DNA from: Desulfobacterales bacterium
GTDB taxonomy: Bacteria > Desulfobacterota > Desulfobacteria > Desulfobacterales > UBA5852
DNA length: 42,231 nucleotides
Assembly: GCA_050124295.1 (NCBI GenBank)
Contig: JASFFM010000001.1
Coordinates: forward strand, 1-42,231
Direction: 5' to 3'
A program made the translations under genes and the position numbers. Positions 1 through 42,231 of the stretch are shown piece after piece (within the stretch, counting starts at the first letter, position 1; every line of letters starts with the position of its first letter). Below the pieces are notes generated by a model. It had not been told where the DNA came from and did not search any database. It saw only the letters and a list, made by a program, of their open reading frames with translations.

Positions 1-465
1 CCCTGCGGCCACACGATCGGCCATGTAGGCCCGCTGATAGGCATCCGCCAGGCTGTCGGCCTGGGCCACCCCGCAGGGGTTGTTGTGCTTGACGATGACC
101 GAAGTGGGCGTGTCCGGAAAATAGCGCAGGATGTTCAAGGCATTGTCCGCATCCGTGAGGTTGGTCTTGCCGGGATGCTTGCCGGACTGGAGCAGTTCGA
201 TATCCGAGGCCAGGTAACGACCCGGCTGAATGGTGCGGGTGCCGGCCAGGGCCAGGTTGCCGTTGACCAGCCGGTAAAGGGCGGCTTCCTGTCCGGGATT
301 TTCACCATAGCGCAGCCCTTTGGCCTCGCCGTCGATGGTCCAGGACACACGCTCGTAGAACAGGGTCTGACGTTGATCGTCCGCATCGACAAAAGCGATC
401 TCCATGCGTGGCGGGAAATGATCCTCGACGATGGTGCGATACATTTTTTTTAGATCCTCGGCCAT
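1..465 (-). CDS. purH: AICAR formyltransferase (PurH C-terminal-type domain) as a stand-alone gene. Only the N-terminal 155 codons are in the window; the gene runs off the left edge.
   Basis: Not in the ORF track because it has no stop in the window. My minus-strand translation from the ATG at 465 reads MAEDLKKMYRTIVEDHF...GLRYGENPGQEAALY...VIVKHNNPCGVAQ. It contains the GENPGQ and KHxNPCG hallmarks of the AICARFT domain. Confidence 0.85.
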   Translation of the reverse strand, partial: MAEDLKKMYRTIVEDHFPPRMEIAFVDADDQRQTLFYERVSWTIDGEAKGLRYGENPGQEAALYRLVNGNLALAGTRTIQPGRYLASDIELLQSGKHPGKTNLTDADNALNILRYFPDTPTSVIVKHNNPCGVAQADSLADAYQRAYMADRVAAG

Positions 466-620
466 TGGTGTCGTTCCTTTCAGCTAGGGTCAGGGTTGAA
501 AAGGGGTGTCACAAACACCGTGTCGGACGCGGGGCTGCCGATAGACACGGCGTTGCCCAAATTGACGGGTATCGGAAGACGGCTGGGCGTTTACAGCCCA
601 AATGCCGTCCGGGCGGTCAT

Positions 621-1307
621 TCAAAGGCCCTGAAACCGGTAGCATTCCGCGGTCTCGGAGCCCTTGCGCGCACCCAGAAAATCGGCAATCGCCCGGTCGT
701 AATCGGCGGTGTGGCCGAAGGCCTTCTGGGCCAGGGCAAAACGCATCGCCAGGGAGGTTTGGCCCTCGTTTGCTTTAAGTTCGCTGGCAAGGCGGCCATA
801 GTCGCCCGGATCCACCACCGAGGCCACGCGGATGAAATTCTTGGCCGCAGCGCGGATCATACAGGGCCCCCCGATGTCGATCTGCCCCCGGGCACCCTCG
901 ACCGTGACCCCGGCCTGGGCGATGGTCTGCTTGAAAGGGTAGAGATTGACCATCACCATGTCGATGGGTACTGCCGCCGTGCGTGTCAGATCCCCCTGAT
1001 GGGCGTCGTTGTAAGTCTCGGTGAGAAGCCCCAGGTAAATCTTGAAATCGAGGGTCTTGACCAATCCGCCCTGGGTTTCGGGTTGGCCGGTGTAATCCGA
1101 CACCTGGGTCAGATGCGCTTCGGCCCGGCTTCCCAGGATGGATTGGATCTTACCGTAGGTGCCCCCGGTGGAGAACATGCGCACGCCGGGGCATGTCGCC
1201 AGCAGCGCGGGGATAAATTCTTCCAGTCCGGTCTTGTCGGAAACGCTGATCAGCACATGGCGGACGGGGACATTGTCATCAATTCGTTCCACGGTGTTGA
1301 TGCTCAT
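621..1307 (-). CDS. purH: IMP cyclohydrolase (MGS-like PurH N-terminal-type domain) as a stand-alone gene
   Basis: MSINTVERIDDNVPVRHVLISVSDKTGLEEF...DMVMVNLYPF...IDIGGPCMIRAAAKNF matches the IMPCH/MGS domain. I trimmed the start to the ATG at 1307, which has GAAGG 5 nt upstream. The ORF-track extension to 1517 has no homology signal. Confidence 0.85.
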   Translation of the reverse strand: MSINTVERIDDNVPVRHVLISVSDKTGLEEFIPALLATCPGVRMFSTGGTYGKIQSILGSRAEAHLTQVSDYTGQPETQGGLVKTLDFKIYLGLLTETYNDAHQGDLTRTAAVPIDMVMVNLYPFKQTIAQAGVTVEGARGQIDIGGPCMIRAAAKNFIRVASVVDPGDYGRLASELKANEGQTSLAMRFALAQKAFGHTADYDRAIADFLGARKGSETAECYRFQGL

Positions 1308-1636
1308 GAGGCCTTCACTTTCGTTTCGAATGGTTGGAATGGGGCCGTCACCGGTAAGGCCATCGGCCCGCGGGATTTTAATGCGGGGAATGAGCGGCCG
1401 CCCTGCGTTCGGGGGATGCCCGGCAGGAGCGCCATATGCAGCCTGAGCGATCCGCCCGGCCGTGCGGTTTCCTAACACATTTCGCGATCCGAAGCAAAAG
1501 GTCTGATGCGTGCGCACCGCTTACATGCGCACCCGCCAGGTCGCGCAGGTGCCGATGCGCAGGGAAGATAACCCCTTCGCCGGGAAGATCGAAAATACCG
1601 CGCAGGGCAAAAGGTGGGCGATGACCGGCGCCATCC

Positions 1637-2314
1637 TCAGAGACGCCCCTCGACTTCTTTCAGAAACCGCTCGAAAAAACGAATCATAAAGCGATGACGT
1701 CCCTCCGCCACCCGTCGGCCGGCCTTGGTCAGCATCCGACGCCGGATATGGCGCAGTTTGACCTGGTATTCACGGTAGCCGGTGTCTTCACGGGAATAGG
1801 CCCGGGTGTTGCGCACGTCGTGATTGGGGTTATGCAGGCGGGCGCCCACCTCCCCGGCAAATTGATAGGTTCGGGCAATCCCCACGGCACCGATGGCATC
1901 CAGTTTGTCGGCGTCAAAGAGCACCTTGGCCTCAATGGTCTCGGGGTGGGGCTGGCGGCGAAAACGATGGGCGCGTACACAATGCACCACGTTCCTTTTC
2001 TGAGCCTGCGTCAAGGGCAGTTCCGCCACCAGCGCGGCGGACATCGCCGCCCCCCGTTCCGCATGGCAAACCGCACCGCGGCTGGCATCCTGATGACCGC
2101 GTCCGATGTCGTGCAGAAGGGCCGCCACCAGCAGCACCGCCAGGTCGGCCCCTTCCCGGGGTCCAAGGTCAGCGCACAATCGATAGACCCTCAGGGTGTG
2201 TTCCCAGTCATGGCTGCCCGGATCACCCGCCAGATGCTGCCGGGCCATTTGCCGGGCCTGGATCACGGCCGGTGGCTCTGTGCGTCTCGAATCTGACATC
2301 CCACATGCATCCAT
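1637..2314 (-). CDS. HD-domain metal-dependent phosphohydrolase
   Basis: HDWEHTLRV...LLHDIGR...D motif pattern (H..HD..D). 225-aa ORF divergent from mraZ. Confidence 0.75.
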   Translation of the reverse strand: MDACGMSDSRRTEPPAVIQARQMARQHLAGDPGSHDWEHTLRVYRLCADLGPREGADLAVLLVAALLHDIGRGHQDASRGAVCHAERGAAMSAALVAELPLTQAQKRNVVHCVRAHRFRRQPHPETIEAKVLFDADKLDAIGAVGIARTYQFAGEVGARLHNPNHDVRNTRAYSREDTGYREYQVKLRHIRRRMLTKAGRRVAEGRHRFMIRFFERFLKEVEGRL

Positions 2315-2525
2315 GGTCGCTGTGGCAACCTTAATTTGTGCCGCGCCAAAAACAGCCCATCAGGCTGTTGTCGCCAGGTGCCGACGCGCCGGCGGCCCTC
2401 GACGGATTGGTAACCGGTTTGGGGCCAGGAAGTCAAGCCGCCAGAGGATTGACCCAGGATGGGGGAAAGCCGACGTCTAAAAGCATTTAAACTTTTTTAA
2501 CCACTATCCTCCACCATTTTAAAAT

Positions 2526-2554
2526 TTGACAAAATAGACAATTAACTTTATCAA
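2526..2554 (+). promoter_or_regulatory. Candidate sigma70-type promoter of the dcw cluster (TTGACA-17 nt-TATCAA)
   Basis: Perfect -35 TTGACA at 2526-2531, 17-nt spacer, TATCAA at 2549-2554. It sits in a conspicuously AT-rich island (about 2470-2640) in an otherwise GC-rich window. A second weaker candidate is TTGACT at 2594-2599. Confidence 0.55.
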
Positions 2555-2632
2555 ATTATTATAAAAATAATCTTAGACCATGACTAATTTTCCTTGACTT
2601 TCTATTCATTTCATTCCATATGTTGCATAAAT

Positions 2633-2648
2633 GTGGAGTAAAGTGGGG
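2633..2648 (+). promoter_or_regulatory. Putative MraZ operator: direct repeats TGGAG / TGGGG with a 10-bp period
   Basis: GTGGAGtaaaGTGGGG lies 15-30 nt upstream of the mraZ ATG. This matches the TGGGN-N5-TGGGN repeat architecture known for MraZ autoregulation in E. coli. A third upstream unit (TGCAT at 2624) is degenerate. Confidence 0.4.
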
Positions 2649-2662
2649 CACAGGACCAGATC

Positions 2663-3109
2663 ATGTTTCGCGGCACGTCTTTCCATACCATGGATAACAA
2701 GGGGCGGATTATCATCCCCTCACGCTTCCGGGATCTCATACGGGCCGGGGGCGGTGACCGGGTCATGGTCTCCAGCATGGACGGCTGCTTGGTGGCTTAT
2801 CCCCTGGATGCCTGGCGGGACCTCGAAACCGGCCTGCTGGCGCGGGCCGAAAAAAGCCATTACATGCGGCGATTCCGCCGGATATTTGTCGGGGGTGCCC
2901 ATGAATGCGCCTGTGACAAGCAGGAGCGCATCCTCATCCCTCCCATGCTGCGAGAAGATGCCGACATAACCAAGGAGATCGTTTTGGTGGGCGTACTGGA
3001 CCATTTCGAAATCTGGTCGCGTGGCATGTGGGATTCCGAAAAACAGGCCCTGAATAAGGATATGCAAAAGGAGGAGGTCAGAAACGAAATCGCCAGCCTA
3101 GGACTTTGA
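2663..3109 (+). CDS. mraZ: Transcriptional regulator MraZ
   Basis: MFRGTSFHTMDNKGRIIIPSRFR plus a second DxxxR-type repeat (CDKQERILIP). First gene of the dcw cluster. Confidence 0.95.
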   Translation: MFRGTSFHTMDNKGRIIIPSRFRDLIRAGGGDRVMVSSMDGCLVAYPLDAWRDLETGLLARAEKSHYMRRFRRIFVGGAHECACDKQERILIPPMLREDADITKEIVLVGVLDHFEIWSRGMWDSEKQALNKDMQKEEVRNEIASLGL

Positions 3110-3113
3110 TGCG

Positions 3114-4052
3114 ATGGCCGATTACCACATCTCCTGTATGCCGTCCGAGGTCATGCACTATCTCAACCCCCGGCCCGGTGGCATCTACCTGGACGGAACC
3201 GTCGGCGGCGCAGGACATTCCCGGTTGATCTGCAACCGTATCCAACCCGACGGCCATCTGATTGGCATCGATCAGGATTTGGACGCCATCCAACATGCCC
3301 GCGAAGTTCTGGCCCCCTTCTTTCCCCGGTTTTCCCTGCATCAGGACACGTTCAGCCACATGGACCGGATCATCCGCGACCTGGACTTCGACGGCGTGGA
3401 CGGCATCCTTCTGGATCTGGGACTCTCTTGGCACCAGTTGCAAGGCAGCGGACGCGGCTTCAGCTTCAAGCGTGAAGAGCCGCTGGATATGCGCATGGAT
3501 GCCAGGGCCGGCTTGACGGCCGCCGATATCGTCAACGGCTGGGATGTGGCCGATCTCATGCGGATATTCAAAGAATACGGGGAAGAGCGCCGGGCGCGCC
3601 CCATCGCCAGAGCCATCGTGCGGGCCCGCACCCGGCAGCCGTTGAAAAGCAGCAAGGCGCTGGCGGATCTGATCTATCGCGCCATGCCCCCGACGGCGGC
3701 CCGCAGCCAGAGGATCCATCCGGCCACCCGGGTGTTCCAGGCCTTGCGGATCGCCGTAAACCAGGAGTTGGATCGTTTGGAGCAGGCACTGCCCATGGCC
3801 GTGGATTGCCTCAACCGGGGCGGCCGACTGTGCGTACTGGCGTTCCATTCGCTGGAAGATCGGATCGTCAAACGGGCCTTTCGGGAAATGGCCCGGACCT
3901 GCACCTGCCCGCCGCGTGCACCGGTGTGCACCTGCAAGGGTAAAGCCCGGGTTTCCCTGCTAACCCGCAAAGTGGTCCGCCCGACAGTGGAAGAAATCAC
4001 CGCCAACCCGATGGCCCGCAGCACACGCCTGCGGGCGGTGGAAAAGCGATAG
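3114..4052 (+). CDS. rsmH: 16S rRNA (cytosine1402-N4)-methyltransferase RsmH/MraW
   Basis: DGTVGGAGHS SAM-binding motif, LAFHSLEDRIVK, NPMARSTRLR. Synteny after mraZ. Confidence 0.95.
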   Translation: MADYHISCMPSEVMHYLNPRPGGIYLDGTVGGAGHSRLICNRIQPDGHLIGIDQDLDAIQHAREVLAPFFPRFSLHQDTFSHMDRIIRDLDFDGVDGILLDLGLSWHQLQGSGRGFSFKREEPLDMRMDARAGLTAADIVNGWDVADLMRIFKEYGEERRARPIARAIVRARTRQPLKSSKALADLIYRAMPPTAARSQRIHPATRVFQALRIAVNQELDRLEQALPMAVDCLNRGGRLCVLAFHSLEDRIVKRAFREMARTCTCPPRAPVCTCKGKARVSLLTRKVVRPTVEEITANPMARSTRLRAVEKR

Positions 4053-4062
4053 GCTGGCGCCC

Positions 4063-4353
4063 ATGGCCCCCAAAAAGGCACCCAACCTCAGTCAAGGCAT
4101 GAAGACCATCTGGTTGGTGATCATGCTGGTCTTCATCATGGAACTGTTTGCCTACACCTGGTGTCGTGTTCAATGCGTGCGTATCGGATATGAAATCGCC
4201 ACCCAAAGAAGAAATTACGACCAGCAGCGTACGATCCGCAAAAACCTGGCCATTGAACTGGCCCGTTTGAAAGCGCCCAAACGAATCGAAGCCTTGGGGC
4301 GGCAGTTGGGGCTGGCCCCTCCAACCACCCGCCAGATCGTTGTGATGGAATGA
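4063..4353 (+). CDS. ftsL: Cell division protein FtsL (small bitopic membrane protein)
   Basis: 96 aa with one TM helix (IWLVIMLVFIMELFAYTW) followed by a coiled-coil-like region. Canonical position between rsmH and ftsI. ATGA overlap with ftsI. Confidence 0.75.
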   Translation: MAPKKAPNLSQGMKTIWLVIMLVFIMELFAYTWCRVQCVRIGYEIATQRRNYDQQRTIRKNLAIELARLKAPKRIEALGRQLGLAPPTTRQIVVME

Positions 4354-6089
4354 AGACCCTCTCCAAACAAAAATCACTGCGCACCCGCATGGCCCTGATC
4401 GGTGTCGTGTTTTTCCTGGGCTTCGGGACCATCATCGGACGTGCGGTCTATCTGCAGGCCTTCGCCGGGCCTTCCCTGGCCGAAAGGGCCTCCGGCCAGT
4501 ACGAGCGAACCATCCAGACCAACGGCAAACGCGGCAGTATCTACGATACCCGCATGCGCGAGGTGGCTGTCAGCATCGAATCGCTCTCACTGGCCGCCTA
4601 CCCCGGCAAAATCCACAATCCCCGCCAAACCGCCCGGGCCATCGCGGGCATCATCAAAACCAAAGCCTCGTCCATCGCCCGCAAGCTGGCCTCCAAGCGG
4701 TCCTTCGTCTGGATCAAACGTCCGATCACACCCAAGGAAGCCCGTGCCCTCAAAGCGCTGCAGGTGGAAGGTTTGGAGTTTCTGCCCGAGCACAGCCGAT
4801 ACTATCCCAACCGCACCCTGGCAGCCCAGGTGGTGGGGTTCACGGGCATCGACGGCAACGGTCTGGAAGGTATCGAATATCAGTTCGACGCCGAATTGAC
4901 CGGAAGAAAACGGATCGCCACCGTCTTGAAAGATGCTTTCGGTCGCGGCTTCGAAGGCCAGGAGGATATGACCGCCAGCACGAGCGGCAACAATGTCGTT
5001 CTGGCCATCGACGGCACCATTCAGCACCTGGCGGAAAAAGCGCTCCAGCAGGCGGTCAAGACCCACAAGGCCAAATCCGGCATCGCCGTGGTGATGGCCC
5101 CCCGCACGGGCGATGTCCTCGCGCTGGCCCACGTGCCCTTGTTCAACCCCAACGCTTTTGCCGATTTCAGCCGCGCCGTCAGACGCAATCGCGCCGTCAC
5201 CGATGCTTTCGAGCCGGGCTCGACCATGAAACTATTCAGTGCCGCAGCCGCCCTGGAGTCCGGTTGTTGCACACCCCATACGATTTTCTTCTGTGAAAAC
5301 GGCAACTATCGCATCGGCCGCAACACCGTGCACGACACGAAAAAACACGGCTGGCTGTCCATCCAGCGCATCGTAAAATATTCCAGCAATATCGGCGCCG
5401 TTAAAATCGGGGAAACCATCGGGGGGCCTACCCTGCATGATGCCCTGCAGCAGTTCGGTTTCGGGCGCCCCACCGGTATCGAATGTCCCGGTGAATCCAA
5501 GGGCAGTCTGGGCGCCAATAAGAAATGGACCGCCTTCGACGTGGCCGCCATCTCATTCGGTCATGGGGTTTCGGTATCGGCCATCCAGTTGACCACCGCC
5601 GTGTCGGCCCTTGCCAACCAGGGTGTCCTGATGAAACCCCGGGTGGTTTTGAAGGTGACCGATGCCCGGGGAAGAACCATCCGCCAATTCGACCCCCAGA
5701 CCGTGGGCCGAGCGGTTTCGCCCCCAACCGCCGCCGCGGTGACCCGCATGATGGAAATGGTCCTGACCGAAGGCGGCACGGGCGTCAAGGCCGCCTTGAA
5801 CGGATATTCGGCCTGCGGCAAGACAGGCACGGCACAGAAGATCGGCGCGGACGGCAAGTACGCGAAAGATCGTTATGTGGCCTCCTTCGCCGGTTTTGCC
5901 CCTGTGGAGGACCCCCGCCTGGCGATCCTGGTCCTGATAGACGAGCCCCGGGGCGACTATTACGGCGGCACCGTAGCCGCCCCCGTGTTCCGCGAGATCG
6001 CCCAGTCGGCCCTGGGTTATCTCAACGTGCGGCCCAGTGAACGAGCGCCCAAAATGACCGTTTCGGAAAAAACAAAGGAAACCGGATGA
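4350..6089 (+). CDS. ftsI: Peptidoglycan D,D-transpeptidase FtsI (PBP3)
   Basis: N-terminal TM helix and the class B PBP motifs STMK (SxxK), SSN and KTGT. dcw synteny. Confidence 0.93.
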   Translation: MKTLSKQKSLRTRMALIGVVFFLGFGTIIGRAVYLQAFAGPSLAERASGQYERTIQTNGKRGSIYDTRMREVAVSIESLSLAAYPGKIHNPRQTARAIAGIIKTKASSIARKLASKRSFVWIKRPITPKEARALKALQVEGLEFLPEHSRYYPNRTLAAQVVGFTGIDGNGLEGIEYQFDAELTGRKRIATVLKDAFGRGFEGQEDMTASTSGNNVVLAIDGTIQHLAEKALQQAVKTHKAKSGIAVVMAPRTGDVLALAHVPLFNPNAFADFSRAVRRNRAVTDAFEPGSTMKLFSAAAALESGCCTPHTIFFCENGNYRIGRNTVHDTKKHGWLSIQRIVKYSSNIGAVKIGETIGGPTLHDALQQFGFGRPTGIECPGESKGSLGANKKWTAFDVAAISFGHGVSVSAIQLTTAVSALANQGVLMKPRVVLKVTDARGRTIRQFDPQTVGRAVSPPTAAAVTRMMEMVLTEGGTGVKAALNGYSACGKTGTAQKIGADGKYAKDRYVASFAGFAPVEDPRLAILVLIDEPRGDYYGGTVAAPVFREIAQSALGYLNVRPSERAPKMTVSEKTKETG

Positions 6090-7636
6090 ATTTTGCCCGC
6101 CTCATAGAGAGCGTCCATCCGGCCGCCATTCTTGGATCGGTAAACCCGGAGACGGTCGTTGCATCCCTCCACTACCAGTCGCGTGACGTTGGCCCGGGCG
6201 GCGTGTTCTTTGCCATTCCGGGATTTGCCGTGGACGGGCATGACTTCATCCAGGATGCCTGTCAGCGGGGGGCGGCCGCCGTAGTGGCCCAGAAACCCGT
6301 TACCCCGGGCGTTCCGGTCTTGCAGGTGGCCGATTCACGGACCGCCCTGGCCCAGGCCGCCGCTGCATACTACGATTATCCCTCGCGCGAACTCACCCTT
6401 ATCGGTCTGACGGGCACCAACGGGAAAACCACCGTATCCTATCTGATTGAAAACATGCTGACCCAGGCGGGGTTGTCCACCGGCGTCATCGGCAGCGTGA
6501 ATTATCGTTTCGGCCATCGCGAGGTCCCCGCCTTGCGAACGACACCGGAATCGCTGGATCTCCAGCGCATTCTGGCCGACATGCGCGGACATGGCGTAAC
6601 CCACGTGGTGATGGAGGTGGCCTCCCACGGACTCGATCTGCACCGGGTGGACGCTTGCTGGTTCGACGTGGCGGCATTCACCAATCTGTCCCAGGATCAT
6701 CTCGACTTTCACGGCGATATGGAACGCTACTGGGCCAGCAAAAAAGCCCTCTTTACACGCCTGCTGCCCCTGGGCCCCAAAGGCGACCGTGCCCTGGCGG
6801 TCATCAATCGGGATGATGAGCGGGGGCAGGGCCTGAGTGAGGCGATGACCGGCGAGCGCCCGACGATTACCTTTGGCCGGTCACCCGAAAACACGATCTG
6901 GCCCGAGGTCCAACGCAACGATCTGACCGGTATTGAGGCTCTTTTGCACTCACCGCGGGGAACGCTGAAGGTACGCTCGGCCATGGTCGGAGAGCACAAT
7001 CTCGAAAATATTCTGACCGCCGTGGGCTGCGCCATCGCCATCGATCTACCCATAGCGGCCATCGAAGCCGGCGTCGCCGCCACCACGGCCGTACCCGGGC
7101 GTTTGGAGCCCGTGGCCGATCCCGGGGGGCGTTTTATCTACGTGGACTATGCCCACACCCCCGATGCGCTCGAAAATGTCCTGCGGGCCCTGGATGCCAT
7201 TTGTCAGCGCCGCCTGATCTGTGTTTTCGGCTGCGGCGGCGATCGCGATCGCAGCAAACGGCCACTGATGGGCGAAATCGCCGGTCGCATGAGCGATCTG
7301 GCAGTGGTGACTTCGGACAATCCCCGCACCGAAGACCCCCTGGCCATTATCGAAGATGCCCTGGAAGGCGTGCGCCGCACCGCACCGCTGGCCTACACCG
7401 TGGAAGGTTTGCACCACGGGCTCGATCGGCCGGGACACATCGTGATGCCGGACCGCCAGGGCGCCATCGATCTGGCCATCCGCGTGGCACAACCCGGTGA
7501 CACGGTCCTGATCGCCGGCAAAGGCCACGAAACATATCAAATCATCGGCCGCACCACGATTCCCTTTGACGACCGGGAAGCCGCCCGAAAAGCCCTGGCA
7601 TCCGGTCGTGAGCGGCCCACCAAGGAGACGGCATGA
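6086..7636 (+). CDS. murE: UDP-N-acetylmuramoyl-L-alanyl-D-glutamate--2,6-diaminopimelate ligase
   Basis: GLTGTNGKTT P-loop and a DNPR motif (SDNPRTEDP) typical of meso-DAP-adding MurE. ATGA overlaps on both sides. Confidence 0.95.
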   Translation: MNFARLIESVHPAAILGSVNPETVVASLHYQSRDVGPGGVFFAIPGFAVDGHDFIQDACQRGAAAVVAQKPVTPGVPVLQVADSRTALAQAAAAYYDYPSRELTLIGLTGTNGKTTVSYLIENMLTQAGLSTGVIGSVNYRFGHREVPALRTTPESLDLQRILADMRGHGVTHVVMEVASHGLDLHRVDACWFDVAAFTNLSQDHLDFHGDMERYWASKKALFTRLLPLGPKGDRALAVINRDDERGQGLSEAMTGERPTITFGRSPENTIWPEVQRNDLTGIEALLHSPRGTLKVRSAMVGEHNLENILTAVGCAIAIDLPIAAIEAGVAATTAVPGRLEPVADPGGRFIYVDYAHTPDALENVLRALDAICQRRLICVFGCGGDRDRSKRPLMGEIAGRMSDLAVVTSDNPRTEDPLAIIEDALEGVRRTAPLAYTVEGLHHGLDRPGHIVMPDRQGAIDLAIRVAQPGDTVLIAGKGHETYQIIGRTTIPFDDREAARKALASGRERPTKETA

Positions 7637-9054
7637 TGGATTGGACCACCAGGGATATGCTCACGGCCACCGGCGGCCGCCTGCTTTGCGGCGCCCTGGA
7701 AACCACCTTTTCCGGTATCGGCATCGACTCCCGCCAACTGGACCTTGATGCGTTCTTCATCGCCATCGAAGGGGACATTCACGACGGCCACAAATTTGCC
7801 CCCGATGTCGTGGCCCGGGGTGGGCGCGGTGTTCTGGTGCGTGAGGGGCGGGTGGCCAAAACCGCCTTGGCGACCTGGAAAAAAGGTGGGGTTGTCTGCA
7901 TCGCCGTGCCGGACACCACCCGGGCTCTGGGGGATCTTGCGGCCTATCACCGACGCCGTATGCCGGCGCGTATCGCGGCCCTTACCGGCTCCAACGGCAA
8001 GACCACGACGCGCGCCATGACAGCAGCCATTTTTAACCGCAAGGCCGCCACCTTGGCCACCCGCGGCAACCTCAACAACGAAATCGGTCTGCCCTTGACG
8101 CTGCTCCAACTCAAGGCGGAACACGCGCTGGCCGTGGTGGAAATGGGCATGAATCACCCCGGTGAAATCGATCGCATGGGCCGCATGGCCGTTCCCGACA
8201 TCGGCATGATCATCAATGTGGCCCCGGCCCACCTGGAAGGATTGCAGACCATCGAAGGCGTCCGTCGCGCCAAGGGAGAGCTGCTCAATCACATCCAGCC
8301 GGATGGGCGGGCCATCATCAACGCCGACGATGAACAATGCCGGCAACTGATCGCCACCTGTCCGGTGGAGACCGTGCTTTTCGGGTTCGGCCCGGAGGCC
8401 CGGGTCAGGGGGCGTGAACTGGTTTCGGGTCGGCGCGGCTGGACATTCGTTCTTCAGCTCCCCTCCGGCGATATCCCGGTCAAACTGCAGGTGCCGGGTA
8501 AATTTATGGTGGCCAATGCCCTGGCCGCGGCCGCCGCCGCCGACTGCTGCGAAATTGCCCTGGAAGACATCAAGGCCGGGCTGGAATCGGTGGAAGCCGT
8601 GGACGGACGTATGCAGGTGGTTTCCCTGCCGTGGGGGATTACCCTGATCAACGACTGTTATAACGCAAACCCCGCCTCCACCGCCGCAGCGATCGAAACC
8701 ATGACCCGCATGAAAGGTGCTTCGCGCGGGGCGCTGGTTTTGGGCGACATGCTCGAGCTGGGGCCCGATGCCGAAGCGTGGCACCGTGAAACCGGGCGCA
8801 AGGCCGGCCAGGCCGGCTTGGATCGGCTGTTCATCCACGGCACCTTCGCACAGGCCGTTGAAGAAGGCGCCGCGGAAGTCGGTATGGATGCGGATCGCAT
8901 CCTGGTTGGCGATATTGGCGAAATCAGTATCGCCCTGACACAATGGCTGGCCCCGGGTGACTGGGTGCTCGTCAAGGGCTCCCGGGGCATGCGTATGGAA
9001 CGCGTGATCACAGCCCTGCAGGAGTGGGCGGGCGGATCGAAAGCAAGCGCCTAA
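7633..9054 (+). CDS. murF: UDP-N-acetylmuramoyl-tripeptide--D-alanyl-D-alanine ligase
   Basis: [11 protein letters not shown]-loop, DCYNANP, Mur ligase C-terminal domain. Synteny. Confidence 0.95.
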
Positions 9055-9070
9055 GGATGATAATCGACCC

Positions 9071-10150
9071 ATGATCTATCATTTTCTCTATCCACTGCAT
9101 ACCAGCATCTCGGCTTTCAATGTTTTCCGTTACATTACGTTCCGGACCATTTACGCCAGCCTGACGGCCTTTTTCATCTGCTTCCTGCTGGGCCCCTGGG
9201 TCATCAAGCGACTGCACCAGATGCAGGTCGGACAGTTTATCCGCGACGACGGCCCTGAGACCCACTACAAGAAATCCGGCACCCCGACCATGGGAGGTGT
9301 TCTGATCATTGGTGCGGTCGTGTTGGCGACCCTTCTGTGGGCCAACCTGGCCAATTTCTACACCTGGATCAGCCTGCTGGTGATTGTGGGGTTCGGGGCC
9401 ATCGGGTTTGCGGACGATTACCTGATGCAGGTGAAAAAACGCAGCAAGGGGCTCGGCGCCAAAGAGAAGCTGCTCCTGCAGACGCTGCTGGCGGCCATCT
9501 GCGGTGTGCTCTTCTTCACCCACGCGGAGTTTTCCACCAAGGTGACCGTGCCGTTTCTGAAGAATATTCAGCCCGATTTAGGCTGGGGTTACATCGTGTT
9601 TACGATTCTGGTGATCGTGGGCGCCTCCAATGCGGTCAATCTCACCGACGGTCTGGACGGTCTGGCCATTGGTCCGCTGATTATTGTGGCCGCCACCTAC
9701 ATGGTATTTGCCTACGTCACCGGCCATGTCGAATTTGCCGAATACTTGCAGATCAACTATGTGAGCGGGGTTGGCGAGATTGCGGTTTTCTGTGGAGCCC
9801 TGGTGGGCGCCGGCTTGGGATTTCTGTGGTTCAATGCCTATCCGGCCCAGGTGTTCATGGGCGATGTGGGCTCCCTGGCGCTGGGCAGTTCCATGGGTGC
9901 CGTTGCCATCATTACCAAGCAGGAAATTCTGCTGGTGCTGGTGGGGGGACTTTTTGTCATTGAAACGCTTTCGGTCATCTTTCAAGTGGGCTACTTCAAG
10001 CTGACCCACGGCCGCCGGATTTTCCGCATGGCCCCCCTGCACCATCATTTCGAACTCAAGGGGTGGCCGGAGCCCAAGGTCATTGTCCGTTTCTGGATCA
10101 TCGCCATCGCTTTGGCGCTGGTGGCGTTGAGCACCTTGAAGCTGCGTTAA
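9071..10150 (+). CDS. mraY: Phospho-N-acetylmuramoyl-pentapeptide transferase
   Basis: Polytopic membrane protein with [13 protein letters not shown] and APLHHHFE motifs. Confidence 0.96.
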
Positions 10151-10334
10151 GCGAGGCGGTGTATCCACTCGCCGCCGCGACCCAGAGGATACCCAGAGCA
10201 GGGGCGAGTTCTTGGGGATCCAGATCGTCTTCTAAAAAGAAAGCTGCCCCAGGCATCCGAACAAATGTTGTTGAAGCGTAAAACCGTGCCCTGTCCTCCA
10301 CCCGAGGGGAGGGTTTGGGACCCAAGCCGAGAAT

Positions 10335-11717
10335 GTGGGCATGATAGATCGTTGGACATCCGATCAGTTGCGCAATAAAGCCGTCACCGTCGTGGGGCTG
10401 GGCCGCAGCGGTCTGGCCGCCGCCCGCTTCTGCCATGCCGCGGGAGCACGGGTGACGGCATCCGAAGCCGGCCCGGCGGAAATGTTTTCCGAGGCCATCC
10501 ACGCGCTGGAACCGGGCGGTGTGGCGCTGGAATTCGGTGGTCATCGACCGCAAACGTTCGCCGCGGCCGACCTGATCGTTCTAAGCCCGGGTGTCCCGCA
10601 CACCATTGTCCCCCTCGAGGCCGCGCGGCAGCAGGGCGTCCCGGTGATGGGCGAGATGGAACTGGCCGCCCGCTTCATCGCCGAGCCCATCGCGGCGGTG
10701 ACCGGGACCAATGGCAAAACCACGACCACCGAACTTTTGGGCGCCATGCTGAAGGCTTCGGGCATGACGGTCTTCGTGGGCGGCAACATCGGCAACCCGC
10801 TGATTGAATACGTCGAGGGTGGACCGACAGCGGACTGGCTGGTGGTCGAGGTCAGCAGTTTTCAGTTGGACACGATGGTCCATTTCCGACCCCGCATCGG
10901 CTGTCTGCTGAATATCAGCGAAGATCACCTGGACCGCTATCCGGATTTTGAGGCCTATGCCGCCGCCAAATGGCGCCTGTTTCAAAATCAGGCCACCGGC
11001 GACACAGCGATCATCAACGCCGCCCTGGCGACAGGGGGTGCGCCCACGCGGCGGCTGCCCGGACGGATCTTGTATTTCAATGGCGCCCCGAACGGCCGAC
11101 AGGCCGCCGCCCGTATGGGCAAGGGCCGCCTGGAACTGGATCTCGGAGACCAGCAATGTCGGGCGAGCGTGGACTTATCCGCGATGCAACTGGTCGGCCG
11201 TCACAACGAAGAAAACGCCGCCGCGGCCGGCCTGGCGGCCCTGGCGGCCGGTGCTTCGCCCTCGGGTATCCAGACCGGCTTGAACACCTTTCGCGGATTG
11301 CCCCACCGGGTGACCTTTGTGCGCGAGCGGCAAGGCGTCCGGTACTACGATGACTCCAAAGCCACCAACGTGGATGCGGTGGCACGCGCCCTGGACAGCT
11401 TCCAGGCACCGGTGATTCTGATCATGGGCGGGCGCGCGAAGGGCGGTCGCTACGATATTTTGAAATCGCGCCTGCTGGCGAAGGTGCGTCAACTGATTGT
11501 TCTGGGCGAGGCGGCCCCCGCCATTGCCGAGGTCTTTCGCCCCCTGGTGCCGGTTGATCGGGCGGCCGATATGGCCTCGGCGGTGCGCCTGGCGGCCGAT
11601 GTGGCCCGGGAGGGGCAGGTGGTGCTGCTGTCGCCGGCCTGCGCCAGTTTTGACATGTACGAGAGCTACCACCAACGCGGAGAAGACTTTTGCCATCACG
11701 TGCAACAGCTGGCCTGA
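10335..11717 (+). CDS. murD: UDP-N-acetylmuramoylalanine--D-glutamate ligase
   Basis: VVGLGRSGLAAARF Rossmann N-terminus and TGTNGKTTT P-loop. The start is either GTG at 10335 or the in-frame ATG at 10341. Confidence 0.93.
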   Translation: MGMIDRWTSDQLRNKAVTVVGLGRSGLAAARFCHAAGARVTASEAGPAEMFSEAIHALEPGGVALEFGGHRPQTFAAADLIVLSPGVPHTIVPLEAARQQGVPVMGEMELAARFIAEPIAAVTGTNGKTTTTELLGAMLKASGMTVFVGGNIGNPLIEYVEGGPTADWLVVEVSSFQLDTMVHFRPRIGCLLNISEDHLDRYPDFEAYAAAKWRLFQNQATGDTAIINAALATGGAPTRRLPGRILYFNGAPNGRQAAARMGKGRLELDLGDQQCRASVDLSAMQLVGRHNEENAAAAGLAALAAGASPSGIQTGLNTFRGLPHRVTFVRERQGVRYYDDSKATNVDAVARALDSFQAPVILIMGGRAKGGRYDILKSRLLAKVRQLIVLGEAAPAIAEVFRPLVPVDRAADMASAVRLAADVAREGQVVLLSPACASFDMYESYHQRGEDFCHHVQQLA

Positions 11718-12859
11718 GAAAACGCCCATCACAGCGTGCGGCCGCCGGGACAAGACCGTCGGGCTACGATACCCGTCTGCTGTTTCCGGTGCTGTTTCTG
11801 GTCGGCATCGGCATCGTGATGGTTTACTCCGCCAGCTCGGCGCTGGCCTTAAAAAAATTCGGCAGCAGCTATTTTTTCATCAAGAAACAAGCCCTTTTCG
11901 CACTGCTGGGTCTGATGGCCCTGGTGGCAGGCCGCCATTTTCCTTATCGTGGCCTGCGTCTCATGGCCTACCCGGCCATTGCCCTAGCCCTGGGACTGCT
12001 GCTGGCGGTTCATCTCACCGGCTTCGGTCACACCGCCGGCGGGGCAACACGCTGGCTCAAGGTGGGCGGGTTTACCCTGCAGCCCTCGGAGCTGGCCCGT
12101 ATGGCCCTGATTCTTTACCTGGCATACTCGATGAGCAAAAAACAAGACCGCATCCGGGAATTTTCGATTGGTTTTGTACCCCACGTCATGGTGCTGATCG
12201 TGCTGATCGTACCGATTCTCCTGCAGCCCGATTTCGGCACGGTGATCATCCTGACGCTCATCACCGGTATCATGCTCTTTGTGGGTGGTGTTCCCCTGCG
12301 CTTTCTGGCCCTCGCCGGTCTGGCCGTAGCACCGCTGGGATGCTACCTGCTGGTTTCGGCCGATTACCGGGTCAAGCGCCTGATGAGTTTTCTCAATCCC
12401 TGGGAATCCCCCACATCGGACGGCTATCAGACCATTCATTCGCTGATGGCCTTCGGGTCGGGCGGCTTGTGGGGGACCGGTATCGGCAAAAGCCTGCAGA
12501 AACTGTTTTATCTGCCCGAACCCCATACCGATTTTATTTTTTCGGTCATCGGCGAGGAGTTCGGGCTGGTGGGCGTCACCACTATCGTCATGCTTTACGG
12601 CCTTATCGTCTGGCGGGGCATCGCCATCGCCCGCCGCACAGCGGACCCCTTCGGCGCCCTGCTGTCCTTCGGTCTGACAACGGCCATTGCCCTGCAGGTG
12701 GGCATCAATATGGGGGTTACCCTGGGACTGCTGCCCACCAAGGGACTCACCCTGCCCTTTTTGAGTTACGGCGGCACCTCCCTCGTTTTGAACATGGCCG
12801 CGGTGGGAATTTTGATGAATATCGGCATATCGCCATGGATCAAAAGGACGTCCCGATGA
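11690..12859 (+). CDS. ftsW: SEDS-family peptidoglycan glycosyltransferase FtsW
   Basis: About 10 TM segments and a PEPHTDFIFSVIGEEFGLVG motif. The TTG start at 11690 overlaps the murD end and is uncertain. No in-frame ATG exists upstream of the first TM helix. Confidence 0.9.
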   Translation: MPSRATAGLRKRPSQRAAAGTRPSGYDTRLLFPVLFLVGIGIVMVYSASSALALKKFGSSYFFIKKQALFALLGLMALVAGRHFPYRGLRLMAYPAIALALGLLLAVHLTGFGHTAGGATRWLKVGGFTLQPSELARMALILYLAYSMSKKQDRIREFSIGFVPHVMVLIVLIVPILLQPDFGTVIILTLITGIMLFVGGVPLRFLALAGLAVAPLGCYLLVSADYRVKRLMSFLNPWESPTSDGYQTIHSLMAFGSGGLWGTGIGKSLQKLFYLPEPHTDFIFSVIGEEFGLVGVTTIVMLYGLIVWRGIAIARRTADPFGALLSFGLTTAIALQVGINMGVTLGLLPTKGLTLPFLSYGGTSLVLNMAAVGILMNIGISPWIKRTSR

Positions 12860-13986
12860 CGGCAGCGGCGCATATCGTGATCACCGGCGGCGGTACCGGC
12901 GGTCACCTGTTTCCGGGCATCGCCATCGCGCGGGCCTTTCAACGGCATCGGGCCGATACCGCGATCTTGTTTGTGGGCACCGGCCGCGATCTGGAGCGCC
13001 GTGTGGTCGGCCAGGCCGGCTACCGGCACGCCGTCATCCGGGTGCGCGGTCTCAAGGGAATGGGGGTTTGGCGGCAGTTGCGCGCCCTGGCATCGCTGCC
13101 CGGTGCCCTGCTGCGGGCGGCGACCATCCTGTGGGGCTTCCGACCTGCCGTGGTGGTCGGCGTGGGCGGTTACGCCGCCGGCCCGGTCTGCTTGGCCGCG
13201 CGACTCCTGGGCATCCCGGTTTGCCTGCAGGAGCAGAATTCATTGCCCGGCATCACCAATCGCTGGCTGGGCCGCGTGGCCCGTCGCATTTACACCTCTT
13301 TCAAGGAGAGTCATGCGCACTTTCCGGCCGACAAAGTGATCCTTGTGGGCAATCCGGTACGGGAGGAAATCATTGCCCTGGGCCATGGCGGCGCGCCCCG
13401 CGAGTCCCATCGGCCGTTTACCGTCCTGGTGGCGGGCGGCAGCCAGGGCGCCCGCAGCATCAATACGGCCCTCATCGATATGCTCGCACATGTTGACGAT
13501 CCCGGATCACTCCATTTGATCCATCAATGCGGCCCGGACGATCTCGATCGTGTCCGCGAGGCTTATCGAACCGCGGGTGTGGCCGCCCGGGCGGCCGCCT
13601 TTTTCAATGACATGGACCGCCAGTATGCCCAGGCGGACCTGGCGGTATGCCGGGCGGGAGCGACCACCGTGGCCGAGCTGACCTGTATCGGGATCCCGGC
13701 CATATTCATCCCCTTTCCCCATGCCGCGGACAACCATCAGGAGATCAACGCCCGTGCGCTGGTGTCCGCGCACGCTGCCGAGATGATCCTTGAAGCGGCG
13801 CTCAGCGGCCGAGCGCTGTGGCAGCATATCCGCCAGCTGCGCGATGATCCCGGACGCCGGGCGGCGATGGCGCAAAATGCCCGTGCCCTGGGTCACCCCG
13901 AGGCAGCGGCCACGATAGTGGCCGACATTTGGGCCCATGTCCTGCAACCAACGCCCGCGCTCGGGCGCCCAGAAAACGAAAGCTGA
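12856..13986 (+). CDS. murG: UDP-N-acetylglucosamine--N-acetylmuramyl-(pentapeptide) pyrophosphoryl-undecaprenol GlcNAc transferase
   Basis: MTAAAHIVITGGGTGGHLFPG N-terminus. The ATG at 12856 forms an ATGA overlap with the ftsW stop. The 829-aa ORF in the track is this frame left open upstream by GC bias. Confidence 0.93.
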   Translation: MTAAAHIVITGGGTGGHLFPGIAIARAFQRHRADTAILFVGTGRDLERRVVGQAGYRHAVIRVRGLKGMGVWRQLRALASLPGALLRAATILWGFRPAVVVGVGGYAAGPVCLAARLLGIPVCLQEQNSLPGITNRWLGRVARRIYTSFKESHAHFPADKVILVGNPVREEIIALGHGGAPRESHRPFTVLVAGGSQGARSINTALIDMLAHVDDPGSLHLIHQCGPDDLDRVREAYRTAGVAARAAAFFNDMDRQYAQADLAVCRAGATTVAELTCIGIPAIFIPFPHAADNHQEINARALVSAHAAEMILEAALSGRALWQHIRQLRDDPGRRAAMAQNARALGHPEAAATIVADIWAHVLQPTPALGRPENES

Positions 13987-13988
13987 GC

Positions 13989-15359
13989 ATGTATCAGAAA
14001 ACCTATCATATCCATTTCGTGGGCATCGGTGGCATCGGCATGAGCGGCATTGCCGAACTGCTGATCAACTTGGGGTATCAGGTTTCCGGATCGGATTTGA
14101 AATCCACCGACCTTACCCGGCGTCTGGCCGCCCTGGGCGGCACCATTTTCGAGGGCCATGCCGCCGAAAATGTCCGCGGTGCCGATGTGGTCGTTATTTC
14201 TTCCGCCGTCAGTCAAACCAACGACGAGGTCGTCGCGGCCCGCAGCCTGTCCATTCCCGTGATCCCCCGGGCAGAGATGCTGGCGGAACTCATGCGCCTC
14301 AAATACAGCGTGGCCGTGGCGGGCGCCCACGGCAAAACCACGACGACCTCCATAGTGGGCTCCGTGCTGGCGGCCGGCGATCTGGACCCTACCATCGTGA
14401 TCGGCGGCAAGCTGCGCAGCGTCGACACCAACGCCGTGCTGGGCCAGGGCAACTTCATCGTCGCCGAGGCCGATGAAAGCGATGGATCGTTTCTGAAAAT
14501 GTCCCCCTCGATCGCGGTGGTCACCAACATCGACCGGGAACACCTGGATTTTTATGATGACCTGGCAACGATTGTCGAAACCTTTGCGCGCTTTATCGAC
14601 CGCATCCCATTTTATGGGCTGGCAGTCCTGTGCCTGGACAACGAACACGTCCAGAATCTGATTCCCCACATCGGCAAACGCTATACCACCTACGGGGTCA
14701 GCAGCCAGGCCGACTACCAGGCCCGTGAGATTAAGTGCGAAGGCCTCACCAGCCGTTATCAAGTCTACCACCGGGGCGAGCGCTTGGGCGCCATCCGACT
14801 CAGTCTGCCCGGTATGCACAATGTTTACAACTCGCTGGCCAGTGTTGCCGTCGGTATCGAACTGGACATCCCCTTCGACACCATCAAGACCGCCCTGGAG
14901 AATCTGCATGGGGTCCGTCGACGACTGGAAATCAAGGGCTCGGCCAAAGGTATCACCGTCATCGATGACTACGCCCACCACCCCACCGAGATCAAAACCA
15001 CCCTGCAGTCGGTTCGCTGCAGTTGGCCCGACCAGAGAATCGTGGGCGTTTTCCAGCCCCATCGCTATACGCGAACCCGGGCCCTATTCGACGAATTCAC
15101 ACGGGCGTTCTACGAGACCGACCAGCTCGTTCTGGTGCCGATTTACAGCGCCGGCGAAACCCTCATCGAGGGGGTCAGTCATACCCTGCTCGGCGATGGG
15201 ATCCAGGCCCACGGCCACAAGAACGTCTTCTGTACGAACAGCTTCGAGGAGGCCCTGACAGGACTCCGGGAAAAACTCCGCGAGGGGGATATTGTCATGA
15301 CAATGGGGGCCGGCGATATCTGGAAACTTGGGGAAACGCTGCTGCAGCAGCTTAGCTGA
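13989..15359 (+). CDS. murC: UDP-N-acetylmuramate--L-alanine ligase
   Basis: MYQKTYHIHFVGIGGIGMSGIAE and GAHGKTTTTS. Start trimmed to the ATG at 13989, 2 nt after the murG stop. Confidence 0.95.
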   Translation: MYQKTYHIHFVGIGGIGMSGIAELLINLGYQVSGSDLKSTDLTRRLAALGGTIFEGHAAENVRGADVVVISSAVSQTNDEVVAARSLSIPVIPRAEMLAELMRLKYSVAVAGAHGKTTTTSIVGSVLAAGDLDPTIVIGGKLRSVDTNAVLGQGNFIVAEADESDGSFLKMSPSIAVVTNIDREHLDFYDDLATIVETFARFIDRIPFYGLAVLCLDNEHVQNLIPHIGKRYTTYGVSSQADYQAREIKCEGLTSRYQVYHRGERLGAIRLSLPGMHNVYNSLASVAVGIELDIPFDTIKTALENLHGVRRRLEIKGSAKGITVIDDYAHHPTEIKTTLQSVRCSWPDQRIVGVFQPHRYTRTRALFDEFTRAFYETDQLVLVPIYSAGETLIEGVSHTLLGDGIQAHGHKNVFCTNSFEEALTGLREKLREGDIVMTMGAGDIWKLGETLLQQLS

Positions 15360-15393
15360 CCCTCTGAAGGGCAACGCCAAAGCAGGTAGCATT

Positions 15394-16266
15394 ATGTTTG
15401 GACGCCAAAAACGCATCCGCCGGAACACCTATAAAGGTCGGCGCCGCAACCGCCGCCGCGCCATCTGGACCCGCACCCTGGCAACGGTCAAGATGGTGCT
15501 GGCCGCGACGGTTTTTGCGCTGTTCAACCTGATGCTGATTTTCGGCCACGACTGGATTACCCAGACGGAGCGCCTGCGGATTCGCTCGGTCACGGTCGAG
15601 GGATGTGCCCGCCTGACCCCGGCGATGGTCAAAGCCCAGGCCGGGCTGACGGAAGAGGGCAACATTCTGGGGGTCAACCTGGCGACCACCCGCAAACGCC
15701 TTCTGGCGCATCCCTGGATCGCCCAGGCACGCGTCACCCGGGATATTCCCGATCGGCTGCAAATTCATATCCAGGAACATAGCTGCCTGGCCGTGCTGGA
15801 TCTCGGCCGCCGGTTCCTGATGAATGCGGAGGGCCAGGTCTTCAAAGAACTCAAACCTGGTGAAACCCAGGACGTACCGCTGGTCAGCGGGTTGACCTAC
15901 GTCGATCTCGGGCTTCATGCGGACGCACCAACGGCGGTCATGCGCGCGGTCATGGACATTCTCCAGCCCCGGCGGCGCTCCAGGCGACACGAACTCGCGG
16001 GCCGGATTCGCGAGATCCACGCCGACCCGGTCCTGGGTCTGACCCTCTTTCAGGCGGACAGCAATCAACCGCTTGGCTACCGCACCGTCATGCTCGGGTT
16101 CGACGATTTTGATGAAAAATTTGCCCGGTTGCAAAAAATCGACGCCTATCTGCAGAACCATCGCCGCTATGCTGGATTCAGGTCCATCGATTTAAACAAC
16201 CCCCACCGAATTATTGTCAATCCGGTGGAGACGCGCGCCGCGCAGGACCCTCGGAAGGAGGTTTAG
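15394..16266 (+). CDS. ftsQ: Cell division protein FtsQ (POTRA domain)
   Basis: Very basic cytoplasmic tail (RQKRIRRNTYKGRRRNRRR), a single TM helix, then a POTRA-like IRSVTVEG segment. Position between murC and ftsA. Confidence 0.85.
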   Translation: MFGRQKRIRRNTYKGRRRNRRRAIWTRTLATVKMVLAATVFALFNLMLIFGHDWITQTERLRIRSVTVEGCARLTPAMVKAQAGLTEEGNILGVNLATTRKRLLAHPWIAQARVTRDIPDRLQIHIQEHSCLAVLDLGRRFLMNAEGQVFKELKPGETQDVPLVSGLTYVDLGLHADAPTAVMRAVMDILQPRRRSRRHELAGRIREIHADPVLGLTLFQADSNQPLGYRTVMLGFDDFDEKFARLQKIDAYLQNHRRYAGFRSIDLNNPHRIIVNPVETRAAQDPRKEV

Positions 16267-16267
16267 G

Positions 16268-17494
16268 ATGCAGGGACGAGACAATCTGATTGTGGGCCTT
16301 GATATCGGAACGACGAAGATCTGCTGTGTGGTCGGAGAAGTCTCCCAGGGCGAGGTCAATATTATCGGTATCGGTACCCATCCCTCGATCGGGCTGCGCA
16401 AGGGGGTTGTCGTCAATATCGAATCCACGGTGGATTCCATCAAAAAGGCCGTGGAGGAAGCCGAACTGATGGCCGGCTGCGAGATTTCCTCGGTCTACAC
16501 GGGCATTGCCGGGGGACATATCACCGGTTTCAACAGCCGCGGCATCGTTGCCATCAAAGGGCCTGAGATTACCGAAAATGATGTGGAGCGCGTCATCGAT
16601 GCCGCCCGCGCAGTGGCTATTCCCATGGACCGGGAGGTCATCCACGTCCTTCCCCAAGAGTATATCGTCGACGAGCAAGCCGGCATTCAGAACCCGGTGA
16701 GTATGGCCGGTGTGCGGCTGGAGGCCAAGATTCATATCGTCACCGGGGCGGTGACGTCGGCCCACAACATCGTCAAGTGCTGCAACCGTTCGGGGCTCGA
16801 CGTGTGCGACATCGTCCTCGAGTCCCTGGCTTCAGGCGAGGCCGTGCTCACTGGAGAAGAAAAAGAACTGGGAACCGCCCTGCTGGATTTAGGGGGCGGA
16901 ACCACCGACCTGGCCATTTTTTCGGACAAAAACATCCGCCACACCTTCGTGCTGGCCTTGGGGGGCAACAACTTGACCAACGACATTGCCATCGGTCTGC
17001 GCTCACCCCATATGGATGCCGAAAAGATCAAAACCCGATACGGCACCTGCCTTTCCAAAAGCGTCAGCGCCGACGACATGATCGAAGTCCCCGGCATGGG
17101 AGGACGCGAGGCCCGCAAACTGCCGCGCCAGATCCTGGGCGAGATTCTGGAGCCCCGCATGGAGGAAATCTTCACCTTGGCCAAACGGGAAGTCTTCCGG
17201 GCCGGCCTGGAAAACCACATTCCCTCCGGTCTGGTCCTCACGGGGGGCACGTCGTTGTTGGAAGGTGCCACGGAAATCGCCGAATCCGTCTTTAACCTGC
17301 AGACCCGGCTCGGCAAACCCCAGGGCATCACCGGTCTGGTGGATGTGGTCAACAACCCCATGTATGCCACCGGCGTAGGCCTGGTGCTTTATGGCGCCAA
17401 GAATCAAACCGCCAAAAAATTCCGGATTCGCGACGCCCATATTTTTAACCGCATCGTGACCCAGATGAAACGCTGGTTCAAGGATGTCGTCTAA
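16268..17494 (+). CDS. ftsA: Cell division protein FtsA
   Basis: Actin-like ATPase N-terminus LIVGLDIGTTKICCVVGE and LDLGGGTTD. C-terminal amphipathic helix (RIVTQMKRWFKDVV). The ATG at 16268 is 1 nt after the ftsQ stop. Confidence 0.95.
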   Translation: MQGRDNLIVGLDIGTTKICCVVGEVSQGEVNIIGIGTHPSIGLRKGVVVNIESTVDSIKKAVEEAELMAGCEISSVYTGIAGGHITGFNSRGIVAIKGPEITENDVERVIDAARAVAIPMDREVIHVLPQEYIVDEQAGIQNPVSMAGVRLEAKIHIVTGAVTSAHNIVKCCNRSGLDVCDIVLESLASGEAVLTGEEKELGTALLDLGGGTTDLAIFSDKNIRHTFVLALGGNNLTNDIAIGLRSPHMDAEKIKTRYGTCLSKSVSADDMIEVPGMGGREARKLPRQILGEILEPRMEEIFTLAKREVFRAGLENHIPSGLVLTGGTSLLEGATEIAESVFNLQTRLGKPQGITGLVDVVNNPMYATGVGLVLYGAKNQTAKKFRIRDAHIFNRIVTQMKRWFKDVV

Positions 17495-17579
17495 CCGGCA
17501 TGACAAATTAGCCGACGGTCATCGATGGCATCGTGCCGACCGCCGGTTCAAACCATCCAATCGGATAGAGGGGGGAACT

Positions 17580-18764
17580 ATGTTTACTTATGTCGACAAT
17601 GAAAATTCCGCCAAGATCAAAGTTATCGGCGTTGGCGGCGCCGGCGGAAACGCCATCAACAACATGATTTCATCCAATCTCCAGGGGGTGAAATTTATCG
17701 CCGCCAACACCGACGCCCAGGCCCTGGAAGTATCCAAAGCACCGATTAAAATTCAATTGGGTGAGCGACTGACAGAGGGTCTGGGCGCCGGCGCCAATCC
17801 GGATGTCGGCCGGGAGGCGGCCATCGAAACCACCGATGCGATCCGCAGTGCCCTGGAAGGCAGCCACATGGTGTTCATCACGGCCGGCCTGGGCGGCGGG
17901 ACCGGTACAGGCGCAGCCCCGGTGATTGGTGAAATCTGTAAGGAGTTGGGCATCCTGACCGTGGCAGTGGTTTCCAAACCGTTTTCGTTCGAGGGCAAGA
18001 AACGCTCCCTCCAGGCCGATATGGGCCTGGAGAGCCTCAAACAAACGGCCGATACGGCCATAACCATCAACAACGACCGCCTGCGCGGCCTGGCCTCCAA
18101 AAAAGCCACCATGCTGGAGATGTTCCGGCGGGCCGACGAGGTGCTGCTGCATTCCGTCAAAGGCATCACGGATTTGATCATGATGCCGGGTCTGGTGAAC
18201 CTCGATTTTGCCGATGTCAAGGCCACCATGTCCAAAGCCGGCATGGCCATCATGGGCATCGGAACGGCCAGCGGCGAAAACCGGGCCGTGGAAGCCGCCG
18301 AACGGGCCATCTCCCATCCGCTGCTGGAAGACGTTTCCATCACCGGCGCCACCGGGGTTCTGATGAACATCACGAGCACCAGCGAGCTGACCATGGAAGA
18401 AATGACCGAAGCCTCGGACCGCATCTACAATGAAGTCGGCGAAGATGCCGATATCATCTGGGGTACGGTGGTGGACGACAGCCTGGGGGATGAGATGCGC
18501 GTGACGGTCATCGCCACCGGCATCGGGGGCAGCGCTCCCCAGGAAACCCCCGTCAAGATCGTCGATGAAACCTACGGCGGTAAGCTGCGCCCGGTTACGG
18601 TGAACGACCTCGGCCATGTCGAGGACTACGAAGAGCCGGCTTTCATGCGGCGGCGCAAGGTGGCCGGTGGATCCATGGGATCGCACCTGGGCGGTTTCGA
18701 GAGCGACGCCGTTGATGAGAGCGATCTGGATGTACCGACCTTTCTGCGGCGCAAGGCCGATTAG
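17580..18764 (+). CDS. ftsZ: Cell division GTPase FtsZ
   Basis: IKVIGVGGAGGNAINNM, tubulin signature GGGTGTGAAPVI, conserved C-terminal peptide DLDVPTFLRRKAD. The ATG at 17580 is preceded by GAGGGGGGA. Confidence 0.97.
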   Translation: MFTYVDNENSAKIKVIGVGGAGGNAINNMISSNLQGVKFIAANTDAQALEVSKAPIKIQLGERLTEGLGAGANPDVGREAAIETTDAIRSALEGSHMVFITAGLGGGTGTGAAPVIGEICKELGILTVAVVSKPFSFEGKKRSLQADMGLESLKQTADTAITINNDRLRGLASKKATMLEMFRRADEVLLHSVKGITDLIMMPGLVNLDFADVKATMSKAGMAIMGIGTASGENRAVEAAERAISHPLLEDVSITGATGVLMNITSTSELTMEEMTEASDRIYNEVGEDADIIWGTVVDDSLGDEMRVTVIATGIGGSAPQETPVKIVDETYGGKLRPVTVNDLGHVEDYEEPAFMRRRKVAGGSMGSHLGGFESDAVDESDLDVPTFLRRKAD

Positions 18765-18968
18765 CAGACGCATTGACTCCCCGGGACGTCGTGCCGGGCA
18801 ACCCCGGTGCTACGCTGGCTGTCGACCTCGGACAGCATTGACTTTCGACCGGCAGCCGTTATCCTGAACCATTGGTATTGCCACCTCCGGTGCCAGGCGG
18901 TCCCCCCCCGCACAGGCACCGGACCCGCCGCGAAAGACCGGCCGCGGCGTTCCGGGAAGTCAGGCCCT

Positions 18969-20675
18969 ATGAAGAAGCACCCCTCATCGCCATCGCCTCA
19001 TGGCGCCGCGGAAACCGGTGTCATCCGCAAATCATGGTCGGACCGCATCCATGTCGGCCTGGCCTTTCCCCAGCACTACCGCCTGGCCATGTCCAATCTC
19101 GGCTATCAGACGGTTTATCGCCAATTCAACGCCATCGAAGACATTGTCTGCGAGCGGTTTTGTCTGCCCGATCAACCCGACACACCCCTGCGCGCCATCG
19201 AAAGCGGCCGACCGCTGGCGGCCTTCGATATCCTGGCTTTCTCCGTAGCTTTTGAAAACGACTACCCCAACCTGATTGCCATGCTGGCCCAGGGCCGCCT
19301 GCCGCTTTTGGCCCGCGACCGCGACACCACCCACCCCCTGGTTATCATCGGCGGCATTGCGGCCATGCTCAATCCCGAGCCTCTGGCGCCCTTTGCCGAT
19401 GTTATCCTGATTGGTGAAGCCGAAGCCCTGTTGCCCGGTTTCACAGCCATTTACCGGCAGACATCCAGCCGCGCGCAGTTTTTGCGGCAAGCCGCCACGG
19501 CCGTCCCTGGCGCCTATATCCCGGCGTTCTATACCCTCGCCTATGACCGTCATGGCGACATCGCCTCCCGCCAGCCCGCCGCCGGCATCCCGGCAACCGT
19601 AAACCGGGCCTACCTGCCGGACGTTGAAACGATGGACACCGCTTCGACCATTCTGACCGCGGACACCACCTTTGCTGACACCTGCCTGATCGAAGTCAGT
19701 CGCGGATGCCCGCATGGCTGCCGCTTTTGCAGTGCCGGGTTTATCTATCGCCCGCCCCGCTTTCGTAGCGCCGATTTCCTGGAAGAGAGCATTCGCCGCG
19801 CCATGCGGCGAACCTCCCGTGTGGGTCTGGTGGGGGCCGCCGTGTCCGACTTTCCCGAACTAAGCGCCATCTGCCGCCGCTTTGAAAATACCGCTTTGCG
19901 GTTGTCGTTCAGTTCCCTGCGGGCCGACGCCCTCACCGACGAACTGCTGGCAGTGCTGAGGGCCAACCGGACCAAGACGGCCACCATCGCACCGGAAGCC
20001 GGCTCCCAGCGTTTGCGCAACGTCATCAACAAAGGGTTGTCCGAAGCAGATATCCTGTGGGGCGTGGAAAAAATCGTCCAGACCGGCATCCTCAATATTA
20101 AGCTTTACTTCCTTATCGGCCTGCCCACGGAGACCATGGAAGACATCGAGGCCATCCTAGCGCTCTGCCGCCAGATCAAGGCGGTCTTCCTGAATGCCAG
20201 CCGGAAGCGGAAACGCATGGGCACGATCACCGTCAACACCAACGCGTTTATTCCCAAACCGGCGACCCCCTTTCAGTGGGCGGCCATGGATACGATCGCC
20301 TCCCTGCAGACCAAAGCCCGCCTTTTGCGCACGGGTCTCAAAGCGATCGCCAACGTGCGCTTCCAGATGGACAACCTGCGCGACGGTTACGTCCAGGCCC
20401 TTTTCTCCCGGGGGGACCGCCGCCTGGCCGATCTTCTCTTGCAACACCATCATATCGGCGGCAACTGGGGTCAGACTTTCCGAAGCAGCGCCATCGATAC
20501 CGCCCGCTATGTGAACCGCGAACGTGACCGTGATGAAATGCTCCCCTGGGATTTCATTGACACCGGGGTGACCAAATCCTTTCTCTGGGACGACTACCAG
20601 AAGGCCCTCAGCGGTAGGTTGACCCCGCCATGTCCCTTGCATGGTTGCACCCGCTGCGGTGCCTGTCCGGCGTGA
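18969..20675 (+). CDS. Large radical SAM protein with a B12-binding-like N-terminal domain (TIGR03960-like family)
   Basis: CPHGCRFC (CxxxCxxC) radical SAM cluster motif. The N-terminal segment (LAMSNLGYQTVY...) resembles the uncharacterised radical SAM family that usually pairs with DUF2344. Start trimmed to the ATG at 18969 (MKKHPSS). Confidence 0.75.
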   Translation: MKKHPSSPSPHGAAETGVIRKSWSDRIHVGLAFPQHYRLAMSNLGYQTVYRQFNAIEDIVCERFCLPDQPDTPLRAIESGRPLAAFDILAFSVAFENDYPNLIAMLAQGRLPLLARDRDTTHPLVIIGGIAAMLNPEPLAPFADVILIGEAEALLPGFTAIYRQTSSRAQFLRQAATAVPGAYIPAFYTLAYDRHGDIASRQPAAGIPATVNRAYLPDVETMDTASTILTADTTFADTCLIEVSRGCPHGCRFCSAGFIYRPPRFRSADFLEESIRRAMRRTSRVGLVGAAVSDFPELSAICRRFENTALRLSFSSLRADALTDELLAVLRANRTKTATIAPEAGSQRLRNVINKGLSEADILWGVEKIVQTGILNIKLYFLIGLPTETMEDIEAILALCRQIKAVFLNASRKRKRMGTITVNTNAFIPKPATPFQWAAMDTIASLQTKARLLRTGLKAIANVRFQMDNLRDGYVQALFSRGDRRLADLLLQHHHIGGNWGQTFRSSAIDTARYVNRERDRDEMLPWDFIDTGVTKSFLWDDYQKALSGRLTPPCPLHGCTRCGACPA

Positions 20676-20792
20676 TGGCGCCCCTTTGACATGCGGCTTG
20701 CAACCCAGCCTTAATCAGGGCACACCCATCAAAAAAGGTCCCTCGCTGACCCGCGTTTTTTTATAACCCGTTGTTATCGTCCAGATTTCCGA

Positions 20793-20822
20793 TTGACCGA
20801 TTTTTTAGCTCACGAATATTTT
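20793..20822 (+). promoter_or_regulatory. Candidate sigma70-type promoter of the cytochrome c/rnf operon (TTGACC-18 nt-TATTTT)
   Basis: TTGACC at 20793-20798 and TATTTT at 20817-20822, in an AT-rich stretch of the 275-bp intergenic region upstream of the cytochrome gene. Confidence 0.4.
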
Positions 20823-20950
20823 TTGGAATGGCGTAATTTTTCGAGTTAAAAAAAGCACTTGCCTCAAAGCGACCCCTTGTGGTAGTTGAATTATTCCAGT
20901 TTGCCGCGCCAGTGCACCTCTTAACCCACAATTTAAGGAACGGATTGCCG

Positions 20951-21388
20951 ATGACTTCTAAGAGAGAGTTGAAGCTGATCTACAGCGTGGCTGTCATTCT
21001 CTTTGTGGTTGGTCTTTTCTGTTACGCCGCTTTCCCCTCCAAACCTCCGGACGAGCCCGTCCGAATCCAGTATCGCAGTGCTACCGGCAACGTCCTCTTC
21101 GAACATAGTAAACATGCCGCCGACTACGGCGTCGACTGCTATGATTGCCATCATCATCCCGGCGATGATGAGGCGGGGCTGGTGGCCTGCAGTGAATGTC
21201 ACCTTAAGAACCCGGAAGAAAACGCCCCACCACCCGAAATCTGCCTGGACTGCCATGGGGAAGATGAAATTGAAGATACCGAAATGCTGTCCCAACCCGA
21301 TGCATCCCACAATCAGTGCGCGGAGTGCCACGACGGAATTGGGGCCGGCCCGCTAAAACAAGCCTGTTCGGAATGCCATCTCCAATAG
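20951..21388 (+). CDS. Membrane-anchored pentaheme c-type cytochrome (Rnf-associated)
   Basis: Five CxxCH motifs (CYDCH, CSECH, CLDCH, CAECH, CSECH) within about 90 aa. N-terminal hydrophobic anchor or signal (LIYSVAVILFVVGLFCYAAF). The ATG at 20951 follows AAGGAA. Confidence 0.9.
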   Translation: MTSKRELKLIYSVAVILFVVGLFCYAAFPSKPPDEPVRIQYRSATGNVLFEHSKHAADYGVDCYDCHHHPGDDEAGLVACSECHLKNPEENAPPPEICLDCHGEDEIEDTEMLSQPDASHNQCAECHDGIGAGPLKQACSECHLQ

Positions 21389-21451
21389 TTTGGGAACAGA
21401 TCTGGCAATTACCCCGGTGTTTCGCCGTCTTGCGTTCAGAAGGGTCAGATT

Positions 21452-22735
21452 ATGATCAACAATGTATTCAGCCGTTCAGCCAGTGAAACCATCCACTACG
21501 AGCTGCTTCATCAAACCCCGCAGGGCCTGCAGCACATCACCAGTGCCGAGACCGCCGTTCTTCTCATTGAAGAAAAACTCGAACGCCAGTCCCAGCTGGC
21601 CTTGAAAGTCGGTGATAGCGTGCAAACGGGTCAAAAGATAGTACCCTTTAGCGACCGCCCGGCCTATGCGATTTCGAGCGTAACCGGCACCGTGGCGGCC
21701 ATCCGGCCCATGAACGGTGATTTCGGCAAGCATTTCACGGCCATCGATATTTCCCTGGCGGAGGCCGAAATTGTGGCGGAAGGCCCGGGCGAGATGGAAC
21801 CGACCCTGGCCAATCTCACCGGATGGCTGGCCGGCGCCCCCGGAAATCCGCCCCTGCATCTTTTCGCTGCCGTTGATCACGGCATCCACACCCTGGTCGT
21901 GGCCGGTGTCGATGCCGACCTTCTGGTGGCCACCAACCAGTTTGTCATCAAATCGGAACTAGAGGCCGTCAACCGGGGCATTGATGTTTTAAAAAGCGCC
22001 ACCGGCGTCGACCAGGTGGCCATCGCCGTGCCCCGTGATCTGGTGCAGGGGTTCGGCCATACCGGCGCCAGCGAACTCAAGGCGGTAGCGCCCGATTATC
22101 CGGCCGCCAATCCCAAATTGATCATCTACGAGGCCTTCGGCCGGGAAATCCCGGCCGGGAAATCATGTGAAGACATGGGCTTTGCCTTTTTCAGCGCCGA
22201 AGCGGTGGCTTCCATCGGCAAGGCTTTTGCCACCGGCCGGGTTCCCCATGAAAAAACCATTACCCTGGTGGACAAAAACGGCCGCAAAACCATCCTCTCG
22301 GCCCGTATCGGCACACCCATCGCGGATGTTCTGGCCGCCCACGGGATCGAAACGGGCAGCATGGACCGCCTGGTCACGGGCGGCCCCATGACCGGCATGG
22401 CCATCTTCGACGAGCAGATGCCGATCAAGGCCGACACCGACGCTATCCTGGTGCAGGACGCCAGCGACGTATCCCTGGTCTCCGATTATCCCTGTATCAA
22501 TTGCGGGGAATGTGTTCGGGCCTGTCCCACCCGGGTGCCGGTCAACATGCTGGTGCGCTTTCTGGAAGCCGGCCAATACGAGGAAGGTGCCGACCTTTAC
22601 GACCTTTATTCCTGCGTTGATTGCGGCTTATGCAGTTTCGTATGCGTGGCCCGCATTCCCATCTTTCAATATATCAAACTGGCCAAATACGAACTTTCCC
22701 GACTGACGGCAGCGGAGGCCTCGAATGAGCAGTAA
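21452..22735 (+). CDS. rnfC: Rnf complex subunit C (divergent; NADH/FMN motifs degenerate)
   Basis: RnfC_N-like LKVGDSVQTGQKI, LVTGGPMTGMAI, and two ferredoxin motifs (CINCGECVRACP and CVDCGLCSFVC). Position ahead of rnfDGEAB. Confidence 0.85.
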   Translation: MINNVFSRSASETIHYELLHQTPQGLQHITSAETAVLLIEEKLERQSQLALKVGDSVQTGQKIVPFSDRPAYAISSVTGTVAAIRPMNGDFGKHFTAIDISLAEAEIVAEGPGEMEPTLANLTGWLAGAPGNPPLHLFAAVDHGIHTLVVAGVDADLLVATNQFVIKSELEAVNRGIDVLKSATGVDQVAIAVPRDLVQGFGHTGASELKAVAPDYPAANPKLIIYEAFGREIPAGKSCEDMGFAFFSAEAVASIGKAFATGRVPHEKTITLVDKNGRKTILSARIGTPIADVLAAHGIETGSMDRLVTGGPMTGMAIFDEQMPIKADTDAILVQDASDVSLVSDYPCINCGECVRACPTRVPVNMLVRFLEAGQYEEGADLYDLYSCVDCGLCSFVCVARIPIFQYIKLAKYELSRLTAAEASNEQ

Positions 22736-23684
22736 AAAAAAGTTCATCGTCTCGCATGCGCCCTTCTGGCATAACGGCAGCAATGTTGCCGAAAGGCACT
22801 ACGGCATGCTGCTGGCCGCCATGCCGGCCGTGGCATTGGGCATCGTGTACTATGGTTTTCCCGCCGTGGCGGTCATCGCCCTATCGATCTCCAGCGCTAT
22901 TTTCTGGGAATGGCTGATGTGCCGGTTCACCAAACGTACCATGACCGTCGGCGATGGCAACGCCGCCCTGCTGGGTCTGCTGTTTGCCATGCTGATCCCG
23001 GCCACCACGCCCTGGTGGGTGGTGCTCACGGGGACCCTCCTGACGATGGTTATCGGCCTGCACATTTTCGGCGGTATTGGCAGCAACCCCTTTCATCCGG
23101 TGGCCGTGGCCATGATGATGCTGACCGTCTCCTGGGCCGAATTTATGGATTTCAACGCCGCCCTGGTCAACTATGATTTCGCGTTCAATGCTGTGTATCC
23201 GCTGAGCCTCTCCAAAAACCTCGGCACGGCTGCCGTCGCTGATTTTACAACGCTCAACCTTCTGCTGGGCAGGCAAGTGGGCGGCATCGGCAGTACTTTC
23301 GGACTCGGTCTTATCGGGGGCGGGCTCTATTTGATGGCCAAAGGCTATATCCGCTGGGAAATCAGCCTGTCTTTTCTGGGCGGCATTTTTCTATCGGCAC
23401 TCGCTTTTCACCTGGCGGCGCCGGCCCAGTACGCCGGCCCCATGTTTCATCTGCTGACAGGGTACACCCTGATCGGCGCCTTTTTCCTCCTGCCGGAGAG
23501 CGCTTCTTCGCCGGTCAATCCGATCCCCATGGTGATTTACGGGGCCGGGGCCGCTATTATGACCATGCTGATTCGCAATATCGGTATGTATCATGACGGT
23601 GTTTTGCTGGCTGTGCTGTTGATGAATCTCGTTAATCCACTGCTGGACAAAATCAGACCGCAGGCTTTGGGAAAGGTGGCTTAA
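22725..23684 (+). CDS. rnfD: Rnf complex subunit D (NqrB/RnfD family, divergent)
   Basis: Polytopic membrane protein with SHAPFWHNG, FGGIGSNPFHP, HLLTGYTLIGAFFLL and NLVNPLLDK segments colinear with RnfD/RsxD. 11-nt overlap with rnfC. Confidence 0.88.
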   Translation: MSSKKKFIVSHAPFWHNGSNVAERHYGMLLAAMPAVALGIVYYGFPAVAVIALSISSAIFWEWLMCRFTKRTMTVGDGNAALLGLLFAMLIPATTPWWVVLTGTLLTMVIGLHIFGGIGSNPFHPVAVAMMMLTVSWAEFMDFNAALVNYDFAFNAVYPLSLSKNLGTAAVADFTTLNLLLGRQVGGIGSTFGLGLIGGGLYLMAKGYIRWEISLSFLGGIFLSALAFHLAAPAQYAGPMFHLLTGYTLIGAFFLLPESASSPVNPIPMVIYGAGAAIMTMLIRNIGMYHDGVLLAVLLMNLVNPLLDKIRPQALGKVA

Positions 23685-23685
23685 C

Positions 23686-24264
23686 ATGGGTGAAATGATC
23701 AAGATGGTTGTCGTGCTGACCTTTCTGAGTTCGCTATCGGGCGGGGTGCTGGCCTACGTGAAAGAGGGTACCAGAGAACAAATCGACATGCAGGTTTTAC
23801 AATTGGTCAAGGGGCCGGCCATCAAAACCATTTTCAAGGATGCCACCAACGACCCGGTGGCCGATCGCTTCAGTATCGAAGAGGATGGGAGTAAATACGA
23901 CATGTTCGTTGCCAAGGTGGACGGCAAGGACATGGTCGCCTTTGAAACCTTTGGCAAGGGCTATGGTGGCGATATCGGCCTGGTGGTCGCCTTCGACGTG
24001 GCCGAGGACAAGATTTACGGGGTCGGTGTGACCACGCTCAGCGAAACGGCCGGGCTGGGCTCCAAAGCCAAAGAGGACCCCAAATTTGCGGCCCAGTTCG
24101 CCGGTGTCGATGCCAAAGGGCCGATTGAGGTCGGCAATCCGATCAATGCTTTGAGCGGGGCCACGATCACCTCGCGGGCGGTCTGTTCGGCGGCCACCGA
24201 TGCGGGCGCCGTCTATGAACGGCTGAAACCCCAGATCGAAAAACAACTGCAAGCTTTTAAATAA
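23686..24264 (+). CDS. rnfG: Rnf complex subunit G (FMN_bind domain)
   Basis: N-terminal TM helix, GYGGDIGLVVAF, and an intact flavinylation motif LSGATITSRAV. Confidence 0.9.
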   Translation: MGEMIKMVVVLTFLSSLSGGVLAYVKEGTREQIDMQVLQLVKGPAIKTIFKDATNDPVADRFSIEEDGSKYDMFVAKVDGKDMVAFETFGKGYGGDIGLVVAFDVAEDKIYGVGVTTLSETAGLGSKAKEDPKFAAQFAGVDAKGPIEVGNPINALSGATITSRAVCSAATDAGAVYERLKPQIEKQLQAFK

Positions 24265-24277
24265 CAGGGAGAGCCCC

Positions 24278-24907
24278 ATGGCGAAATCGATCACGCATGA
24301 ATTTGTTAAGGGTCTATGGGAAGAGGTTCCCCCGTTCCGGCTGGTTTTGGGGCTCTGCCCCGTTCTGGGGGTTACCACCAAGATGCAGTTCGGCATCGGC
24401 ATGGGATTGGCCACGACCTTCGTTCTGGTTTTTGCCAATTTTCTGGTTTCCCTGCTAAGAAAGGTCATCCCGGCCAAAGTCCGTATCGCCTGCTTCATTA
24501 TCATTATCGCGACCTTCGTGATCCTGGTGGAACTGCTGATGCAGGCGTATGCCTACAAACTGTTTCTCGACCTGGGGCTTTTCATTCCCTTGATCGTGGT
24601 AAACTGCATCGTCCTGGGCCGCGCCGAAGCCTTCGCCTCCAAAAACGGCCTGTTCCTTTCGATTGCCGACGGACTGGGCATCGGCATCGGTTTTACCCTC
24701 TCCCTGGCAGCCCTTGGCGGTCTGCGTGAAATATTGGGGGCCGGCACCCTGACCGTTTGGGGCGCTCCCCTCTTCGATGGTCCCATTCTGAACATCGCCA
24801 ATTATTTTCCTGGATTCCGGCCATTCGAATTCATGGTTCAAGCCCCCGGCGCCTTCGTCTGCCTGGGCATCATGCTGTGCTTCATGAATATGGTGGGCAA
24901 AAAATAG
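24278..24907 (+). CDS. rnfE: Rnf complex subunit E
   Basis: GLCPVLGVTTKMQFGIGMGLATTFVL...VRIACFIIIIATFV, typical RnfE/NqrD. Confidence 0.92.
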   Translation: MAKSITHEFVKGLWEEVPPFRLVLGLCPVLGVTTKMQFGIGMGLATTFVLVFANFLVSLLRKVIPAKVRIACFIIIIATFVILVELLMQAYAYKLFLDLGLFIPLIVVNCIVLGRAEAFASKNGLFLSIADGLGIGIGFTLSLAALGGLREILGAGTLTVWGAPLFDGPILNIANYFPGFRPFEFMVQAPGAFVCLGIMLCFMNMVGKK

Positions 24908-24917
24908 GAGATTCCCC

Positions 24918-25493
24918 ATGGGCGACTATTTCACCCTGATCATCAGTTGTATCTTCGTCAACAACATCCTCCTGGCGCAATTTCTGGGGAACTGCCCCTT
25001 TTTCGGGACCTCCAAAAAAATGGAAACAGCCGTGGGCATGGCCATGGCGGTTGTCTTTGTCCTGGTCATGGCCGGTGTGATCACCTGGCTGATTTATACC
25101 TACTTACTCGCCGAATTGGGGCTCACTTACCTTCGCACCATCGCCTTCATTCTGGTGATCGCCTCCCTGGTGCAGTTCGTGGAGATGTTCCTGAAAAAAA
25201 GTATTCCTGCGCTGTATGCCGGCCTGGGGATCTTCCTGCCGCTGATTACGACCAATTGCGCCGTTTTTGGCGCCTGCGTCATCAATATCGACAAGGAATA
25301 TTCCTTCATGCAGGCATTGGTGGCTTCGTTCAGTTTCGCCGTGGGTTTCGGTCTGGCGCTGATTCTGTTCGCCGGCGTGCGGGAACGCATTCTGCTGGCC
25401 CGGGTGCCTCGCCCCCTGCAGGATACCTCCATCGCCCTGGTGACGGCCGGGATTATTTCCCTGTCTTTCTATGCGTTCAAGGGTATGGTATAA
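24918..25493 (+). CDS. rnfA: Rnf complex subunit A
   Basis: IFVNNILLAQFLGNCPFFGTSKKMETAVGMAMAVVFV, typical RnfA/NqrE. AGGAGA RBS. Confidence 0.92.
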   Translation: MGDYFTLIISCIFVNNILLAQFLGNCPFFGTSKKMETAVGMAMAVVFVLVMAGVITWLIYTYLLAELGLTYLRTIAFILVIASLVQFVEMFLKKSIPALYAGLGIFLPLITTNCAVFGACVINIDKEYSFMQALVASFSFAVGFGLALILFAGVRERILLARVPRPLQDTSIALVTAGIISLSFYAFKGMV

Positions 25494-25666
25494 TCGGAAT
25501 TAAAAGGCCGCCGGGGGCTGCTGAAGCAGCTACCGATGAGATGAAGCGGCCGCCATCGATCAAAAAATGATGAATAACCAAATCTGCTATCTTCCCCATG
25601 CAACCCTGCATTCTGCTTCTCTTCTCGATGGGTTTCCATTCGAATGCATTCCCCAAGGAGATCGCC

Positions 25667-27766
25667 GTGCTTGATCCTGTCGTCATTTCCGTCATGGCCT
25701 TAATGGGCATTGGGGCCACTTGCGGCCTGGTGCTCAGTGTGGCCTCGAAAGTGTTCTATGTTTACGAAGATCCGCGCATCGCCCAGGTCGAATATTTTTT
25801 TGCCGGTGCCAATTGCGGCGGTTGCGGTTATGCCGGCTGTTCTTCGGCCGCCGTGGCCGTGGTCAACGGCAACGCCCCGCCCGGGGTTTGCATCGTGGCC
25901 GGAATGGAGTCCGCCGTGTCTGTCGCCGAGGTGATGGGCGTCGATCCGGGCAGTGCCGAGCCCCTGATGTCCAAAAACGAATGTTCCGGCGGCGAGCGTG
26001 CCGAAAACCATTATGTCTATAACGGTGTCAACAGCTGTCAGGCCCTGGCCGCGCTTTATGGCGGACACAAAATCTGCTCCATCGGCTGTCTCGGGCAGGG
26101 CGACTGCATCAAGGCCTGCCGGTTCAACGCCGTGCACATGGGCCCCAACGGCTTCCCGGTCGTGGACGAGGCCATGTGCGTCGGCTGCGGGGCCTGTGAA
26201 AAAGCCTGTCCCAAGAACATCATCCGTGTGCGCACCATGTCCGAGCGCCTGCTGCACTTCAACCAGGAAGACGACGCCCTGGCGCCCTGCCAGCAGACCT
26301 GCCCGGCGGAAATCGACATCCCACGCTATATCCGCCAGATTAAAGAAGGCGATTACGAAGGTGCCGTGCACACCATACGGGAGCGCAATCCGCTTCTGCT
26401 GACCTGCGGCCGGGTTTGTCCCCATCCCTGTGAAGACAAGTGCCGCCGCGGCATTGAAGATGAAGCCGTATCCATCAATCAACTGAAGCGCTTTGTGGCT
26501 GACTATGAAATGAACTCGGGCAGCCGTCTGCCCATCGCCTGTGCGCCGGATACCGGTAAACGGGTCGCCGTCATCGGTGGCGGACCGGCCGGGCTGAGTT
26601 GCGCCTATTTCCTGCGCCGGCTGGGCCACGGCGTCAAGATTTACGACATGATGCCCAGGCTGGGCGGGATGACCCGCTACGGGATTCCCGAATACCGGCT
26701 CCCCAAGGAAGTCCTGCAATGGGAAACCGATGGCATCTTGAACCTGGGCATTGAATTCCAGGGCGGCGTTCGCCTGGGGCAGGATTACACCGTTGGTGCC
26801 CTGCGTGATGAAGGCTTTGACGCGATCTTTATGGGCGTTGGTGCCTGGAAGGATTACAAGCTGCGGGCCGAGGGCGAAGACCTCAAGGGCTGCTATACCG
26901 GCATCGATTTTCTTACCCGTTTTGCCAGCCACCAGCAGGGCGATGACCCGGATGAGGTTCCGGTGGGCAAAAAATGCGTCGTCATCGGTGGCGGCAATAC
27001 CGCCATCGACTGCGTGCGCACCCTCATCCGCTTGGGCGCCGATGAAGTCTCCATCGTCTATCGCCGCACCCGCAAGGAGATGCCGGCCAACGCGGTGGAG
27101 ATCGAAGCCGCCGAACACGAGGGGGTTCAATTTCACTTTCTGGCCGCACCGGTAAAAGCCATCGGCGATGCCAAGGGGTATGTCAAGCAACTGGAATACC
27201 TCAAGATGGAGTTGGGCGAACCCGACGCCAGCGGACGCCGGCGGCCGGTGCCGATCGAAGGTTCGGAAACCCTGATGGACATCGACATGCTGATCACGGC
27301 CATCGGCCAGGGACCGGATGTCTCTTTTCTGGAAAAAGAGGCCGCCATCAAGGATCTGGAAATCACCCGCTGGAGCACCATCGAGGCCGATCCGGAAACG
27401 CTCCAGACCAATATCCCCTACGTTTTTGCCGCTGGCGACGCCCAGACCGGCGCCTCCCTCGTGGTGGAAGCCATTGGCGGGGGTCGTCGGGCGGCGCGGG
27501 CCATCCACCTTTATCTGAATGACGAAGACGTGACCCCCGTTCCCAAGTCCTTGCGCAAAAAACACATCCCCGAATCCCTCTTCGAAACGGTGGCCGGCAT
27601 CACACCCATCAAACGCACCCCCATGCCGGAGATGCCGGTGGAGGAACGCATCAAAACGTTCGAGGAAGCGGATCTCGTGATCAATGAGACCGATGCCGGA
27701 CGCGAATCCAATCGCTGCCTGAATTGCTGCCGCATTTGTTACGACAAGGACGCCTGCGCGGCCTAA
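25667..27766 (+). CDS. rnfB: RnfB fused to a GltD/NfnB-like FAD- and NAD(P)H-binding iron-sulfur oxidoreductase
   Basis: N-terminal half: TM helix, CGGCGYAGC FeS domain, and two 4Fe-4S ferredoxin motifs (CSIGCLGQGDCIKAC, CVGCGACEKACP). C-terminal half: CQQTCP...CGRVCPHPCEDKC (GltD Fer4_20-like), VAVIGGGPAGLSCA (FAD) and VVIGGGNTAIDCVRT (NAD(P)H). It ends in a Cys-rich tail, CLNCCRICYDKDAC. I prefer the GTG start at 25667 because of AAGGAG 6 nt upstream. The upstream in-frame ATG at 25598 is an alternative. Confidence 0.85.
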   Translation: MLDPVVISVMALMGIGATCGLVLSVASKVFYVYEDPRIAQVEYFFAGANCGGCGYAGCSSAAVAVVNGNAPPGVCIVAGMESAVSVAEVMGVDPGSAEPLMSKNECSGGERAENHYVYNGVNSCQALAALYGGHKICSIGCLGQGDCIKACRFNAVHMGPNGFPVVDEAMCVGCGACEKACPKNIIRVRTMSERLLHFNQEDDALAPCQQTCPAEIDIPRYIRQIKEGDYEGAVHTIRERNPLLLTCGRVCPHPCEDKCRRGIEDEAVSINQLKRFVADYEMNSGSRLPIACAPDTGKRVAVIGGGPAGLSCAYFLRRLGHGVKIYDMMPRLGGMTRYGIPEYRLPKEVLQWETDGILNLGIEFQGGVRLGQDYTVGALRDEGFDAIFMGVGAWKDYKLRAEGEDLKGCYTGIDFLTRFASHQQGDDPDEVPVGKKCVVIGGGNTAIDCVRTLIRLGADEVSIVYRRTRKEMPANAVEIEAAEHEGVQFHFLAAPVKAIGDAKGYVKQLEYLKMELGEPDASGRRRPVPIEGSETLMDIDMLITAIGQGPDVSFLEKEAAIKDLEITRWSTIEADPETLQTNIPYVFAAGDAQTGASLVVEAIGGGRRAARAIHLYLNDEDVTPVPKSLRKKHIPESLFETVAGITPIKRTPMPEMPVEERIKTFEEADLVINETDAGRESNRCLNCCRICYDKDACAA

Positions 27767-27811
27767 AACGGCCCAAGACTTGCGGCCACCACATCTGGCG
27801 ACAATCCAATC

Positions 27812-27849
27812 AAAGCCCTGGGATCTTTGCGATACCAGGGCTTTTCATT
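27812..27849 (+). terminator. Probable intrinsic terminator of the rnf operon
   Basis: 10-bp stem AAAGCCCTGG/CCAGGGCTTT with a 13-nt loop, followed by a T-rich tail. It lies 45 nt after the rnfB stop. Confidence 0.6.
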
Positions 27850-28072
27850 GGATAGCGCCAGCCACGGCGCCGCTTCACCGCTCGGGGGCCGTGCCCGGTA
27901 ACGTCACCGCCGTCGGTGATCGTGATCGCGATAAGAGGTCGCGATGGGAACATCTTCGCGGGGGCATCCATCCTTGAGGAGGCGACCTCACCGCTGCCGA
28001 ACGAGCACGTATCAAGAAAGGCATCACGCGCGAGGCACCTCCGGCGGGGCGGGAGGCCATCGTCCGGATTTT

Positions 28073-29050
28073 TCAGGGATCCCGGGTTTCACGCAACCCA
28101 TCGAGCAGGACCAGCATATCCTCGGGCATTGGGGCTTCGAATTGCACCCATTGATCGCTTCCCGGATGGATAAACCCCAAACGCCAGGCATGCAGCATCT
28201 GTCGGTGGGCCTTGATAGGGCTTTTGGGGCCTTCTCCCGACCCACGCTCAACCACCATATGATGACGCCCCCCATAGAGCTTGTCACCGATCACAGGATG
28301 GTGCAGGGCAGCACAATGCACCCGTATCTGATGGGTACGACCGGTTTTGAGATCCAGCTCCAGCAAGGTCGCCCCCTGGAATGCGGCTTTGACCGTGTAG
28401 TGGGTTTCGGCCGCACGCGTCTTGGTGGCCACCGTCGACATCTGTTTGCGTGCGGTCGGATGACGCCCGATGGGTAAACGGATTTCGCCCCGGGAAGTCT
28501 TCATGGTGCCGCGCACAATGGCCAGATAGGTCTTGCGGACGCGTCGGTTTTTGAACTGCGCGGCCAAGTGTTCGTGGACAGCGGGTTTTTTGGCGATCAC
28601 CATCACGCCGGAGGTATCCTTGTCGAGGCGGTGCACGATACCCGGGCGAATTTCGCCCCCAAATGCCGCCAGGTCGCGGCAGTGGTGCAACAATCCGTTG
28701 ACCAGTGTGCCGGACGGATGCCCCGGGGCGGGATGAACCACGAGACCGGGCGGCTTGTTGATCACGATCAGAGCGGCGTCTTCGAAAAGGATATGGAGAT
28801 CGATAGGTTCCGGCTGGATTTCGGAAAGGGTCGGTTCCGGCAGACGCCCGGAGATCTCATCGTCCAGACGAACCCGGTAGGAGGGCTTTACCGGCGCATG
28901 ATTGACCTGGACGAGCCGCTGCTGAATGATTTGGGCGGCGTAGGAGCGCGAGCAGTCTTCCAGATAGCCGGATAGGATGACATCCAGCCGCAACCCACAC
29001 TGTGACTCCTGAGCCGTGAAGGCAAAACCGCGGGATGGTGGACGATCCAT
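28073..29050 (-). CDS. rluD: 23S rRNA pseudouridine synthase, RluA/RluD family
   Basis: N-terminal S4-like domain (LRLDVILS...) and catalytic motif HRLDKDTSGVMVIAKK, then HQIRVH. Confidence 0.9.
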   Translation of the reverse strand: MDRPPSRGFAFTAQESQCGLRLDVILSGYLEDCSRSYAAQIIQQRLVQVNHAPVKPSYRVRLDDEISGRLPEPTLSEIQPEPIDLHILFEDAALIVINKPPGLVVHPAPGHPSGTLVNGLLHHCRDLAAFGGEIRPGIVHRLDKDTSGVMVIAKKPAVHEHLAAQFKNRRVRKTYLAIVRGTMKTSRGEIRLPIGRHPTARKQMSTVATKTRAAETHYTVKAAFQGATLLELDLKTGRTHQIRVHCAALHHPVIGDKLYGGRHHMVVERGSGEGPKSPIKAHRQMLHAWRLGFIHPGSDQWVQFEAPMPEDMLVLLDGLRETRDP

Positions 29051-29065
29051 GACAAACCGAAGGTG

Positions 29066-29608
29066 TCAGGCACTTCCTTTTTCGAAGAGGGATTCGATTT
29101 CTTGGAGGACTGCTTTTTCGTCGGCCTTCTTGGCGGTGGAAAGCTCCTTTACAAGAAGAACCTGAGCGGTGTCGTAGAGCTTGCGCTCGCCAAAGGAAAG
29201 ATCCTTGGTGAGTTTGAGCAGAAAAAGATCGCGGAAAACTTCGGCGACATCGAAGAGACTGCCGGTTTTGATTTTATCCATGTACTCGCGATAACGACGG
29301 TTCCAGGTCTGATTATCGCCAGCCCCGGGATCCCGGTTTTTCATCACGTCGTAGATCTTGGGGATATCTTTGGCATCAATAATATCCCGCAATCCGACCG
29401 ATTCGACATTCCAGGTTGGAATCATGATGACCATGCCGTTTTCGAGCACTTTCATAATGTAGAAATTGTGCTCTTCGCCGTTGACGACACGGGTTTCGAT
29501 GGCCGTGATTTCACCTACGCCGTGCGCGGGATAGACAGCCAGGTCACCAACGGCAAACTTACGGATTTTAGCTTTGGTGCTCTGGCCTTTGGTTTTTTTT
29601 TCAGTCAT
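29066..29608 (-). CDS. carD: CarD/CdnL-family RNA polymerase-binding transcription factor
   Basis: KFAVGDLAVYPAHGVGEITAIE...FYIMKVLENGMVIMIP, typical CarD_CdnL_TRCF N-domain. 180 aa. Confidence 0.9.
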   Translation of the reverse strand: MTEKKTKGQSTKAKIRKFAVGDLAVYPAHGVGEITAIETRVVNGEEHNFYIMKVLENGMVIMIPTWNVESVGLRDIIDAKDIPKIYDVMKNRDPGAGDNQTWNRRYREYMDKIKTGSLFDVAEVFRDLFLLKLTKDLSFGERKLYDTAQVLLVKELSTAKKADEKAVLQEIESLFEKGSA

Positions 29609-29659
29609 GTAACTTTCATTTCGTACGAAAATGGCTAATATTTCTATCTATTTCGCAAC

Positions 29660-29688
29660 ATAATAGCATAGCGGGGCAAAACAATCAA
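29660..29688 (-). promoter_or_regulatory. Candidate sigma70-type promoter of carD-rluD (TTGATT-17 nt-TATTAT, read on the minus strand)
   Basis: Minus-strand TTGATT (29688-29683), 17-nt spacer, TATTAT (29665-29660). About 50 nt upstream of the carD ATG, in an AT-rich stretch. Confidence 0.55.
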
Positions 29689-29723
29689 TAAAAAAGGATT
29701 GGCGCAAAACTGCGCCAATCCTT
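29689..29723 (-). terminator. Intrinsic terminator downstream of hppA
   Basis: Perfect 13-bp stem AAGGATTGGCGCA/TGCGCCAATCCTT with a 4-nt loop. On the minus strand it is followed by TTTTTATT. It starts 31 nt after the hppA stop. Confidence 0.85.
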
Positions 29724-29754
29724 AATTCAGGTCAAGATTGCCAAGCGACGTCGA

Positions 29755-31767
29755 TTACATCAGGAAGGGTACCATCAGCAGCGCGACGACGTTCAGGATC
29801 TTGATCATCGGGTTGACAGCCGGTCCGGCGGTGTCTTTGTAGGGGTCGCCTACGGTATCGCCGGTGACGGCGGCCTTGTGAGCATCGCTGCCCTTGCCGC
29901 CCAGATGGCCGTCTTCGATGTATTTCTTGGCGTTATCCCAGGCCGCGCCCCCCGTGGTCATGGAAAGCGCCACGAACACGCCGGTAACGATGGAGCCGAT
30001 CAGCAGACCGCCCAAGGCGATCTTGCCCAGGAAAAAACCCACCAGCAGCGGGGCGATAACCGGCAGAATGGCCGGCACCAGCATTTCCTTCAAGGCAAAC
30101 TTGGTCACGATGTCCACGCAGGCACCGTAATCCGGTTTGGCCGTACCTTCCATGATCCCGGGGATCTCGCGGAACTGACGACGAACCTCATCCACCACGG
30201 CGCCGCCGGCATTGCCAACGGCCTTCATGGCGATGGAGGCAAACAGGTAGGGCAACAAACCACCAATGAAAAGACCGATGATGACGTTGACATCCGAAAG
30301 GTCGAAGGCCATGGCTTCCTTGCCGCCGCCTCGCATCTGGAATTCCATCACGTAAGCGGCGAAAAGCACCAGGGCGGCCAAGCCGGCGGAACCAATCGCG
30401 TAACCCTTGGTGACCGCTTTGGTGGTGTTGCCAACCGCATCCAGGGGATCGGTCACGGCGCGCACGCTCTCGTCCATTTCGGCCATCTCGGCGATACCGC
30501 CGGCATTGTCCGTAATGGGACCGTAGGCATCGATGGCGATCACCATACCGGTCATGGAAAGCATGGAAATGGCGGCCATGGCGATGCCGTAGAGACCGCC
30601 AAACTGGTGGGCCAGCAGAATAGCCAAACAGATGGCCAGCACCGGCGCTGCGGTGGCCTGCATGGAAACCGCCAGACCGGAAATGATGTTGGTACCGTGA
30701 CCGGTGGTGGACGCTTCGGCGATGGCCTTAACCGGCCCGTAGATCCCGGTGTAGTATTCGGTGATGATAACGATCACGACCGTCAGCACCAGCCCGATCA
30801 GGGTGCAGTAGTAGATGTTCATGGCGGAGATGTCGGGGATGTTGCCCATGAACTTCATGGTGGCAAAATAGAAGACGATCCCGGCTAGAATGGCGGAGCC
30901 GAACATGCCCTTGTAGAGTGCGCCCATGATGTAGCCGCCCGAGCCCAGGCGAACGAAAAATACGGCAATCATGGAGGCGATGATCGAAATAGCACCCAGA
31001 ACCAACGGGAATTCAGTCGCCATGGGGATTTTCGGGAACAGCAGGTGTCCGATGAGCATGGCGGCCACGGCCGTCACGGCATAGGTCTCGAAGAGATCGG
31101 CGGCCATACCGGCGCAGTCACCCACGTTATCGCCCACGTTGTCGGCGATGGTGGCCGGGTTGCGGGGGTCGTCTTCCGGGATACCGGCTTCGACCTTACC
31201 CACCAGGTCCGCGCCGACGTCCGCACCCTTGGTGAAGATACCACCGCCCAGACGGGCAAAGATCGAAATCAGGCTGCCACCGAAACCGAGGGCAACCAGG
31301 GCCACGACGTCATGGGTCAGGGTGTAGTAACCCGCCACCGAGGTCAGGGCCAGGCCCGCCACGATCATCCCGGTCACGGAGCCACCCTTGAAAGCCATGG
31401 AAAGACCGGCGGCCATGCCCTTTTTGGCGGCTTCCGCCGTGCGGACGTTGGCCAAAACGGAGACCCGCATGCCGATGTATCCCGCCAAGAAGGACGCCAC
31501 CGCGCCCACGAGAAAACCGATGGCGGTTTTGGCACCCATGGTCGCAAAAATAACACCAAAAATGATAATGCCCGCAATCCCCATGCTTTTCATCTGGCGA
31601 TTGAGATAGGCGATCGCACCTTCCTGGATGGCGCCGGCGATCGACTGCATTTTTTCGTTTCCAGCCGGTGCGCCTTTTACAATCGCGGCCAGAATGATGG
31701 CAAACAAAATACCGGATACGCCTACGAGCGTACATGTCAGCGGCAGATTATTGAATACTGCGTCCAT
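29755..31767 (-). CDS. hppA: Membrane-bound proton-translocating pyrophosphatase (K+-independent type)
   Basis: [57 protein letters not shown] prefer the ATG at 31767 because the minus strand reads GGAGGAAAGA-ATG. The in-frame ATG at 31779 is an alternative. Confidence 0.95.
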
Positions 31768-32422
31768 TCTTTCCTCCATCAGAAGTTTCGGGTGAATTCT
31801 TGGTTGTGCGATGAAACCTGTTCATACCGACTTTCGCCCCGTGGCAAAGGACGGTCTCTGCGGCATCACAGGCTCGGGCGAACACCGCATCCAGCATCTC
31901 CTTTTCCGGTGTGCTGAACGGTCCCAGTACGTGATCGATGACATCACTTCCGCGAGCCGGACGCCCGATGCCGATACGTAAACGGGCAAATTCTCCGCTG
32001 CCCAGGGCATCCATAACTGATTTCAAACCGTTGTGGCCTCCATGCCCTCCTTTCTCTTTTATTTTTATGCGTCCAAAAGCAAGATCAATATCGTCATGAA
32101 TGATCAATACGTCCTTTAGGGAGATACCGTAATAAGACATCAGGCGCAAGACAGGCGGCCCGCTGCGGTTCATAAATGCCTGGGGGGCGACGAGAACCAC
32201 GGCCCGATCTGCAATGACACCCAAACCGTAACAACTGTCGAAACGACAATCCGTCAGCGAGATACCATGATCTCGACCGAATCGCTCCAGAACCCGAAAG
32301 CCCGCATTGTGCCGGGTTTGTTGATAGGCCTCCCCCGGATTGCCCAGCCCCACGAGCATAAACTGGGGTTTCGGGCCTCTGCGCAGGCGCGAGATCCATC
32401 GCCGTACAAACTGCCCCAACAC
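31748..32422 (-). CDS. pth: Peptidyl-tRNA hydrolase
   Basis: [20 protein letters not shown] and HGGHNGLKS motifs. The start is uncertain: GTG at 32422 after GAGG, ATG at 32359, or TTG at 32485. The 3' end overlaps the hppA start out of frame. Confidence 0.88.
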
Positions 32423-32490
32423 TCCCGCCTCACCGTAGCCGGTACCCGGGTTACGCCGCTGGTGGCCCGAAGGTGAGTCGACCAAAACAA

Positions 32491-33150
32491 CTATTCGGCA
32501 GGCGGTGCTTGGGCAGTTTCATCTTCGGCCACCACCTCTTCGCCTTCTTCGCCTTCTTCGCCTTCCTCGACCTCTTCGACCTCTTCTTCGGCCTGGCGCC
32601 CGCTGAGAATGGTCAGAATGGTGAAATTGACCTCATGAACCAGTTCGACGTCACCCTCAACGGCAATATCTTCCACGTGGATCGATTCACCCATATCCAA
32701 ATCGGTGACATCAATCTCGATCGTCTCCGGGATATCGGATGGCATGCAGAAGGCTTCCAGTTCGTGGCGGATGATCTGGATCATACCGCCCACTTCAACC
32801 CCCTTGCACTTGCCGACCGTCGTCACCGGAACCATGACCCGGACTTTGCGATCCATGGCAACCTCATAAAAATCAGCGTGAATGAGGCTCCCGTTGACCG
32901 GGTGCTGCTGCAACTCTTTGAGCATGGCCTTGCGGGTATCCGCGCCTTCGATGGCCAAATTGACAAAAACCTGGCGCGAGCTGGCAGCCTTCAGCGATTG
33001 TTCGAGCTCATAAACGTTGACGCTGAGCGCCATCGGTTCTGATCCGGGGCCGTAGATAACGGCGGGAATATCACCCCCTCGTCGTAGGGCCCGCGCCGGG
33101 CTGTTTCCTTTGGTCGTTCGTGGCTTGGCTTTTAGTTCGAGAAACTCCAA
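32491..33150 (-). CDS. rplY: 50S ribosomal protein L25 / general stress protein Ctc, with an acidic C-terminal tail
   Basis: LKAKPRTTKGNSPARALRRGGDIPAVIYG N-terminus and the two-domain Ctc length. The tail reads EEEVEEVEEGEEGEEGEE. Confidence 0.92.
   Translation of the reverse strand: MEFLELKAKPRTTKGNSPARALRRGGDIPAVIYGPGSEPMALSVNVYELEQSLKAASSRQVFVNLAIEGADTRKAMLKELQQHPVNGSLIHADFYEVAMDRKVRVMVPVTTVGKCKGVEVGGMIQIIRHELEAFCMPSDIPETIEIDVTDLDMGESIHVEDIAVEGDVELVHEVNFTILTILSGRQAEEEVEEVEEGEEGEEGEEVVAEDETAQAPPAE
32541..32585. repeat. Five tandem copies of a 9-bp unit (cgccttctt x2, cgccttcct, cgacctctt x2) inside rplY
   Basis: Read directly from the sequence. On the minus strand it encodes the EEG/EEV repeats of the L25 tail. 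Confidence 0.9.
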
Positions 33151-33281
33151 AAATCGATCCTCCCTGATGGTATCTTCAGTGACCTTCCCGCCAGGTTGTG
33201 CGGGCGTCCTGGATATGCATGTTAATCAAATGGCAAAACCATGTGGAATGGAGCCATCTGAGGTCGACGGCTCCGTTGGTA

Positions 33282-34223
33282 TCAGACAAATAACGAGGTG
33301 ACCGAATCTCCCCGGTGGCTTCGAATAATCGCTTCGCCGACCAGTTCGGCGATGCTAAGTGATTTGATCTTGTCGCAGACGAGCGCTTTCTCATTCAGGG
33401 GGATGGTGTCGGTCACGACAACGCTATTCAAATGTGAATCACAAATCCGCTCGATTGCCGGGCCGGAAAGCACGGCGTGGGAACAGCAGGCATGGACTTC
33501 GCTGGCCCCCCTTCCCATGACGGCGGCCGACGCCTCCACCAGGGTTCCGGCGGTGTCCGCCATATCATCCAAAATGATGGCAATTTTATCCTTCACATCT
33601 CCGATAACGGCCATTGCCTTGGCTTCGTTGGGTTTTTCGCGGCGTTTATCGATAATTGCCAGATCGGCATCGAGTCGTTTGGCGAAGGCGCGCGCGCGCA
33701 CCACGCCGCCGGTATCCGGAGAAACCACCACCAGATTGCCCGAAAAATGCTCTCGGATGTATTCGAGAATGACCGGAGCGGCAAAAAGGTTGTCCACCGG
33801 AACGTCGAAAAAACCCTGGATCTGACCGGCATGCAGATCCATCGTAATGACGCGGTTGGCCCCGGCAACCTCCAGCATGTTGGCCACCAGTTTAGCGCTG
33901 ATGGGTACCCGCGGGGCGACCTTTTTGTCCTGTCGCGCGTAGCCGTAATAAGGGATCACGGCCGTTACGCGTCGCGCCGAGGAGCGTTGGAAGGCATCGA
34001 TCATCAGCAGAAGTTCGACCAGGTTGTGGTTGACCGGATGACAGGTGGACTGCACCACGAACACGTCTTTAGAGCGGACGTTTTCATCGATTTCGATCTG
34101 GATTTCACCATCGCTGAAGGTTTTAACCTTGGCCCCCCCCAAGGGCATATCAAGATATTCGCAGATTTTTTGGGTCAAGCGCGGGTTCGAGTTGCCGCTG
34201 AAAATCGCCAGTTTACCCATCAA
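33282..34223 (-). CDS. prs: Ribose-phosphate pyrophosphokinase
   Basis: [57 protein letters not shown]. Confidence 0.96.
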
Positions 34224-34266
34224 TGCGTCCGTTGCCGATAGTAGTTTCAGGAAAATTGGCTGGGGC

Positions 34267-34341
34267 GGGAGGATTCGAACCTCCGAATGCAGGGACCAAA
34301 ACCCTGTGTCTTGCCACTTGACGACGCCCCAAACGCTTTAA
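34267..34341 (-). tRNA. tRNA-Gln (anticodon UUG), CCA encoded
   Basis: Minus strand reads TGGGGCGTCGTCAAGTGGCAAGACACAGGGTTTTGGTCCCTGCATTCGGAGGTTCGAATCCTCCCGCCCCAGCCA. It has a 7-bp acceptor stem, anticodon stem CAGGG/CCCTG with loop TTTTGGT, and T-arm GGAGGTTCGAATCCTCC. Confidence 0.93.
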
Positions 34342-34372
34342 AGCAAAATCCGCCAACGAATCTCCCGTGTTT

Positions 34373-35251
34373 TTAGACAATCAGTTTTGCCTTAAAAACC
34401 TGCCAGTCAGTATGTGTCGCCAGACGCTGACGGGCGTTCCGGGCCTCATCGGCCGATGCAAACAGGCCAAATACGGAAGATCCGCTCCCGGACATGAGGG
34501 CACCCAAGGCCCCTAGACGATTCAATTCATTTTTGATCAATGCGATATCCGGGCACCGGTGGATGGCAACCGATTCCAGATCGTTGCATAGGTGAGCGGT
34601 CACATCAAAGTTGTCACGTTTTAAAAGGAACCCTTTAAGTTTTTTTTCACAGTTTGTCAATCTTAAATTCAGGGCGCGGTAGATCTCACCGGTGGCCAGA
34701 CCTTGCCCCGGAAAAACCACCAGCAGGTGATAAGACGACAAACCGTACCAAGGGGTCAAACGCTCCCCGATGCCGGTGGCCAAGGCCGGCTGGCCGGAGA
34801 GGAAAAAGGGGACATCCGCCCCCATTCGGAGCGCCAGACGCGCCAGGTACTCCGGCGGCAGGGGCGCAGGCGCGTTGTCGTTCAGGGCCTTGAGGACGGT
34901 TGCCGCGTTGCTGCTGCCGCCGCCGAGACCTGCCCCCGCCGGTATGGCTTTATGCAGATGGATCACAAGTCCGCGAAAAGGGGAGGCGCCCCATTGATCC
35001 CGATAGGCATCCCGGAAGATAAGCGCGGCCTGGAAAGCCAGATTGGATTCATCATTCGGAATCCCCGGCGCATCACATTGCAGACGGATAGCATCCCCGC
35101 TGAAGGTCAACACCATTCGGTCGTGGAGATCAATGCAGGCCATCAAGGTGGCCAGCTCATGATAGCCGTCCGGGCGCCGTCCGGTAACCGAGAGAAACAG
35201 ATTGACCTTGGCTGGAGAGAGCAGATCGCGTGTTGGGACGTTGATTGTCAT
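34373..35251 (-). CDS. ispE: 4-diphosphocytidyl-2-C-methyl-D-erythritol kinase
   Basis: SPAKVNLFLSVTGRRPDGYHEL and GHMP kinase motif IPAGAGLGGGSSNAA. Start trimmed to the ATG at 35251 (MTINVP). Confidence 0.92.
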   Translation of the reverse strand: MTINVPTRDLLSPAKVNLFLSVTGRRPDGYHELATLMACIDLHDRMVLTFSGDAIRLQCDAPGIPNDESNLAFQAALIFRDAYRDQWGASPFRGLVIHLHKAIPAGAGLGGGSSNAATVLKALNDNAPAPLPPEYLARLALRMGADVPFFLSGQPALATGIGERLTPWYGLSSYHLLVVFPGQGLATGEIYRALNLRLTNCEKKLKGFLLKRDNFDVTAHLCNDLESVAIHRCPDIALIKNELNRLGALGALMSGSGSSVFGLFASADEARNARQRLATHTDWQVFKAKLIV

Positions 35252-35405
35252 GCAAAACCCGAGCGGCCACATCAACCCTGCGCGCCCTGGGACCGTGAGG
35301 ACGCTCTGCGGGGCGGACGGGTCAAGGCGCCAATGGCGATGACCATGTCTGATTGGACACCATCGCACACCGGTGAAAGGGAAAACCAAATCCCTTTAGC
35401 GATGG

Positions 35406-35777
35406 TTACCCCTTTTCCTTTACGTAGAGCATCCGCAGGTCATAGAGGATACTTTTGAGCATGTTCGCTTCATCCACGCTCAGGTTGCCCTGCGTTTTTT
35501 CTTCCAGCATGCCGAGCACATCGATGGTCTGTTTGGCCAAGGCCAGGTTGGTGCTTTTTTCATTCGTCGTCGGGTCGGCCAGAACGCCCAGTTGCACCAG
35601 AGCGGAAGAATTCAGGGAAATCACAAAGGTGGAAAAATCAATTTTCGGCAGATGGGCGTCTTCATCTTCTTGCTGGTAGGCGTGTTTGGCGCGTGCAGCC
35701 TCTGAATCGGTGGTTTTTTCGGCCCCCGAATCAGGCGGCGGGTCCTTGAGGACGAAGTCTTTGGGATCTTCGGTCAT
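35406..35777 (-). CDS. DUF1844-family small acidic protein
   Basis: IDFSTFVISLNSSALVQLG...AKQTIDVLGMLEEKTQGNL matches my memory of the DUF1844 pattern. The ATG at 35777 is preceded by GGGAGAAG. Confidence 0.65.
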   Translation of the reverse strand: MTEDPKDFVLKDPPPDSGAEKTTDSEAARAKHAYQQEDEDAHLPKIDFSTFVISLNSSALVQLGVLADPTTNEKSTNLALAKQTIDVLGMLEEKTQGNLSVDEANMLKSILYDLRMLYVKEKG

Positions 35778-35872
35778 ATTGTCTTCTCCCTGTCTATGTC
35801 GGTTTAGGTCCATTTTGCTGTGGCCATGTTCGCCTGCTACCCTGCCGGATACAGGCGGACAGCCCTGCGAGC

Positions 35873-37468
35873 TTAACCCCGGCACTCCGTAAACTCCAGC
35901 GGCGTGACCGTTTTAACCAGGGGTAACGCGCGCAGCTCCTGGAGCACATTTTCCGGAATGCGGGTATCCGTGCTCAGGAAAATAATGTTGTGGTTGCCCT
36001 CCTCTTCCTGCCCCACCTGCATGCGTGCAATATTGATGTCGTGATTGCCCAGCGTGGTACCGATACTGCCGATGGCGCCGGGTTGATCGAGATTCTGGAT
36101 GATCGCCATATGTCCCAGGGGAATGATCTCCAGCCGAAAATTGTTGATCCGCACGATACGCGATTCCTGCTTGCCATAAATCGTGCCGGCCAGGGTGCAC
36201 TCCATTTCCGTGGTCACGACCCGCACGGTCACCAGGTTGAGAAACTCGTCTGACTCGGCGCTGGCCGTCTCACTGACCTTGATGCCGCGCTCCTTCGCCA
36301 GAATGGCCGCATTGACCGAATTGACATCGTCCTTTACCGTCGGCGTGAGCAGGCCTTTTAGGATCGCCGTGGTGACCGGCGACAAGTCTAGCCCCTGGAA
36401 ATCGCCGGTATATTCAACCGCCACCTCTTTGAGGGCGCCCCGAAACAACTGCGGCATCAGGCAGCCGATGCGATCGCCCAATTCCAGAAAAGGTTTCAAG
36501 CGCAACAGCAATTCCCCGGTGACCGAGGGTATGTTCACGGCATTGACCACGGTGCCGTTTTTGAGATAGCCCACCACCTGCTTGACCACCGCTACCGCAA
36601 CATTCGTCTGCGCCTCGCGTGTGGAGGCGCCCAGATGGGGGGTGCAGATGACGCGGTCGAGTTTGAGAAGCGGTGATTCCGAGGGGGGTTCCACCTCGAA
36701 GACGTCCAGCGCCGCCCCGGCCACCTTCCCCGCCACCATAGCGTCATAGAGATCGGATTCGTTGATAATGCCGCCGCGGGCACAGTTGACCAGCATGACG
36801 CCCTCCTTCATCTGGTCGAAGGCGGCCCTGTCAATCAGGCCGGCCGTATCCTTCAATTTAGGAACGTGGATCGTGATGAAATCCGACTGCTGGTAGATGG
36901 TCTCGAGGGTCACGGTTTCAAAACCGGCCTTTTGAATCCGCTCCGGATTGACATGGGGATCATGGACGATGACCTTGAAGCGCAATCCGCGGGCCCGGTC
37001 CGCCACGATCGAGCCAACCTTGCCAAAACCGATAATGCCCAGGGTCTTTCCGCATATTTCACGTCCCTGAAGTTTTTTCTTGTCCCATCGCCCGGCGCGC
37101 AACGAGGCGGTTCCCTGGGGCACGTTGCGGGCCAGGGCCATCGTCATGGCAATGGCATGCTCTGCCGTGGTGACAACATTACCATCAGGGGTGTTCATGA
37201 CAACCACACCGCGCTTGGTGGCAGCCTTGATATCGACATTGTCCAGGCCGATGCCGGCGCGTCCCACCACTCTGAGGCGTTGGGCGGCGGCCAGGAGATC
37301 TTGGTTTACTTTGGTGGCGCTGCGAATGATAAGGGCATCATATTCACCGATGATTTCTTGCAGTGCTTCGGGGGCGAGTCCCGTTCTAACATCCACGTCG
37401 ATACCCTGCTCCGCTTCCAGCATGCGTATGCCAACCTCCCCGAGATTGTCACTGACCAACACCTTCAT
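35873..37468 (-). CDS. serA: D-3-phosphoglycerate dehydrogenase (long form with C-terminal ACT domain)
   Basis: MKVLVSDNL, GRAGIGLDNVD, GIIGFGKVGS, then a C-terminal ASB/ACT-like region (HMAIIQNLDQPGAIGSIGTTLG). The ATG at 37468 follows GGAGG. Confidence 0.93.
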   Translation of the reverse strand: MKVLVSDNLGEVGIRMLEAEQGIDVDVRTGLAPEALQEIIGEYDALIIRSATKVNQDLLAAAQRLRVVGRAGIGLDNVDIKAATKRGVVVMNTPDGNVVTTAEHAIAMTMALARNVPQGTASLRAGRWDKKKLQGREICGKTLGIIGFGKVGSIVADRARGLRFKVIVHDPHVNPERIQKAGFETVTLETIYQQSDFITIHVPKLKDTAGLIDRAAFDQMKEGVMLVNCARGGIINESDLYDAMVAGKVAGAALDVFEVEPPSESPLLKLDRVICTPHLGASTREAQTNVAVAVVKQVVGYLKNGTVVNAVNIPSVTGELLLRLKPFLELGDRIGCLMPQLFRGALKEVAVEYTGDFQGLDLSPVTTAILKGLLTPTVKDDVNSVNAAILAKERGIKVSETASAESDEFLNLVTVRVVTTEMECTLAGTIYGKQESRIVRINNFRLEIIPLGHMAIIQNLDQPGAIGSIGTTLGNHDINIARMQVGQEEEGNHNIIFLSTDTRIPENVLQELRALPLVKTVTPLEFTECRG

Positions 37469-37530
37469 GCGCGCCTCCAATAATTTTAATAAACATTTCA
37501 ATTGGTTCCAAGAGGAAAAGAATGTTCGCC

Positions 37531-37559
37531 ATATTAGAGAAAATAAGCGGGGGTTTCAA
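37531..37559 (-). promoter_or_regulatory. Candidate sigma70-type promoter of serA (TTGAAA-17 nt-TAATAT on the minus strand)
   Basis: Minus-strand TTGAAA (37559-37554), 17-nt spacer, TAATAT (37536-37531). About 60 nt upstream of the serA ATG. Confidence 0.55.
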
Positions 37560-37632
37560 CAGGTTTTTTTCCTGCCCGCCGCCCTTGGCGTGCGGCCCTC
37601 GAATGGGGGGGACATGGGGATATCCTTGCCTA

Positions 37633-37661
37633 TTGCCAGGCGCTCAAGGGGAGCGTATGCT
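37633..37661 (+). promoter_or_regulatory. Candidate sigma70-type promoter of the HIBADH-family dehydrogenase gene (TTGCCA-17 nt-TATGCT)
   Basis: TTGCCA at 37633-37638 and TATGCT at 37656-37661, about 45 nt upstream of the ATG at 37705. Confidence 0.45.
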
Positions 37662-37704
37662 GGCTTCATTGGTGACCAGACCCTGCCATGAAAGGAGGAT
37701 TGCG

Positions 37705-38625
37705 ATGACGGACGCGCCAGGCAAAAAACATACGATCGGGTGGATTGGTACCGGTGTGATGGGACGCTGGATGTGCCAGCATCTTCTGGATCAAGGTTAT
37801 CGAGCGGTGGTGTCCAGTCGCACCCGATCCAAGGCCGAACCGCTGCTGACCGCCGGCGCAACCTGGGCTGAATCACCGGCGGAGGTCGCCCGACAGGTTG
37901 ACATTGTATTCACCATGGTCGGTTTTCCCCAAGACGTAAGAGAGGTTTATCTTGGCGCGCAAGGCATCCTGGCGGCAGCCCGGGAAGGGTTGCTGGCCGT
38001 TGATATGACCACCACCGAACCGAGCCTGGCGAAGGAAATCGATGCCGCCGCAAGTCCTCTGGGGGTCCGTACCATCGACGCCCCGGTCTCGGGGGGAGAT
38101 GTGGGAGCCCGCCAGGCCCAGCTGTCCATCATGGTCGGCGGGGATCGGGAATCTTTTCAGGAAGTCCTGCCGATGCTTGAAAGCATGGGCAAGCAGATCG
38201 TTCACCAAGGGCCTGCGGGGGCTGGCCAGCACACCAAAATGTGCAATCAGATCGTGATTGCCGGCACCATGATCGGCGTTTGCGAATCCCTGCTGTATGG
38301 CTTTCGCGCCGGTCTGGACCTCGATCAGGTCCTGGCCAGCATTTCCGACGGCGCGGCCGGGTGCTGGGCCCTGACGAATTTAGCCCCGCGCATTCTACAA
38401 CGCAACTTTGATCCGGGCTTTTATGTGGCCCATTTTATCAAGGATATGGGTATCGCCCTGGCGGAAGCCCGCCGCATGCGGCTTTGCCTGCCGGGCCTGG
38501 CGCTGGTGCACCAGCTCTATCTGGCCGTCGAAGCCAACGGGGGGGCGCAAAACGGCACCCAGGCCCTGATACGGGCCCTCGAAAGCATGAGCGGGATTGA
38601 GGTTCAGGCGTCTTCTCAGCCGTAA
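37705..38625 (+). CDS. NAD(P)-dependent oxidoreductase of the 3-hydroxyisobutyrate dehydrogenase / 2-hydroxy-3-oxopropionate reductase family
   Basis: IGWIGTGVMGRWMCQHLL (GxGxxG), DAPVSGG, GAGQHTKMCNQ. Start trimmed to the ATG at 37705, preceded by AAAGGAGGA. Confidence 0.85.
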   Translation: MTDAPGKKHTIGWIGTGVMGRWMCQHLLDQGYRAVVSSRTRSKAEPLLTAGATWAESPAEVARQVDIVFTMVGFPQDVREVYLGAQGILAAAREGLLAVDMTTTEPSLAKEIDAAASPLGVRTIDAPVSGGDVGARQAQLSIMVGGDRESFQEVLPMLESMGKQIVHQGPAGAGQHTKMCNQIVIAGTMIGVCESLLYGFRAGLDLDQVLASISDGAAGCWALTNLAPRILQRNFDPGFYVAHFIKDMGIALAEARRMRLCLPGLALVHQLYLAVEANGGAQNGTQALIRALESMSGIEVQASSQP

Positions 38626-38639
38626 GCACGGCCTGATGC

Positions 38640-38670
38640 AAAAAAAGGCGGGTTTTCCGGCATACCCGCC
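38640..38670 (-). terminator. Intrinsic terminator of the mla operon; the hairpin is shared with the convergent dehydrogenase gene
   Basis: 7-bp stem GGCGGGT/ACCCGCC with a 10-nt loop. On the minus strand it is followed by a run of seven T (the A run at 38640-38646). There is no T tract on the plus strand. Confidence 0.7.
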
Positions 38671-38760
38671 CCTTGAAGGCACGCGTCTATTCGGTCACCG
38701 ATCCACGTGGCGTGCCTTGAATCGTGGTCGACGGATCGATACCGGCGACCACCAGGTGAC

Positions 38761-39393
38761 CTATCCCTGGGCAAATTTCGCTTCCTGCTCGATCACCTTT
38801 TGCTTCAGCCGTTCGATCAGCTGATCCGGCGTTTCCTTGGATAAGATCTCCTTGAACTGGGAGCGGTAATTCTTTACCAGACTGACCCCTTCCACCTTCA
38901 CGTCATACACGCGCCAGGCCCCGTCTTTCTTCATCAGGCTGTAATCGACAGGGATGCGGTTGCGGGAAGACACGATGAAGGTGGATACCCGGGCCAGAGG
39001 TTTGGACTCGTGGATGGTCTCTTTACCAAATTCGATGGATTCGTCGCTATAGCCCCCCTGGATGCGATCCACATAAATATTGCCCAGTAACTCGGAGAAG
39101 ACCTGGGCAAATTCCGCCTGCTGGGCGTCATCAAATTTTCGCCAGTTGCGGGCCAGGGTACGCTTCGAGACCTCGCTGAAATCAAACACGGGCGCCACAA
39201 TGGCCCAAAATTCCTCGCGCTGCTGGGCCTTTAACTGGGCATCGTCGGAGTTGTATTTGGGATCCCGTAAAAGGGCCAGGGCCTCGTCCATGGGGGCCTT
39301 TAGCATATCGGACGGTTCACCGGCCGCCGCCGGCAGGCTGAATAGCAACAGCAGCATAGCAAAAGCCAATATCAGGCTGGATCGTTTTATCAT
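38761..39393 (-). CDS. mlaC: Periplasmic phospholipid-binding protein MlaC (Ttg2D/toluene tolerance family)
   Basis: Signal peptide MIKRSSLILAFAMLLLLFSLPAAAG. FDFSEVSKRTLARNWRKF...QQAEFAQVFSELL pattern of MlaC. Operon context with mlaEFD. Confidence 0.85.
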   Translation of the reverse strand: MIKRSSLILAFAMLLLLFSLPAAAGEPSDMLKAPMDEALALLRDPKYNSDDAQLKAQQREEFWAIVAPVFDFSEVSKRTLARNWRKFDDAQQAEFAQVFSELLGNIYVDRIQGGYSDESIEFGKETIHESKPLARVSTFIVSSRNRIPVDYSLMKKDGAWRVYDVKVEGVSLVKNYRSQFKEILSKETPDQLIERLKQKVIEQEAKFAQG

Positions 39394-39554
39394 TGTCGGT
39401 CTCCTATCTTGAATTCGGTTCAGGCAATCAATGGACAGCGGGGTTATAGCAAGTCGGGGGGCATCTTACAAGGGGTGTCGCGCCTTTGGCCATTGGGGCA
39501 TAAGGCCACCCGATCGGGCGCGTGGGGGAGGACAAAAATCACCCCCCAAGCTCC

Positions 39555-40001
39555 TCAGACGCCGCCAAAAACATATTTGCTGATCAATTCTTCGATATCC
39601 ACGGCGGATTCCGTTTCGTAGATGGTGTCCCCGGCTTTCAGGACCAGATCGGAGCCCCCCGGACTCAATCGGATATACTTGTCACCGATCAGTCCCGCGG
39701 TCTTGACCGATGCGATCGTATCATCGCTAAGGGTGACATTGCCTTGAATTTTGATCTGCACGCGGGCCACCTGCTGTTCCGTATCCAGGACGATGGCTTC
39801 CACTTCACCGATGGGCACGCCGGCCATTTCCACCCGGGCGCCCTCTTTCAAGCCGGTCACGGACTCGAACTGGGCTTGCAGAGCATAATAATCCTGGCCC
39901 ATGATTTCCATCTTGCCCAGCTTTATGGTGAGGTAGCCGACACACAAGATCCCAATAAAGACAAACAGGCCAACCGCCACTTCAATCGACGTTTTTTTCA
40001 T
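39555..40001 (-). CDS. mlaD: MCE-domain protein MlaD
   Basis: N-terminal TM helix (IEVAVGLFVFIGILCVGYL), then an MCE fold pattern (FESVTGLKEGARVEMAGVPIGEV). ATG at 40001 after GGAG. Confidence 0.88.
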   Translation of the reverse strand: MKKTSIEVAVGLFVFIGILCVGYLTIKLGKMEIMGQDYYALQAQFESVTGLKEGARVEMAGVPIGEVEAIVLDTEQQVARVQIKIQGNVTLSDDTIASVKTAGLIGDKYIRLSPGGSDLVLKAGDTIYETESAVDIEELISKYVFGGV

Positions 40002-40015
40002 GGCTTCACTCCGAG

Positions 40016-41224
40016 CTAACAAATACTGAATTGATAGAAAATCTCTTTATGCGCGAGGGCCTGGGCCAGGGATGCCTCTGAATGGACCTGGCCATCGACC
40101 TCCGCAAAGCCGGCACTGATGGCCATGCAATCTCCCGGACGTGACTGAATGTCCACCAGTTCGTGGCCCTTCAGGGCGCGTCCCAGCTTGGCGCAGACCA
40201 TCTTGGCCTGGGCCAGGCTGGTATACGGAAGCAGCAGCAGGATGGCGCCCGGCCCGATCAGGGTGCAGGTATCGGTGATCCGCAATTGACGCTGCACGCG
40301 ATCGGCAAAGCGCTGGACCACGCCCTGGGCTTCGATATCGCTGGCGGACAGGAGATCGGTCAGGTTCTCGATCGTCAGCACGACCAGCGCATACGGCACC
40401 TTGTGACGTTGCATACGCGCGATTTCGCCACTGAAATGCGCCTCCCAGGATCCGCTGCGGATGCTGTCCGAGGATTCGGCAGGCGCATTCTCGAACCCTT
40501 GAATGAACTCGAGCACCACCGGATCGGACAGGCGTTGCAGTTCGCTGGGGGCCCCGGCATAGATAATGCGTCCTTCATGCAGCATGGCAATCCGCTGGGA
40601 AAAATAGAATACATCCGGGATGTCATGGCTGATCAAAACTGCTGTAAATCCAAGCTTCTGTTGGTATTTAGAAATCATGCCGTGGACATTGTTTTTGCGA
40701 ATCGGGTCAAGTCCGGTGGTTGGCTCATCGAAAAGAACGACTTGCGGATCGGTTACCAAGGCCCGGGCCAAGGCCACGCGCTTCTTCATCCCCCCCGATA
40801 GCTGCGAGGGATACTCATCATCGATGTCCCCCAGATCCAGTTCGCGCATGCGGGCCTGCACGCGGGCTTGAACCTCGTCCGCTTTTAATCCACCGCGCTC
40901 CTGAATCGGCAAAGCGATATTTTCGTTCACGGTCATCGAATCGAAAAGGGCCGAATCCTGGAACATATAGCTAAATCGTCGCCGCAGGGCTCTGCGCGCC
41001 CGTCCCTTGAGATCGGTCAGATTCTGGCCATCAATCCAAATACGACCGGCATCGGGTTCCAACAGCCCGATGATGTGTTTCAGCAAAACGCTCTTGCCCC
41101 CGCCACTTTTACCGATAATCGTGGTGATCTGACCCTGGTAGATGTCCAGGTCGATGCCCCGCAAAACAGGATTGTCGTCGAATGATTTGGTGACGCCTTC
41201 AAATTGGATGAATGGTGTCTTCAT
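40016..41224 (-). CDS. mlaF: MlaF-type ABC ATPase with a C-terminal degenerate GGDEF-like domain
   Basis: Walker A GKSGGGKS, signature LSGGMKKRVALARAL, Walker B VVLFDEPTTGLD, H-loop ISHD. Residues about 258-402 are colinear with a GGDEF domain, but GGDEF is replaced by GPGAI and RxxD is retained (RITD). Confidence 0.85.
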   Translation of the reverse strand: MKTPFIQFEGVTKSFDDNPVLRGIDLDIYQGQITTIIGKSGGGKSVLLKHIIGLLEPDAGRIWIDGQNLTDLKGRARRALRRRFSYMFQDSALFDSMTVNENIALPIQERGGLKADEVQARVQARMRELDLGDIDDEYPSQLSGGMKKRVALARALVTDPQVVLFDEPTTGLDPIRKNNVHGMISKYQQKLGFTAVLISHDIPDVFYFSQRIAMLHEGRIIYAGAPSELQRLSDPVVLEFIQGFENAPAESSDSIRSGSWEAHFSGEIARMQRHKVPYALVVLTIENLTDLLSASDIEAQGVVQRFADRVQRQLRITDTCTLIGPGAILLLLPYTSLAQAKMVCAKLGRALKGHELVDIQSRPGDCMAISAGFAEVDGQVHSEASLAQALAHKEIFYQFSIC

Positions 41225-41227
41225 GGC

Positions 41228-42028
41228 TTAGAGTAATAACGATGTCAGGATGTAATTGGTTACCAGCACCAGAACGCTGGAGAGGACCACCGCCGAAGTG
41301 GTCGAGATGCTGACACCCTTGGCGCCGAAATTATCCCCCTCGTGGGTGTAGTAGCCCTTGAAACAGCAAACCGTTATCAGAACGACGGCAAACACCAGGG
41401 ATTTGATAAACCCGCCCGTGACGTCCTCCATCTTGATGCTCGATTCAATCCGGGCGAAATAGATACCCGAGTCGATTCCCAGCAGGACAACGCCGGTCAG
41501 ATACCCTCCGATAATGCCCACCACGTCGGCCATGGCCGTCAGCAGGGGCATGCTGATCAGCGCGGCCGCCAGTTTGGGGCTCACCAGGAAGCGAATCGGA
41601 TCGATGTCCATGGTTTGCAGGGCATCGATTTGCTCGGAAATGCGCATGATACCCAGTTCGGCCGCCATGGCCGACCCCGCCCGTCCAATCAGCATGATGG
41701 CCGTCAATACGGGGCCCAATTCGCGAATCAAGGTCAGCGCCACCGCGGCCCCCAGGACACCTTCGGAGCCAAATTTGACCAGTGTGTAATAGCCATGCAG
41801 GCCCAAGACCATACCAATAAAAATGGCGGTCAGGCAGATGACCGAGACCGACTTCATACCAATGAAGTAAATCTGCTGAATCGTTTTACTCACCGGCGGG
41901 GGCCAGGTGAAAATCAGATAAAAGCTTTGCAGAAAAAACAAGGCATAGCGGCCCAGCCGACGCAGTCGGGCAATGACCATTTGCCCGAGCCAGGATAGCG
42001 GCAATAGGGGAAGGATCGGCGCGTTCAT
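41228..42028 (-). CDS. mlaE: ABC transporter permease MlaE
   Basis: Polytopic protein with the LIRELGPVLTAIMLIGRAGSAMAAELGIMRISEQIDAL motif typical of MlaE. Start trimmed to the ATG at 42028. Confidence 0.9.
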   Translation of the reverse strand: MNAPILPLLPLSWLGQMVIARLRRLGRYALFFLQSFYLIFTWPPPVSKTIQQIYFIGMKSVSVICLTAIFIGMVLGLHGYYTLVKFGSEGVLGAAVALTLIRELGPVLTAIMLIGRAGSAMAAELGIMRISEQIDALQTMDIDPIRFLVSPKLAAALISMPLLTAMADVVGIIGGYLTGVVLLGIDSGIYFARIESSIKMEDVTGGFIKSLVFAVVLITVCCFKGYYTHEGDNFGAKGVSISTTSAVVLSSVLVLVTNYILTSLLL

Positions 42029-42231
42029 GGTTTTCCATTTCGGGAAATCATTACGGGTGCCAGGCCCCGCCACCGTCCGTTGCACGGATACGGAGCACCG
42101 TCAAATCCATATGGACAGGGTCGCTGTCGCCACCCACCGGGTTACCGTTCATTGAGTCGACAGGAGAAAGGCCGTGCAGAGGTTTTGTTTGGGGCCCGAA
42201 TCAAATTACGGGCGCCAAAAAAAACATATCT

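Follow-up and report, generated by a model that had tools for sequence, protein, structure and literature searches.

Rnf2-type complex of Desulfobacterales: an RnfB carrying a GltD/NfnB-like module next to RnfC and RnfD subunits that lack canonical flavin sites

The stretch of DNA analysed here (the window; 42,231 nucleotides of the genome of an uncultured Desulfobacterales bacterium) encodes an Rnf operon that raises the question of where electrons enter the complex and where they leave it. The ORF listing of the window places seven co-directional, tightly spaced frames between positions 20951 and 27766 of the forward strand, as in the initial annotation. Pfam and NCBIfam models assign all subunits, in gene order a class III/c7-like cytochrome, RnfC, RnfD, RnfG, RnfE, RnfA, and RnfB with Fer4_20 and Pyr_redox_2 domains. 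Profile matches and alignments bear out all four sequence observations of that annotation, which concerned RnfC, RnfD, RnfB, and the cytochrome.

An operon of the Rnf2 type

Of 80 fetched genomes, about 60 keep the seven-gene synteny; among them are Desulfosarcina and Desulfonema species, whose operons are 44–96% identical to that of the window when taken subunit by subunit; RnfA is the most conserved of the products. Upstream of the cytochrome gene lies a weak, consensus-only sigma-70-like promoter match (20793..20822, + strand; TTGACC-N16/18-AATATT/TATTTT, 9/12 matches), for which position alone is suggestive, the count of such sites in the region not exceeding that in shuffled sequences. 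A terminator-like hairpin, likewise a consensus match only, lies where rnfB and rluD converge (28047..28065, + strand).

The Tol2-type Rnf of Desulfobacteraceae was reportedly described by Woehlbrand et al. in Proteomics in 2016. Judged by sequence, the window operon is an orthologue of this complex of marine sulfate reducers, named for Desulfobacula toluolica Tol2 and also termed Rnf2, whose architecture has already been published (Doerries 2016, PMC5109826; Science Advances 2025, PMC11887813). The published traits are an RnfB that reaches ~700 aa and includes a pyridine-nucleotide oxidoreductase domain, an RnfC without Complex1_51K and SLBB domains, and a gene for a small c3-like cytochrome within the cluster; Rnf2 is a core-genome complex, abundant and constitutive in membrane proteomes (PMC5109826; PMC11887813). 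The hypothesis put forward there, in which electrons pass from ferredoxin/NAD(P)H via cytochrome c3 to Qrc, matches that of the initial annotation, and the novelty that the latter suggested for the full combination does not hold. The same architecture was also noticed in Desulfovibrionaceae in 2024. The Rnf2 papers work at the level of Pfam domains, term the remaining subunits “very similar” to canonical Rnf, name the added domain NAD-binding, and do not mention loss of the RnfD flavinylation site (PMC5109826; PMC11887813).

Cofactor sites lost and kept

RnfC (21452..22735, + strand) is degenerate. It scores 180.8 bits against TIGR01945 (cut-off 245.95), 80.5 bits against the NqrA model, and 29.1 bits against Complex1_51K, under the Pfam gathering score of 31.2; the Pfam search returned no SLBB match. 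When aligned to the solved Rnf complexes 8ahx, 9eri, and 7zc6, the canonical GGA(T/I)FP corresponds to AGAPGNPP, NGAECEPYLTAD to AGVDADLLVATN, and YPQGAEKQLI to YPAANPKLII, while both CxxCxxCxxxC motifs are intact. A canonical control operon (L091) aligned alongside the relatives retains all RnfC nucleotide and FMN motifs. The motif table records the FMN/NADH motifs as absent in 64/64 orthologues, and the former GGAxFP site occurs in 59 variants among these 64, a spread that points to an absence of constraint. Nowhere in the operon is constraint weaker than in RnfC residues 1–300, with a consensus of only 0.52–0.66; Cys348–398 are 100% conserved, as are both [4Fe-4S] sites throughout the clade. 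This strict conservation of the RnfC clusters is left unexplained by the model of the initial annotation.

The loss of the RnfC motifs spans the whole sampled DVU2794-type Rnf clade, including members with a small RnfB, though the RnfC of the latter still scores a Complex1_51K match. This wide distribution is new here, as is the relative timing: from the sequences compared, the degeneration of RnfC is older than the loss of the RnfD Thr. The proposal that the NAD(P)H site was relocated from RnfC to RnfB therefore stands in part. The site is absent from RnfC and a complete module is present on RnfB, but the loss in RnfC is wider than the fusion. Because the RnfC-degenerate clade includes small-RnfB operons without a nicotinamide site, the GltD module was added to an Rnf that was NAD-blind beforehand.

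To our knowledge, the flavin attachment site of RnfD is regarded as universal in the field. The RnfD of the window (22725..23684, + strand; PF03116, 265 bits) carries Tyr158, within NAVYPL, at the position of the flavinylated Thr of TTATPL in alignments to PDB structures. The alignment is anchored at this site by flanking columns that are invariant or nearly so (P+1, L+2, and K+6 kept in 68/68, 65/68, and 68/68 sequences). Thr is missing from all 68 orthologues, in which the column reads Y45/D10/A5/F4/H2/Q1/S1, and none of the 68 contains [ST]GAT or any ApbE-type motif; the flavinylation motif is also absent in all 34 of the closest 50%-identity representatives. The former flavinylation loop is the least conserved stretch of RnfD. 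We found no earlier report of this loss, which is apparently a new detail. The alignments thus agree with the by-eye reading that neither RnfC nor RnfD keeps these cofactor sites.

The remaining core subunits keep theirs. RnfG (23686..24264, + strand) is of the DVU2794 type and passes NF045876, the NCBIfam model built on DVU2794, with 226 bits (cut-off 205), this also being the best match of all sampled relatives; its FMN attachment site, SGATIT, is preserved, and 67/68 orthologues carry SGAT. The two [2Fe-2S] ligand Cys of RnfE (24278..24907, + strand; PF02508, 207 bits; TIGR01948, 235 bits), C27 and C110, are 100% conserved, and those of RnfA (24918..25493, + strand; TIGR01943, 248.6 bits), C26 and C114, are 99–100% conserved.

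The RnfB fusion and the operon cytochrome

The last gene encodes a 699-aa RnfB fused to a GltD/NfnB/StnC-like module (25667..27766, + strand). The mechanical ORF begins at ATG 25598, but the true start is most likely GTG 25667, which is favoured because AAGGAG lies 6 nt upstream and homologues measure 695–701 aa. Across 80 sequences, 293 of 722 alignment columns are invariant. The RnfB-proper part (25667..26260, + strand) comprises a TM helix, the PF04060 [4Fe-4S] site (C73, C76, C81, C98), and a 2x[4Fe-4S] ferredoxin domain; it aligns to residues 4–201 of 7zc6_B (163 bits) and residues 4–190 of 9eri_B, and all Cys of its cluster sites are 100% conserved. A Fer4_20 domain follows (26282..26518, + strand; PF14691, 85.6 bits, residues 229–307), which holds two [4Fe-4S] sites of the GltD/NfnB type and the invariant Cys C231, C235, C270, C274, C278, and C282, and then FAD- and NADPH-type dinucleotide-binding domains (26561..27523, + strand; PF07992, 112 bits).

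This module is complete, as the initial annotation had proposed. Over their full length, residues ~229–642 match NfnB, StnC, and GltD (337–420 bits), the NADPH-binding proteins that are its closest solved relatives. The alignment covers GxGxxG and GGGNTAIDx(n)YRRTRKEMPA, and VAVIGGGPAGLSCAYFL and GGGNTAIDCVRTLIRLGADEVSIVYRRTRKEMPAN align to the P. furiosus NfnI large subunit, StnC, and GltD. The FAD motif, the NADPH-type motif, and all cluster Cys are invariant in the 80 sequences. The C-terminal tail (27614..27739, + strand), with the invariant pattern C707-x2-C710-C711-x2-C714, has its homologue in the cluster-ligand segment at the N-terminus of NfnB; it is co-linear with 9bov_A and 8oh5_C and aligns weakly to residues 8–45 of 5jca_L. 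The CxxCCxxC form of this motif occurs solely in the window-type clade.

The idea that two genes were joined by an assembly or frameshift artefact is refuted. The fusion was found in 267 genome stretches, closed genomes included, the ~695–701 aa protein recurs in >120 independent 90%-identity clusters, and the junction is 80–88% conserved at the same position (residues ~198–206) in distant lineages, which makes the chance of an artefact negligible.

The first gene of the operon (20951..21388, + strand), whose ATG is preceded by AAGGAA, encodes a small pentahaem c-type cytochrome of 145 aa (Cytochrom_CIII, 33.4 bits; Cytochrome_C7, 28.2 bits). The protein has five CxxCH motifs plus another five conserved His; all five motifs are found in 53/63 orthologues, and the haem Cys/His and the extra His are 90–100% conserved. 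The initial annotation had called the protein membrane-anchored. The five haem motifs and the co-encoding are upheld, whereas the anchor is putative: the hydrophobic stretch at residues ~9–28, followed by a conserved C/S-Y-A-A-F-P, could instead be a cleavable Sec signal. Such a cytochrome, N-terminal signal or anchor included, is encoded alongside rnf in 62 loci; a cytochrome also accompanies the fused RnfB in Pseudodesulfovibrio, Desulfomicrobiaceae, and ADurb.Bin236. One locus (L088) has the fused RnfB without an adjacent cytochrome, and three others (L087, L089, L090) have neither.

Proposed electron path and comparison with known systems

From the observed gene content, presence and absence of cofactor motifs, conservation, and Rnf2 identity, we infer substrate, acceptor, direction, and ion coupling as follows. 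The most economical proposal is electron transfer from NAD(P)H and/or ferredoxin to a periplasmic cytochrome c with ion translocation. NADPH would be oxidised at the FAD of the module on RnfB, an entry suggested by its invariant motifs and cluster Cys and by its NADPH-binding relatives, and reduced ferredoxin may feed the same iron-sulfur wire. Electrons would then pass through the two Fer4_20 clusters, the RnfB clusters, and the intramembrane [2Fe-2S] of RnfA/RnfE to the covalent FMN of RnfG on the periplasmic side, a trans-membrane leg to which the conserved Cys of RnfA/E and SGAT of RnfG point, and would leave from this FMN to the cytochrome, an exit consistent with the 62 co-encoding loci. 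In canonical Rnf, electrons proceed from the FMN of RnfG via the covalent FMN of RnfD and riboflavin to RnfC; this return to the cytoplasm would be unavailable because RnfD lacks the covalent FMN and RnfC the FMN/NAD site, as the 68/68 and 64/64 losses suggest. The RnfA/E/D/G core would couple one-way outward flow to export of Na+ or H+, although the machine should be reversible.

An Rnf2 orthologue working as an outward NADPH/ferredoxin to cytochrome c ion pump is the best explanation, with a probability of roughly 0.5. Several observations count against it. The fully conserved RnfC clusters are hard to reconcile with a dead return path and a purely structural RnfC, and RnfD could hold a non-covalent FMN. 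Further points are the loci without a cytochrome, its rare detection in proteomes, and D. alaskensis G20, in which the operon cytochrome dhcA is dispensable and rnf essential. NADPH would also have little driving force towards low-potential c3-type haems unless these are comparatively positive.

Some of these points favour a surviving return path, in which a non-covalent RnfD flavin operates and the RnfC clusters exchange electrons with a cytoplasmic partner docked on a remodelled RnfC (ferredoxin/flavodoxin, DsrC/Hdr-type proteins, or the GltD module itself), the cytochrome being an accessory side branch. The conservation of the RnfC cluster Cys over a deep clade speaks for it, since the truly cofactor-less NqrA lost them, as do the dispensable dhcA and the operons without a cytochrome; the weak constraint on the RnfC surface domain (residues 1–300) argues against a specific docking site, and the variable former flavinylation loop of RnfD also tells against this path, which we hold to be improbable. 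Also unlikely, though a little less so, is the proposed outward pump run in reverse, with a Na+/H+ gradient driving electrons from periplasmic cytochrome c inward, so that CO2 fixation and biosynthesis are supplied with NADPH and/or reduced ferredoxin, and with H2 or formate oxidation or direct interspecies electron transfer as the source. Rnf and Nqr cores are reversible, D. alaskensis G20 needs rnf on H2 and formate, where electron entry is periplasmic, and ANME-partner-related Desulfobacterales as well as autotrophic lineages carry the fused type. The Desulfobacteraceae that express Rnf2 constitutively, however, are mostly organotrophic complete oxidisers, many without periplasmic hydrogenases, and must shed NADPH and ferredoxin electrons rather than make them.

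Bifurcation or confurcation, with the NfnB-like FAD splitting the NADPH pair and sending one electron uphill to ferredoxin and one through the membrane to cytochrome c, would amount to an Nfn with a cytochrome leg in place of NfnA/NAD+. The nearest solved homologues, NfnB and StnC, are bifurcating subunits, and three invariant Cys beyond the NfnB-type ligands (C270, C711, C714) could form a second branch point. This variant, raised in the initial annotation, is without positive support because the operon has no NfnA-like [2Fe-2S]/FAD partner; moreover, GltD and dihydropyrimidine dehydrogenase use the same module as a simple linear wire for NADPH input, and the Fer4_20 cluster pair, fused in line with RnfB, offers the sole visible way out from the FAD, so that we give it little credence. 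Very improbable is a conventional ferredoxin:NAD+ oxidoreductase with cosmetic deviations, as annotated in most databases: all three RnfC nucleotide/FMN motifs are gone, yet the control operon retains them.

Canonical Rnf, the Na+/H+-translocating ferredoxin:NAD+ oxidoreductase (A. woodii 9eri, C. tetanomorphum 7zc6, A. vinelandii Rnf1 8ahx), and the window operon both have six homologous subunits in the common rnfCDGEAB order and share the RnfA/E [2Fe-2S] ligands, the covalent FMN site of RnfG, two [4Fe-4S] in RnfC, and the N-terminal cluster and ferredoxin domain of RnfB; the window operon lacks the FMN/NADH site of RnfC and the covalent-FMN Thr of RnfD, and adds the FAD/NADPH/2x[4Fe-4S] module and the cytochrome. 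Na+-NQR offers an analogy, drawn earlier for Desulfovibrionaceae, in that nicotinamide is oxidised on an input-side flavoprotein (NqrF, comparable to RnfB-GltD) and NqrA, the RnfC homologue whose models the window RnfC matches, lost nucleotide binding. Its input module is unrelated (Fer2, FAD_binding_6, and NAD_binding_1 versus the GltD/NfnB type), NqrB has a covalent FMN and N-terminal quinone-site helices, both missing from the window RnfD, and NqrA is without the FeS clusters that the window RnfC keeps.

In the ferredoxin:methanophenazine Rnf-MmcA of Methanosarcina acetivorans, a multihaem cytochrome gene likewise heads the rnfCDGEAB operon and electrons go to an acceptor other than NAD+; unlike in the window, RnfB, D, G, and C are all reported to have conserved cofactor sites, there is no GltD fusion, and the cytochrome is larger. 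Members of the NfnB/StnC/GltD family (5jca_L, 4ylf_B, 8oh5_C, 9bov_A, 9n5u_A, 2vdc_G) align with the module over its full length (250–420 bits) and share its FAD and NADPH-type motifs and Fer4_20 ligands, with the cluster-ligand segment positioned behind the nucleotide domains as in StnC/9bov; the module of the window differs in standing behind a membrane-anchored RnfB, in having no NfnA/GltB partner, and in its three extra invariant Cys. The Desulfovibrio Rnf with DhcA (DVU2791-2798; Dde_0580/0581-0587) also begins with the cytochrome gene; it is reported with a small RnfB and treated as a ferredoxin:NADH oxidoreductase. Closest is the Tol2-type Rnf2, likewise of Desulfobacterales origin and of the same domain architecture, of which the window operon is a member; its added domain is NAD-binding according to the papers and of the NADPH type in the window.

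Operon layout and the fused RnfB

Seven closely spaced ORFs, all in the same direction, occupy window positions 20951–27766, and Pfam and NCBIfam profile searches assigned all six Rnf subunits, in the order C-D-G-E-A-B. RnfC and RnfD scored below their TIGR subfamily cut-offs (180.8 vs. 245.95 and 199.9 vs. 207.05, respectively). The first gene, on the forward strand, begins at an ATG at 20951 preceded by AAGGAA and encodes a small class III/c7-like cytochrome (145 aa) that matches PF02085 and carries five CxxCH motifs. Five further conserved His residues suffice for five bis-His haems. The initial annotation had described a membrane-anchored five-haem cytochrome; the haem count stands, but the anchor is not established, as the N-terminal hydrophobic stretch may equally serve as a Sec signal. 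Promoter and terminator scans of the operon gave consensus-level matches only, and the promoter matches were not above chance.

The last gene, rnfB-gltD, encodes PF04060, dicluster ferredoxin, Fer4_20, and Pyr_redox_2 domains in an ORF that, read mechanically from 25598, is 722 aa long. Its start is most probably a GTG at 25667, with an AAGGAG 6 nt upstream, which makes the protein 699 aa long; homologues are 695–701 aa in length, and alignment occupancy rises only at residues 20–24. The mechanical ORF begins 23 codons earlier (25598–25666), and annotation pipelines could over-extend the gene accordingly.

The C-terminal 500 residues of RnfB align end to end with NfnB, StnC, GltD, dihydropyrimidine dehydrogenase, and a 963-aa 'NfnA' (250–420 bits). 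The alignment covers the FAD motif GxGxxG and a second dinucleotide fold, GGGNTAIDx(n)YRRTRKEMPA, to which the Pyrococcus furiosus NfnI large subunit is a close match (GGGNTAMD...YRRTRKEMTA), so that RnfB does carry the complete GltD/NfnB-like FAD and NAD(P)H module first read by eye. We take the NfnI large subunit, GltD, and StnC to bind NADPH, and identity with these homologues suggests that the fused module would prefer NADPH over NADH. Fer4_20 (PF14691) scores 85.6 bits, and the ligands for two [4Fe-4S] clusters (C231, C235, C274, C278, and C282, with C707 and C710 in the tail) are invariant. The last 50 residues (RTPMPEMPVEERIKTFEE...RCLNCCRIC) are the counterpart of the NfnB segment that precedes Fer4_20, but here they follow the nucleotide domains, an arrangement shared with StnC and 9bov; by our reading of the motif, the C-x2-C of this NfnB-type segment would supply two cluster ligands. 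Three further Cys beyond the NfnB-type ligands are also invariant: C270, within TCGRVC (window 26405–26407), and C711 and C714, within the tail C-x2-C-C-x2-C (window 27716–27739). The CxxCCxxC form of the tail is restricted to the clade of the window's type, and these three residues may form an additional metal site.

An assembly or frameshift artefact, named at the outset as an outcome that would overturn the fusion, is excluded. The fused RnfB with its conserved junction recurs in >120 protein clusters (at least 72% identity) and 267 genome stretches, including the closed genomes of Desulfosarcina alkanivorans, D. variabilis, D. widdelii, and Desulfonema magnum. Among the columns of the fusion protein, 293 of 722 are invariant, and these take in all of the cluster Cys, the two dinucleotide motifs, and the domain junction; judged by this conservation, RnfB-GltD is evidently a functional, selected protein. 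The window itself belongs to an uncultured Desulfobacterales bacterium, and the best relative is 91% identical. The four closed genomes encode RnfB and RnfA that are 68–70% and 81–86% identical, respectively. Wherever a fetched locus extended far enough upstream, the full operon (cytochrome, rnfCDGEA, rnfB-gltD) was found in synteny.

Directly upstream lies a complete dcw cell-wall and division cluster (3114–18764, +) containing rsmH, ftsI, murE, murF, mraY, murD, a possible ftsW, murG, and murC through to ftsA and ftsZ. Within it, an 829-aa ORF (11497–13986) matches MurG in its C-terminal half only; the N-terminal part, which runs across the likely ftsW ORF in a different frame, is probably spurious. 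Between ftsZ and the rnf operon lies a gene (18807–20675, +) for a radical SAM protein that carries a Radical_SAM_N2 domain. Two kilobases downstream of rnf, beyond carD and rluD, is a membrane-integral H+/Na+-pyrophosphatase (29755–31779, –; 863 bits), a second ion-translocating enzyme and one typical of Desulfobacteraceae energy metabolism. A 355-aa ORF at 408–1475 (+), overlapped by an opposite-strand ORF at 621–1517, has no Pfam match at E ≤ 1e-6.

Cofactor sites and relation to Rnf2

The window RnfC was compared with the solved Rnf complexes of A. vinelandii, A. woodii, and C. tetanomorphum. It scores 29.1 against Complex1_51K (PF01512), for which the gathering threshold is 31.2, has no SLBB (PF10531) match in the Pfam search, and matches NqrA models too. 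The FMN loop GGA(T/I)FP of the solved complexes is replaced by AGAPGNPP, the NADH motif NGAECEPYLTAD by AGVDADLLVATN, and YPQGAEKQLI by YPAANPKLII; none of GGxxFP, ECEPY, and YPxGxEKQ, which together mark the FMN and NADH sites, is present. These former nucleotide and FMN sites are gone in 64 of 64 orthologues, where 59 freely varying sequence variants occur, and no part of the operon is less constrained than RnfC residues 1–300 (0.52–0.66). Both CxxCxxCxxxC cluster motifs are intact in the window protein, and the FeS domain is well conserved among orthologues, with its eight Cys invariant.

In RnfD, a Tyr occupies the position of the Thr that, in the TTATPL motif of solved RnfDs, carries a phosphoester-linked FMN (2025 Rnf/Nqr review), and the pattern D-x-x-[ST]-x-A-T-P-L is absent. 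Across 68 orthologues this column never contains Thr and contains Ser once, and the former flavinylation loop is the least conserved stretch of the protein. Misalignment at this site is ruled out, because the anchoring residues P+1 and K+6 are invariant and L+2 near-invariant, and a search of the whole protein found no ApbE-type motif elsewhere. The alignments thus bear out the by-eye reading that RnfC lacks the NuoF-like motifs and RnfD the flavinylated Thr. The remaining sites are kept: the RnfG FMN attachment site SGATIT is present in the window and in 67/68 orthologues, and the intramembrane [2Fe-2S] Cys (C26 and C114 of RnfA, C27 and C110 of RnfE) are 99–100% conserved, two from each subunit as described for this cluster (2025 Rnf/Nqr review).

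With a 699-aa RnfB (PF04060, Fer4, PF14691, and PF07992), an RnfC without 51K or SLBB domains, a c3-like cytochrome, and orthology to the operons of cultured Desulfobacteraceae, the window operon is almost certainly Rnf2 (Tol2-type Rnf), the type described from Desulfobacula toluolica, a species absent from the fetched loci. The initial annotation knew of no characterised complex that combines all these traits, but the architecture itself is published: Doerries et al. 2016 (PMC5109826), citing Woehlbrand et al., present it and state that how it works 'awaits experimental verification'. The name Rnf2 comes from a 2025 Science Advances study (PMC11887813), which counts the complex as part of the core genome of Desulfobacteraceae and reports that it is abundant and constitutive in six strains; these complexes are among the most abundant, constitutively made membrane complexes of the family (PMC5109826, PMC11887813). 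A 2024 survey of Desulfovibrionaceae reported a 'FAD-dependent oxidoreductase' instead of rnfB in marine strains and drew an analogy to Na+-NQR. Rnf2 is missing from the mainstream Rnf/Nqr literature: the 2025 Rnf/Nqr review makes no mention of sulfate reducers or NADPH and calls the membrane-subunit (RnfD/NqrB) cofactors 'strictly conserved'. The supplementary text of the 2025 Rnf2 paper (PMC11887813) never mentions RnfD and calls the remaining subunits very similar to canonical ones, and we found no literature report of a lost RnfD flavinylation site. The complex is therefore already known as a type, while the loss of its RnfD covalent-flavin site is apparently unreported. What goes beyond the literature is this loss, together with a motif-level loss of the RnfC NADH site across the clade, small-RnfB operons included.

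Rnf relatives of the DVU2794 type

RnfD was queried exhaustively against 1.84 billion representatives. The 34 closest 50%-identity clusters (P0121–P0154), down to 31% identity, all lack the flavinylation motif, and the canonical D-x-x-[ST]-x-A-T-P-L reappears beyond them. A loose regular expression had labelled 27 of 120 RnfD relatives canonical, most through matches at an unrelated position near 233; by alignment, only 15 hits have A-[TS]-P at the true site. Among the gene neighbourhoods of relatives (L081–L093), the Thr is also missing in L081–L088, L092, and L093.

The three RnfC motifs are absent in all relatives aligned (L081, L083, L084, and L086–L090), even where Pfam matches Complex1_51K. 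In L092 and L093, where RnfC was judged by the precomputed Pfam list alone, that list contains no Complex1_51K. A canonical control operon, L091, keeps all three motifs in the same alignment, and a conventional ferredoxin:NAD+ Rnf is rejected at the motif level. Two lineages, L089 and the Desulfohalobiaceae locus L090, retain the RnfD Thr with an already degenerate RnfC, which makes RnfC degeneration the older event and Thr loss the later one.

Cytochromes and RnfB types vary across this clade. ADurb.Bin236 encodes a fused RnfB with a 22-haem cytochrome downstream, Pseudodesulfovibrio and Desulfomicrobiaceae combine a fused RnfB with a decahaem cytochrome, and one Desulfobacterota MAG pairs a tetrahaem c3 with a small 268-aa RnfB. 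Desulfonatronovibrio hydrogenovorans (L087) has a small RnfB and no adjacent cytochrome, a Syntrophobacterales locus (L088) a fused RnfB without cytochrome, and L084 a cytochrome with a small RnfB. Because of this mosaic, and because L089 and L090 keep the Thr, a strict tie between Thr loss and either the cytochrome or the RnfB fusion is rejected.

The small-RnfB operons (L084, 5111–10746; L087, 5709–10801; L089, 5726–10722; L090, 5743–11011) encode an RnfB of 265–279 aa, a motif-degenerate RnfC, and no nicotinamide-binding module anywhere. Domain-level annotation, in which Pfam still calls Complex1_51K, would make them canonical ferredoxin:NAD+ Rnf complexes. In L087, true nqrB–F genes and apbE (1–5398) stand directly upstream of the degenerate-RnfC rnf operon (5709–11808). 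P. tunisiensis (CP094380) has two RnfD paralogues, P0508 and P0530, in two operons; the P0530 operon (L092, 1628938–1643888), with a cytochrome, short RnfC, and fused RnfB, has fumarase, malic enzyme, and dicarboxylate symporter genes at one end and pta-ackA at the opposite end.

The outgroup RnfD searches returned Desulfonatronovibrio, Desulfothermus, Desulfohalobiaceae, Pseudodesulfovibrio, and Desulfomicrobiaceae, a sample without D. vulgaris or D. alaskensis. In a scan of six outgroup RnfG proteins, each had RnfG_DVU2794 as its best NCBIfam match (185–293 bits; window, 226), which places the D. vulgaris Rnf, by this profile, in the same clade as the window. The fusion junction lies at residues ~198–206 in Desulfobacterales, Desulfovibrionales, and ADurb, with 55–56% identity across the three lineages, and this shared junction indicates a single ancient fusion event. 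In L088, the GltD module of the fused RnfB (10075–12129) is only 40% identical and lacks the GGGN[ST]AxD...YRR stretch; it may bind another nucleotide or have arisen independently. Genes for a response-regulator/flavin-reductase, RseC, and ApbE follow it.

Proposed electron path and comparison with known systems

In canonical Rnf, electrons cross the membrane twice, passing outward from RnfB over the RnfA/E [2Fe-2S] cluster to the RnfG FMN, and inward over the RnfD covalent FMN, riboflavin, the RnfC clusters, and FMN to NAD+ (2025 Rnf/Nqr review). The outward half of this path is intact in the window complex; the inward half lacks both the RnfD FMN, at which it would begin, and the RnfC FMN/NADH site, at which it would end. 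This loss, the NADPH-type module added to RnfB, and the co-encoded cytochrome make a one-way pump from NADPH and/or ferredoxin to cytochrome c the most economical model, to which we give a probability of about 0.5 on these sequence comparisons. NADPH and/or reduced ferredoxin would enter at RnfB, and electrons would pass through RnfA/E and RnfG to cytochrome c with export of Na+ or H+, feeding Qrc, menaquinone, and sulfate reduction; the pump would be reversible in principle. With the ferredoxin and NADPH sites both on one side of the coupling core, exchange between them would not be ion-coupled, and a third redox partner would be needed. The mechanism put forward in the initial annotation is plausible and matches a published hypothesis, and so is not novel. 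The proposal that cytochromes linked to rnf join the periplasmic cytochrome pool with cytoplasmic NAD(P)H and ferredoxin is credited in the literature to Li 2006 and Pereira 2011. Since D. alaskensis G20 can do without dhcA and a cytochrome gene is not found next to rnf in some relatives, the co-encoded cytochrome may be neither the sole nor an obligatory acceptor.

The main fact that a one-way pump leaves unexplained is that the RnfC [4Fe-4S] clusters are conserved without exception. This leaves room for a less probable model with a non-covalently bound flavin in RnfD, where RnfC would serve a cytoplasmic partner. Kinship with NfnB and the extra invariant Cys (C270, C711, and C714) have also suggested a bifurcating variant, but with an NfnA-like partner absent this proposal lacks positive support.

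The one-way model can be extended, more tentatively, to the whole DVU2794-type clade, a large one within Desulfobacterota. On this reading its Rnf complexes would all have lost the RnfC FMN/NADH site, and most the RnfD covalent FMN; they would possibly be one-way ferredoxin:cytochrome c pumps rather than ferredoxin:NAD+ oxidoreductases, as the small-RnfB operons have been annotated and modelled, and the GltD fusion would have added NADPH later as a second donor. If true, this would contradict the 'strictly conserved' RnfD/NqrB cofactors and alter the place of Rnf in energy models of sulfate reducers, possibly including Desulfovibrio. The results show that domain-level annotation overestimates the number of sulfate-reducer Rnf complexes able to bind NADH. 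In marine sediments, Desulfobacteraceae account for a large share of organic carbon oxidation. For the window complex, an NADPH/ferredoxin:cytochrome c pump would be the missing link between the cytoplasmic reducing equivalents of complete substrate oxidation and the periplasmic cytochrome/Qrc/menaquinone route supplying sulfate reduction, as well as an extra coupling site.

The window complex lacks the marks of Na+-NQR. Input to Na+-NQR is through NqrF, with Fer2, FAD_binding_6, and NAD_binding_1 domains, whereas the window has an RnfB/GltD-type protein; NqrB carries a covalent FMN and N-terminal quinone-site helices, whereas the window RnfD, at 319 aa, lacks the Thr and shows only weak similarity to nqrB models (88 bits, where the cut-off is 414). 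In NfnB/GltD systems, the partner is NfnA, as the second branch, or GltB, as the acceptor; in contrast, no gene for either is found in or beside the window operon.

What the first reader, a model, noticed from the sequence alone, without database searches (positions are those of the whole stretch)
25667..27766. RnfB fused in-frame to a GltD/NfnB/SudA-like FAD-NAD(P)H oxidoreductase
A single roughly 700-aa ORF holds two modules. The first is the RnfB set: TM anchor, CGGCGYAGC FeS domain, and two CxxCxxCxxxCP ferredoxin motifs. From about nt 26279 the second follows: CQQTCP...CGRVCPHPCEDKC, VAVIGGGPAGLSCA, YGIPEYRLPK, VVIGGGNTAIDCVRT and AAGDAQTG, the complete signature of the glutamate synthase small-subunit family, which includes the bifurcating NfnB. 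There is no stop or frame change between the two halves. RnfB is normally the ferredoxin-facing subunit, so this fusion would wire a pyridine-nucleotide flavoenzyme directly into the Rnf electron path.
Basis: seen in the sequence. Interest (0 to 1): 0.7.

Follow-up and report, generated by a model that had tools for sequence, protein, structure and literature searches.

The report
Rnf complex with NADPH-flavoenzyme-fused RnfB
The RnfB gene fused to a glutamate-synthase-type NADPH flavoenzyme is real and conserved, but it is the already published "Rnf2" membrane redox complex of marine sulfate-reducing Desulfobacteraceae, whose actual reaction is still unproven.

Summary
One 699-aa ORF (GTG 25667 to stop 27766) carries an RnfB N-terminus: a TM helix, the CGGCGYAGC cluster and a 2x[4Fe-4S] domain. 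A complete Fer4_20 + FAD/NAD(P)H module follows. It is the last gene of a cytochrome c-rnfCDGEAB operon.

The fusion is not an artefact. It recurs at 68-92% identity in at least 267 Desulfobacterales genomes, isolates included, always with the same gene order.

It is not new. The ~700-aa NAD-binding RnfB, with an RnfC lacking the NADH/FMN domain, was published as the "Desulfobacula toluolica Tol2-type" or "Rnf2" complex (PMC5109826; PMC11887813). It belongs to the Desulfobacteraceae core genome and is constitutively abundant.

My additions are sequence-level only:
- The module is closest to the non-bifurcating NADPH entry modules of StnC/NfnABC (Lys ligand, NADPH-type YRR).
- Like those, it is circularly permuted relative to NfnB.
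- RnfC has lost the FMN/NADH motifs but keeps both clusters.
- RnfD has Tyr where FMN is normally attached, the substitution that removes FMN from Vibrio NqrB-T236Y.

Best reading: NADPH enters on the RnfB side, as in Nqr. The canonical NAD+ exit is disabled. Electrons probably leave through RnfG to the co-encoded pentahaem cytochrome.

The parts
20879..21388 (+). Membrane-anchored pentahaem cytochrome c and first gene of the operon. The true start is probably the ATG at 20951.
   Evidence: It has five CxxCH motifs (aa 87, 104, 122, 147, 163) after a hydrophobic N-terminal helix. Pfam gives Cytochrom_CIII at 32.4 bits. A homologue precedes rnfC in 64 of 80 related loci, and 53 of the 64 have 5 haem motifs.
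21452..22735 (+). RnfC-like subunit. The RnfC/NqrA fold and both [4Fe-4S] motifs are kept, but the NuoF-type FMN/NADH motifs are lost.
   Evidence: Complex1_51K scores only 29.1 bits, below the gathering score of 31.2, and there is no SLBB hit. TIGR01945 scores 180.8 against a cutoff of 246. In alignment to 8ahx_C and 9eri_C, GGAxFP becomes AGAPGNPP (nt 21827-21853), NGxECEPYLT becomes AGVDADLLVATN (21902-21937) and YPxGxxKQLI becomes YPAANPKLII. The same holds in 64 orthologues. CINCGECVRACP and CVDCGLCSFVC are invariant. The AF2 model (pLDDT 76) best matches RnfC (TM 0.65-0.67), then NqrA (0.51-0.56).
22725..23684 (+). RnfD membrane subunit with Tyr158 (nt 23196-23198) at the position of the threonine that carries covalent FMN in canonical RnfD and NqrB.
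   Evidence: HMMER alignments place window 'AVYPL' on 'TATPL' of 7zc6_D and 9eri_D, and on 'SGAYAL' of 9ud3_B, which is the NqrB-T236Y mutant. The A. woodii FMN site is Thr156. T236Y removes the NqrB FMN. In 69 orthologues the residue is Y 46, D 10, A 5, F 4, H 2 and 2 not listed; Thr and Ser are not among the five commonest. P159, L160 and K164 are invariant or nearly so.
23686..24264 (+). RnfG, the periplasmic FMN subunit. Its covalent-FMN motif SGAT (aa 157-160, nt 24154-24165) is retained.
   Evidence: NF045876 (RnfG_DVU2794) scores 226 bits, above its cutoff of 205. SGAT is present in 66 of 70 orthologues.
24278..24907 (+). RnfE membrane subunit.
   Evidence: TIGR01948 scores 235.5 bits, above its cutoff of 213.4. 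tblastn identity across loci is mostly 60-94%.
24918..25493 (+). RnfA membrane subunit.
   Evidence: TIGR01943 scores 248.6 bits, above its cutoff of 229.3. It is the most conserved of the membrane subunits, at 74-96% identity.
25667..27766 (+). The RnfB-GltD-type fusion protein itself (699 aa).
   Evidence: It is conserved full-length in the 80 loci kept and in the 120 clusters listed.
25676..26212 (+). RnfB part. It comprises the TM helix (aa 4-32), the [4Fe-4S] 'FeS' domain (C50, C53, C58, C75), the interface segment with C106 and C124, and the 2x[4Fe-4S] ferredoxin domain (C137-C151 and C171-C181).
   Evidence: It aligns to C. tetanomorphum RnfB 7zc6_B residues 4-195 (E 6e-49) and A. woodii 9eri_B residues 1-190. 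All listed Cys are 100% conserved in 81 sequences. The distal polyferredoxin domain of clostridial and A. woodii RnfB is absent; the flavoenzyme follows instead.
26282..26536 (+). Fer4_20 (two [4Fe-4S]) part of the flavoenzyme module. It includes Lys274 (INQLKRF) at the position of the StnC K170 cluster ligand.
   Evidence: Pfam Fer4_20 scores 85.6 bits. The residue mapping to StnC K170, and to Glu126 in NfnB, comes from my residue count on the alignment. This is the most conserved region of the protein, at 88% mean identity. K274 is invariant.
26537..27526 (+). FAD and NAD(P)H Rossmann domains. FAD site: GGGPAG (aa 304-309). Arg344 lies in YGIPEYRLPK. Nucleotide site: GGGNTA (aa 441-446). The 2'-phosphate-type motif is VYRRTRKEMPA (aa 464-474).
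   Evidence: Pyr_redox_2 scores 112 bits. The region aligns to 9n5u_A, 9bov_A, 8oh5_C, 5jca_L and 4ylf_B. R466 and R467 align with NfnB R324/R325, and R325 is named as an NADP(H) contact. All these residues are invariant in 34 sequences.
27614..27739 (+). C-terminal tail, aa 650-691 (RTPMPEMPVEERIKTFEE...ESNRCLNCCRIC). It is a circularly permuted copy of the N-terminal segment of NfnB/GltD and supplies Cys684/Cys687 to the Fer4_20 clusters. Cys688 and Cys691 are also invariant.
   Evidence: HMMER aligns this tail to residues 8-45 of P. furiosus NfnB (5jca_L) and 4-42 of T. maritima NfnB (4ylf_B). It occupies the same C-terminal place in StnC and in the NfnABC NfnA subunit. C684, C687, C688 and C691 are 100% conserved.

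Best explanation
This is the 'Rnf2' (Desulfobacula toluolica Tol2-type) Rnf complex of Desulfobacteraceae. Here it sits on a contig of an uncultured Desulfobacterales genome.

Shown from sequence:
- RnfB keeps its membrane anchor, its proximal [4Fe-4S] cluster and one 2x[4Fe-4S] ferredoxin domain.
- Its distal end is a StnC/NfnB-family module holding FAD, an NADPH-type nucleotide site and two [4Fe-4S] clusters.
- RnfC has lost the NuoF-type FMN/NADH motifs but keeps two [4Fe-4S] clusters.
- RnfD lacks the threonine that carries covalent FMN.
- RnfG keeps its covalent-FMN motif.
- A membrane-anchored pentahaem cytochrome c is always co-encoded.

Inferred mechanism:
1. NADPH delivers a hydride to the FAD.
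2. Electrons pass one at a time down the FeS chain of RnfB to the RnfA/E centre.
3. They reach the periplasmic FMN of RnfG. In A. woodii Rnf this is the Na+-translocating step.
4. The canonical return path (RnfD-FMN, then RnfC-FMN, then NAD+) is disabled.
5. Electrons therefore leave to an acceptor more positive than NADPH. The most likely acceptor is the operon's cytochrome c, passing on to Qrc, menaquinone and sulfate reduction.

The wiring thus parallels Na+-NQR, where the NAD(P)H dehydrogenase sits at the RnfB position and the RnfC homologue is degenerate. The complex may also run in reverse.
For: Identity as Rnf2:
- Domain scans.
- The literature describes exactly this architecture: an RnfB of about 700 aa with an NAD-binding domain, an RnfC lacking NuoF/SLBB domains, and a cytochrome in the cluster. 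It is in the core genome and constitutively formed.
- Gene order cytc-rnfCDGEAB is conserved in every related locus with enough flank.

NADPH entry module:
- The best solved homologues are the T. sibiricus and C. saccharolyticus NfnABC NfnA subunits and S. ovata StnC (E 1e-124 to 1e-111). About 42-52% identity to this large-protein class is seen.
- In StnC this domain binds NADPH and passes electrons sequentially into an FeS chain without bifurcating.
- The window has the StnC-type Lys ligand, the conserved Arg, the YRR motif and the same circular permutation.

Disabled NAD+ exit:
- RnfC motif loss is seen in 64 orthologues. The NuoF-like region averages 50% identity to the window sequence, against 77% for the FeS domain.
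- RnfD has Tyr158 in place of the FMN-bearing Thr. That position is variable (Y/D/A/F/H) across 69 orthologues. The engineered T236Y change removes FMN from NqrB and interrupts electron flow.

Polarity:
- In both Rnf and Nqr, the input module sits at RnfAE/NqrDE and the output at RnfD/NqrB.
- Na+ release is coupled to electron transfer from the RnfA/E cluster to RnfG-FMN.

Precedent for a cytochrome exit:
- M. acetivorans Rnf does not use NAD(P). RnfG is proposed to donate to a co-transcribed cytochrome c.
Against: - No biochemistry exists for this complex. Everything beyond cofactor motifs is inference.
- NADPH rather than NADH specificity rests on homology. The published descriptions say NAD+/NADH.
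- The two RnfC [4Fe-4S] motifs are invariant and its FeS domain is highly conserved. RnfC is therefore probably still redox-active, and a pure 'exit at RnfG' model does not explain that.
- A non-covalently bound flavin in RnfD cannot be excluded.
- In D. alaskensis G20, which has a different Rnf type, the operon cytochrome DhcA is dispensable where Rnf is essential.
- The Rnf2-associated cytochrome was detected only in lactate-grown D. multivorans.
- The potential drop from NADPH to c3-type haems may be small.
- Short RnfB proteins without a distal polyferredoxin still react with ferredoxin or flavodoxin (own knowledge). Ferredoxin may therefore still dock on this RnfB.
- The AF2 model of the fusion was poor (pLDDT 60), so cluster-to-cluster geometry is untested.
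Confidence: 0.45

Rival explanations
1. This is the published working model. Ferredoxin remains the main donor at RnfB. The fused domain is an additional NAD(H)-interacting site. Electrons from Fd, and perhaps NADH, drive Na+ export and also reduce the operon cytochrome c3, which feeds Qrc and menaquinone.
For: It is proposed in the Sci Adv 2025 supplement and in Dörries 2016. The RnfB ferredoxin domain and proximal cluster are intact and invariant. Short RnfB/RsxB proteins with only these domains still work with Fd or flavodoxin (own knowledge).
Against: The distal domain where A. woodii Fd is thought to dock (clusters B1-B2) is the part replaced by the flavoenzyme. The nucleotide motif is the NADPH type, not the NADH type. 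The model overlaps largely with the best explanation; it differs mainly in which donor dominates.
Confidence: 0.25
2. Flipped Fd:NADP+ oxidoreductase. Ferredoxin docks on the FeS domain of the FMN-less RnfC. Electrons cross the complex in the reverse sense and reduce NADP+ at the RnfB-fused flavoenzyme.
For: RnfC keeps two invariant [4Fe-4S] clusters but has no flavin or NADH site, so it needs a one-electron partner. RnfB now carries the only nicotinamide site in the operon.
Against: By homology with both Rnf and Nqr, electron flow from the RnfC side to the RnfB side is coupled to Na+ import. Exergonic Fd-to-NADP+ transfer would then dissipate the ion gradient rather than build it. This step is inference. 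Loss of the RnfD FMN site would also break the route between RnfC and RnfG.
Confidence: 0.1
3. The fused module works by itself, either as a membrane-tethered, non-pumping ferredoxin:NADP+ oxidoreductase or as an NfnB-like bifurcating/confurcating flavin. Electrons pass directly between the RnfB ferredoxin domain and the FAD.
For: Stand-alone NfnB-like proteins (Fer4_20 + Pyr_redox_2) show Fd:NADP+ oxidoreductase activity. The family includes the bifurcating NfnB, and the FAD-proximal Arg is conserved.
Against: The ligand next to the FAD-proximal cluster is the StnC-type Lys, not the NfnB Glu. StnC's FAD is non-bifurcating. No NfnA-like [2Fe-2S]/FAD partner is encoded in the operon or the window. 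The module is always fused to a membrane-anchored RnfB, next to strongly conserved RnfA, RnfE and RnfG (74-96% identity for RnfA). That is hard to reconcile with a function independent of the pump.
Confidence: 0.08
4. The fusion is an assembly or sequencing artefact: a lost stop codon or frameshift between rnfB and a neighbouring gltD-like gene.
For: None beyond the general possibility in a metagenome-assembled contig.
Against: The same full-length architecture appears in the 120 clusters listed and the 80 loci kept, out of 267 genomes with a relative. These include closed isolate genomes. At least 7 clusters at 50% identity share it. The linker is conserved. The proteins were detected in proteomes of cultured strains.
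Confidence: 0.005

Closest known systems
Rnf2, or 'Desulfobacula toluolica Tol2-type' Rnf complex of Desulfobacteraceae (Wöhlbrand et al. 2016, Proteomics, as cited in PMC5109826; Dörries et al. 2016, PMC5109826; Sci Adv 2025, PMC11887813)
   Same: Everything that defines it is shared: an RnfB of about 700 aa with FeS domains plus a pyridine-nucleotide oxidoreductase domain, an RnfC without recognisable NuoF/FMN and SLBB domains, a cytochrome c gene in the cluster, and Desulfobacterales origin. The window's proteins are 68-92% (RnfB) and 41-85% (RnfC) identical to orthologues, including those of Desulfosarcina variabilis and Desulfonema magnum.
   Different: Nothing categorical. This is an orthologue from an uncultured relative. 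The papers describe the extra domain as NAD+/NADH-binding and call the other subunits 'very similar' to canonical ones. Here the motif is NADPH-type and RnfD lacks the FMN-attachment Thr.
GltD-like NADPH module of StnC (Sporomusa ovata StnABC, 8oh5_C) and of the NfnA subunit of NfnABC/Bfu enzymes (9bov_A, 9n5u_A)
   Same: These are the best solved homologues, with E-values of 1e-111 to 1e-124 over aa 205-716 of the 722-aa ORF translated from ATG 25598 (about 182-693 in 699-aa numbering). About 42-52% identity to this large-protein class is seen. Shared features are the same circular permutation (the CxxC-bearing segment lies after the Rossmann domains), a Lys at the StnC K170 position, the Arg, and the YRR NADPH motif.
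   Different: There the module is inserted into a soluble NuoG/FdhF-like subunit that feeds a HydBC-type bifurcating module. Here it is fused to the C-terminus of a membrane-anchored RnfB and feeds an ion pump.
Na+-translocating NADH:quinone oxidoreductase (Na+-NQR: NqrF and NqrA)
   Same: The functional layout matches. A flavin-dependent NAD(P)H dehydrogenase with FeS sits at the RnfB/NqrF position next to RnfAE/NqrDE, and the RnfC/NqrA subunit has lost its NADH/FMN site. The window RnfC still gives a sub-threshold hit to NqrA models (80.5 bits full length, 57.6 bits without the FeS domain) and folds like RnfC/NqrA.
   Different: The dehydrogenase is GltD/NfnB-type, not FNR-type, and it is added to RnfB rather than replacing it. 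RnfC keeps both [4Fe-4S] clusters, whereas NqrA has none. RnfD lacks the covalent-FMN Thr that NqrB has. The NqrB Gly140-Gly141 pair linked to quinone binding reads Ala-Ile here (my reading of the alignment). This is convergence, not membership.
Methanosarcina acetivorans Rnf with its co-transcribed multihaem cytochrome c (MmcA)
   Same: A multihaem cytochrome c gene is co-transcribed with the rnf genes. The complex does not use NAD(P) at RnfC, and RnfG is proposed to pass electrons to the cytochrome. The identical gene order, cytochrome-rnfCDGEAB, is from my own knowledge.
   Different: The archaeal RnfB is a plain polyferredoxin that takes electrons from Fd and has no flavoenzyme fusion. The acceptor there is methanophenazine.
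Canonical Rnf (A. woodii 9eri, C. tetanomorphum 7zc6, A. vinelandii 8ahx)
   Same: All six subunits are homologous. The RnfB N-terminal 190 residues align end to end, and the RnfG FMN site and RnfA/E are conserved.
   Different: Canonical RnfB ends in ferredoxin domains. Canonical RnfC binds FMN and NADH. Canonical RnfD carries covalent FMN on Thr. No cytochrome is encoded.
NfnAB (NfnB/NfnL, 5jca_L, 4ylf_B), the bifurcating transhydrogenase
   Same: Same fold and cofactor set: FAD, NADPH and two [4Fe-4S] clusters, with E about 1e-99.
   Different: There is no NfnA partner. The cluster ligand is Lys instead of Glu. The N-terminal segment is permuted to the C-terminus.

Membership tests
RnfB (TIGR01944 / PRK07118 family) | N-terminal membrane helix followed by the CX2CX4CX16C 'FeS' domain (PF04060) | tested here: met
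   PF04060 scores 35.8 bits, above its gathering score of 23. C50, C53, C58 and C75 are invariant. A helix at aa 4-32 is predicted. The segment aligns to 7zc6_B and 9eri_B from residue 1-5.
RnfB (TIGR01944 / PRK07118 family) | 2x[4Fe-4S] ferredoxin domain, and a family HMM score above the curated cutoff | tested here: met
   TIGR01944 scores 74.1 against a cutoff of 68.7. Fer4 hits fall at aa 163-210 of the 722-aa ORF translated from ATG 25598. The longer PRK07118 equivalog models score below their cutoffs because the distal domain is replaced.
RnfB (TIGR01944 / PRK07118 family) | Encoded in an rnfCDGEAB operon | tested here: met
   The order is conserved in the related loci.
GltD / NfnB / DPD-N family (Fer4_20 + Pyr_redox_2) | Fer4_20 domain with the ligands for two [4Fe-4S] clusters | tested here: met
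   Fer4_20 scores 85.6 bits against 25.8. C208, C212, C247, C251, C255, C259, C684 and C687 are all invariant, as is Lys274. The CxxC pair comes from the permuted C-terminal tail.
GltD / NfnB / DPD-N family (Fer4_20 + Pyr_redox_2) | FAD GxGxxG and NAD(P)H GxGxxA Rossmann motifs | tested here: met
   GGGPAG (aa 304-309) and GGGNTA (aa 441-446) are invariant. Pyr_redox_2 scores 112 bits.
GltD / NfnB / DPD-N family (Fer4_20 + Pyr_redox_2) | NADPH rather than NADH specificity | tested here: inconclusive
   The YRR(T)RxEMPA motif is identical in type to NADPH-using NfnB, StnC and NfnABC. R467 aligns with NfnB R325, an NADP(H) contact.
Bifurcating NfnAB | NfnA partner subunit ([2Fe-2S] + FAD, NAD+ site) encoded alongside | tested here: not met
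   No such gene lies in the operon or anywhere in the 42-kb window. The rest of the genome could not be checked.
Bifurcating NfnAB | Glu ligand (P. furiosus Glu126) on the FAD-proximal cluster | tested here: not met
   The window has Lys274, as in non-bifurcating StnC K170.
Rnf2 / Tol2-type Rnf complex of Desulfobacteraceae | RnfB of about 700 aa with a pyridine-nucleotide oxidoreductase domain C-terminal to the FeS domains | tested here: met
   The protein is 699 aa.
Rnf2 / Tol2-type Rnf complex of Desulfobacteraceae | RnfC lacking the NADH-ubiquinone oxidoreductase (NuoF) FMN domain and the soluble-ligand-binding domain | tested here: met
   Complex1_51K is below threshold and there is no SLBB hit. 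Motifs are replaced in 64 orthologues. PGAP names it only a '4Fe-4S dicluster domain-containing protein'.
Rnf2 / Tol2-type Rnf complex of Desulfobacteraceae | Cytochrome c gene in the cluster, and Desulfobacteraceae/Desulfobacterales host | tested here: met
   A pentahaem cytochrome lies at 20879-21388. The nearest genomes are all Desulfobacterales.
Canonical Fd:NAD+ Rnf | FMN/NADH site in RnfC (GGAxFP, NGxECEP, YPxGxE/AKQLI motifs) | tested here: not met
Canonical Fd:NAD+ Rnf | Covalent FMN on a conserved Thr of RnfD (TATPL; A. woodii Thr156) | tested here: not met
   Tyr158 in the window. Across 69 orthologues the residue is Y/D/A/F/H, and Thr and Ser are not among the five commonest.
Canonical Fd:NAD+ Rnf | Covalent FMN on Thr of RnfG (SGAT) | tested here: met
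   SGAT lies at aa 157-160 and is present in 66 of 70 orthologues.
Na+-NQR | NqrF (2Fe-2S ferredoxin + FNR-like FAD/NADH domain) in place of RnfB; NqrA without any cofactor | tested here: not met
   The dehydrogenase is GltD-type and fused to an intact RnfB. RnfC keeps two [4Fe-4S] motifs. NqrA models score far below their cutoffs.
Na+-NQR | NqrB quinone-site Gly140-Gly141 and FMN-bearing Thr236 | tested here: not met
   The aligned residues are Ala-Ile and Tyr (my residue count on the alignment).

The most novel reading that the evidence does not exclude
Rnf2 may be a third functional class of the Rnf/Nqr superfamily: an NADPH-oxidising, ion-translocating complex that arose by a donor switch independent of Nqr. 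In this reading:
- A StnC-type NADPH module is fused onto RnfB.
- The cytoplasmic return half of the U-shaped electron path is decommissioned: RnfD has no covalent FMN and RnfC has no FMN/NADH site.
- Electrons are ejected from RnfG-FMN to a membrane-anchored pentahaem cytochrome c in the periplasm.
- NADPH from complete substrate oxidation would thereby link to sulfate respiration and build a Na+ gradient.

The still-invariant RnfC clusters would then serve a so far unknown second partner.
Probability: 0.3. Interest if true: 0.75.

Novelty: already known. Interest (0 to 1): 0.35.

Why it matters
Desulfobacteraceae carry out a large share of carbon mineralisation in marine sediments. Rnf2 is in their core genome and is abundantly and constitutively made, yet its substrates, direction and ion coupling have never been measured.

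If the complex oxidises NADPH at the RnfB side and no longer reduces NAD+ at RnfC, current metabolic models that treat it as an A. woodii-like Fd:NAD+ pump are wrong in both donor and acceptor. The energy budget of complete-oxidising sulfate reducers would then need revision.

It would also be a second, independent example, after Na+-NQR, of the Rnf core being re-plumbed for a nicotinamide donor. That is informative about how modular redox pumps evolve.

For annotation, relatives are variously labelled. Names seen are 'FAD-dependent oxidoreductase', 'formate dehydrogenase (NADP+) beta subunit', 'homotetrameric NADPH-dependent glutamate synthase' and RnfB subunit. The RnfC-like gene is called a '4Fe-4S dicluster domain-containing protein' by NCBI.

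Tried and rejected
- AlphaFold2 of the fusion with 34 homologues gave a poor model (mean pLDDT 60, with FeS regions and the tail below 50). I could not test whether C106, C124, C688 and C691 form a bridging cluster, or measure cluster spacing. I therefore did not run a fold search on that model.
- The promoter/terminator scan of 20500-28200 gave nothing above shuffled expectation that helps define the operon.
- I looked for a second, canonical rnf cluster in the 80 fetched loci, to compare RnfD/RnfC paralogues within one genome. None lay within the flanks.
Whether the Thr-to-Tyr change is specific to the fused type is untested beyond the three solved Rnf structures and NqrB.
- Wöhlbrand 2016 (Proteomics) and Pereira 2011 are not held. 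I rely on how later papers cite them.
- The 2025 RNF/NQR review does not mention this variant.
- Artefact reading: considered and rejected, see rivals.
- NfnB-type bifurcation: considered and rejected on ligand identity and the missing partner.
- Simple 'flipped' Fd:NADP+ model: considered and rejected on coupling polarity.
- ATG 25598 as start codon: rejected, because orthologues have in-frame stops upstream and a conserved AAGGAG-GTG.
- ORF 27944-28477 (+): it has no Pfam hit and overlaps rluD on the other strand, so I treated it as spurious.

Full report
**1. Observation**

The window holds an uninterrupted ORF ending at 27766. An AAGGAG ribosome-binding site lies about 6 nt upstream. In orthologues the frame running from the upstream ATG (25598) contains stop codons, while the AAGGAG-GTG arrangement is conserved. 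The product is 699 aa.

Every quoted motif is present. The one correction is that only one ferredoxin motif is a strict CxxCxxCxxxCP (aa 171-182). The other is the RnfB-typical Cx3Cx5Cx3C (aa 137-151).

Pfam places these domains, all above their gathering scores:
- FeS (PF04060)
- a 2x[4Fe-4S] domain
- Fer4_20 (85.6 bits)
- Pyr_redox_2 (112 bits)

NCBIfam gives rnfB TIGR01944 above its cutoff for the N-terminus. For residues 226-721 of the 722-aa ORF translated from ATG 25598 it gives PRK12771/PRK12814-type 'NAD(P)-binding / glutamate synthase small subunit-like' models.

**2. Context**

The gene is the last of an operon:

| Gene | Coordinates |
|---|---|
| cytochrome c (five CxxCH, N-terminal membrane anchor) | 20879-21388 |
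| rnfC | 21452-22735 |
| rnfD | 22725-23684 |
| rnfG | 23686-24264 |
| rnfE | 24278-24907 |
| rnfA | 24918-25493 |
| rnfB fusion | 25667-27766 |

Upstream lies a dcw cell-division cluster ending in ftsA-ftsZ, followed by a B12-radical-SAM gene. Downstream, on the other strand, are rluD and a membrane pyrophosphatase, then pth, L25, prs and ispE. The RnfC protein is 100% identical to one recorded on a 42,231-bp contig of a Desulfobacterales MAG. The window is thus most likely that whole contig.

**3. The fusion is real and widespread**

- The protein search lists 120 clusters of about 695 aa at 72-92% identity.
- A scan of one genome per species found 267 genomes with a relative. The 80 best are all near-full-length fusions from Desulfobacterales. 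They include closed genomes of Desulfosarcina alkanivorans, D. variabilis, D. widdelii and Desulfonema magnum.
- In every locus with enough flank the order cytc-rnfCDGEA-rnfB(fused) is kept.
- A search of 50%-identity representatives found at least seven divergent clusters (38-67% identity) with the same full-length architecture. Where named, all are Desulfobacterales.

An assembly artefact is excluded.

**4. It is already described**

Dörries et al. 2016 (PMC5109826) describe a 'D. toluolica Tol2-type' Rnf. [quoted passage not shown] They credit Wöhlbrand et al. 2016 and note that the mode of action awaits verification. D. multivorans has both an A. woodii-type rnf1 and this rnf2 with a cytochrome gene, and makes both.

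The 2025 Sci Adv study (PMC11887813) adds the following:
- Rnf2 is placed in the Desulfobacteraceae core genome.
- It is abundant and constitutive in six strains.
- It also occurs in Desulfarculus baarsii and D. salexigens.
- The authors propose that Fd, and maybe NADH, is oxidised while the cytochrome c3 is reduced and passes electrons to Qrc.

The finding is therefore a correct rediscovery. A 2025 RNF/NQR review does not mention the variant. I found no biochemical or structural study of it.

**5. What kind of flavoenzyme module it is**

The closest solved structures are not NfnB itself. They are the GltD-like domains of three proteins (E 1e-124 to 1e-111):
- Thermococcus sibiricus NfnABC NfnA (9n5u_A)
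- Caldicellulosiruptor NfnABC (9bov_A)
- Sporomusa ovata StnC (8oh5_C)

P. furiosus and T. maritima NfnB come next (about 1e-99), then GltD and DPD. About 42-52% identity to this large-protein class (1000-1270 aa) is seen.

In StnC this domain binds FAD and NADPH and passes electrons sequentially into a chain of clusters. Its FAD is not the bifurcating flavin, and the FAD-proximal cluster has a Lys ligand (K170) where NfnB has Glu.

Counting through the alignments, the window has:
- Lys274 at that position (INQLKRF)
- Arg344 at the StnC R239 / NfnB R201 position
- VYRRTRKEMPA at the NfnB R324/R325 position, R325 being an NADP(H) contact

All are invariant in 34 homologues.

The C-terminal tail (aa 650-691...EERIKTFEE...ESNRCLNC) aligns to the N-terminal 40 residues of NfnB. 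The module is therefore circularly permuted exactly as in StnC and NfnA. Cys684 and Cys687 complete the Fer4_20 clusters. The tail is not an extra domain.

Cys688 and Cys691 are also invariant. So are Cys106 and Cys124 in the RnfB segment that helps bind an extra cluster in C. tetanomorphum RnfB. These four may form a cluster bridging the two halves, but I could not test this.

**6. The partner subunits have changed too**

*RnfC.* Against A. vinelandii and A. woodii RnfC, the NuoF-type motifs are replaced as follows:
- GGAxFP by AGAPGNPP
- NG(A/S)ECEPYLT by (A/C)GVDADLLVATN
- YPxGxxKQLI by YPAA(N/L)P(K/R)LI

The same holds in 64 orthologues, while both [4Fe-4S] motifs are invariant. The N-terminal and NuoF-like regions average 40% and 50% identity to the window sequence, against 77% for the FeS domain. 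An AF2 model (pLDDT 76) still matches RnfC (TM 0.65-0.67), then NqrA (0.51-0.56).

*RnfD.* The threonine that carries covalent FMN is 'TATPL' in C. tetanomorphum and A. woodii (Thr156 in A. woodii) and Thr236 in V. cholerae NqrB. In the window it is Tyr158 (AVYPL). The best-matching NqrB chain in the PDB is the engineered T236Y mutant 9UD3. That mutation removes the NqrB FMN and interrupts electron flow. Across 69 orthologues the position reads Y 46, D 10, A 5, F 4, H 2 and 2 not listed. Thr and Ser are not among the five commonest residues, and the flanking P, L and K are invariant or nearly so.

*RnfG.* It keeps its SGAT FMN site in 66 of 70 orthologues.

I did not find the RnfD change mentioned in the papers I could read. 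The Sci Adv supplement calls the other subunits 'very similar'.

**7. Mechanism**

*Shown:* the cofactor-binding motifs listed above and their conservation.

*From established knowledge:*
- In both Rnf and Nqr the electron input module sits next to RnfAE/NqrDE and the output next to RnfD/NqrB.
- In A. woodii Rnf, Na+ uptake and release are coupled to reduction of the RnfA/E cluster and its oxidation by RnfG-FMN.
- Nqr arose from Rnf by placing an NADH dehydrogenase at the input side while RnfC decayed into cofactor-less NqrA.

*Inferred:* Rnf2 has undergone an analogous but independent donor switch.
1. NADPH reduces the FAD on RnfB.
2. Electrons run through the Fer4_20 and RnfB clusters to RnfA/E and RnfG, with ion translocation.
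3. They cannot complete the canonical path, because RnfD lacks FMN and RnfC lacks FMN/NADH.
4. They must therefore go to an acceptor more positive than NADPH.

The always co-encoded, membrane-anchored pentahaem cytochrome is the obvious candidate. This is as proposed in the literature and as in Methanosarcina, where Rnf ignores NAD(P) and RnfG is thought to reduce a co-transcribed cytochrome.

A 'flipped' Fd(RnfC)-to-NADP+(RnfB) enzyme is unlikely. With the conserved core, that direction should be coupled to ion import.

A self-contained NfnB-like bifurcation is unlikely for two reasons: the Lys ligand and the missing NfnA partner.

*Open problems:*
- The invariant RnfC clusters imply a redox role that I cannot assign.
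- Ferredoxin may still dock on RnfB.
- NADPH specificity is inferred only.
- In D. alaskensis the operon cytochrome is dispensable.
- The fusion's AF2 model was too poor to check geometry.

**8. Verdict**

The feature is an already known kind, and this is an orthologue of it.

Residual interest lies in the unresolved mechanism of a complex central to marine sulfate reducers. It also lies in the sequence-level refinements made here, all of which give direct experimental predictions:
- a StnC-type, NADPH-type, permuted module
- an RnfD without the FMN threonine
- a quantified decay of RnfC

Noticed in passing
window 22725-23684 (RnfD), codon 23196-23198: RnfD has Tyr at the position of the threonine that carries covalent FMN in canonical RnfD and NqrB. 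This is the same substitution as the engineered V. cholerae NqrB-T236Y mutant, which lacks FMN. The residue is variable (Y/D/A/F/H) across 69 orthologues. I did not find this mentioned in the Rnf2 papers I could read.
   Followed up: yes
window 27614-27739 (RnfB aa 650-691): The C-terminal tail of the fusion aligns to the N-terminal 40 residues of NfnB, which is a circular permutation shared with StnC and the NfnABC NfnA subunit. The invariant Cys688/Cys691, together with the invariant Cys106/Cys124 of the RnfB part, could form an extra bridging cluster. This is untested.
   Followed up: partly
window 28073-29050 (-) and 29755-31779 (-): An rluD-like pseudouridine synthase and a membrane-bound pyrophosphatase (H_PPase, 863 bits) follow rnfB on the opposite strand. 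The same two genes follow the rnf2 operon in 46-48 of the 80 related loci. The neighbourhood with another ion pump is therefore conserved.
   Followed up: partly
window 18807-20675 (+): A B12-binding radical SAM protein of the uncharacterised TIGR03960 family lies between ftsZ and the cytochrome/rnf operon. It scores 445 bits, just under the cutoff of 462. The ftsZ-rSAM-cytc-rnf order is kept only in the closer relatives (24 loci).
   Followed up: no
window 3114-18764 (+): A complete dcw cell-wall and division cluster runs rsmH, ftsI, murE, murF, mraY, murD, (ftsW), murG, murC, (murB), (ftsA), ftsZ; the genes in brackets were placed by position and not scanned. The 829-aa ORF at 11497-13986 carries MurG domains only in its C-terminal half. 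Its long N-terminal extension overlaps the likely ftsW frame and is probably not translated.
   Followed up: no
database annotations of relatives: Relatives of the fusion are variously named 'FAD-dependent oxidoreductase', 'formate dehydrogenase (NADP+) beta subunit', 'homotetrameric NADPH-dependent glutamate synthase' or RnfB subunit. The RnfC-like gene is called '4Fe-4S dicluster domain-containing protein' by NCBI, though JGI names it RnfC. Automatic annotation therefore often hides the rnf membership.
   Followed up: partly
window 27944-28477 (+): A 177-aa ORF just after rnfB has no Pfam hit and overlaps rluD on the other strand, so it is probably not a gene. No rnfF/apbE-like flavin transferase gene follows rnfB here, unlike the D. 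alaskensis rnfCDGEABF operon.
   Followed up: partly

Follow-up and report, generated by a model that had tools for sequence, protein, structure and literature searches.

The window, a stretch of 42,231 nucleotides from a Desulfobacterales genome (contig JASFFM010000001.1), carries on its reverse strand a tight operon in the order mlaE, mlaF, mlaD and mlaC, to which no further genes belong (Table 1). The stop codon of mlaE is separated by 3 nucleotides from the ATG of mlaF, and 14 nucleotides lie between the mlaF stop codon and the ATG of mlaD, which is preceded by a GGAG motif. The mechanical ORF of mlaE reaches up to a GTG at position 42085, while the homologues of the permease are 258-267 aa long. 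The mlaF gene was described in a first-pass annotation as an unusually long ORF of 402 aa; this length and the motif coordinates given with it are exact, and the peptide quoted there is present in the translation. The same annotation described an mlaEFDC operon devoid of a STAS-type MlaB gene, which is what is found: no STAS gene occurs in the window operon or in the two syntenic loci scanned (L001 and L002). The mlaD and mlaC genes directly follow the long mlaF on its 3' side in nearly all related loci, and the adjacency of mlaE was read in the window operon and in L001 and L002.

Table 1. Features of the mla operon and of the long MlaF protein
Feature	Coordinates	Strand	Description	Basis
mlaE	41228..42028	(-)	permease, 266 aa, likely ATG at 42028	Pfam PF02405 MlaE, 8.7e-78
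mlaF-GGDEF	40016..41224	(-)	fusion gene, 402 aa + stop	ORF list
ABC nucleotide-binding domain	40496..41224	(-)	residues 1-243	PF00005 1.8e-38; NCBIfam MlaF model 2.4e-52
Flexible linker	40448..40495	(-)	residues 244-259 (~16 residues)	AF2 pLDDT <50
Degenerate GGDEF-fold domain	40019..40447	(-)	residues ~260-402	family profile, PF00990 matches of relatives, AF2, Foldseek, hhalign
R270	40415..40417	(-)	helix a0; PleD R313	hhalign
T284	40373..40375	(-)	replaces Mg-binding Asp (PleD D327)	profile and hhalign alignment
RITD	40271..40282	(-)	R315-D318; RxxD primary I-site motif	aligned with PleD R359-D362
GPGAI	40241..40255	(-)	residues 324-328; GG(D/E)EF position	aligned with PleD G368-F372
K346	40187..40189	(-)	helix a3; PleD R390, third primary I-site residue	hhalign
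C366	40127..40129	(-)	just ahead of strand b4; half of co-varying Cys pair	
C402	40019..40021	(-)	last residue of the protein; partner of C366	
mlaD	39555..40001	(-)	MCE domain, 148 aa, ATG at 40001	PF02470 3.6e-21
mlaC	38761..39393	(-)	periplasmic lipid carrier	PF05494 2.3e-43

The ATPase part and the family of long MlaF proteins

The 402-aa gene product is the ATPase of an MlaEFDC phospholipid transporter of the MCE-type ABC class. Its Walker A (GKSGGGKS), signature (LSGGM) and Walker B (LFDEPT) motifs are intact and, like the SHD of the H-loop, they are invariant across the family of long MlaF proteins. In Foldseek comparisons the ATPase part matches the MlaF structures 6xgy, 6z5u and 7cha with TM scores of 0.84-0.88 (normalised to MlaF) at 33-35% identity. 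With 177.9 bits the protein stays under the 441-bit cut-off of the NCBIfam equivalog NF008809 (MlaF) and several other ABC models score similarly, so that the assignment to Mla rests on the operon and the structural match. The E. coli protein carries a 25-aa C-terminal extension whose 'handshake' engages both the partner subunit and MlaB, and both MlaB and this extension are required for the stable association of MlaF (PMC7367683). In the window protein the place of the 'handshake' extension is taken by the linker, beyond which a further folded domain begins.

Long MlaF proteins of this type form a sizeable family of 180 non-identical members which belong mainly to Desulfobacterales and are also found in MAGs labelled as Syntrophia-type, Nitrospirota and PVC. 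Among the matches listed there are 120 homologues of the window protein, 116 of them near full length (at least 395 aa) and with identities of 50-83%; the closest relatives found are P0001 with 83% and L003, from a Desulfobacterales MAG, with 78% identity, and a look-up in public assemblies returned no identical protein. The family divides into a Desulfobacterales clade that holds the window protein (clade A, n=157) and a deeper clade (clade B, n=23) whose MAG labels include Syntrophaceae/Smithellaceae, Nitrospira/Thermodesulfovibrionales, Verrucomicrobia/Lentisphaeria and Desulfovibrionaceae. The lineages named on most of the source MAGs are anaerobes. In many Desulfobacterales the fusion is the regular form of MlaF, and it is present in several other anaerobic lineages; no paper describing this architecture was found in the literature searched. 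Related Desulfobacterales also have short MlaF genes of 250 aa in the same type of operon, and at the one such locus that was scanned (L043) the flanking ORFs contain neither a STAS gene nor a separate GGDEF-like gene. A profile search of 1.84 billion representatives returned MlaF fusions and fragments only, and no case of the degenerate subtype outside MlaF, among the 11 best C-terminal-reaching matches that were read; from rank 11 onwards ordinary GGDEF proteins are mixed in, a few of which carry the domain in tandem.

Fold and active-site positions of the C-terminal domain

The extension of MlaF is securely identified as a GGDEF-fold domain, with a homology that lies far beyond chance. The proposal that it follows the GGDEF consensus nearly gap-free and with a one-residue length difference is matched by the alignment with the GGDEF domain of PleD (hhalign probability 98.1%, E=8e-14), which contains a single one-residue gap between beta1 and helix alpha3. 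A search with PF00990 had been suggested as a check and here the outcome is divided: the window protein alone reaches 13.8-16.8 bits (E=0.05 to 0.006) and so falls short of the 23.8 bits that Pfam sets as gathering score, but 27/27 family members match the model, the best with 1.5e-21. The NCBIfam SiaD model matches the C-terminal 162 aa at 3.4e-9, and a profile built from 27 family members finds the solved GGDEF domains of 3ign (3.7e-20), WspR (2e-12) and PleD (2.8e-11). The AF2 topology of the domain is a0-b1-a1-a2-b2-b3-a3-b4-a4-b5, and modelled in isolation (pLDDT 77, pTM 0.76) it has the b-a-a-b-b-a-b-a-b topology. GGDEF domains account for 50/50 of the best Foldseek matches in the PDB. 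A STAS fold, which the first-pass annotation had named as the finding that would speak against a GGDEF domain, is rejected, there being no STAS entry in the Pfam, PDB-sequence or Foldseek matches.

Judged by its aligned residues, the domain retains none of the determinants of diguanylate cyclase catalysis and cannot be such an enzyme, which confirms the earlier view that cyclase activity is unlikely. The GGEEF of PleD is replaced by GPGAI and its metal-binding Asp by T284, and according to hhalign L292 stands for N335 and Q300 for D344; the roles of PleD D327, N335 and D344 in catalysis and guanine binding have been described (PMC7288161). In addition, the chain stops before any equivalent of PleD R446. 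These losses extend to the whole family of long MlaF proteins, where GG[DE]EF is absent from all 180 (117 aligned proteins including that of the window and 63 genome loci), the commonest form at its position being GLNKI, and where the position of D327 is occupied by T, S, K, A or R. The active-site hallmarks DxLTG, N335 and GH are eroded, and to the greatest extent in the sub-clade of the window protein itself.

I-site positions and conserved cysteines

The other half of the domain has fared differently. The RITD of the window protein aligns with the RQSD of 3ign and the arrangement RITD-TCTLI-GPGAI places five residues between the RxxD motif and the GGDEF position, so that the canonical I-site spacing claimed for it in the first-pass annotation is borne out. 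In the hhalign alignment all four I-site positions of PleD are matched, by R315, D318, K346 (PleD R390) and R270 (PleD R313), the last of which corresponds to the secondary I-site arginine that is given to the neighbouring domain (PMC7288161, PMC8041772). Within clade A, D318 is found in 157/157 proteins and is one of just two invariant residues in the domain, R315 is kept in 132/157 (84%), a Lys or Arg at position 346 in 131/157 (83%) and R270 in 90%. Conservation is higher in the I-site half than in the decayed active-site half, and column identity elsewhere in the domain averages ~55%. R315 gives way to Y, S, G, A, E or other residues in 16% of the clade-A proteins and in ~38% of the species-level genome representatives of the clade, as counted from a motif listing, and proteins that lack R315 tend to lack K/R346 as well (p=0.008, with no correction for phylogeny). 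Since D318 is unchanged while R315 varies, the invariant T-D-x-C may be kept for a structural or other reason.

The RxxD motif is limited to clade A, positions 315, 317 and 318 being Gly in the deeper clade. The conservation of RxxD in extended MlaF proteins, to which the first-pass annotation had tied its reading, is therefore only partial: in the Desulfobacterales clade D318 is constant but R315 is not, and outside it the motif is absent. The Gly residues of the deeper clade imply that the fusion of MlaF with the GGDEF-fold domain predates the RxxD motif and does not depend on it, and that the domain has a function independent of the I-site; c-di-GMP sensing is accordingly plausible for the Desulfobacterales clade only.

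The domain also holds a co-varying pair of cysteines. In clade A, C366 is conserved in 89% and C402 in 87% of the proteins, with 140 having both, 11 neither and 6 one only (p=2e-14, uncorrected for phylogeny). In the clade that is devoid of RxxD both are present in 13/23 proteins and the C-terminal Cys in 20/23. The neighbours of C402 are variable. A second pair, C320 and C344, is found in the clade of the window protein and varies independently of the first, and C344 is aligned with a core position that ordinary GGDEF domains fill with a small residue or with Cys (A388 in PleD, Cys in 3ign).

Possible roles of the domain and comparison with known systems

The GGDEF-fold domain is likely to be an old, built-in C-terminal regulatory or dimerisation module of MlaF. 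Its counterparts would then be C2 in MetN, TOBE in ModC and MalK and CBS in OpuCA, and it may replace what MlaB and the C-terminal 'handshake' of MlaF do in E. coli; C-terminal regulatory domains of ABC ATPases have been reviewed (PMC7367683). That the domain acts, in the clade holding the window protein, as an I-site receptor for c-di-GMP has a chance that we put near, and at best at, one half, going by the residues it retains. Elsewhere c-di-GMP cross-links GGDEF domains via RxxD and an arginine of helix a0 (PMC8041772, PMC7288161). In MlaF an intercalated c-di-GMP dimer would sit on R315, D318 and K346 of one domain and on R270 in helix a0 of its partner within the MlaF2 dimer, and would join the two GGDEF domains in a back-to-back cross-link of the kind known from PleD and DgcR under product inhibition, which would limit how freely the pair of ATPase domains opens and closes. 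High c-di-GMP might then inhibit ATPase activity and transport, a direction which is a guess modelled on MetNI, ModBC and OpuCA. Counting against this explanation are the absence of RxxD from the deeper clade, the replacement of R315 in part of clade A, the sub-threshold Pfam score of the window protein by itself, the Lys instead of Arg at the position of PleD R390 and the linker, whose predicted disorder leaves the geometry of the two domains unfixed. The explanation as a whole, a regulatory GGDEF module that is a candidate c-di-GMP I-site receptor in the window's clade, is the best available and is held tentatively, at rather less than even odds.

A possible though less probable explanation is that the domain is a ligand-independent scaffold, a dead GGDEF which dimerises, steadies MlaF2 on MlaE and thereby replaces MlaB and the handshake, with RxxD in the window's clade as an inherited or structural remnant and not a binding site. 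This would account for the retention of the domain in the clade devoid of RxxD and for the loss of R315 in a substantial minority of clade-A proteins in which D318, T317 and C320 stay, and it is in keeping with the operons of the window, L001 and L002, which have no STAS gene, and with the dependence of E. coli MlaF association on MlaB and the C-terminal extension (PMC7367683). A remnant motif agrees less well, however, with four I-site positions that are kept at 83-100% against a mean column identity of ~55% in the rest of the domain while the active-site half decays, or with the loss of R315 going together with that of K/R346. The short MlaF genes of related Desulfobacterales, which lie in operons of the same type and at L043 are flanked by no STAS gene, moreover imply that a scaffold is not obligatory. 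They also bear on the earlier suggestion that the absence of MlaB points to the role of the domain: the absence itself is confirmed, but it loses its special meaning because the short-MlaF locus is likewise without STAS and because MlaA, MlaB and MlaC are reported to have no more than a sparse distribution across diderms (PMC10665443).

The cysteines invite a different reading, which we consider improbable, in which C366 and C402 (in all clades) together with C320 and C344 (in the window's clade) form a redox disulfide, a metal site or an Fe-S site, perhaps bridging subunits; lipid transport would thus be coupled to redox or oxygen stress in anaerobes, and such a thiol sensor could coexist with c-di-GMP binding. 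It draws on the joint presence or absence of the conserved C366 and C402, also in the clade lacking RxxD, on the location of C402 as the very last residue among variable neighbours, and on the anaerobic lineages after which most source MAGs are named. Against this, the covariation statistics are uncorrected for phylogeny, the independent variation of the two pairs speaks against a single four-Cys site, and the alignment of C344 with core residues of ordinary GGDEF domains means that at least C320 and C344 may be plain packing. That what is left of the active site senses GTP or some other nucleotide, as does the GGDEF domain of CC3396/PdeA, or that the domain has another enzymatic activity as in YybT/GdpP, is more doubtful still: some degenerate GGDEF domains are known to bind GTP or to hydrolyse ATP (PMC7288161), Q300, which takes the place of the guanine-binding D344, is 90% and N287 98% conserved, and more distant members of the family keep DxLTG and GH, but the window protein has other residues at D327 and E370 (Mg), at N335 (guanine) and in place of DxLTG, and its chain ends before the R446 equivalent, which makes this unlikely here. 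An active diguanylate cyclase, as the NCBI entry for the orthologue P0057 of Desulfonema ishimotonii implies by its name, has practically no chance of being correct and is rejected; it has in its favour only that database name 'diguanylate cyclase' and the Pfam GGDEF matches of relatives, whereas GG[DE]EF occurs in 0/180 proteins, P0057 itself reads GMNKI and the metal- and guanine-binding residues are replaced.

If the c-di-GMP reading is followed to its end, the messenger might directly gate outer-membrane phospholipid traffic in Desulfobacterales via cross-linked dead GGDEF domains and so make the lipid asymmetry of the outer membrane, and perhaps the release of vesicles, depend on the sessile or motile state that the messenger signals, possibly with a redox or metal input through C366/C402 layered on top; this wider proposal is speculative and, taken in full, rather unlikely. 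To our knowledge MlaB is the only known handle on the post-translational regulation of Mla, and an MlaF with a ligand-sensing domain of its own would, if true, provide a directly testable regulatory input. No published link between c-di-GMP and outer-membrane lipid homeostasis was found in the literature searched; should the ligand be c-di-GMP, this may be the first, and an ABC lipid transporter would be a new output class for degenerate-GGDEF receptors. The family offers natural controls in the clade that has the domain without RxxD and in the close relatives with a short MlaF. Database entries also need correction, as orthologues named 'diguanylate cyclase' are predicted to be incapable of making c-di-GMP.

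The window protein resembles the MlaF of the MlaFEDB complexes of E. coli, A. baumannii and P. aeruginosa in its ATPase fold, its ABC motifs and its mlaE, mlaD and mlaC neighbours, and differs from it by ~135 extra residues of GGDEF fold and by an operon with no MlaB/STAS gene. PelD and PopA are degenerate-GGDEF receptors of c-di-GMP which make use of the I-site. With such receptors, including those of the BcsE/GIL type, the domain shares the fold, the lost GG(D/E)EF and the RxxD five residues upstream (for receptors of the PelD/PopA type see also PMC7288161). Unlike these it is fused to an ABC ATPase rather than to a membrane, receiver or GAF module, it has Lys at the position of R390 and a shortened C-terminal helix, and it is a candidate binder of c-di-GMP predicted from its sequence. 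PleD and DgcR are similar in that the four I-site positions are matched and the pair of domains is held by a dimeric N-terminal module, which here would be MlaF2, but in MlaF no cyclase is left to be inhibited, the ATPase would be the output and a flexible linker takes the place of the coiled-coil stalk. Parallels in overall architecture are ABC ATPases which, like the AF2 model of the window protein, have an extra folded domain after the ATPase: MetN (C2, methionine), which is among the best full-length structural matches in Foldseek, ModC and MalK (TOBE) and OpuCA (CBS, c-di-AMP). For OpuCA, Huynh et al. in 2016 reportedly described a cyclic dinucleotide acting on the C-terminal domain of the ABC ATPase. 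The long MlaF differs from all of these in its regulatory fold, which is a GGDEF domain, in its putative ligand and in belonging to a lipid transporter rather than to a solute importer.

The GGDEF-fold extension of MlaF

A C-terminal GGDEF-fold domain that has lost its catalytic residues is a lineage-wide feature of the Mla ATPase represented in the window. On its own, the window protein scores 13.8-16.8 bits against PF00990, below the Pfam threshold of 23.8, and its last 162 residues are matched by NCBIfam cyclase models (SiaD, 3.4e-9). About 120 homologues are listed at 50-83% identity, 116 of them near full length, and most of those under about 62% identity have a precomputed PF00990 match. 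A 27-member profile of the C-terminal domain, all of whose members (27/27) match PF00990, finds the solved GGDEF domains 3ign (3.7e-20), WspR (2e-12) and PleD (2.8e-11), and hhalign against the PleD GGDEF domain, using a sequence essentially identical to the PDB entries, gives a probability of 98.1%. AlphaFold2 predicts an a0-b1-a1-a2-b2-b3-a3-b4-a4-b5 topology for the extension, with pLDDT 76 for the full-length model (residues 244-259 disordered) and pLDDT 77 and pTM 0.76 for the domain alone. When the domain model is compared with the PDB by Foldseek, the best 50 matches are GGDEF domains throughout (50/50); for the N-terminal half, MlaF structures are matched with a TM of 0.84-0.88 at 33-35% identity. 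These profile and structure searches bear out the first-pass annotation, which had recognised a degenerate GGDEF domain and proposed PF00990 and HHpred searches as a check; the STAS fold that it had named as the contrary outcome is rejected, none occurring among the same 50 matches.

The catalytic motif and the Mg- and guanine-binding residues are replaced (T284, L292, Q300 and GPGAI; PleD residue roles as given in PMC7288161) and the chain stops short of any equivalent of PleD R446; cyclase activity, which had been called unlikely, is therefore excluded, and the probability of an active diguanylate cyclase is practically nil. The DxLTG, GH and N335 hallmarks are kept only in relatives at about 55% identity or less, and in the sub-clade of the window (56% identity or more) the DxLTG start motif and GH are gone and the I-site residues retained. 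The lost motifs are recorded at residues 245-258 (40451-40492).

Genomic setting

The fusion gene is packed tightly between mlaE and mlaD with spacers of 3 nt and 14 nt. The adjoining mlaE (8.7e-78) and mlaD (3.6e-21) and the mlaC that follows mlaD (2.3e-43) all have Pfam matches, and the operon is bounded downstream by a convergent 3-hydroxyisobutyrate-dehydrogenase-like gene. All coordinates of the first-pass annotation hold on the reverse strand, including the five residues between RITD and GPGAI.

Features of the window and of the MlaF-GGDEF protein (PleD counterparts from the hhalign alignment)
Feature	Coordinates	Strand	PleD counterpart	Remark
mlaF-GGDEF fusion gene, 402 aa	40016-41224	-		ORF list
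R270			R313	I-site residue given to partner domain
T284			D327	Mg binding
E286			D329	no role assigned
L292			N335	guanine binding
Q300			D344	guanine binding
RITD (315-318)	40271-40282	-		reverse-strand reading
R315			R359	I-site (RxxD)
D318			D362	I-site (RxxD)
C320	40265-40267			specific to RxxD clade
GPGAI (324-328)	40241-40255	-	GGEEF (368-372)	catalytic motif; reverse-strand reading
C344	40193-40195			specific to RxxD clade
K346			R390	I-site
C366	40127-40129			conserved, paired with C402
C402, very last residue	40019-40021			conserved, paired with C366
Complete dcw cluster: mraW, ftsI, murE, murF, mraY, murD, murG, murC, ftsQ, ftsA, ftsZ	3114-18764			
Radical-SAM gene, then rnf-type electron-transport genes	21452-25493			after dcw cluster

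Outside the operon the window is ordinary chromosome. The dcw cluster, with the radical-SAM and rnf-type genes after it, is core chromosome in synteny with a locus of a Desulfobacterales MAG (L002). Also present are genes for an H+-pyrophosphatase, pth, prs, a tRNA, a GHMP-family kinase and serA, as well as, judging from synteny with L002, probably one for ribosomal protein L25. An 829-aa ORF at 11497-13986 (+) has MurG glycosyltransferase domains at residues 460-805 only, and its N-terminal part overlaps an ORF in another frame (11690-12859), probably ftsW. Most likely the 829-aa ORF is over-extended and does not represent an FtsW-MurG fusion. A 225-aa protein at 1640-2314 (-) shows an HD domain and no other (3.9e-16).

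Distribution of long and short MlaF

The proposed taxonomic survey finds MlaF of about 400 aa at no fewer than 63 loci of the GTDB species genomes. Desulfobacterales form the majority of those listed, with Syntrophaceae/Smithellaceae, Nitrospira/Thermodesulfovibrionales, Desulfovibrionaceae, Verrucomicrobia and Lentisphaeria among the other MAG labels, and nearly all the loci have mlaD and mlaC immediately downstream. A pooled set of 180 non-identical long MlaF proteins splits into two clades. Clade A (157/180), mostly Desulfobacterales and including the window protein, has the motif [R]-[ILV]-T-D-x-C; clade B (23/180) has 'hFG.vGGFS.R' in place of RxxD, and scores above the Pfam GGDEF threshold yet lacks GG[DE]EF. 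The expected conservation of RxxD among extended orthologues is thus seen only in part: in clade A D318 stands at 100% and R315 at 84% (with K/R346 at 83% and R270 at 90%), and clade B has no RxxD. Since clade B keeps the domain, the fusion predates the conserved RxxD clade and persists without an I-site.

Among the window protein and its 116 near-full-length homologues, GG[DE]EF occurs in 0/117 and GLNKI is the commonest replacement. When 1.84 billion representative proteins were searched with the profile, the top matches read showed the degenerate subtype in MlaF fusions or their fragments only, the remaining strong matches among those read being ordinary GGDEF proteins. The architecture is already in databases with some members misnamed: P0057, the orthologue from Desulfonema ishimotonii (L001, 8001-9212), has GMNKI for GGDEF and no metal-binding Asp, and its NCBI and UniRef name 'diguanylate cyclase' is therefore a misannotation of an MlaF ATPase. 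Another homologue from the representative search, P0152 (398 aa), keeps the GGDEF-like domain and has degraded ABC motifs (Walker A GPQGAGKR, signature LSGEAS, Walker B FDRP without the catalytic Glu); it may be an ATPase-dead paralogue.

A short MlaF (about 250 aa), with 53-64% identity over the ATPase domain, is encoded by related Desulfobacterales and a few further MAGs, likewise in an operon of the mlaEFDC(A) type (L041-L043, L046, L048, L050, L051, L053, L055, L061, L074, L076, L078, L079 and L081). L043 is the one short-MlaF locus scanned; its flanking ORFs show no STAS domain and no separate GGDEF gene. MlaA, MlaB and MlaC are reported to have a sparse distribution in diderm bacteria (PMC10665443), so that absence of MlaB is not in itself remarkable. 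The short-MlaF relatives form a natural contrast to the proteins that have the domain.

A putative regulatory module

Four I-site residues make up the inhibitory site, where two GGDEF domains become cross-linked through a dimer of c-di-GMP (PMC7288161, PMC8041772). The first-pass annotation saw RxxD only; by hhalign the other two PleD positions are occupied as well (K346 and R270). D318 and G372 are the sole invariant residues of the domain in the 117-sequence alignment, with R315 and R270 each conserved at 93% and K346 at 85%. In clade A, proteins that have lost R315 tend to have lost K/R346 too (Fisher p=0.008, uncorrected for phylogeny). Because the PleD-type residue set is complete, c-di-GMP would be the best candidate ligand in the clade of the window, and the likelihood that the domain binds it there is put at slightly under even. 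The MlaF2 dimer would provide the two-fold arrangement for reciprocal primary-secondary I-site cross-links, through which c-di-GMP could immobilise the two GGDEF-fold domains and inhibit the ATPase cycle, the direction of this effect being a guess.

A scaffold that binds no ligand draws support from the retention of the domain in clade B and from the losses of R315 within clade A; it is considered rather unlikely. The domain also has four highly conserved cysteines, of which C366 and C402 co-occur across many lineages (in clade A 140 proteins have both, 11 neither and 6 only one; p=2e-14, likewise uncorrected) and are paired in clade B too. The cysteines could form a redox or metal site; however, C344 occupies a position where ordinary GGDEF domains have small core residues, and a thiol or metal sensor is judged improbable. 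Sensing of GTP at the remnant active site is more doubtful still, to the point of being very improbable.

The GGDEF-fold domain probably acts as a regulatory or dimerisation module of the ATPase. Such C-terminal modules of ABC ATPases have precedents in the ferredoxin-like C2 domain of MetN and, for ModC and MalK, in their TOBE domains (PMC7367683). MetN also appears in the top group of structural matches to the full-length window protein. As a further precedent, Huynh et al. in 2016 reportedly found that the CBS domains of OpuCA bind c-di-AMP. In the literature searched, neither an MlaF-GGDEF protein nor control of Mla by c-di-GMP is described; the protein is directly testable, with natural controls, and joins two known kinds, the ABC ATPase that carries a C-terminal regulatory domain and the degenerate-GGDEF receptor. 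E. coli MlaF depends on its C-terminal handshake and on MlaB for remaining on MlaE (PMC7367683), and exactly where it has the handshake extension, the window protein has the GGDEF-fold domain.
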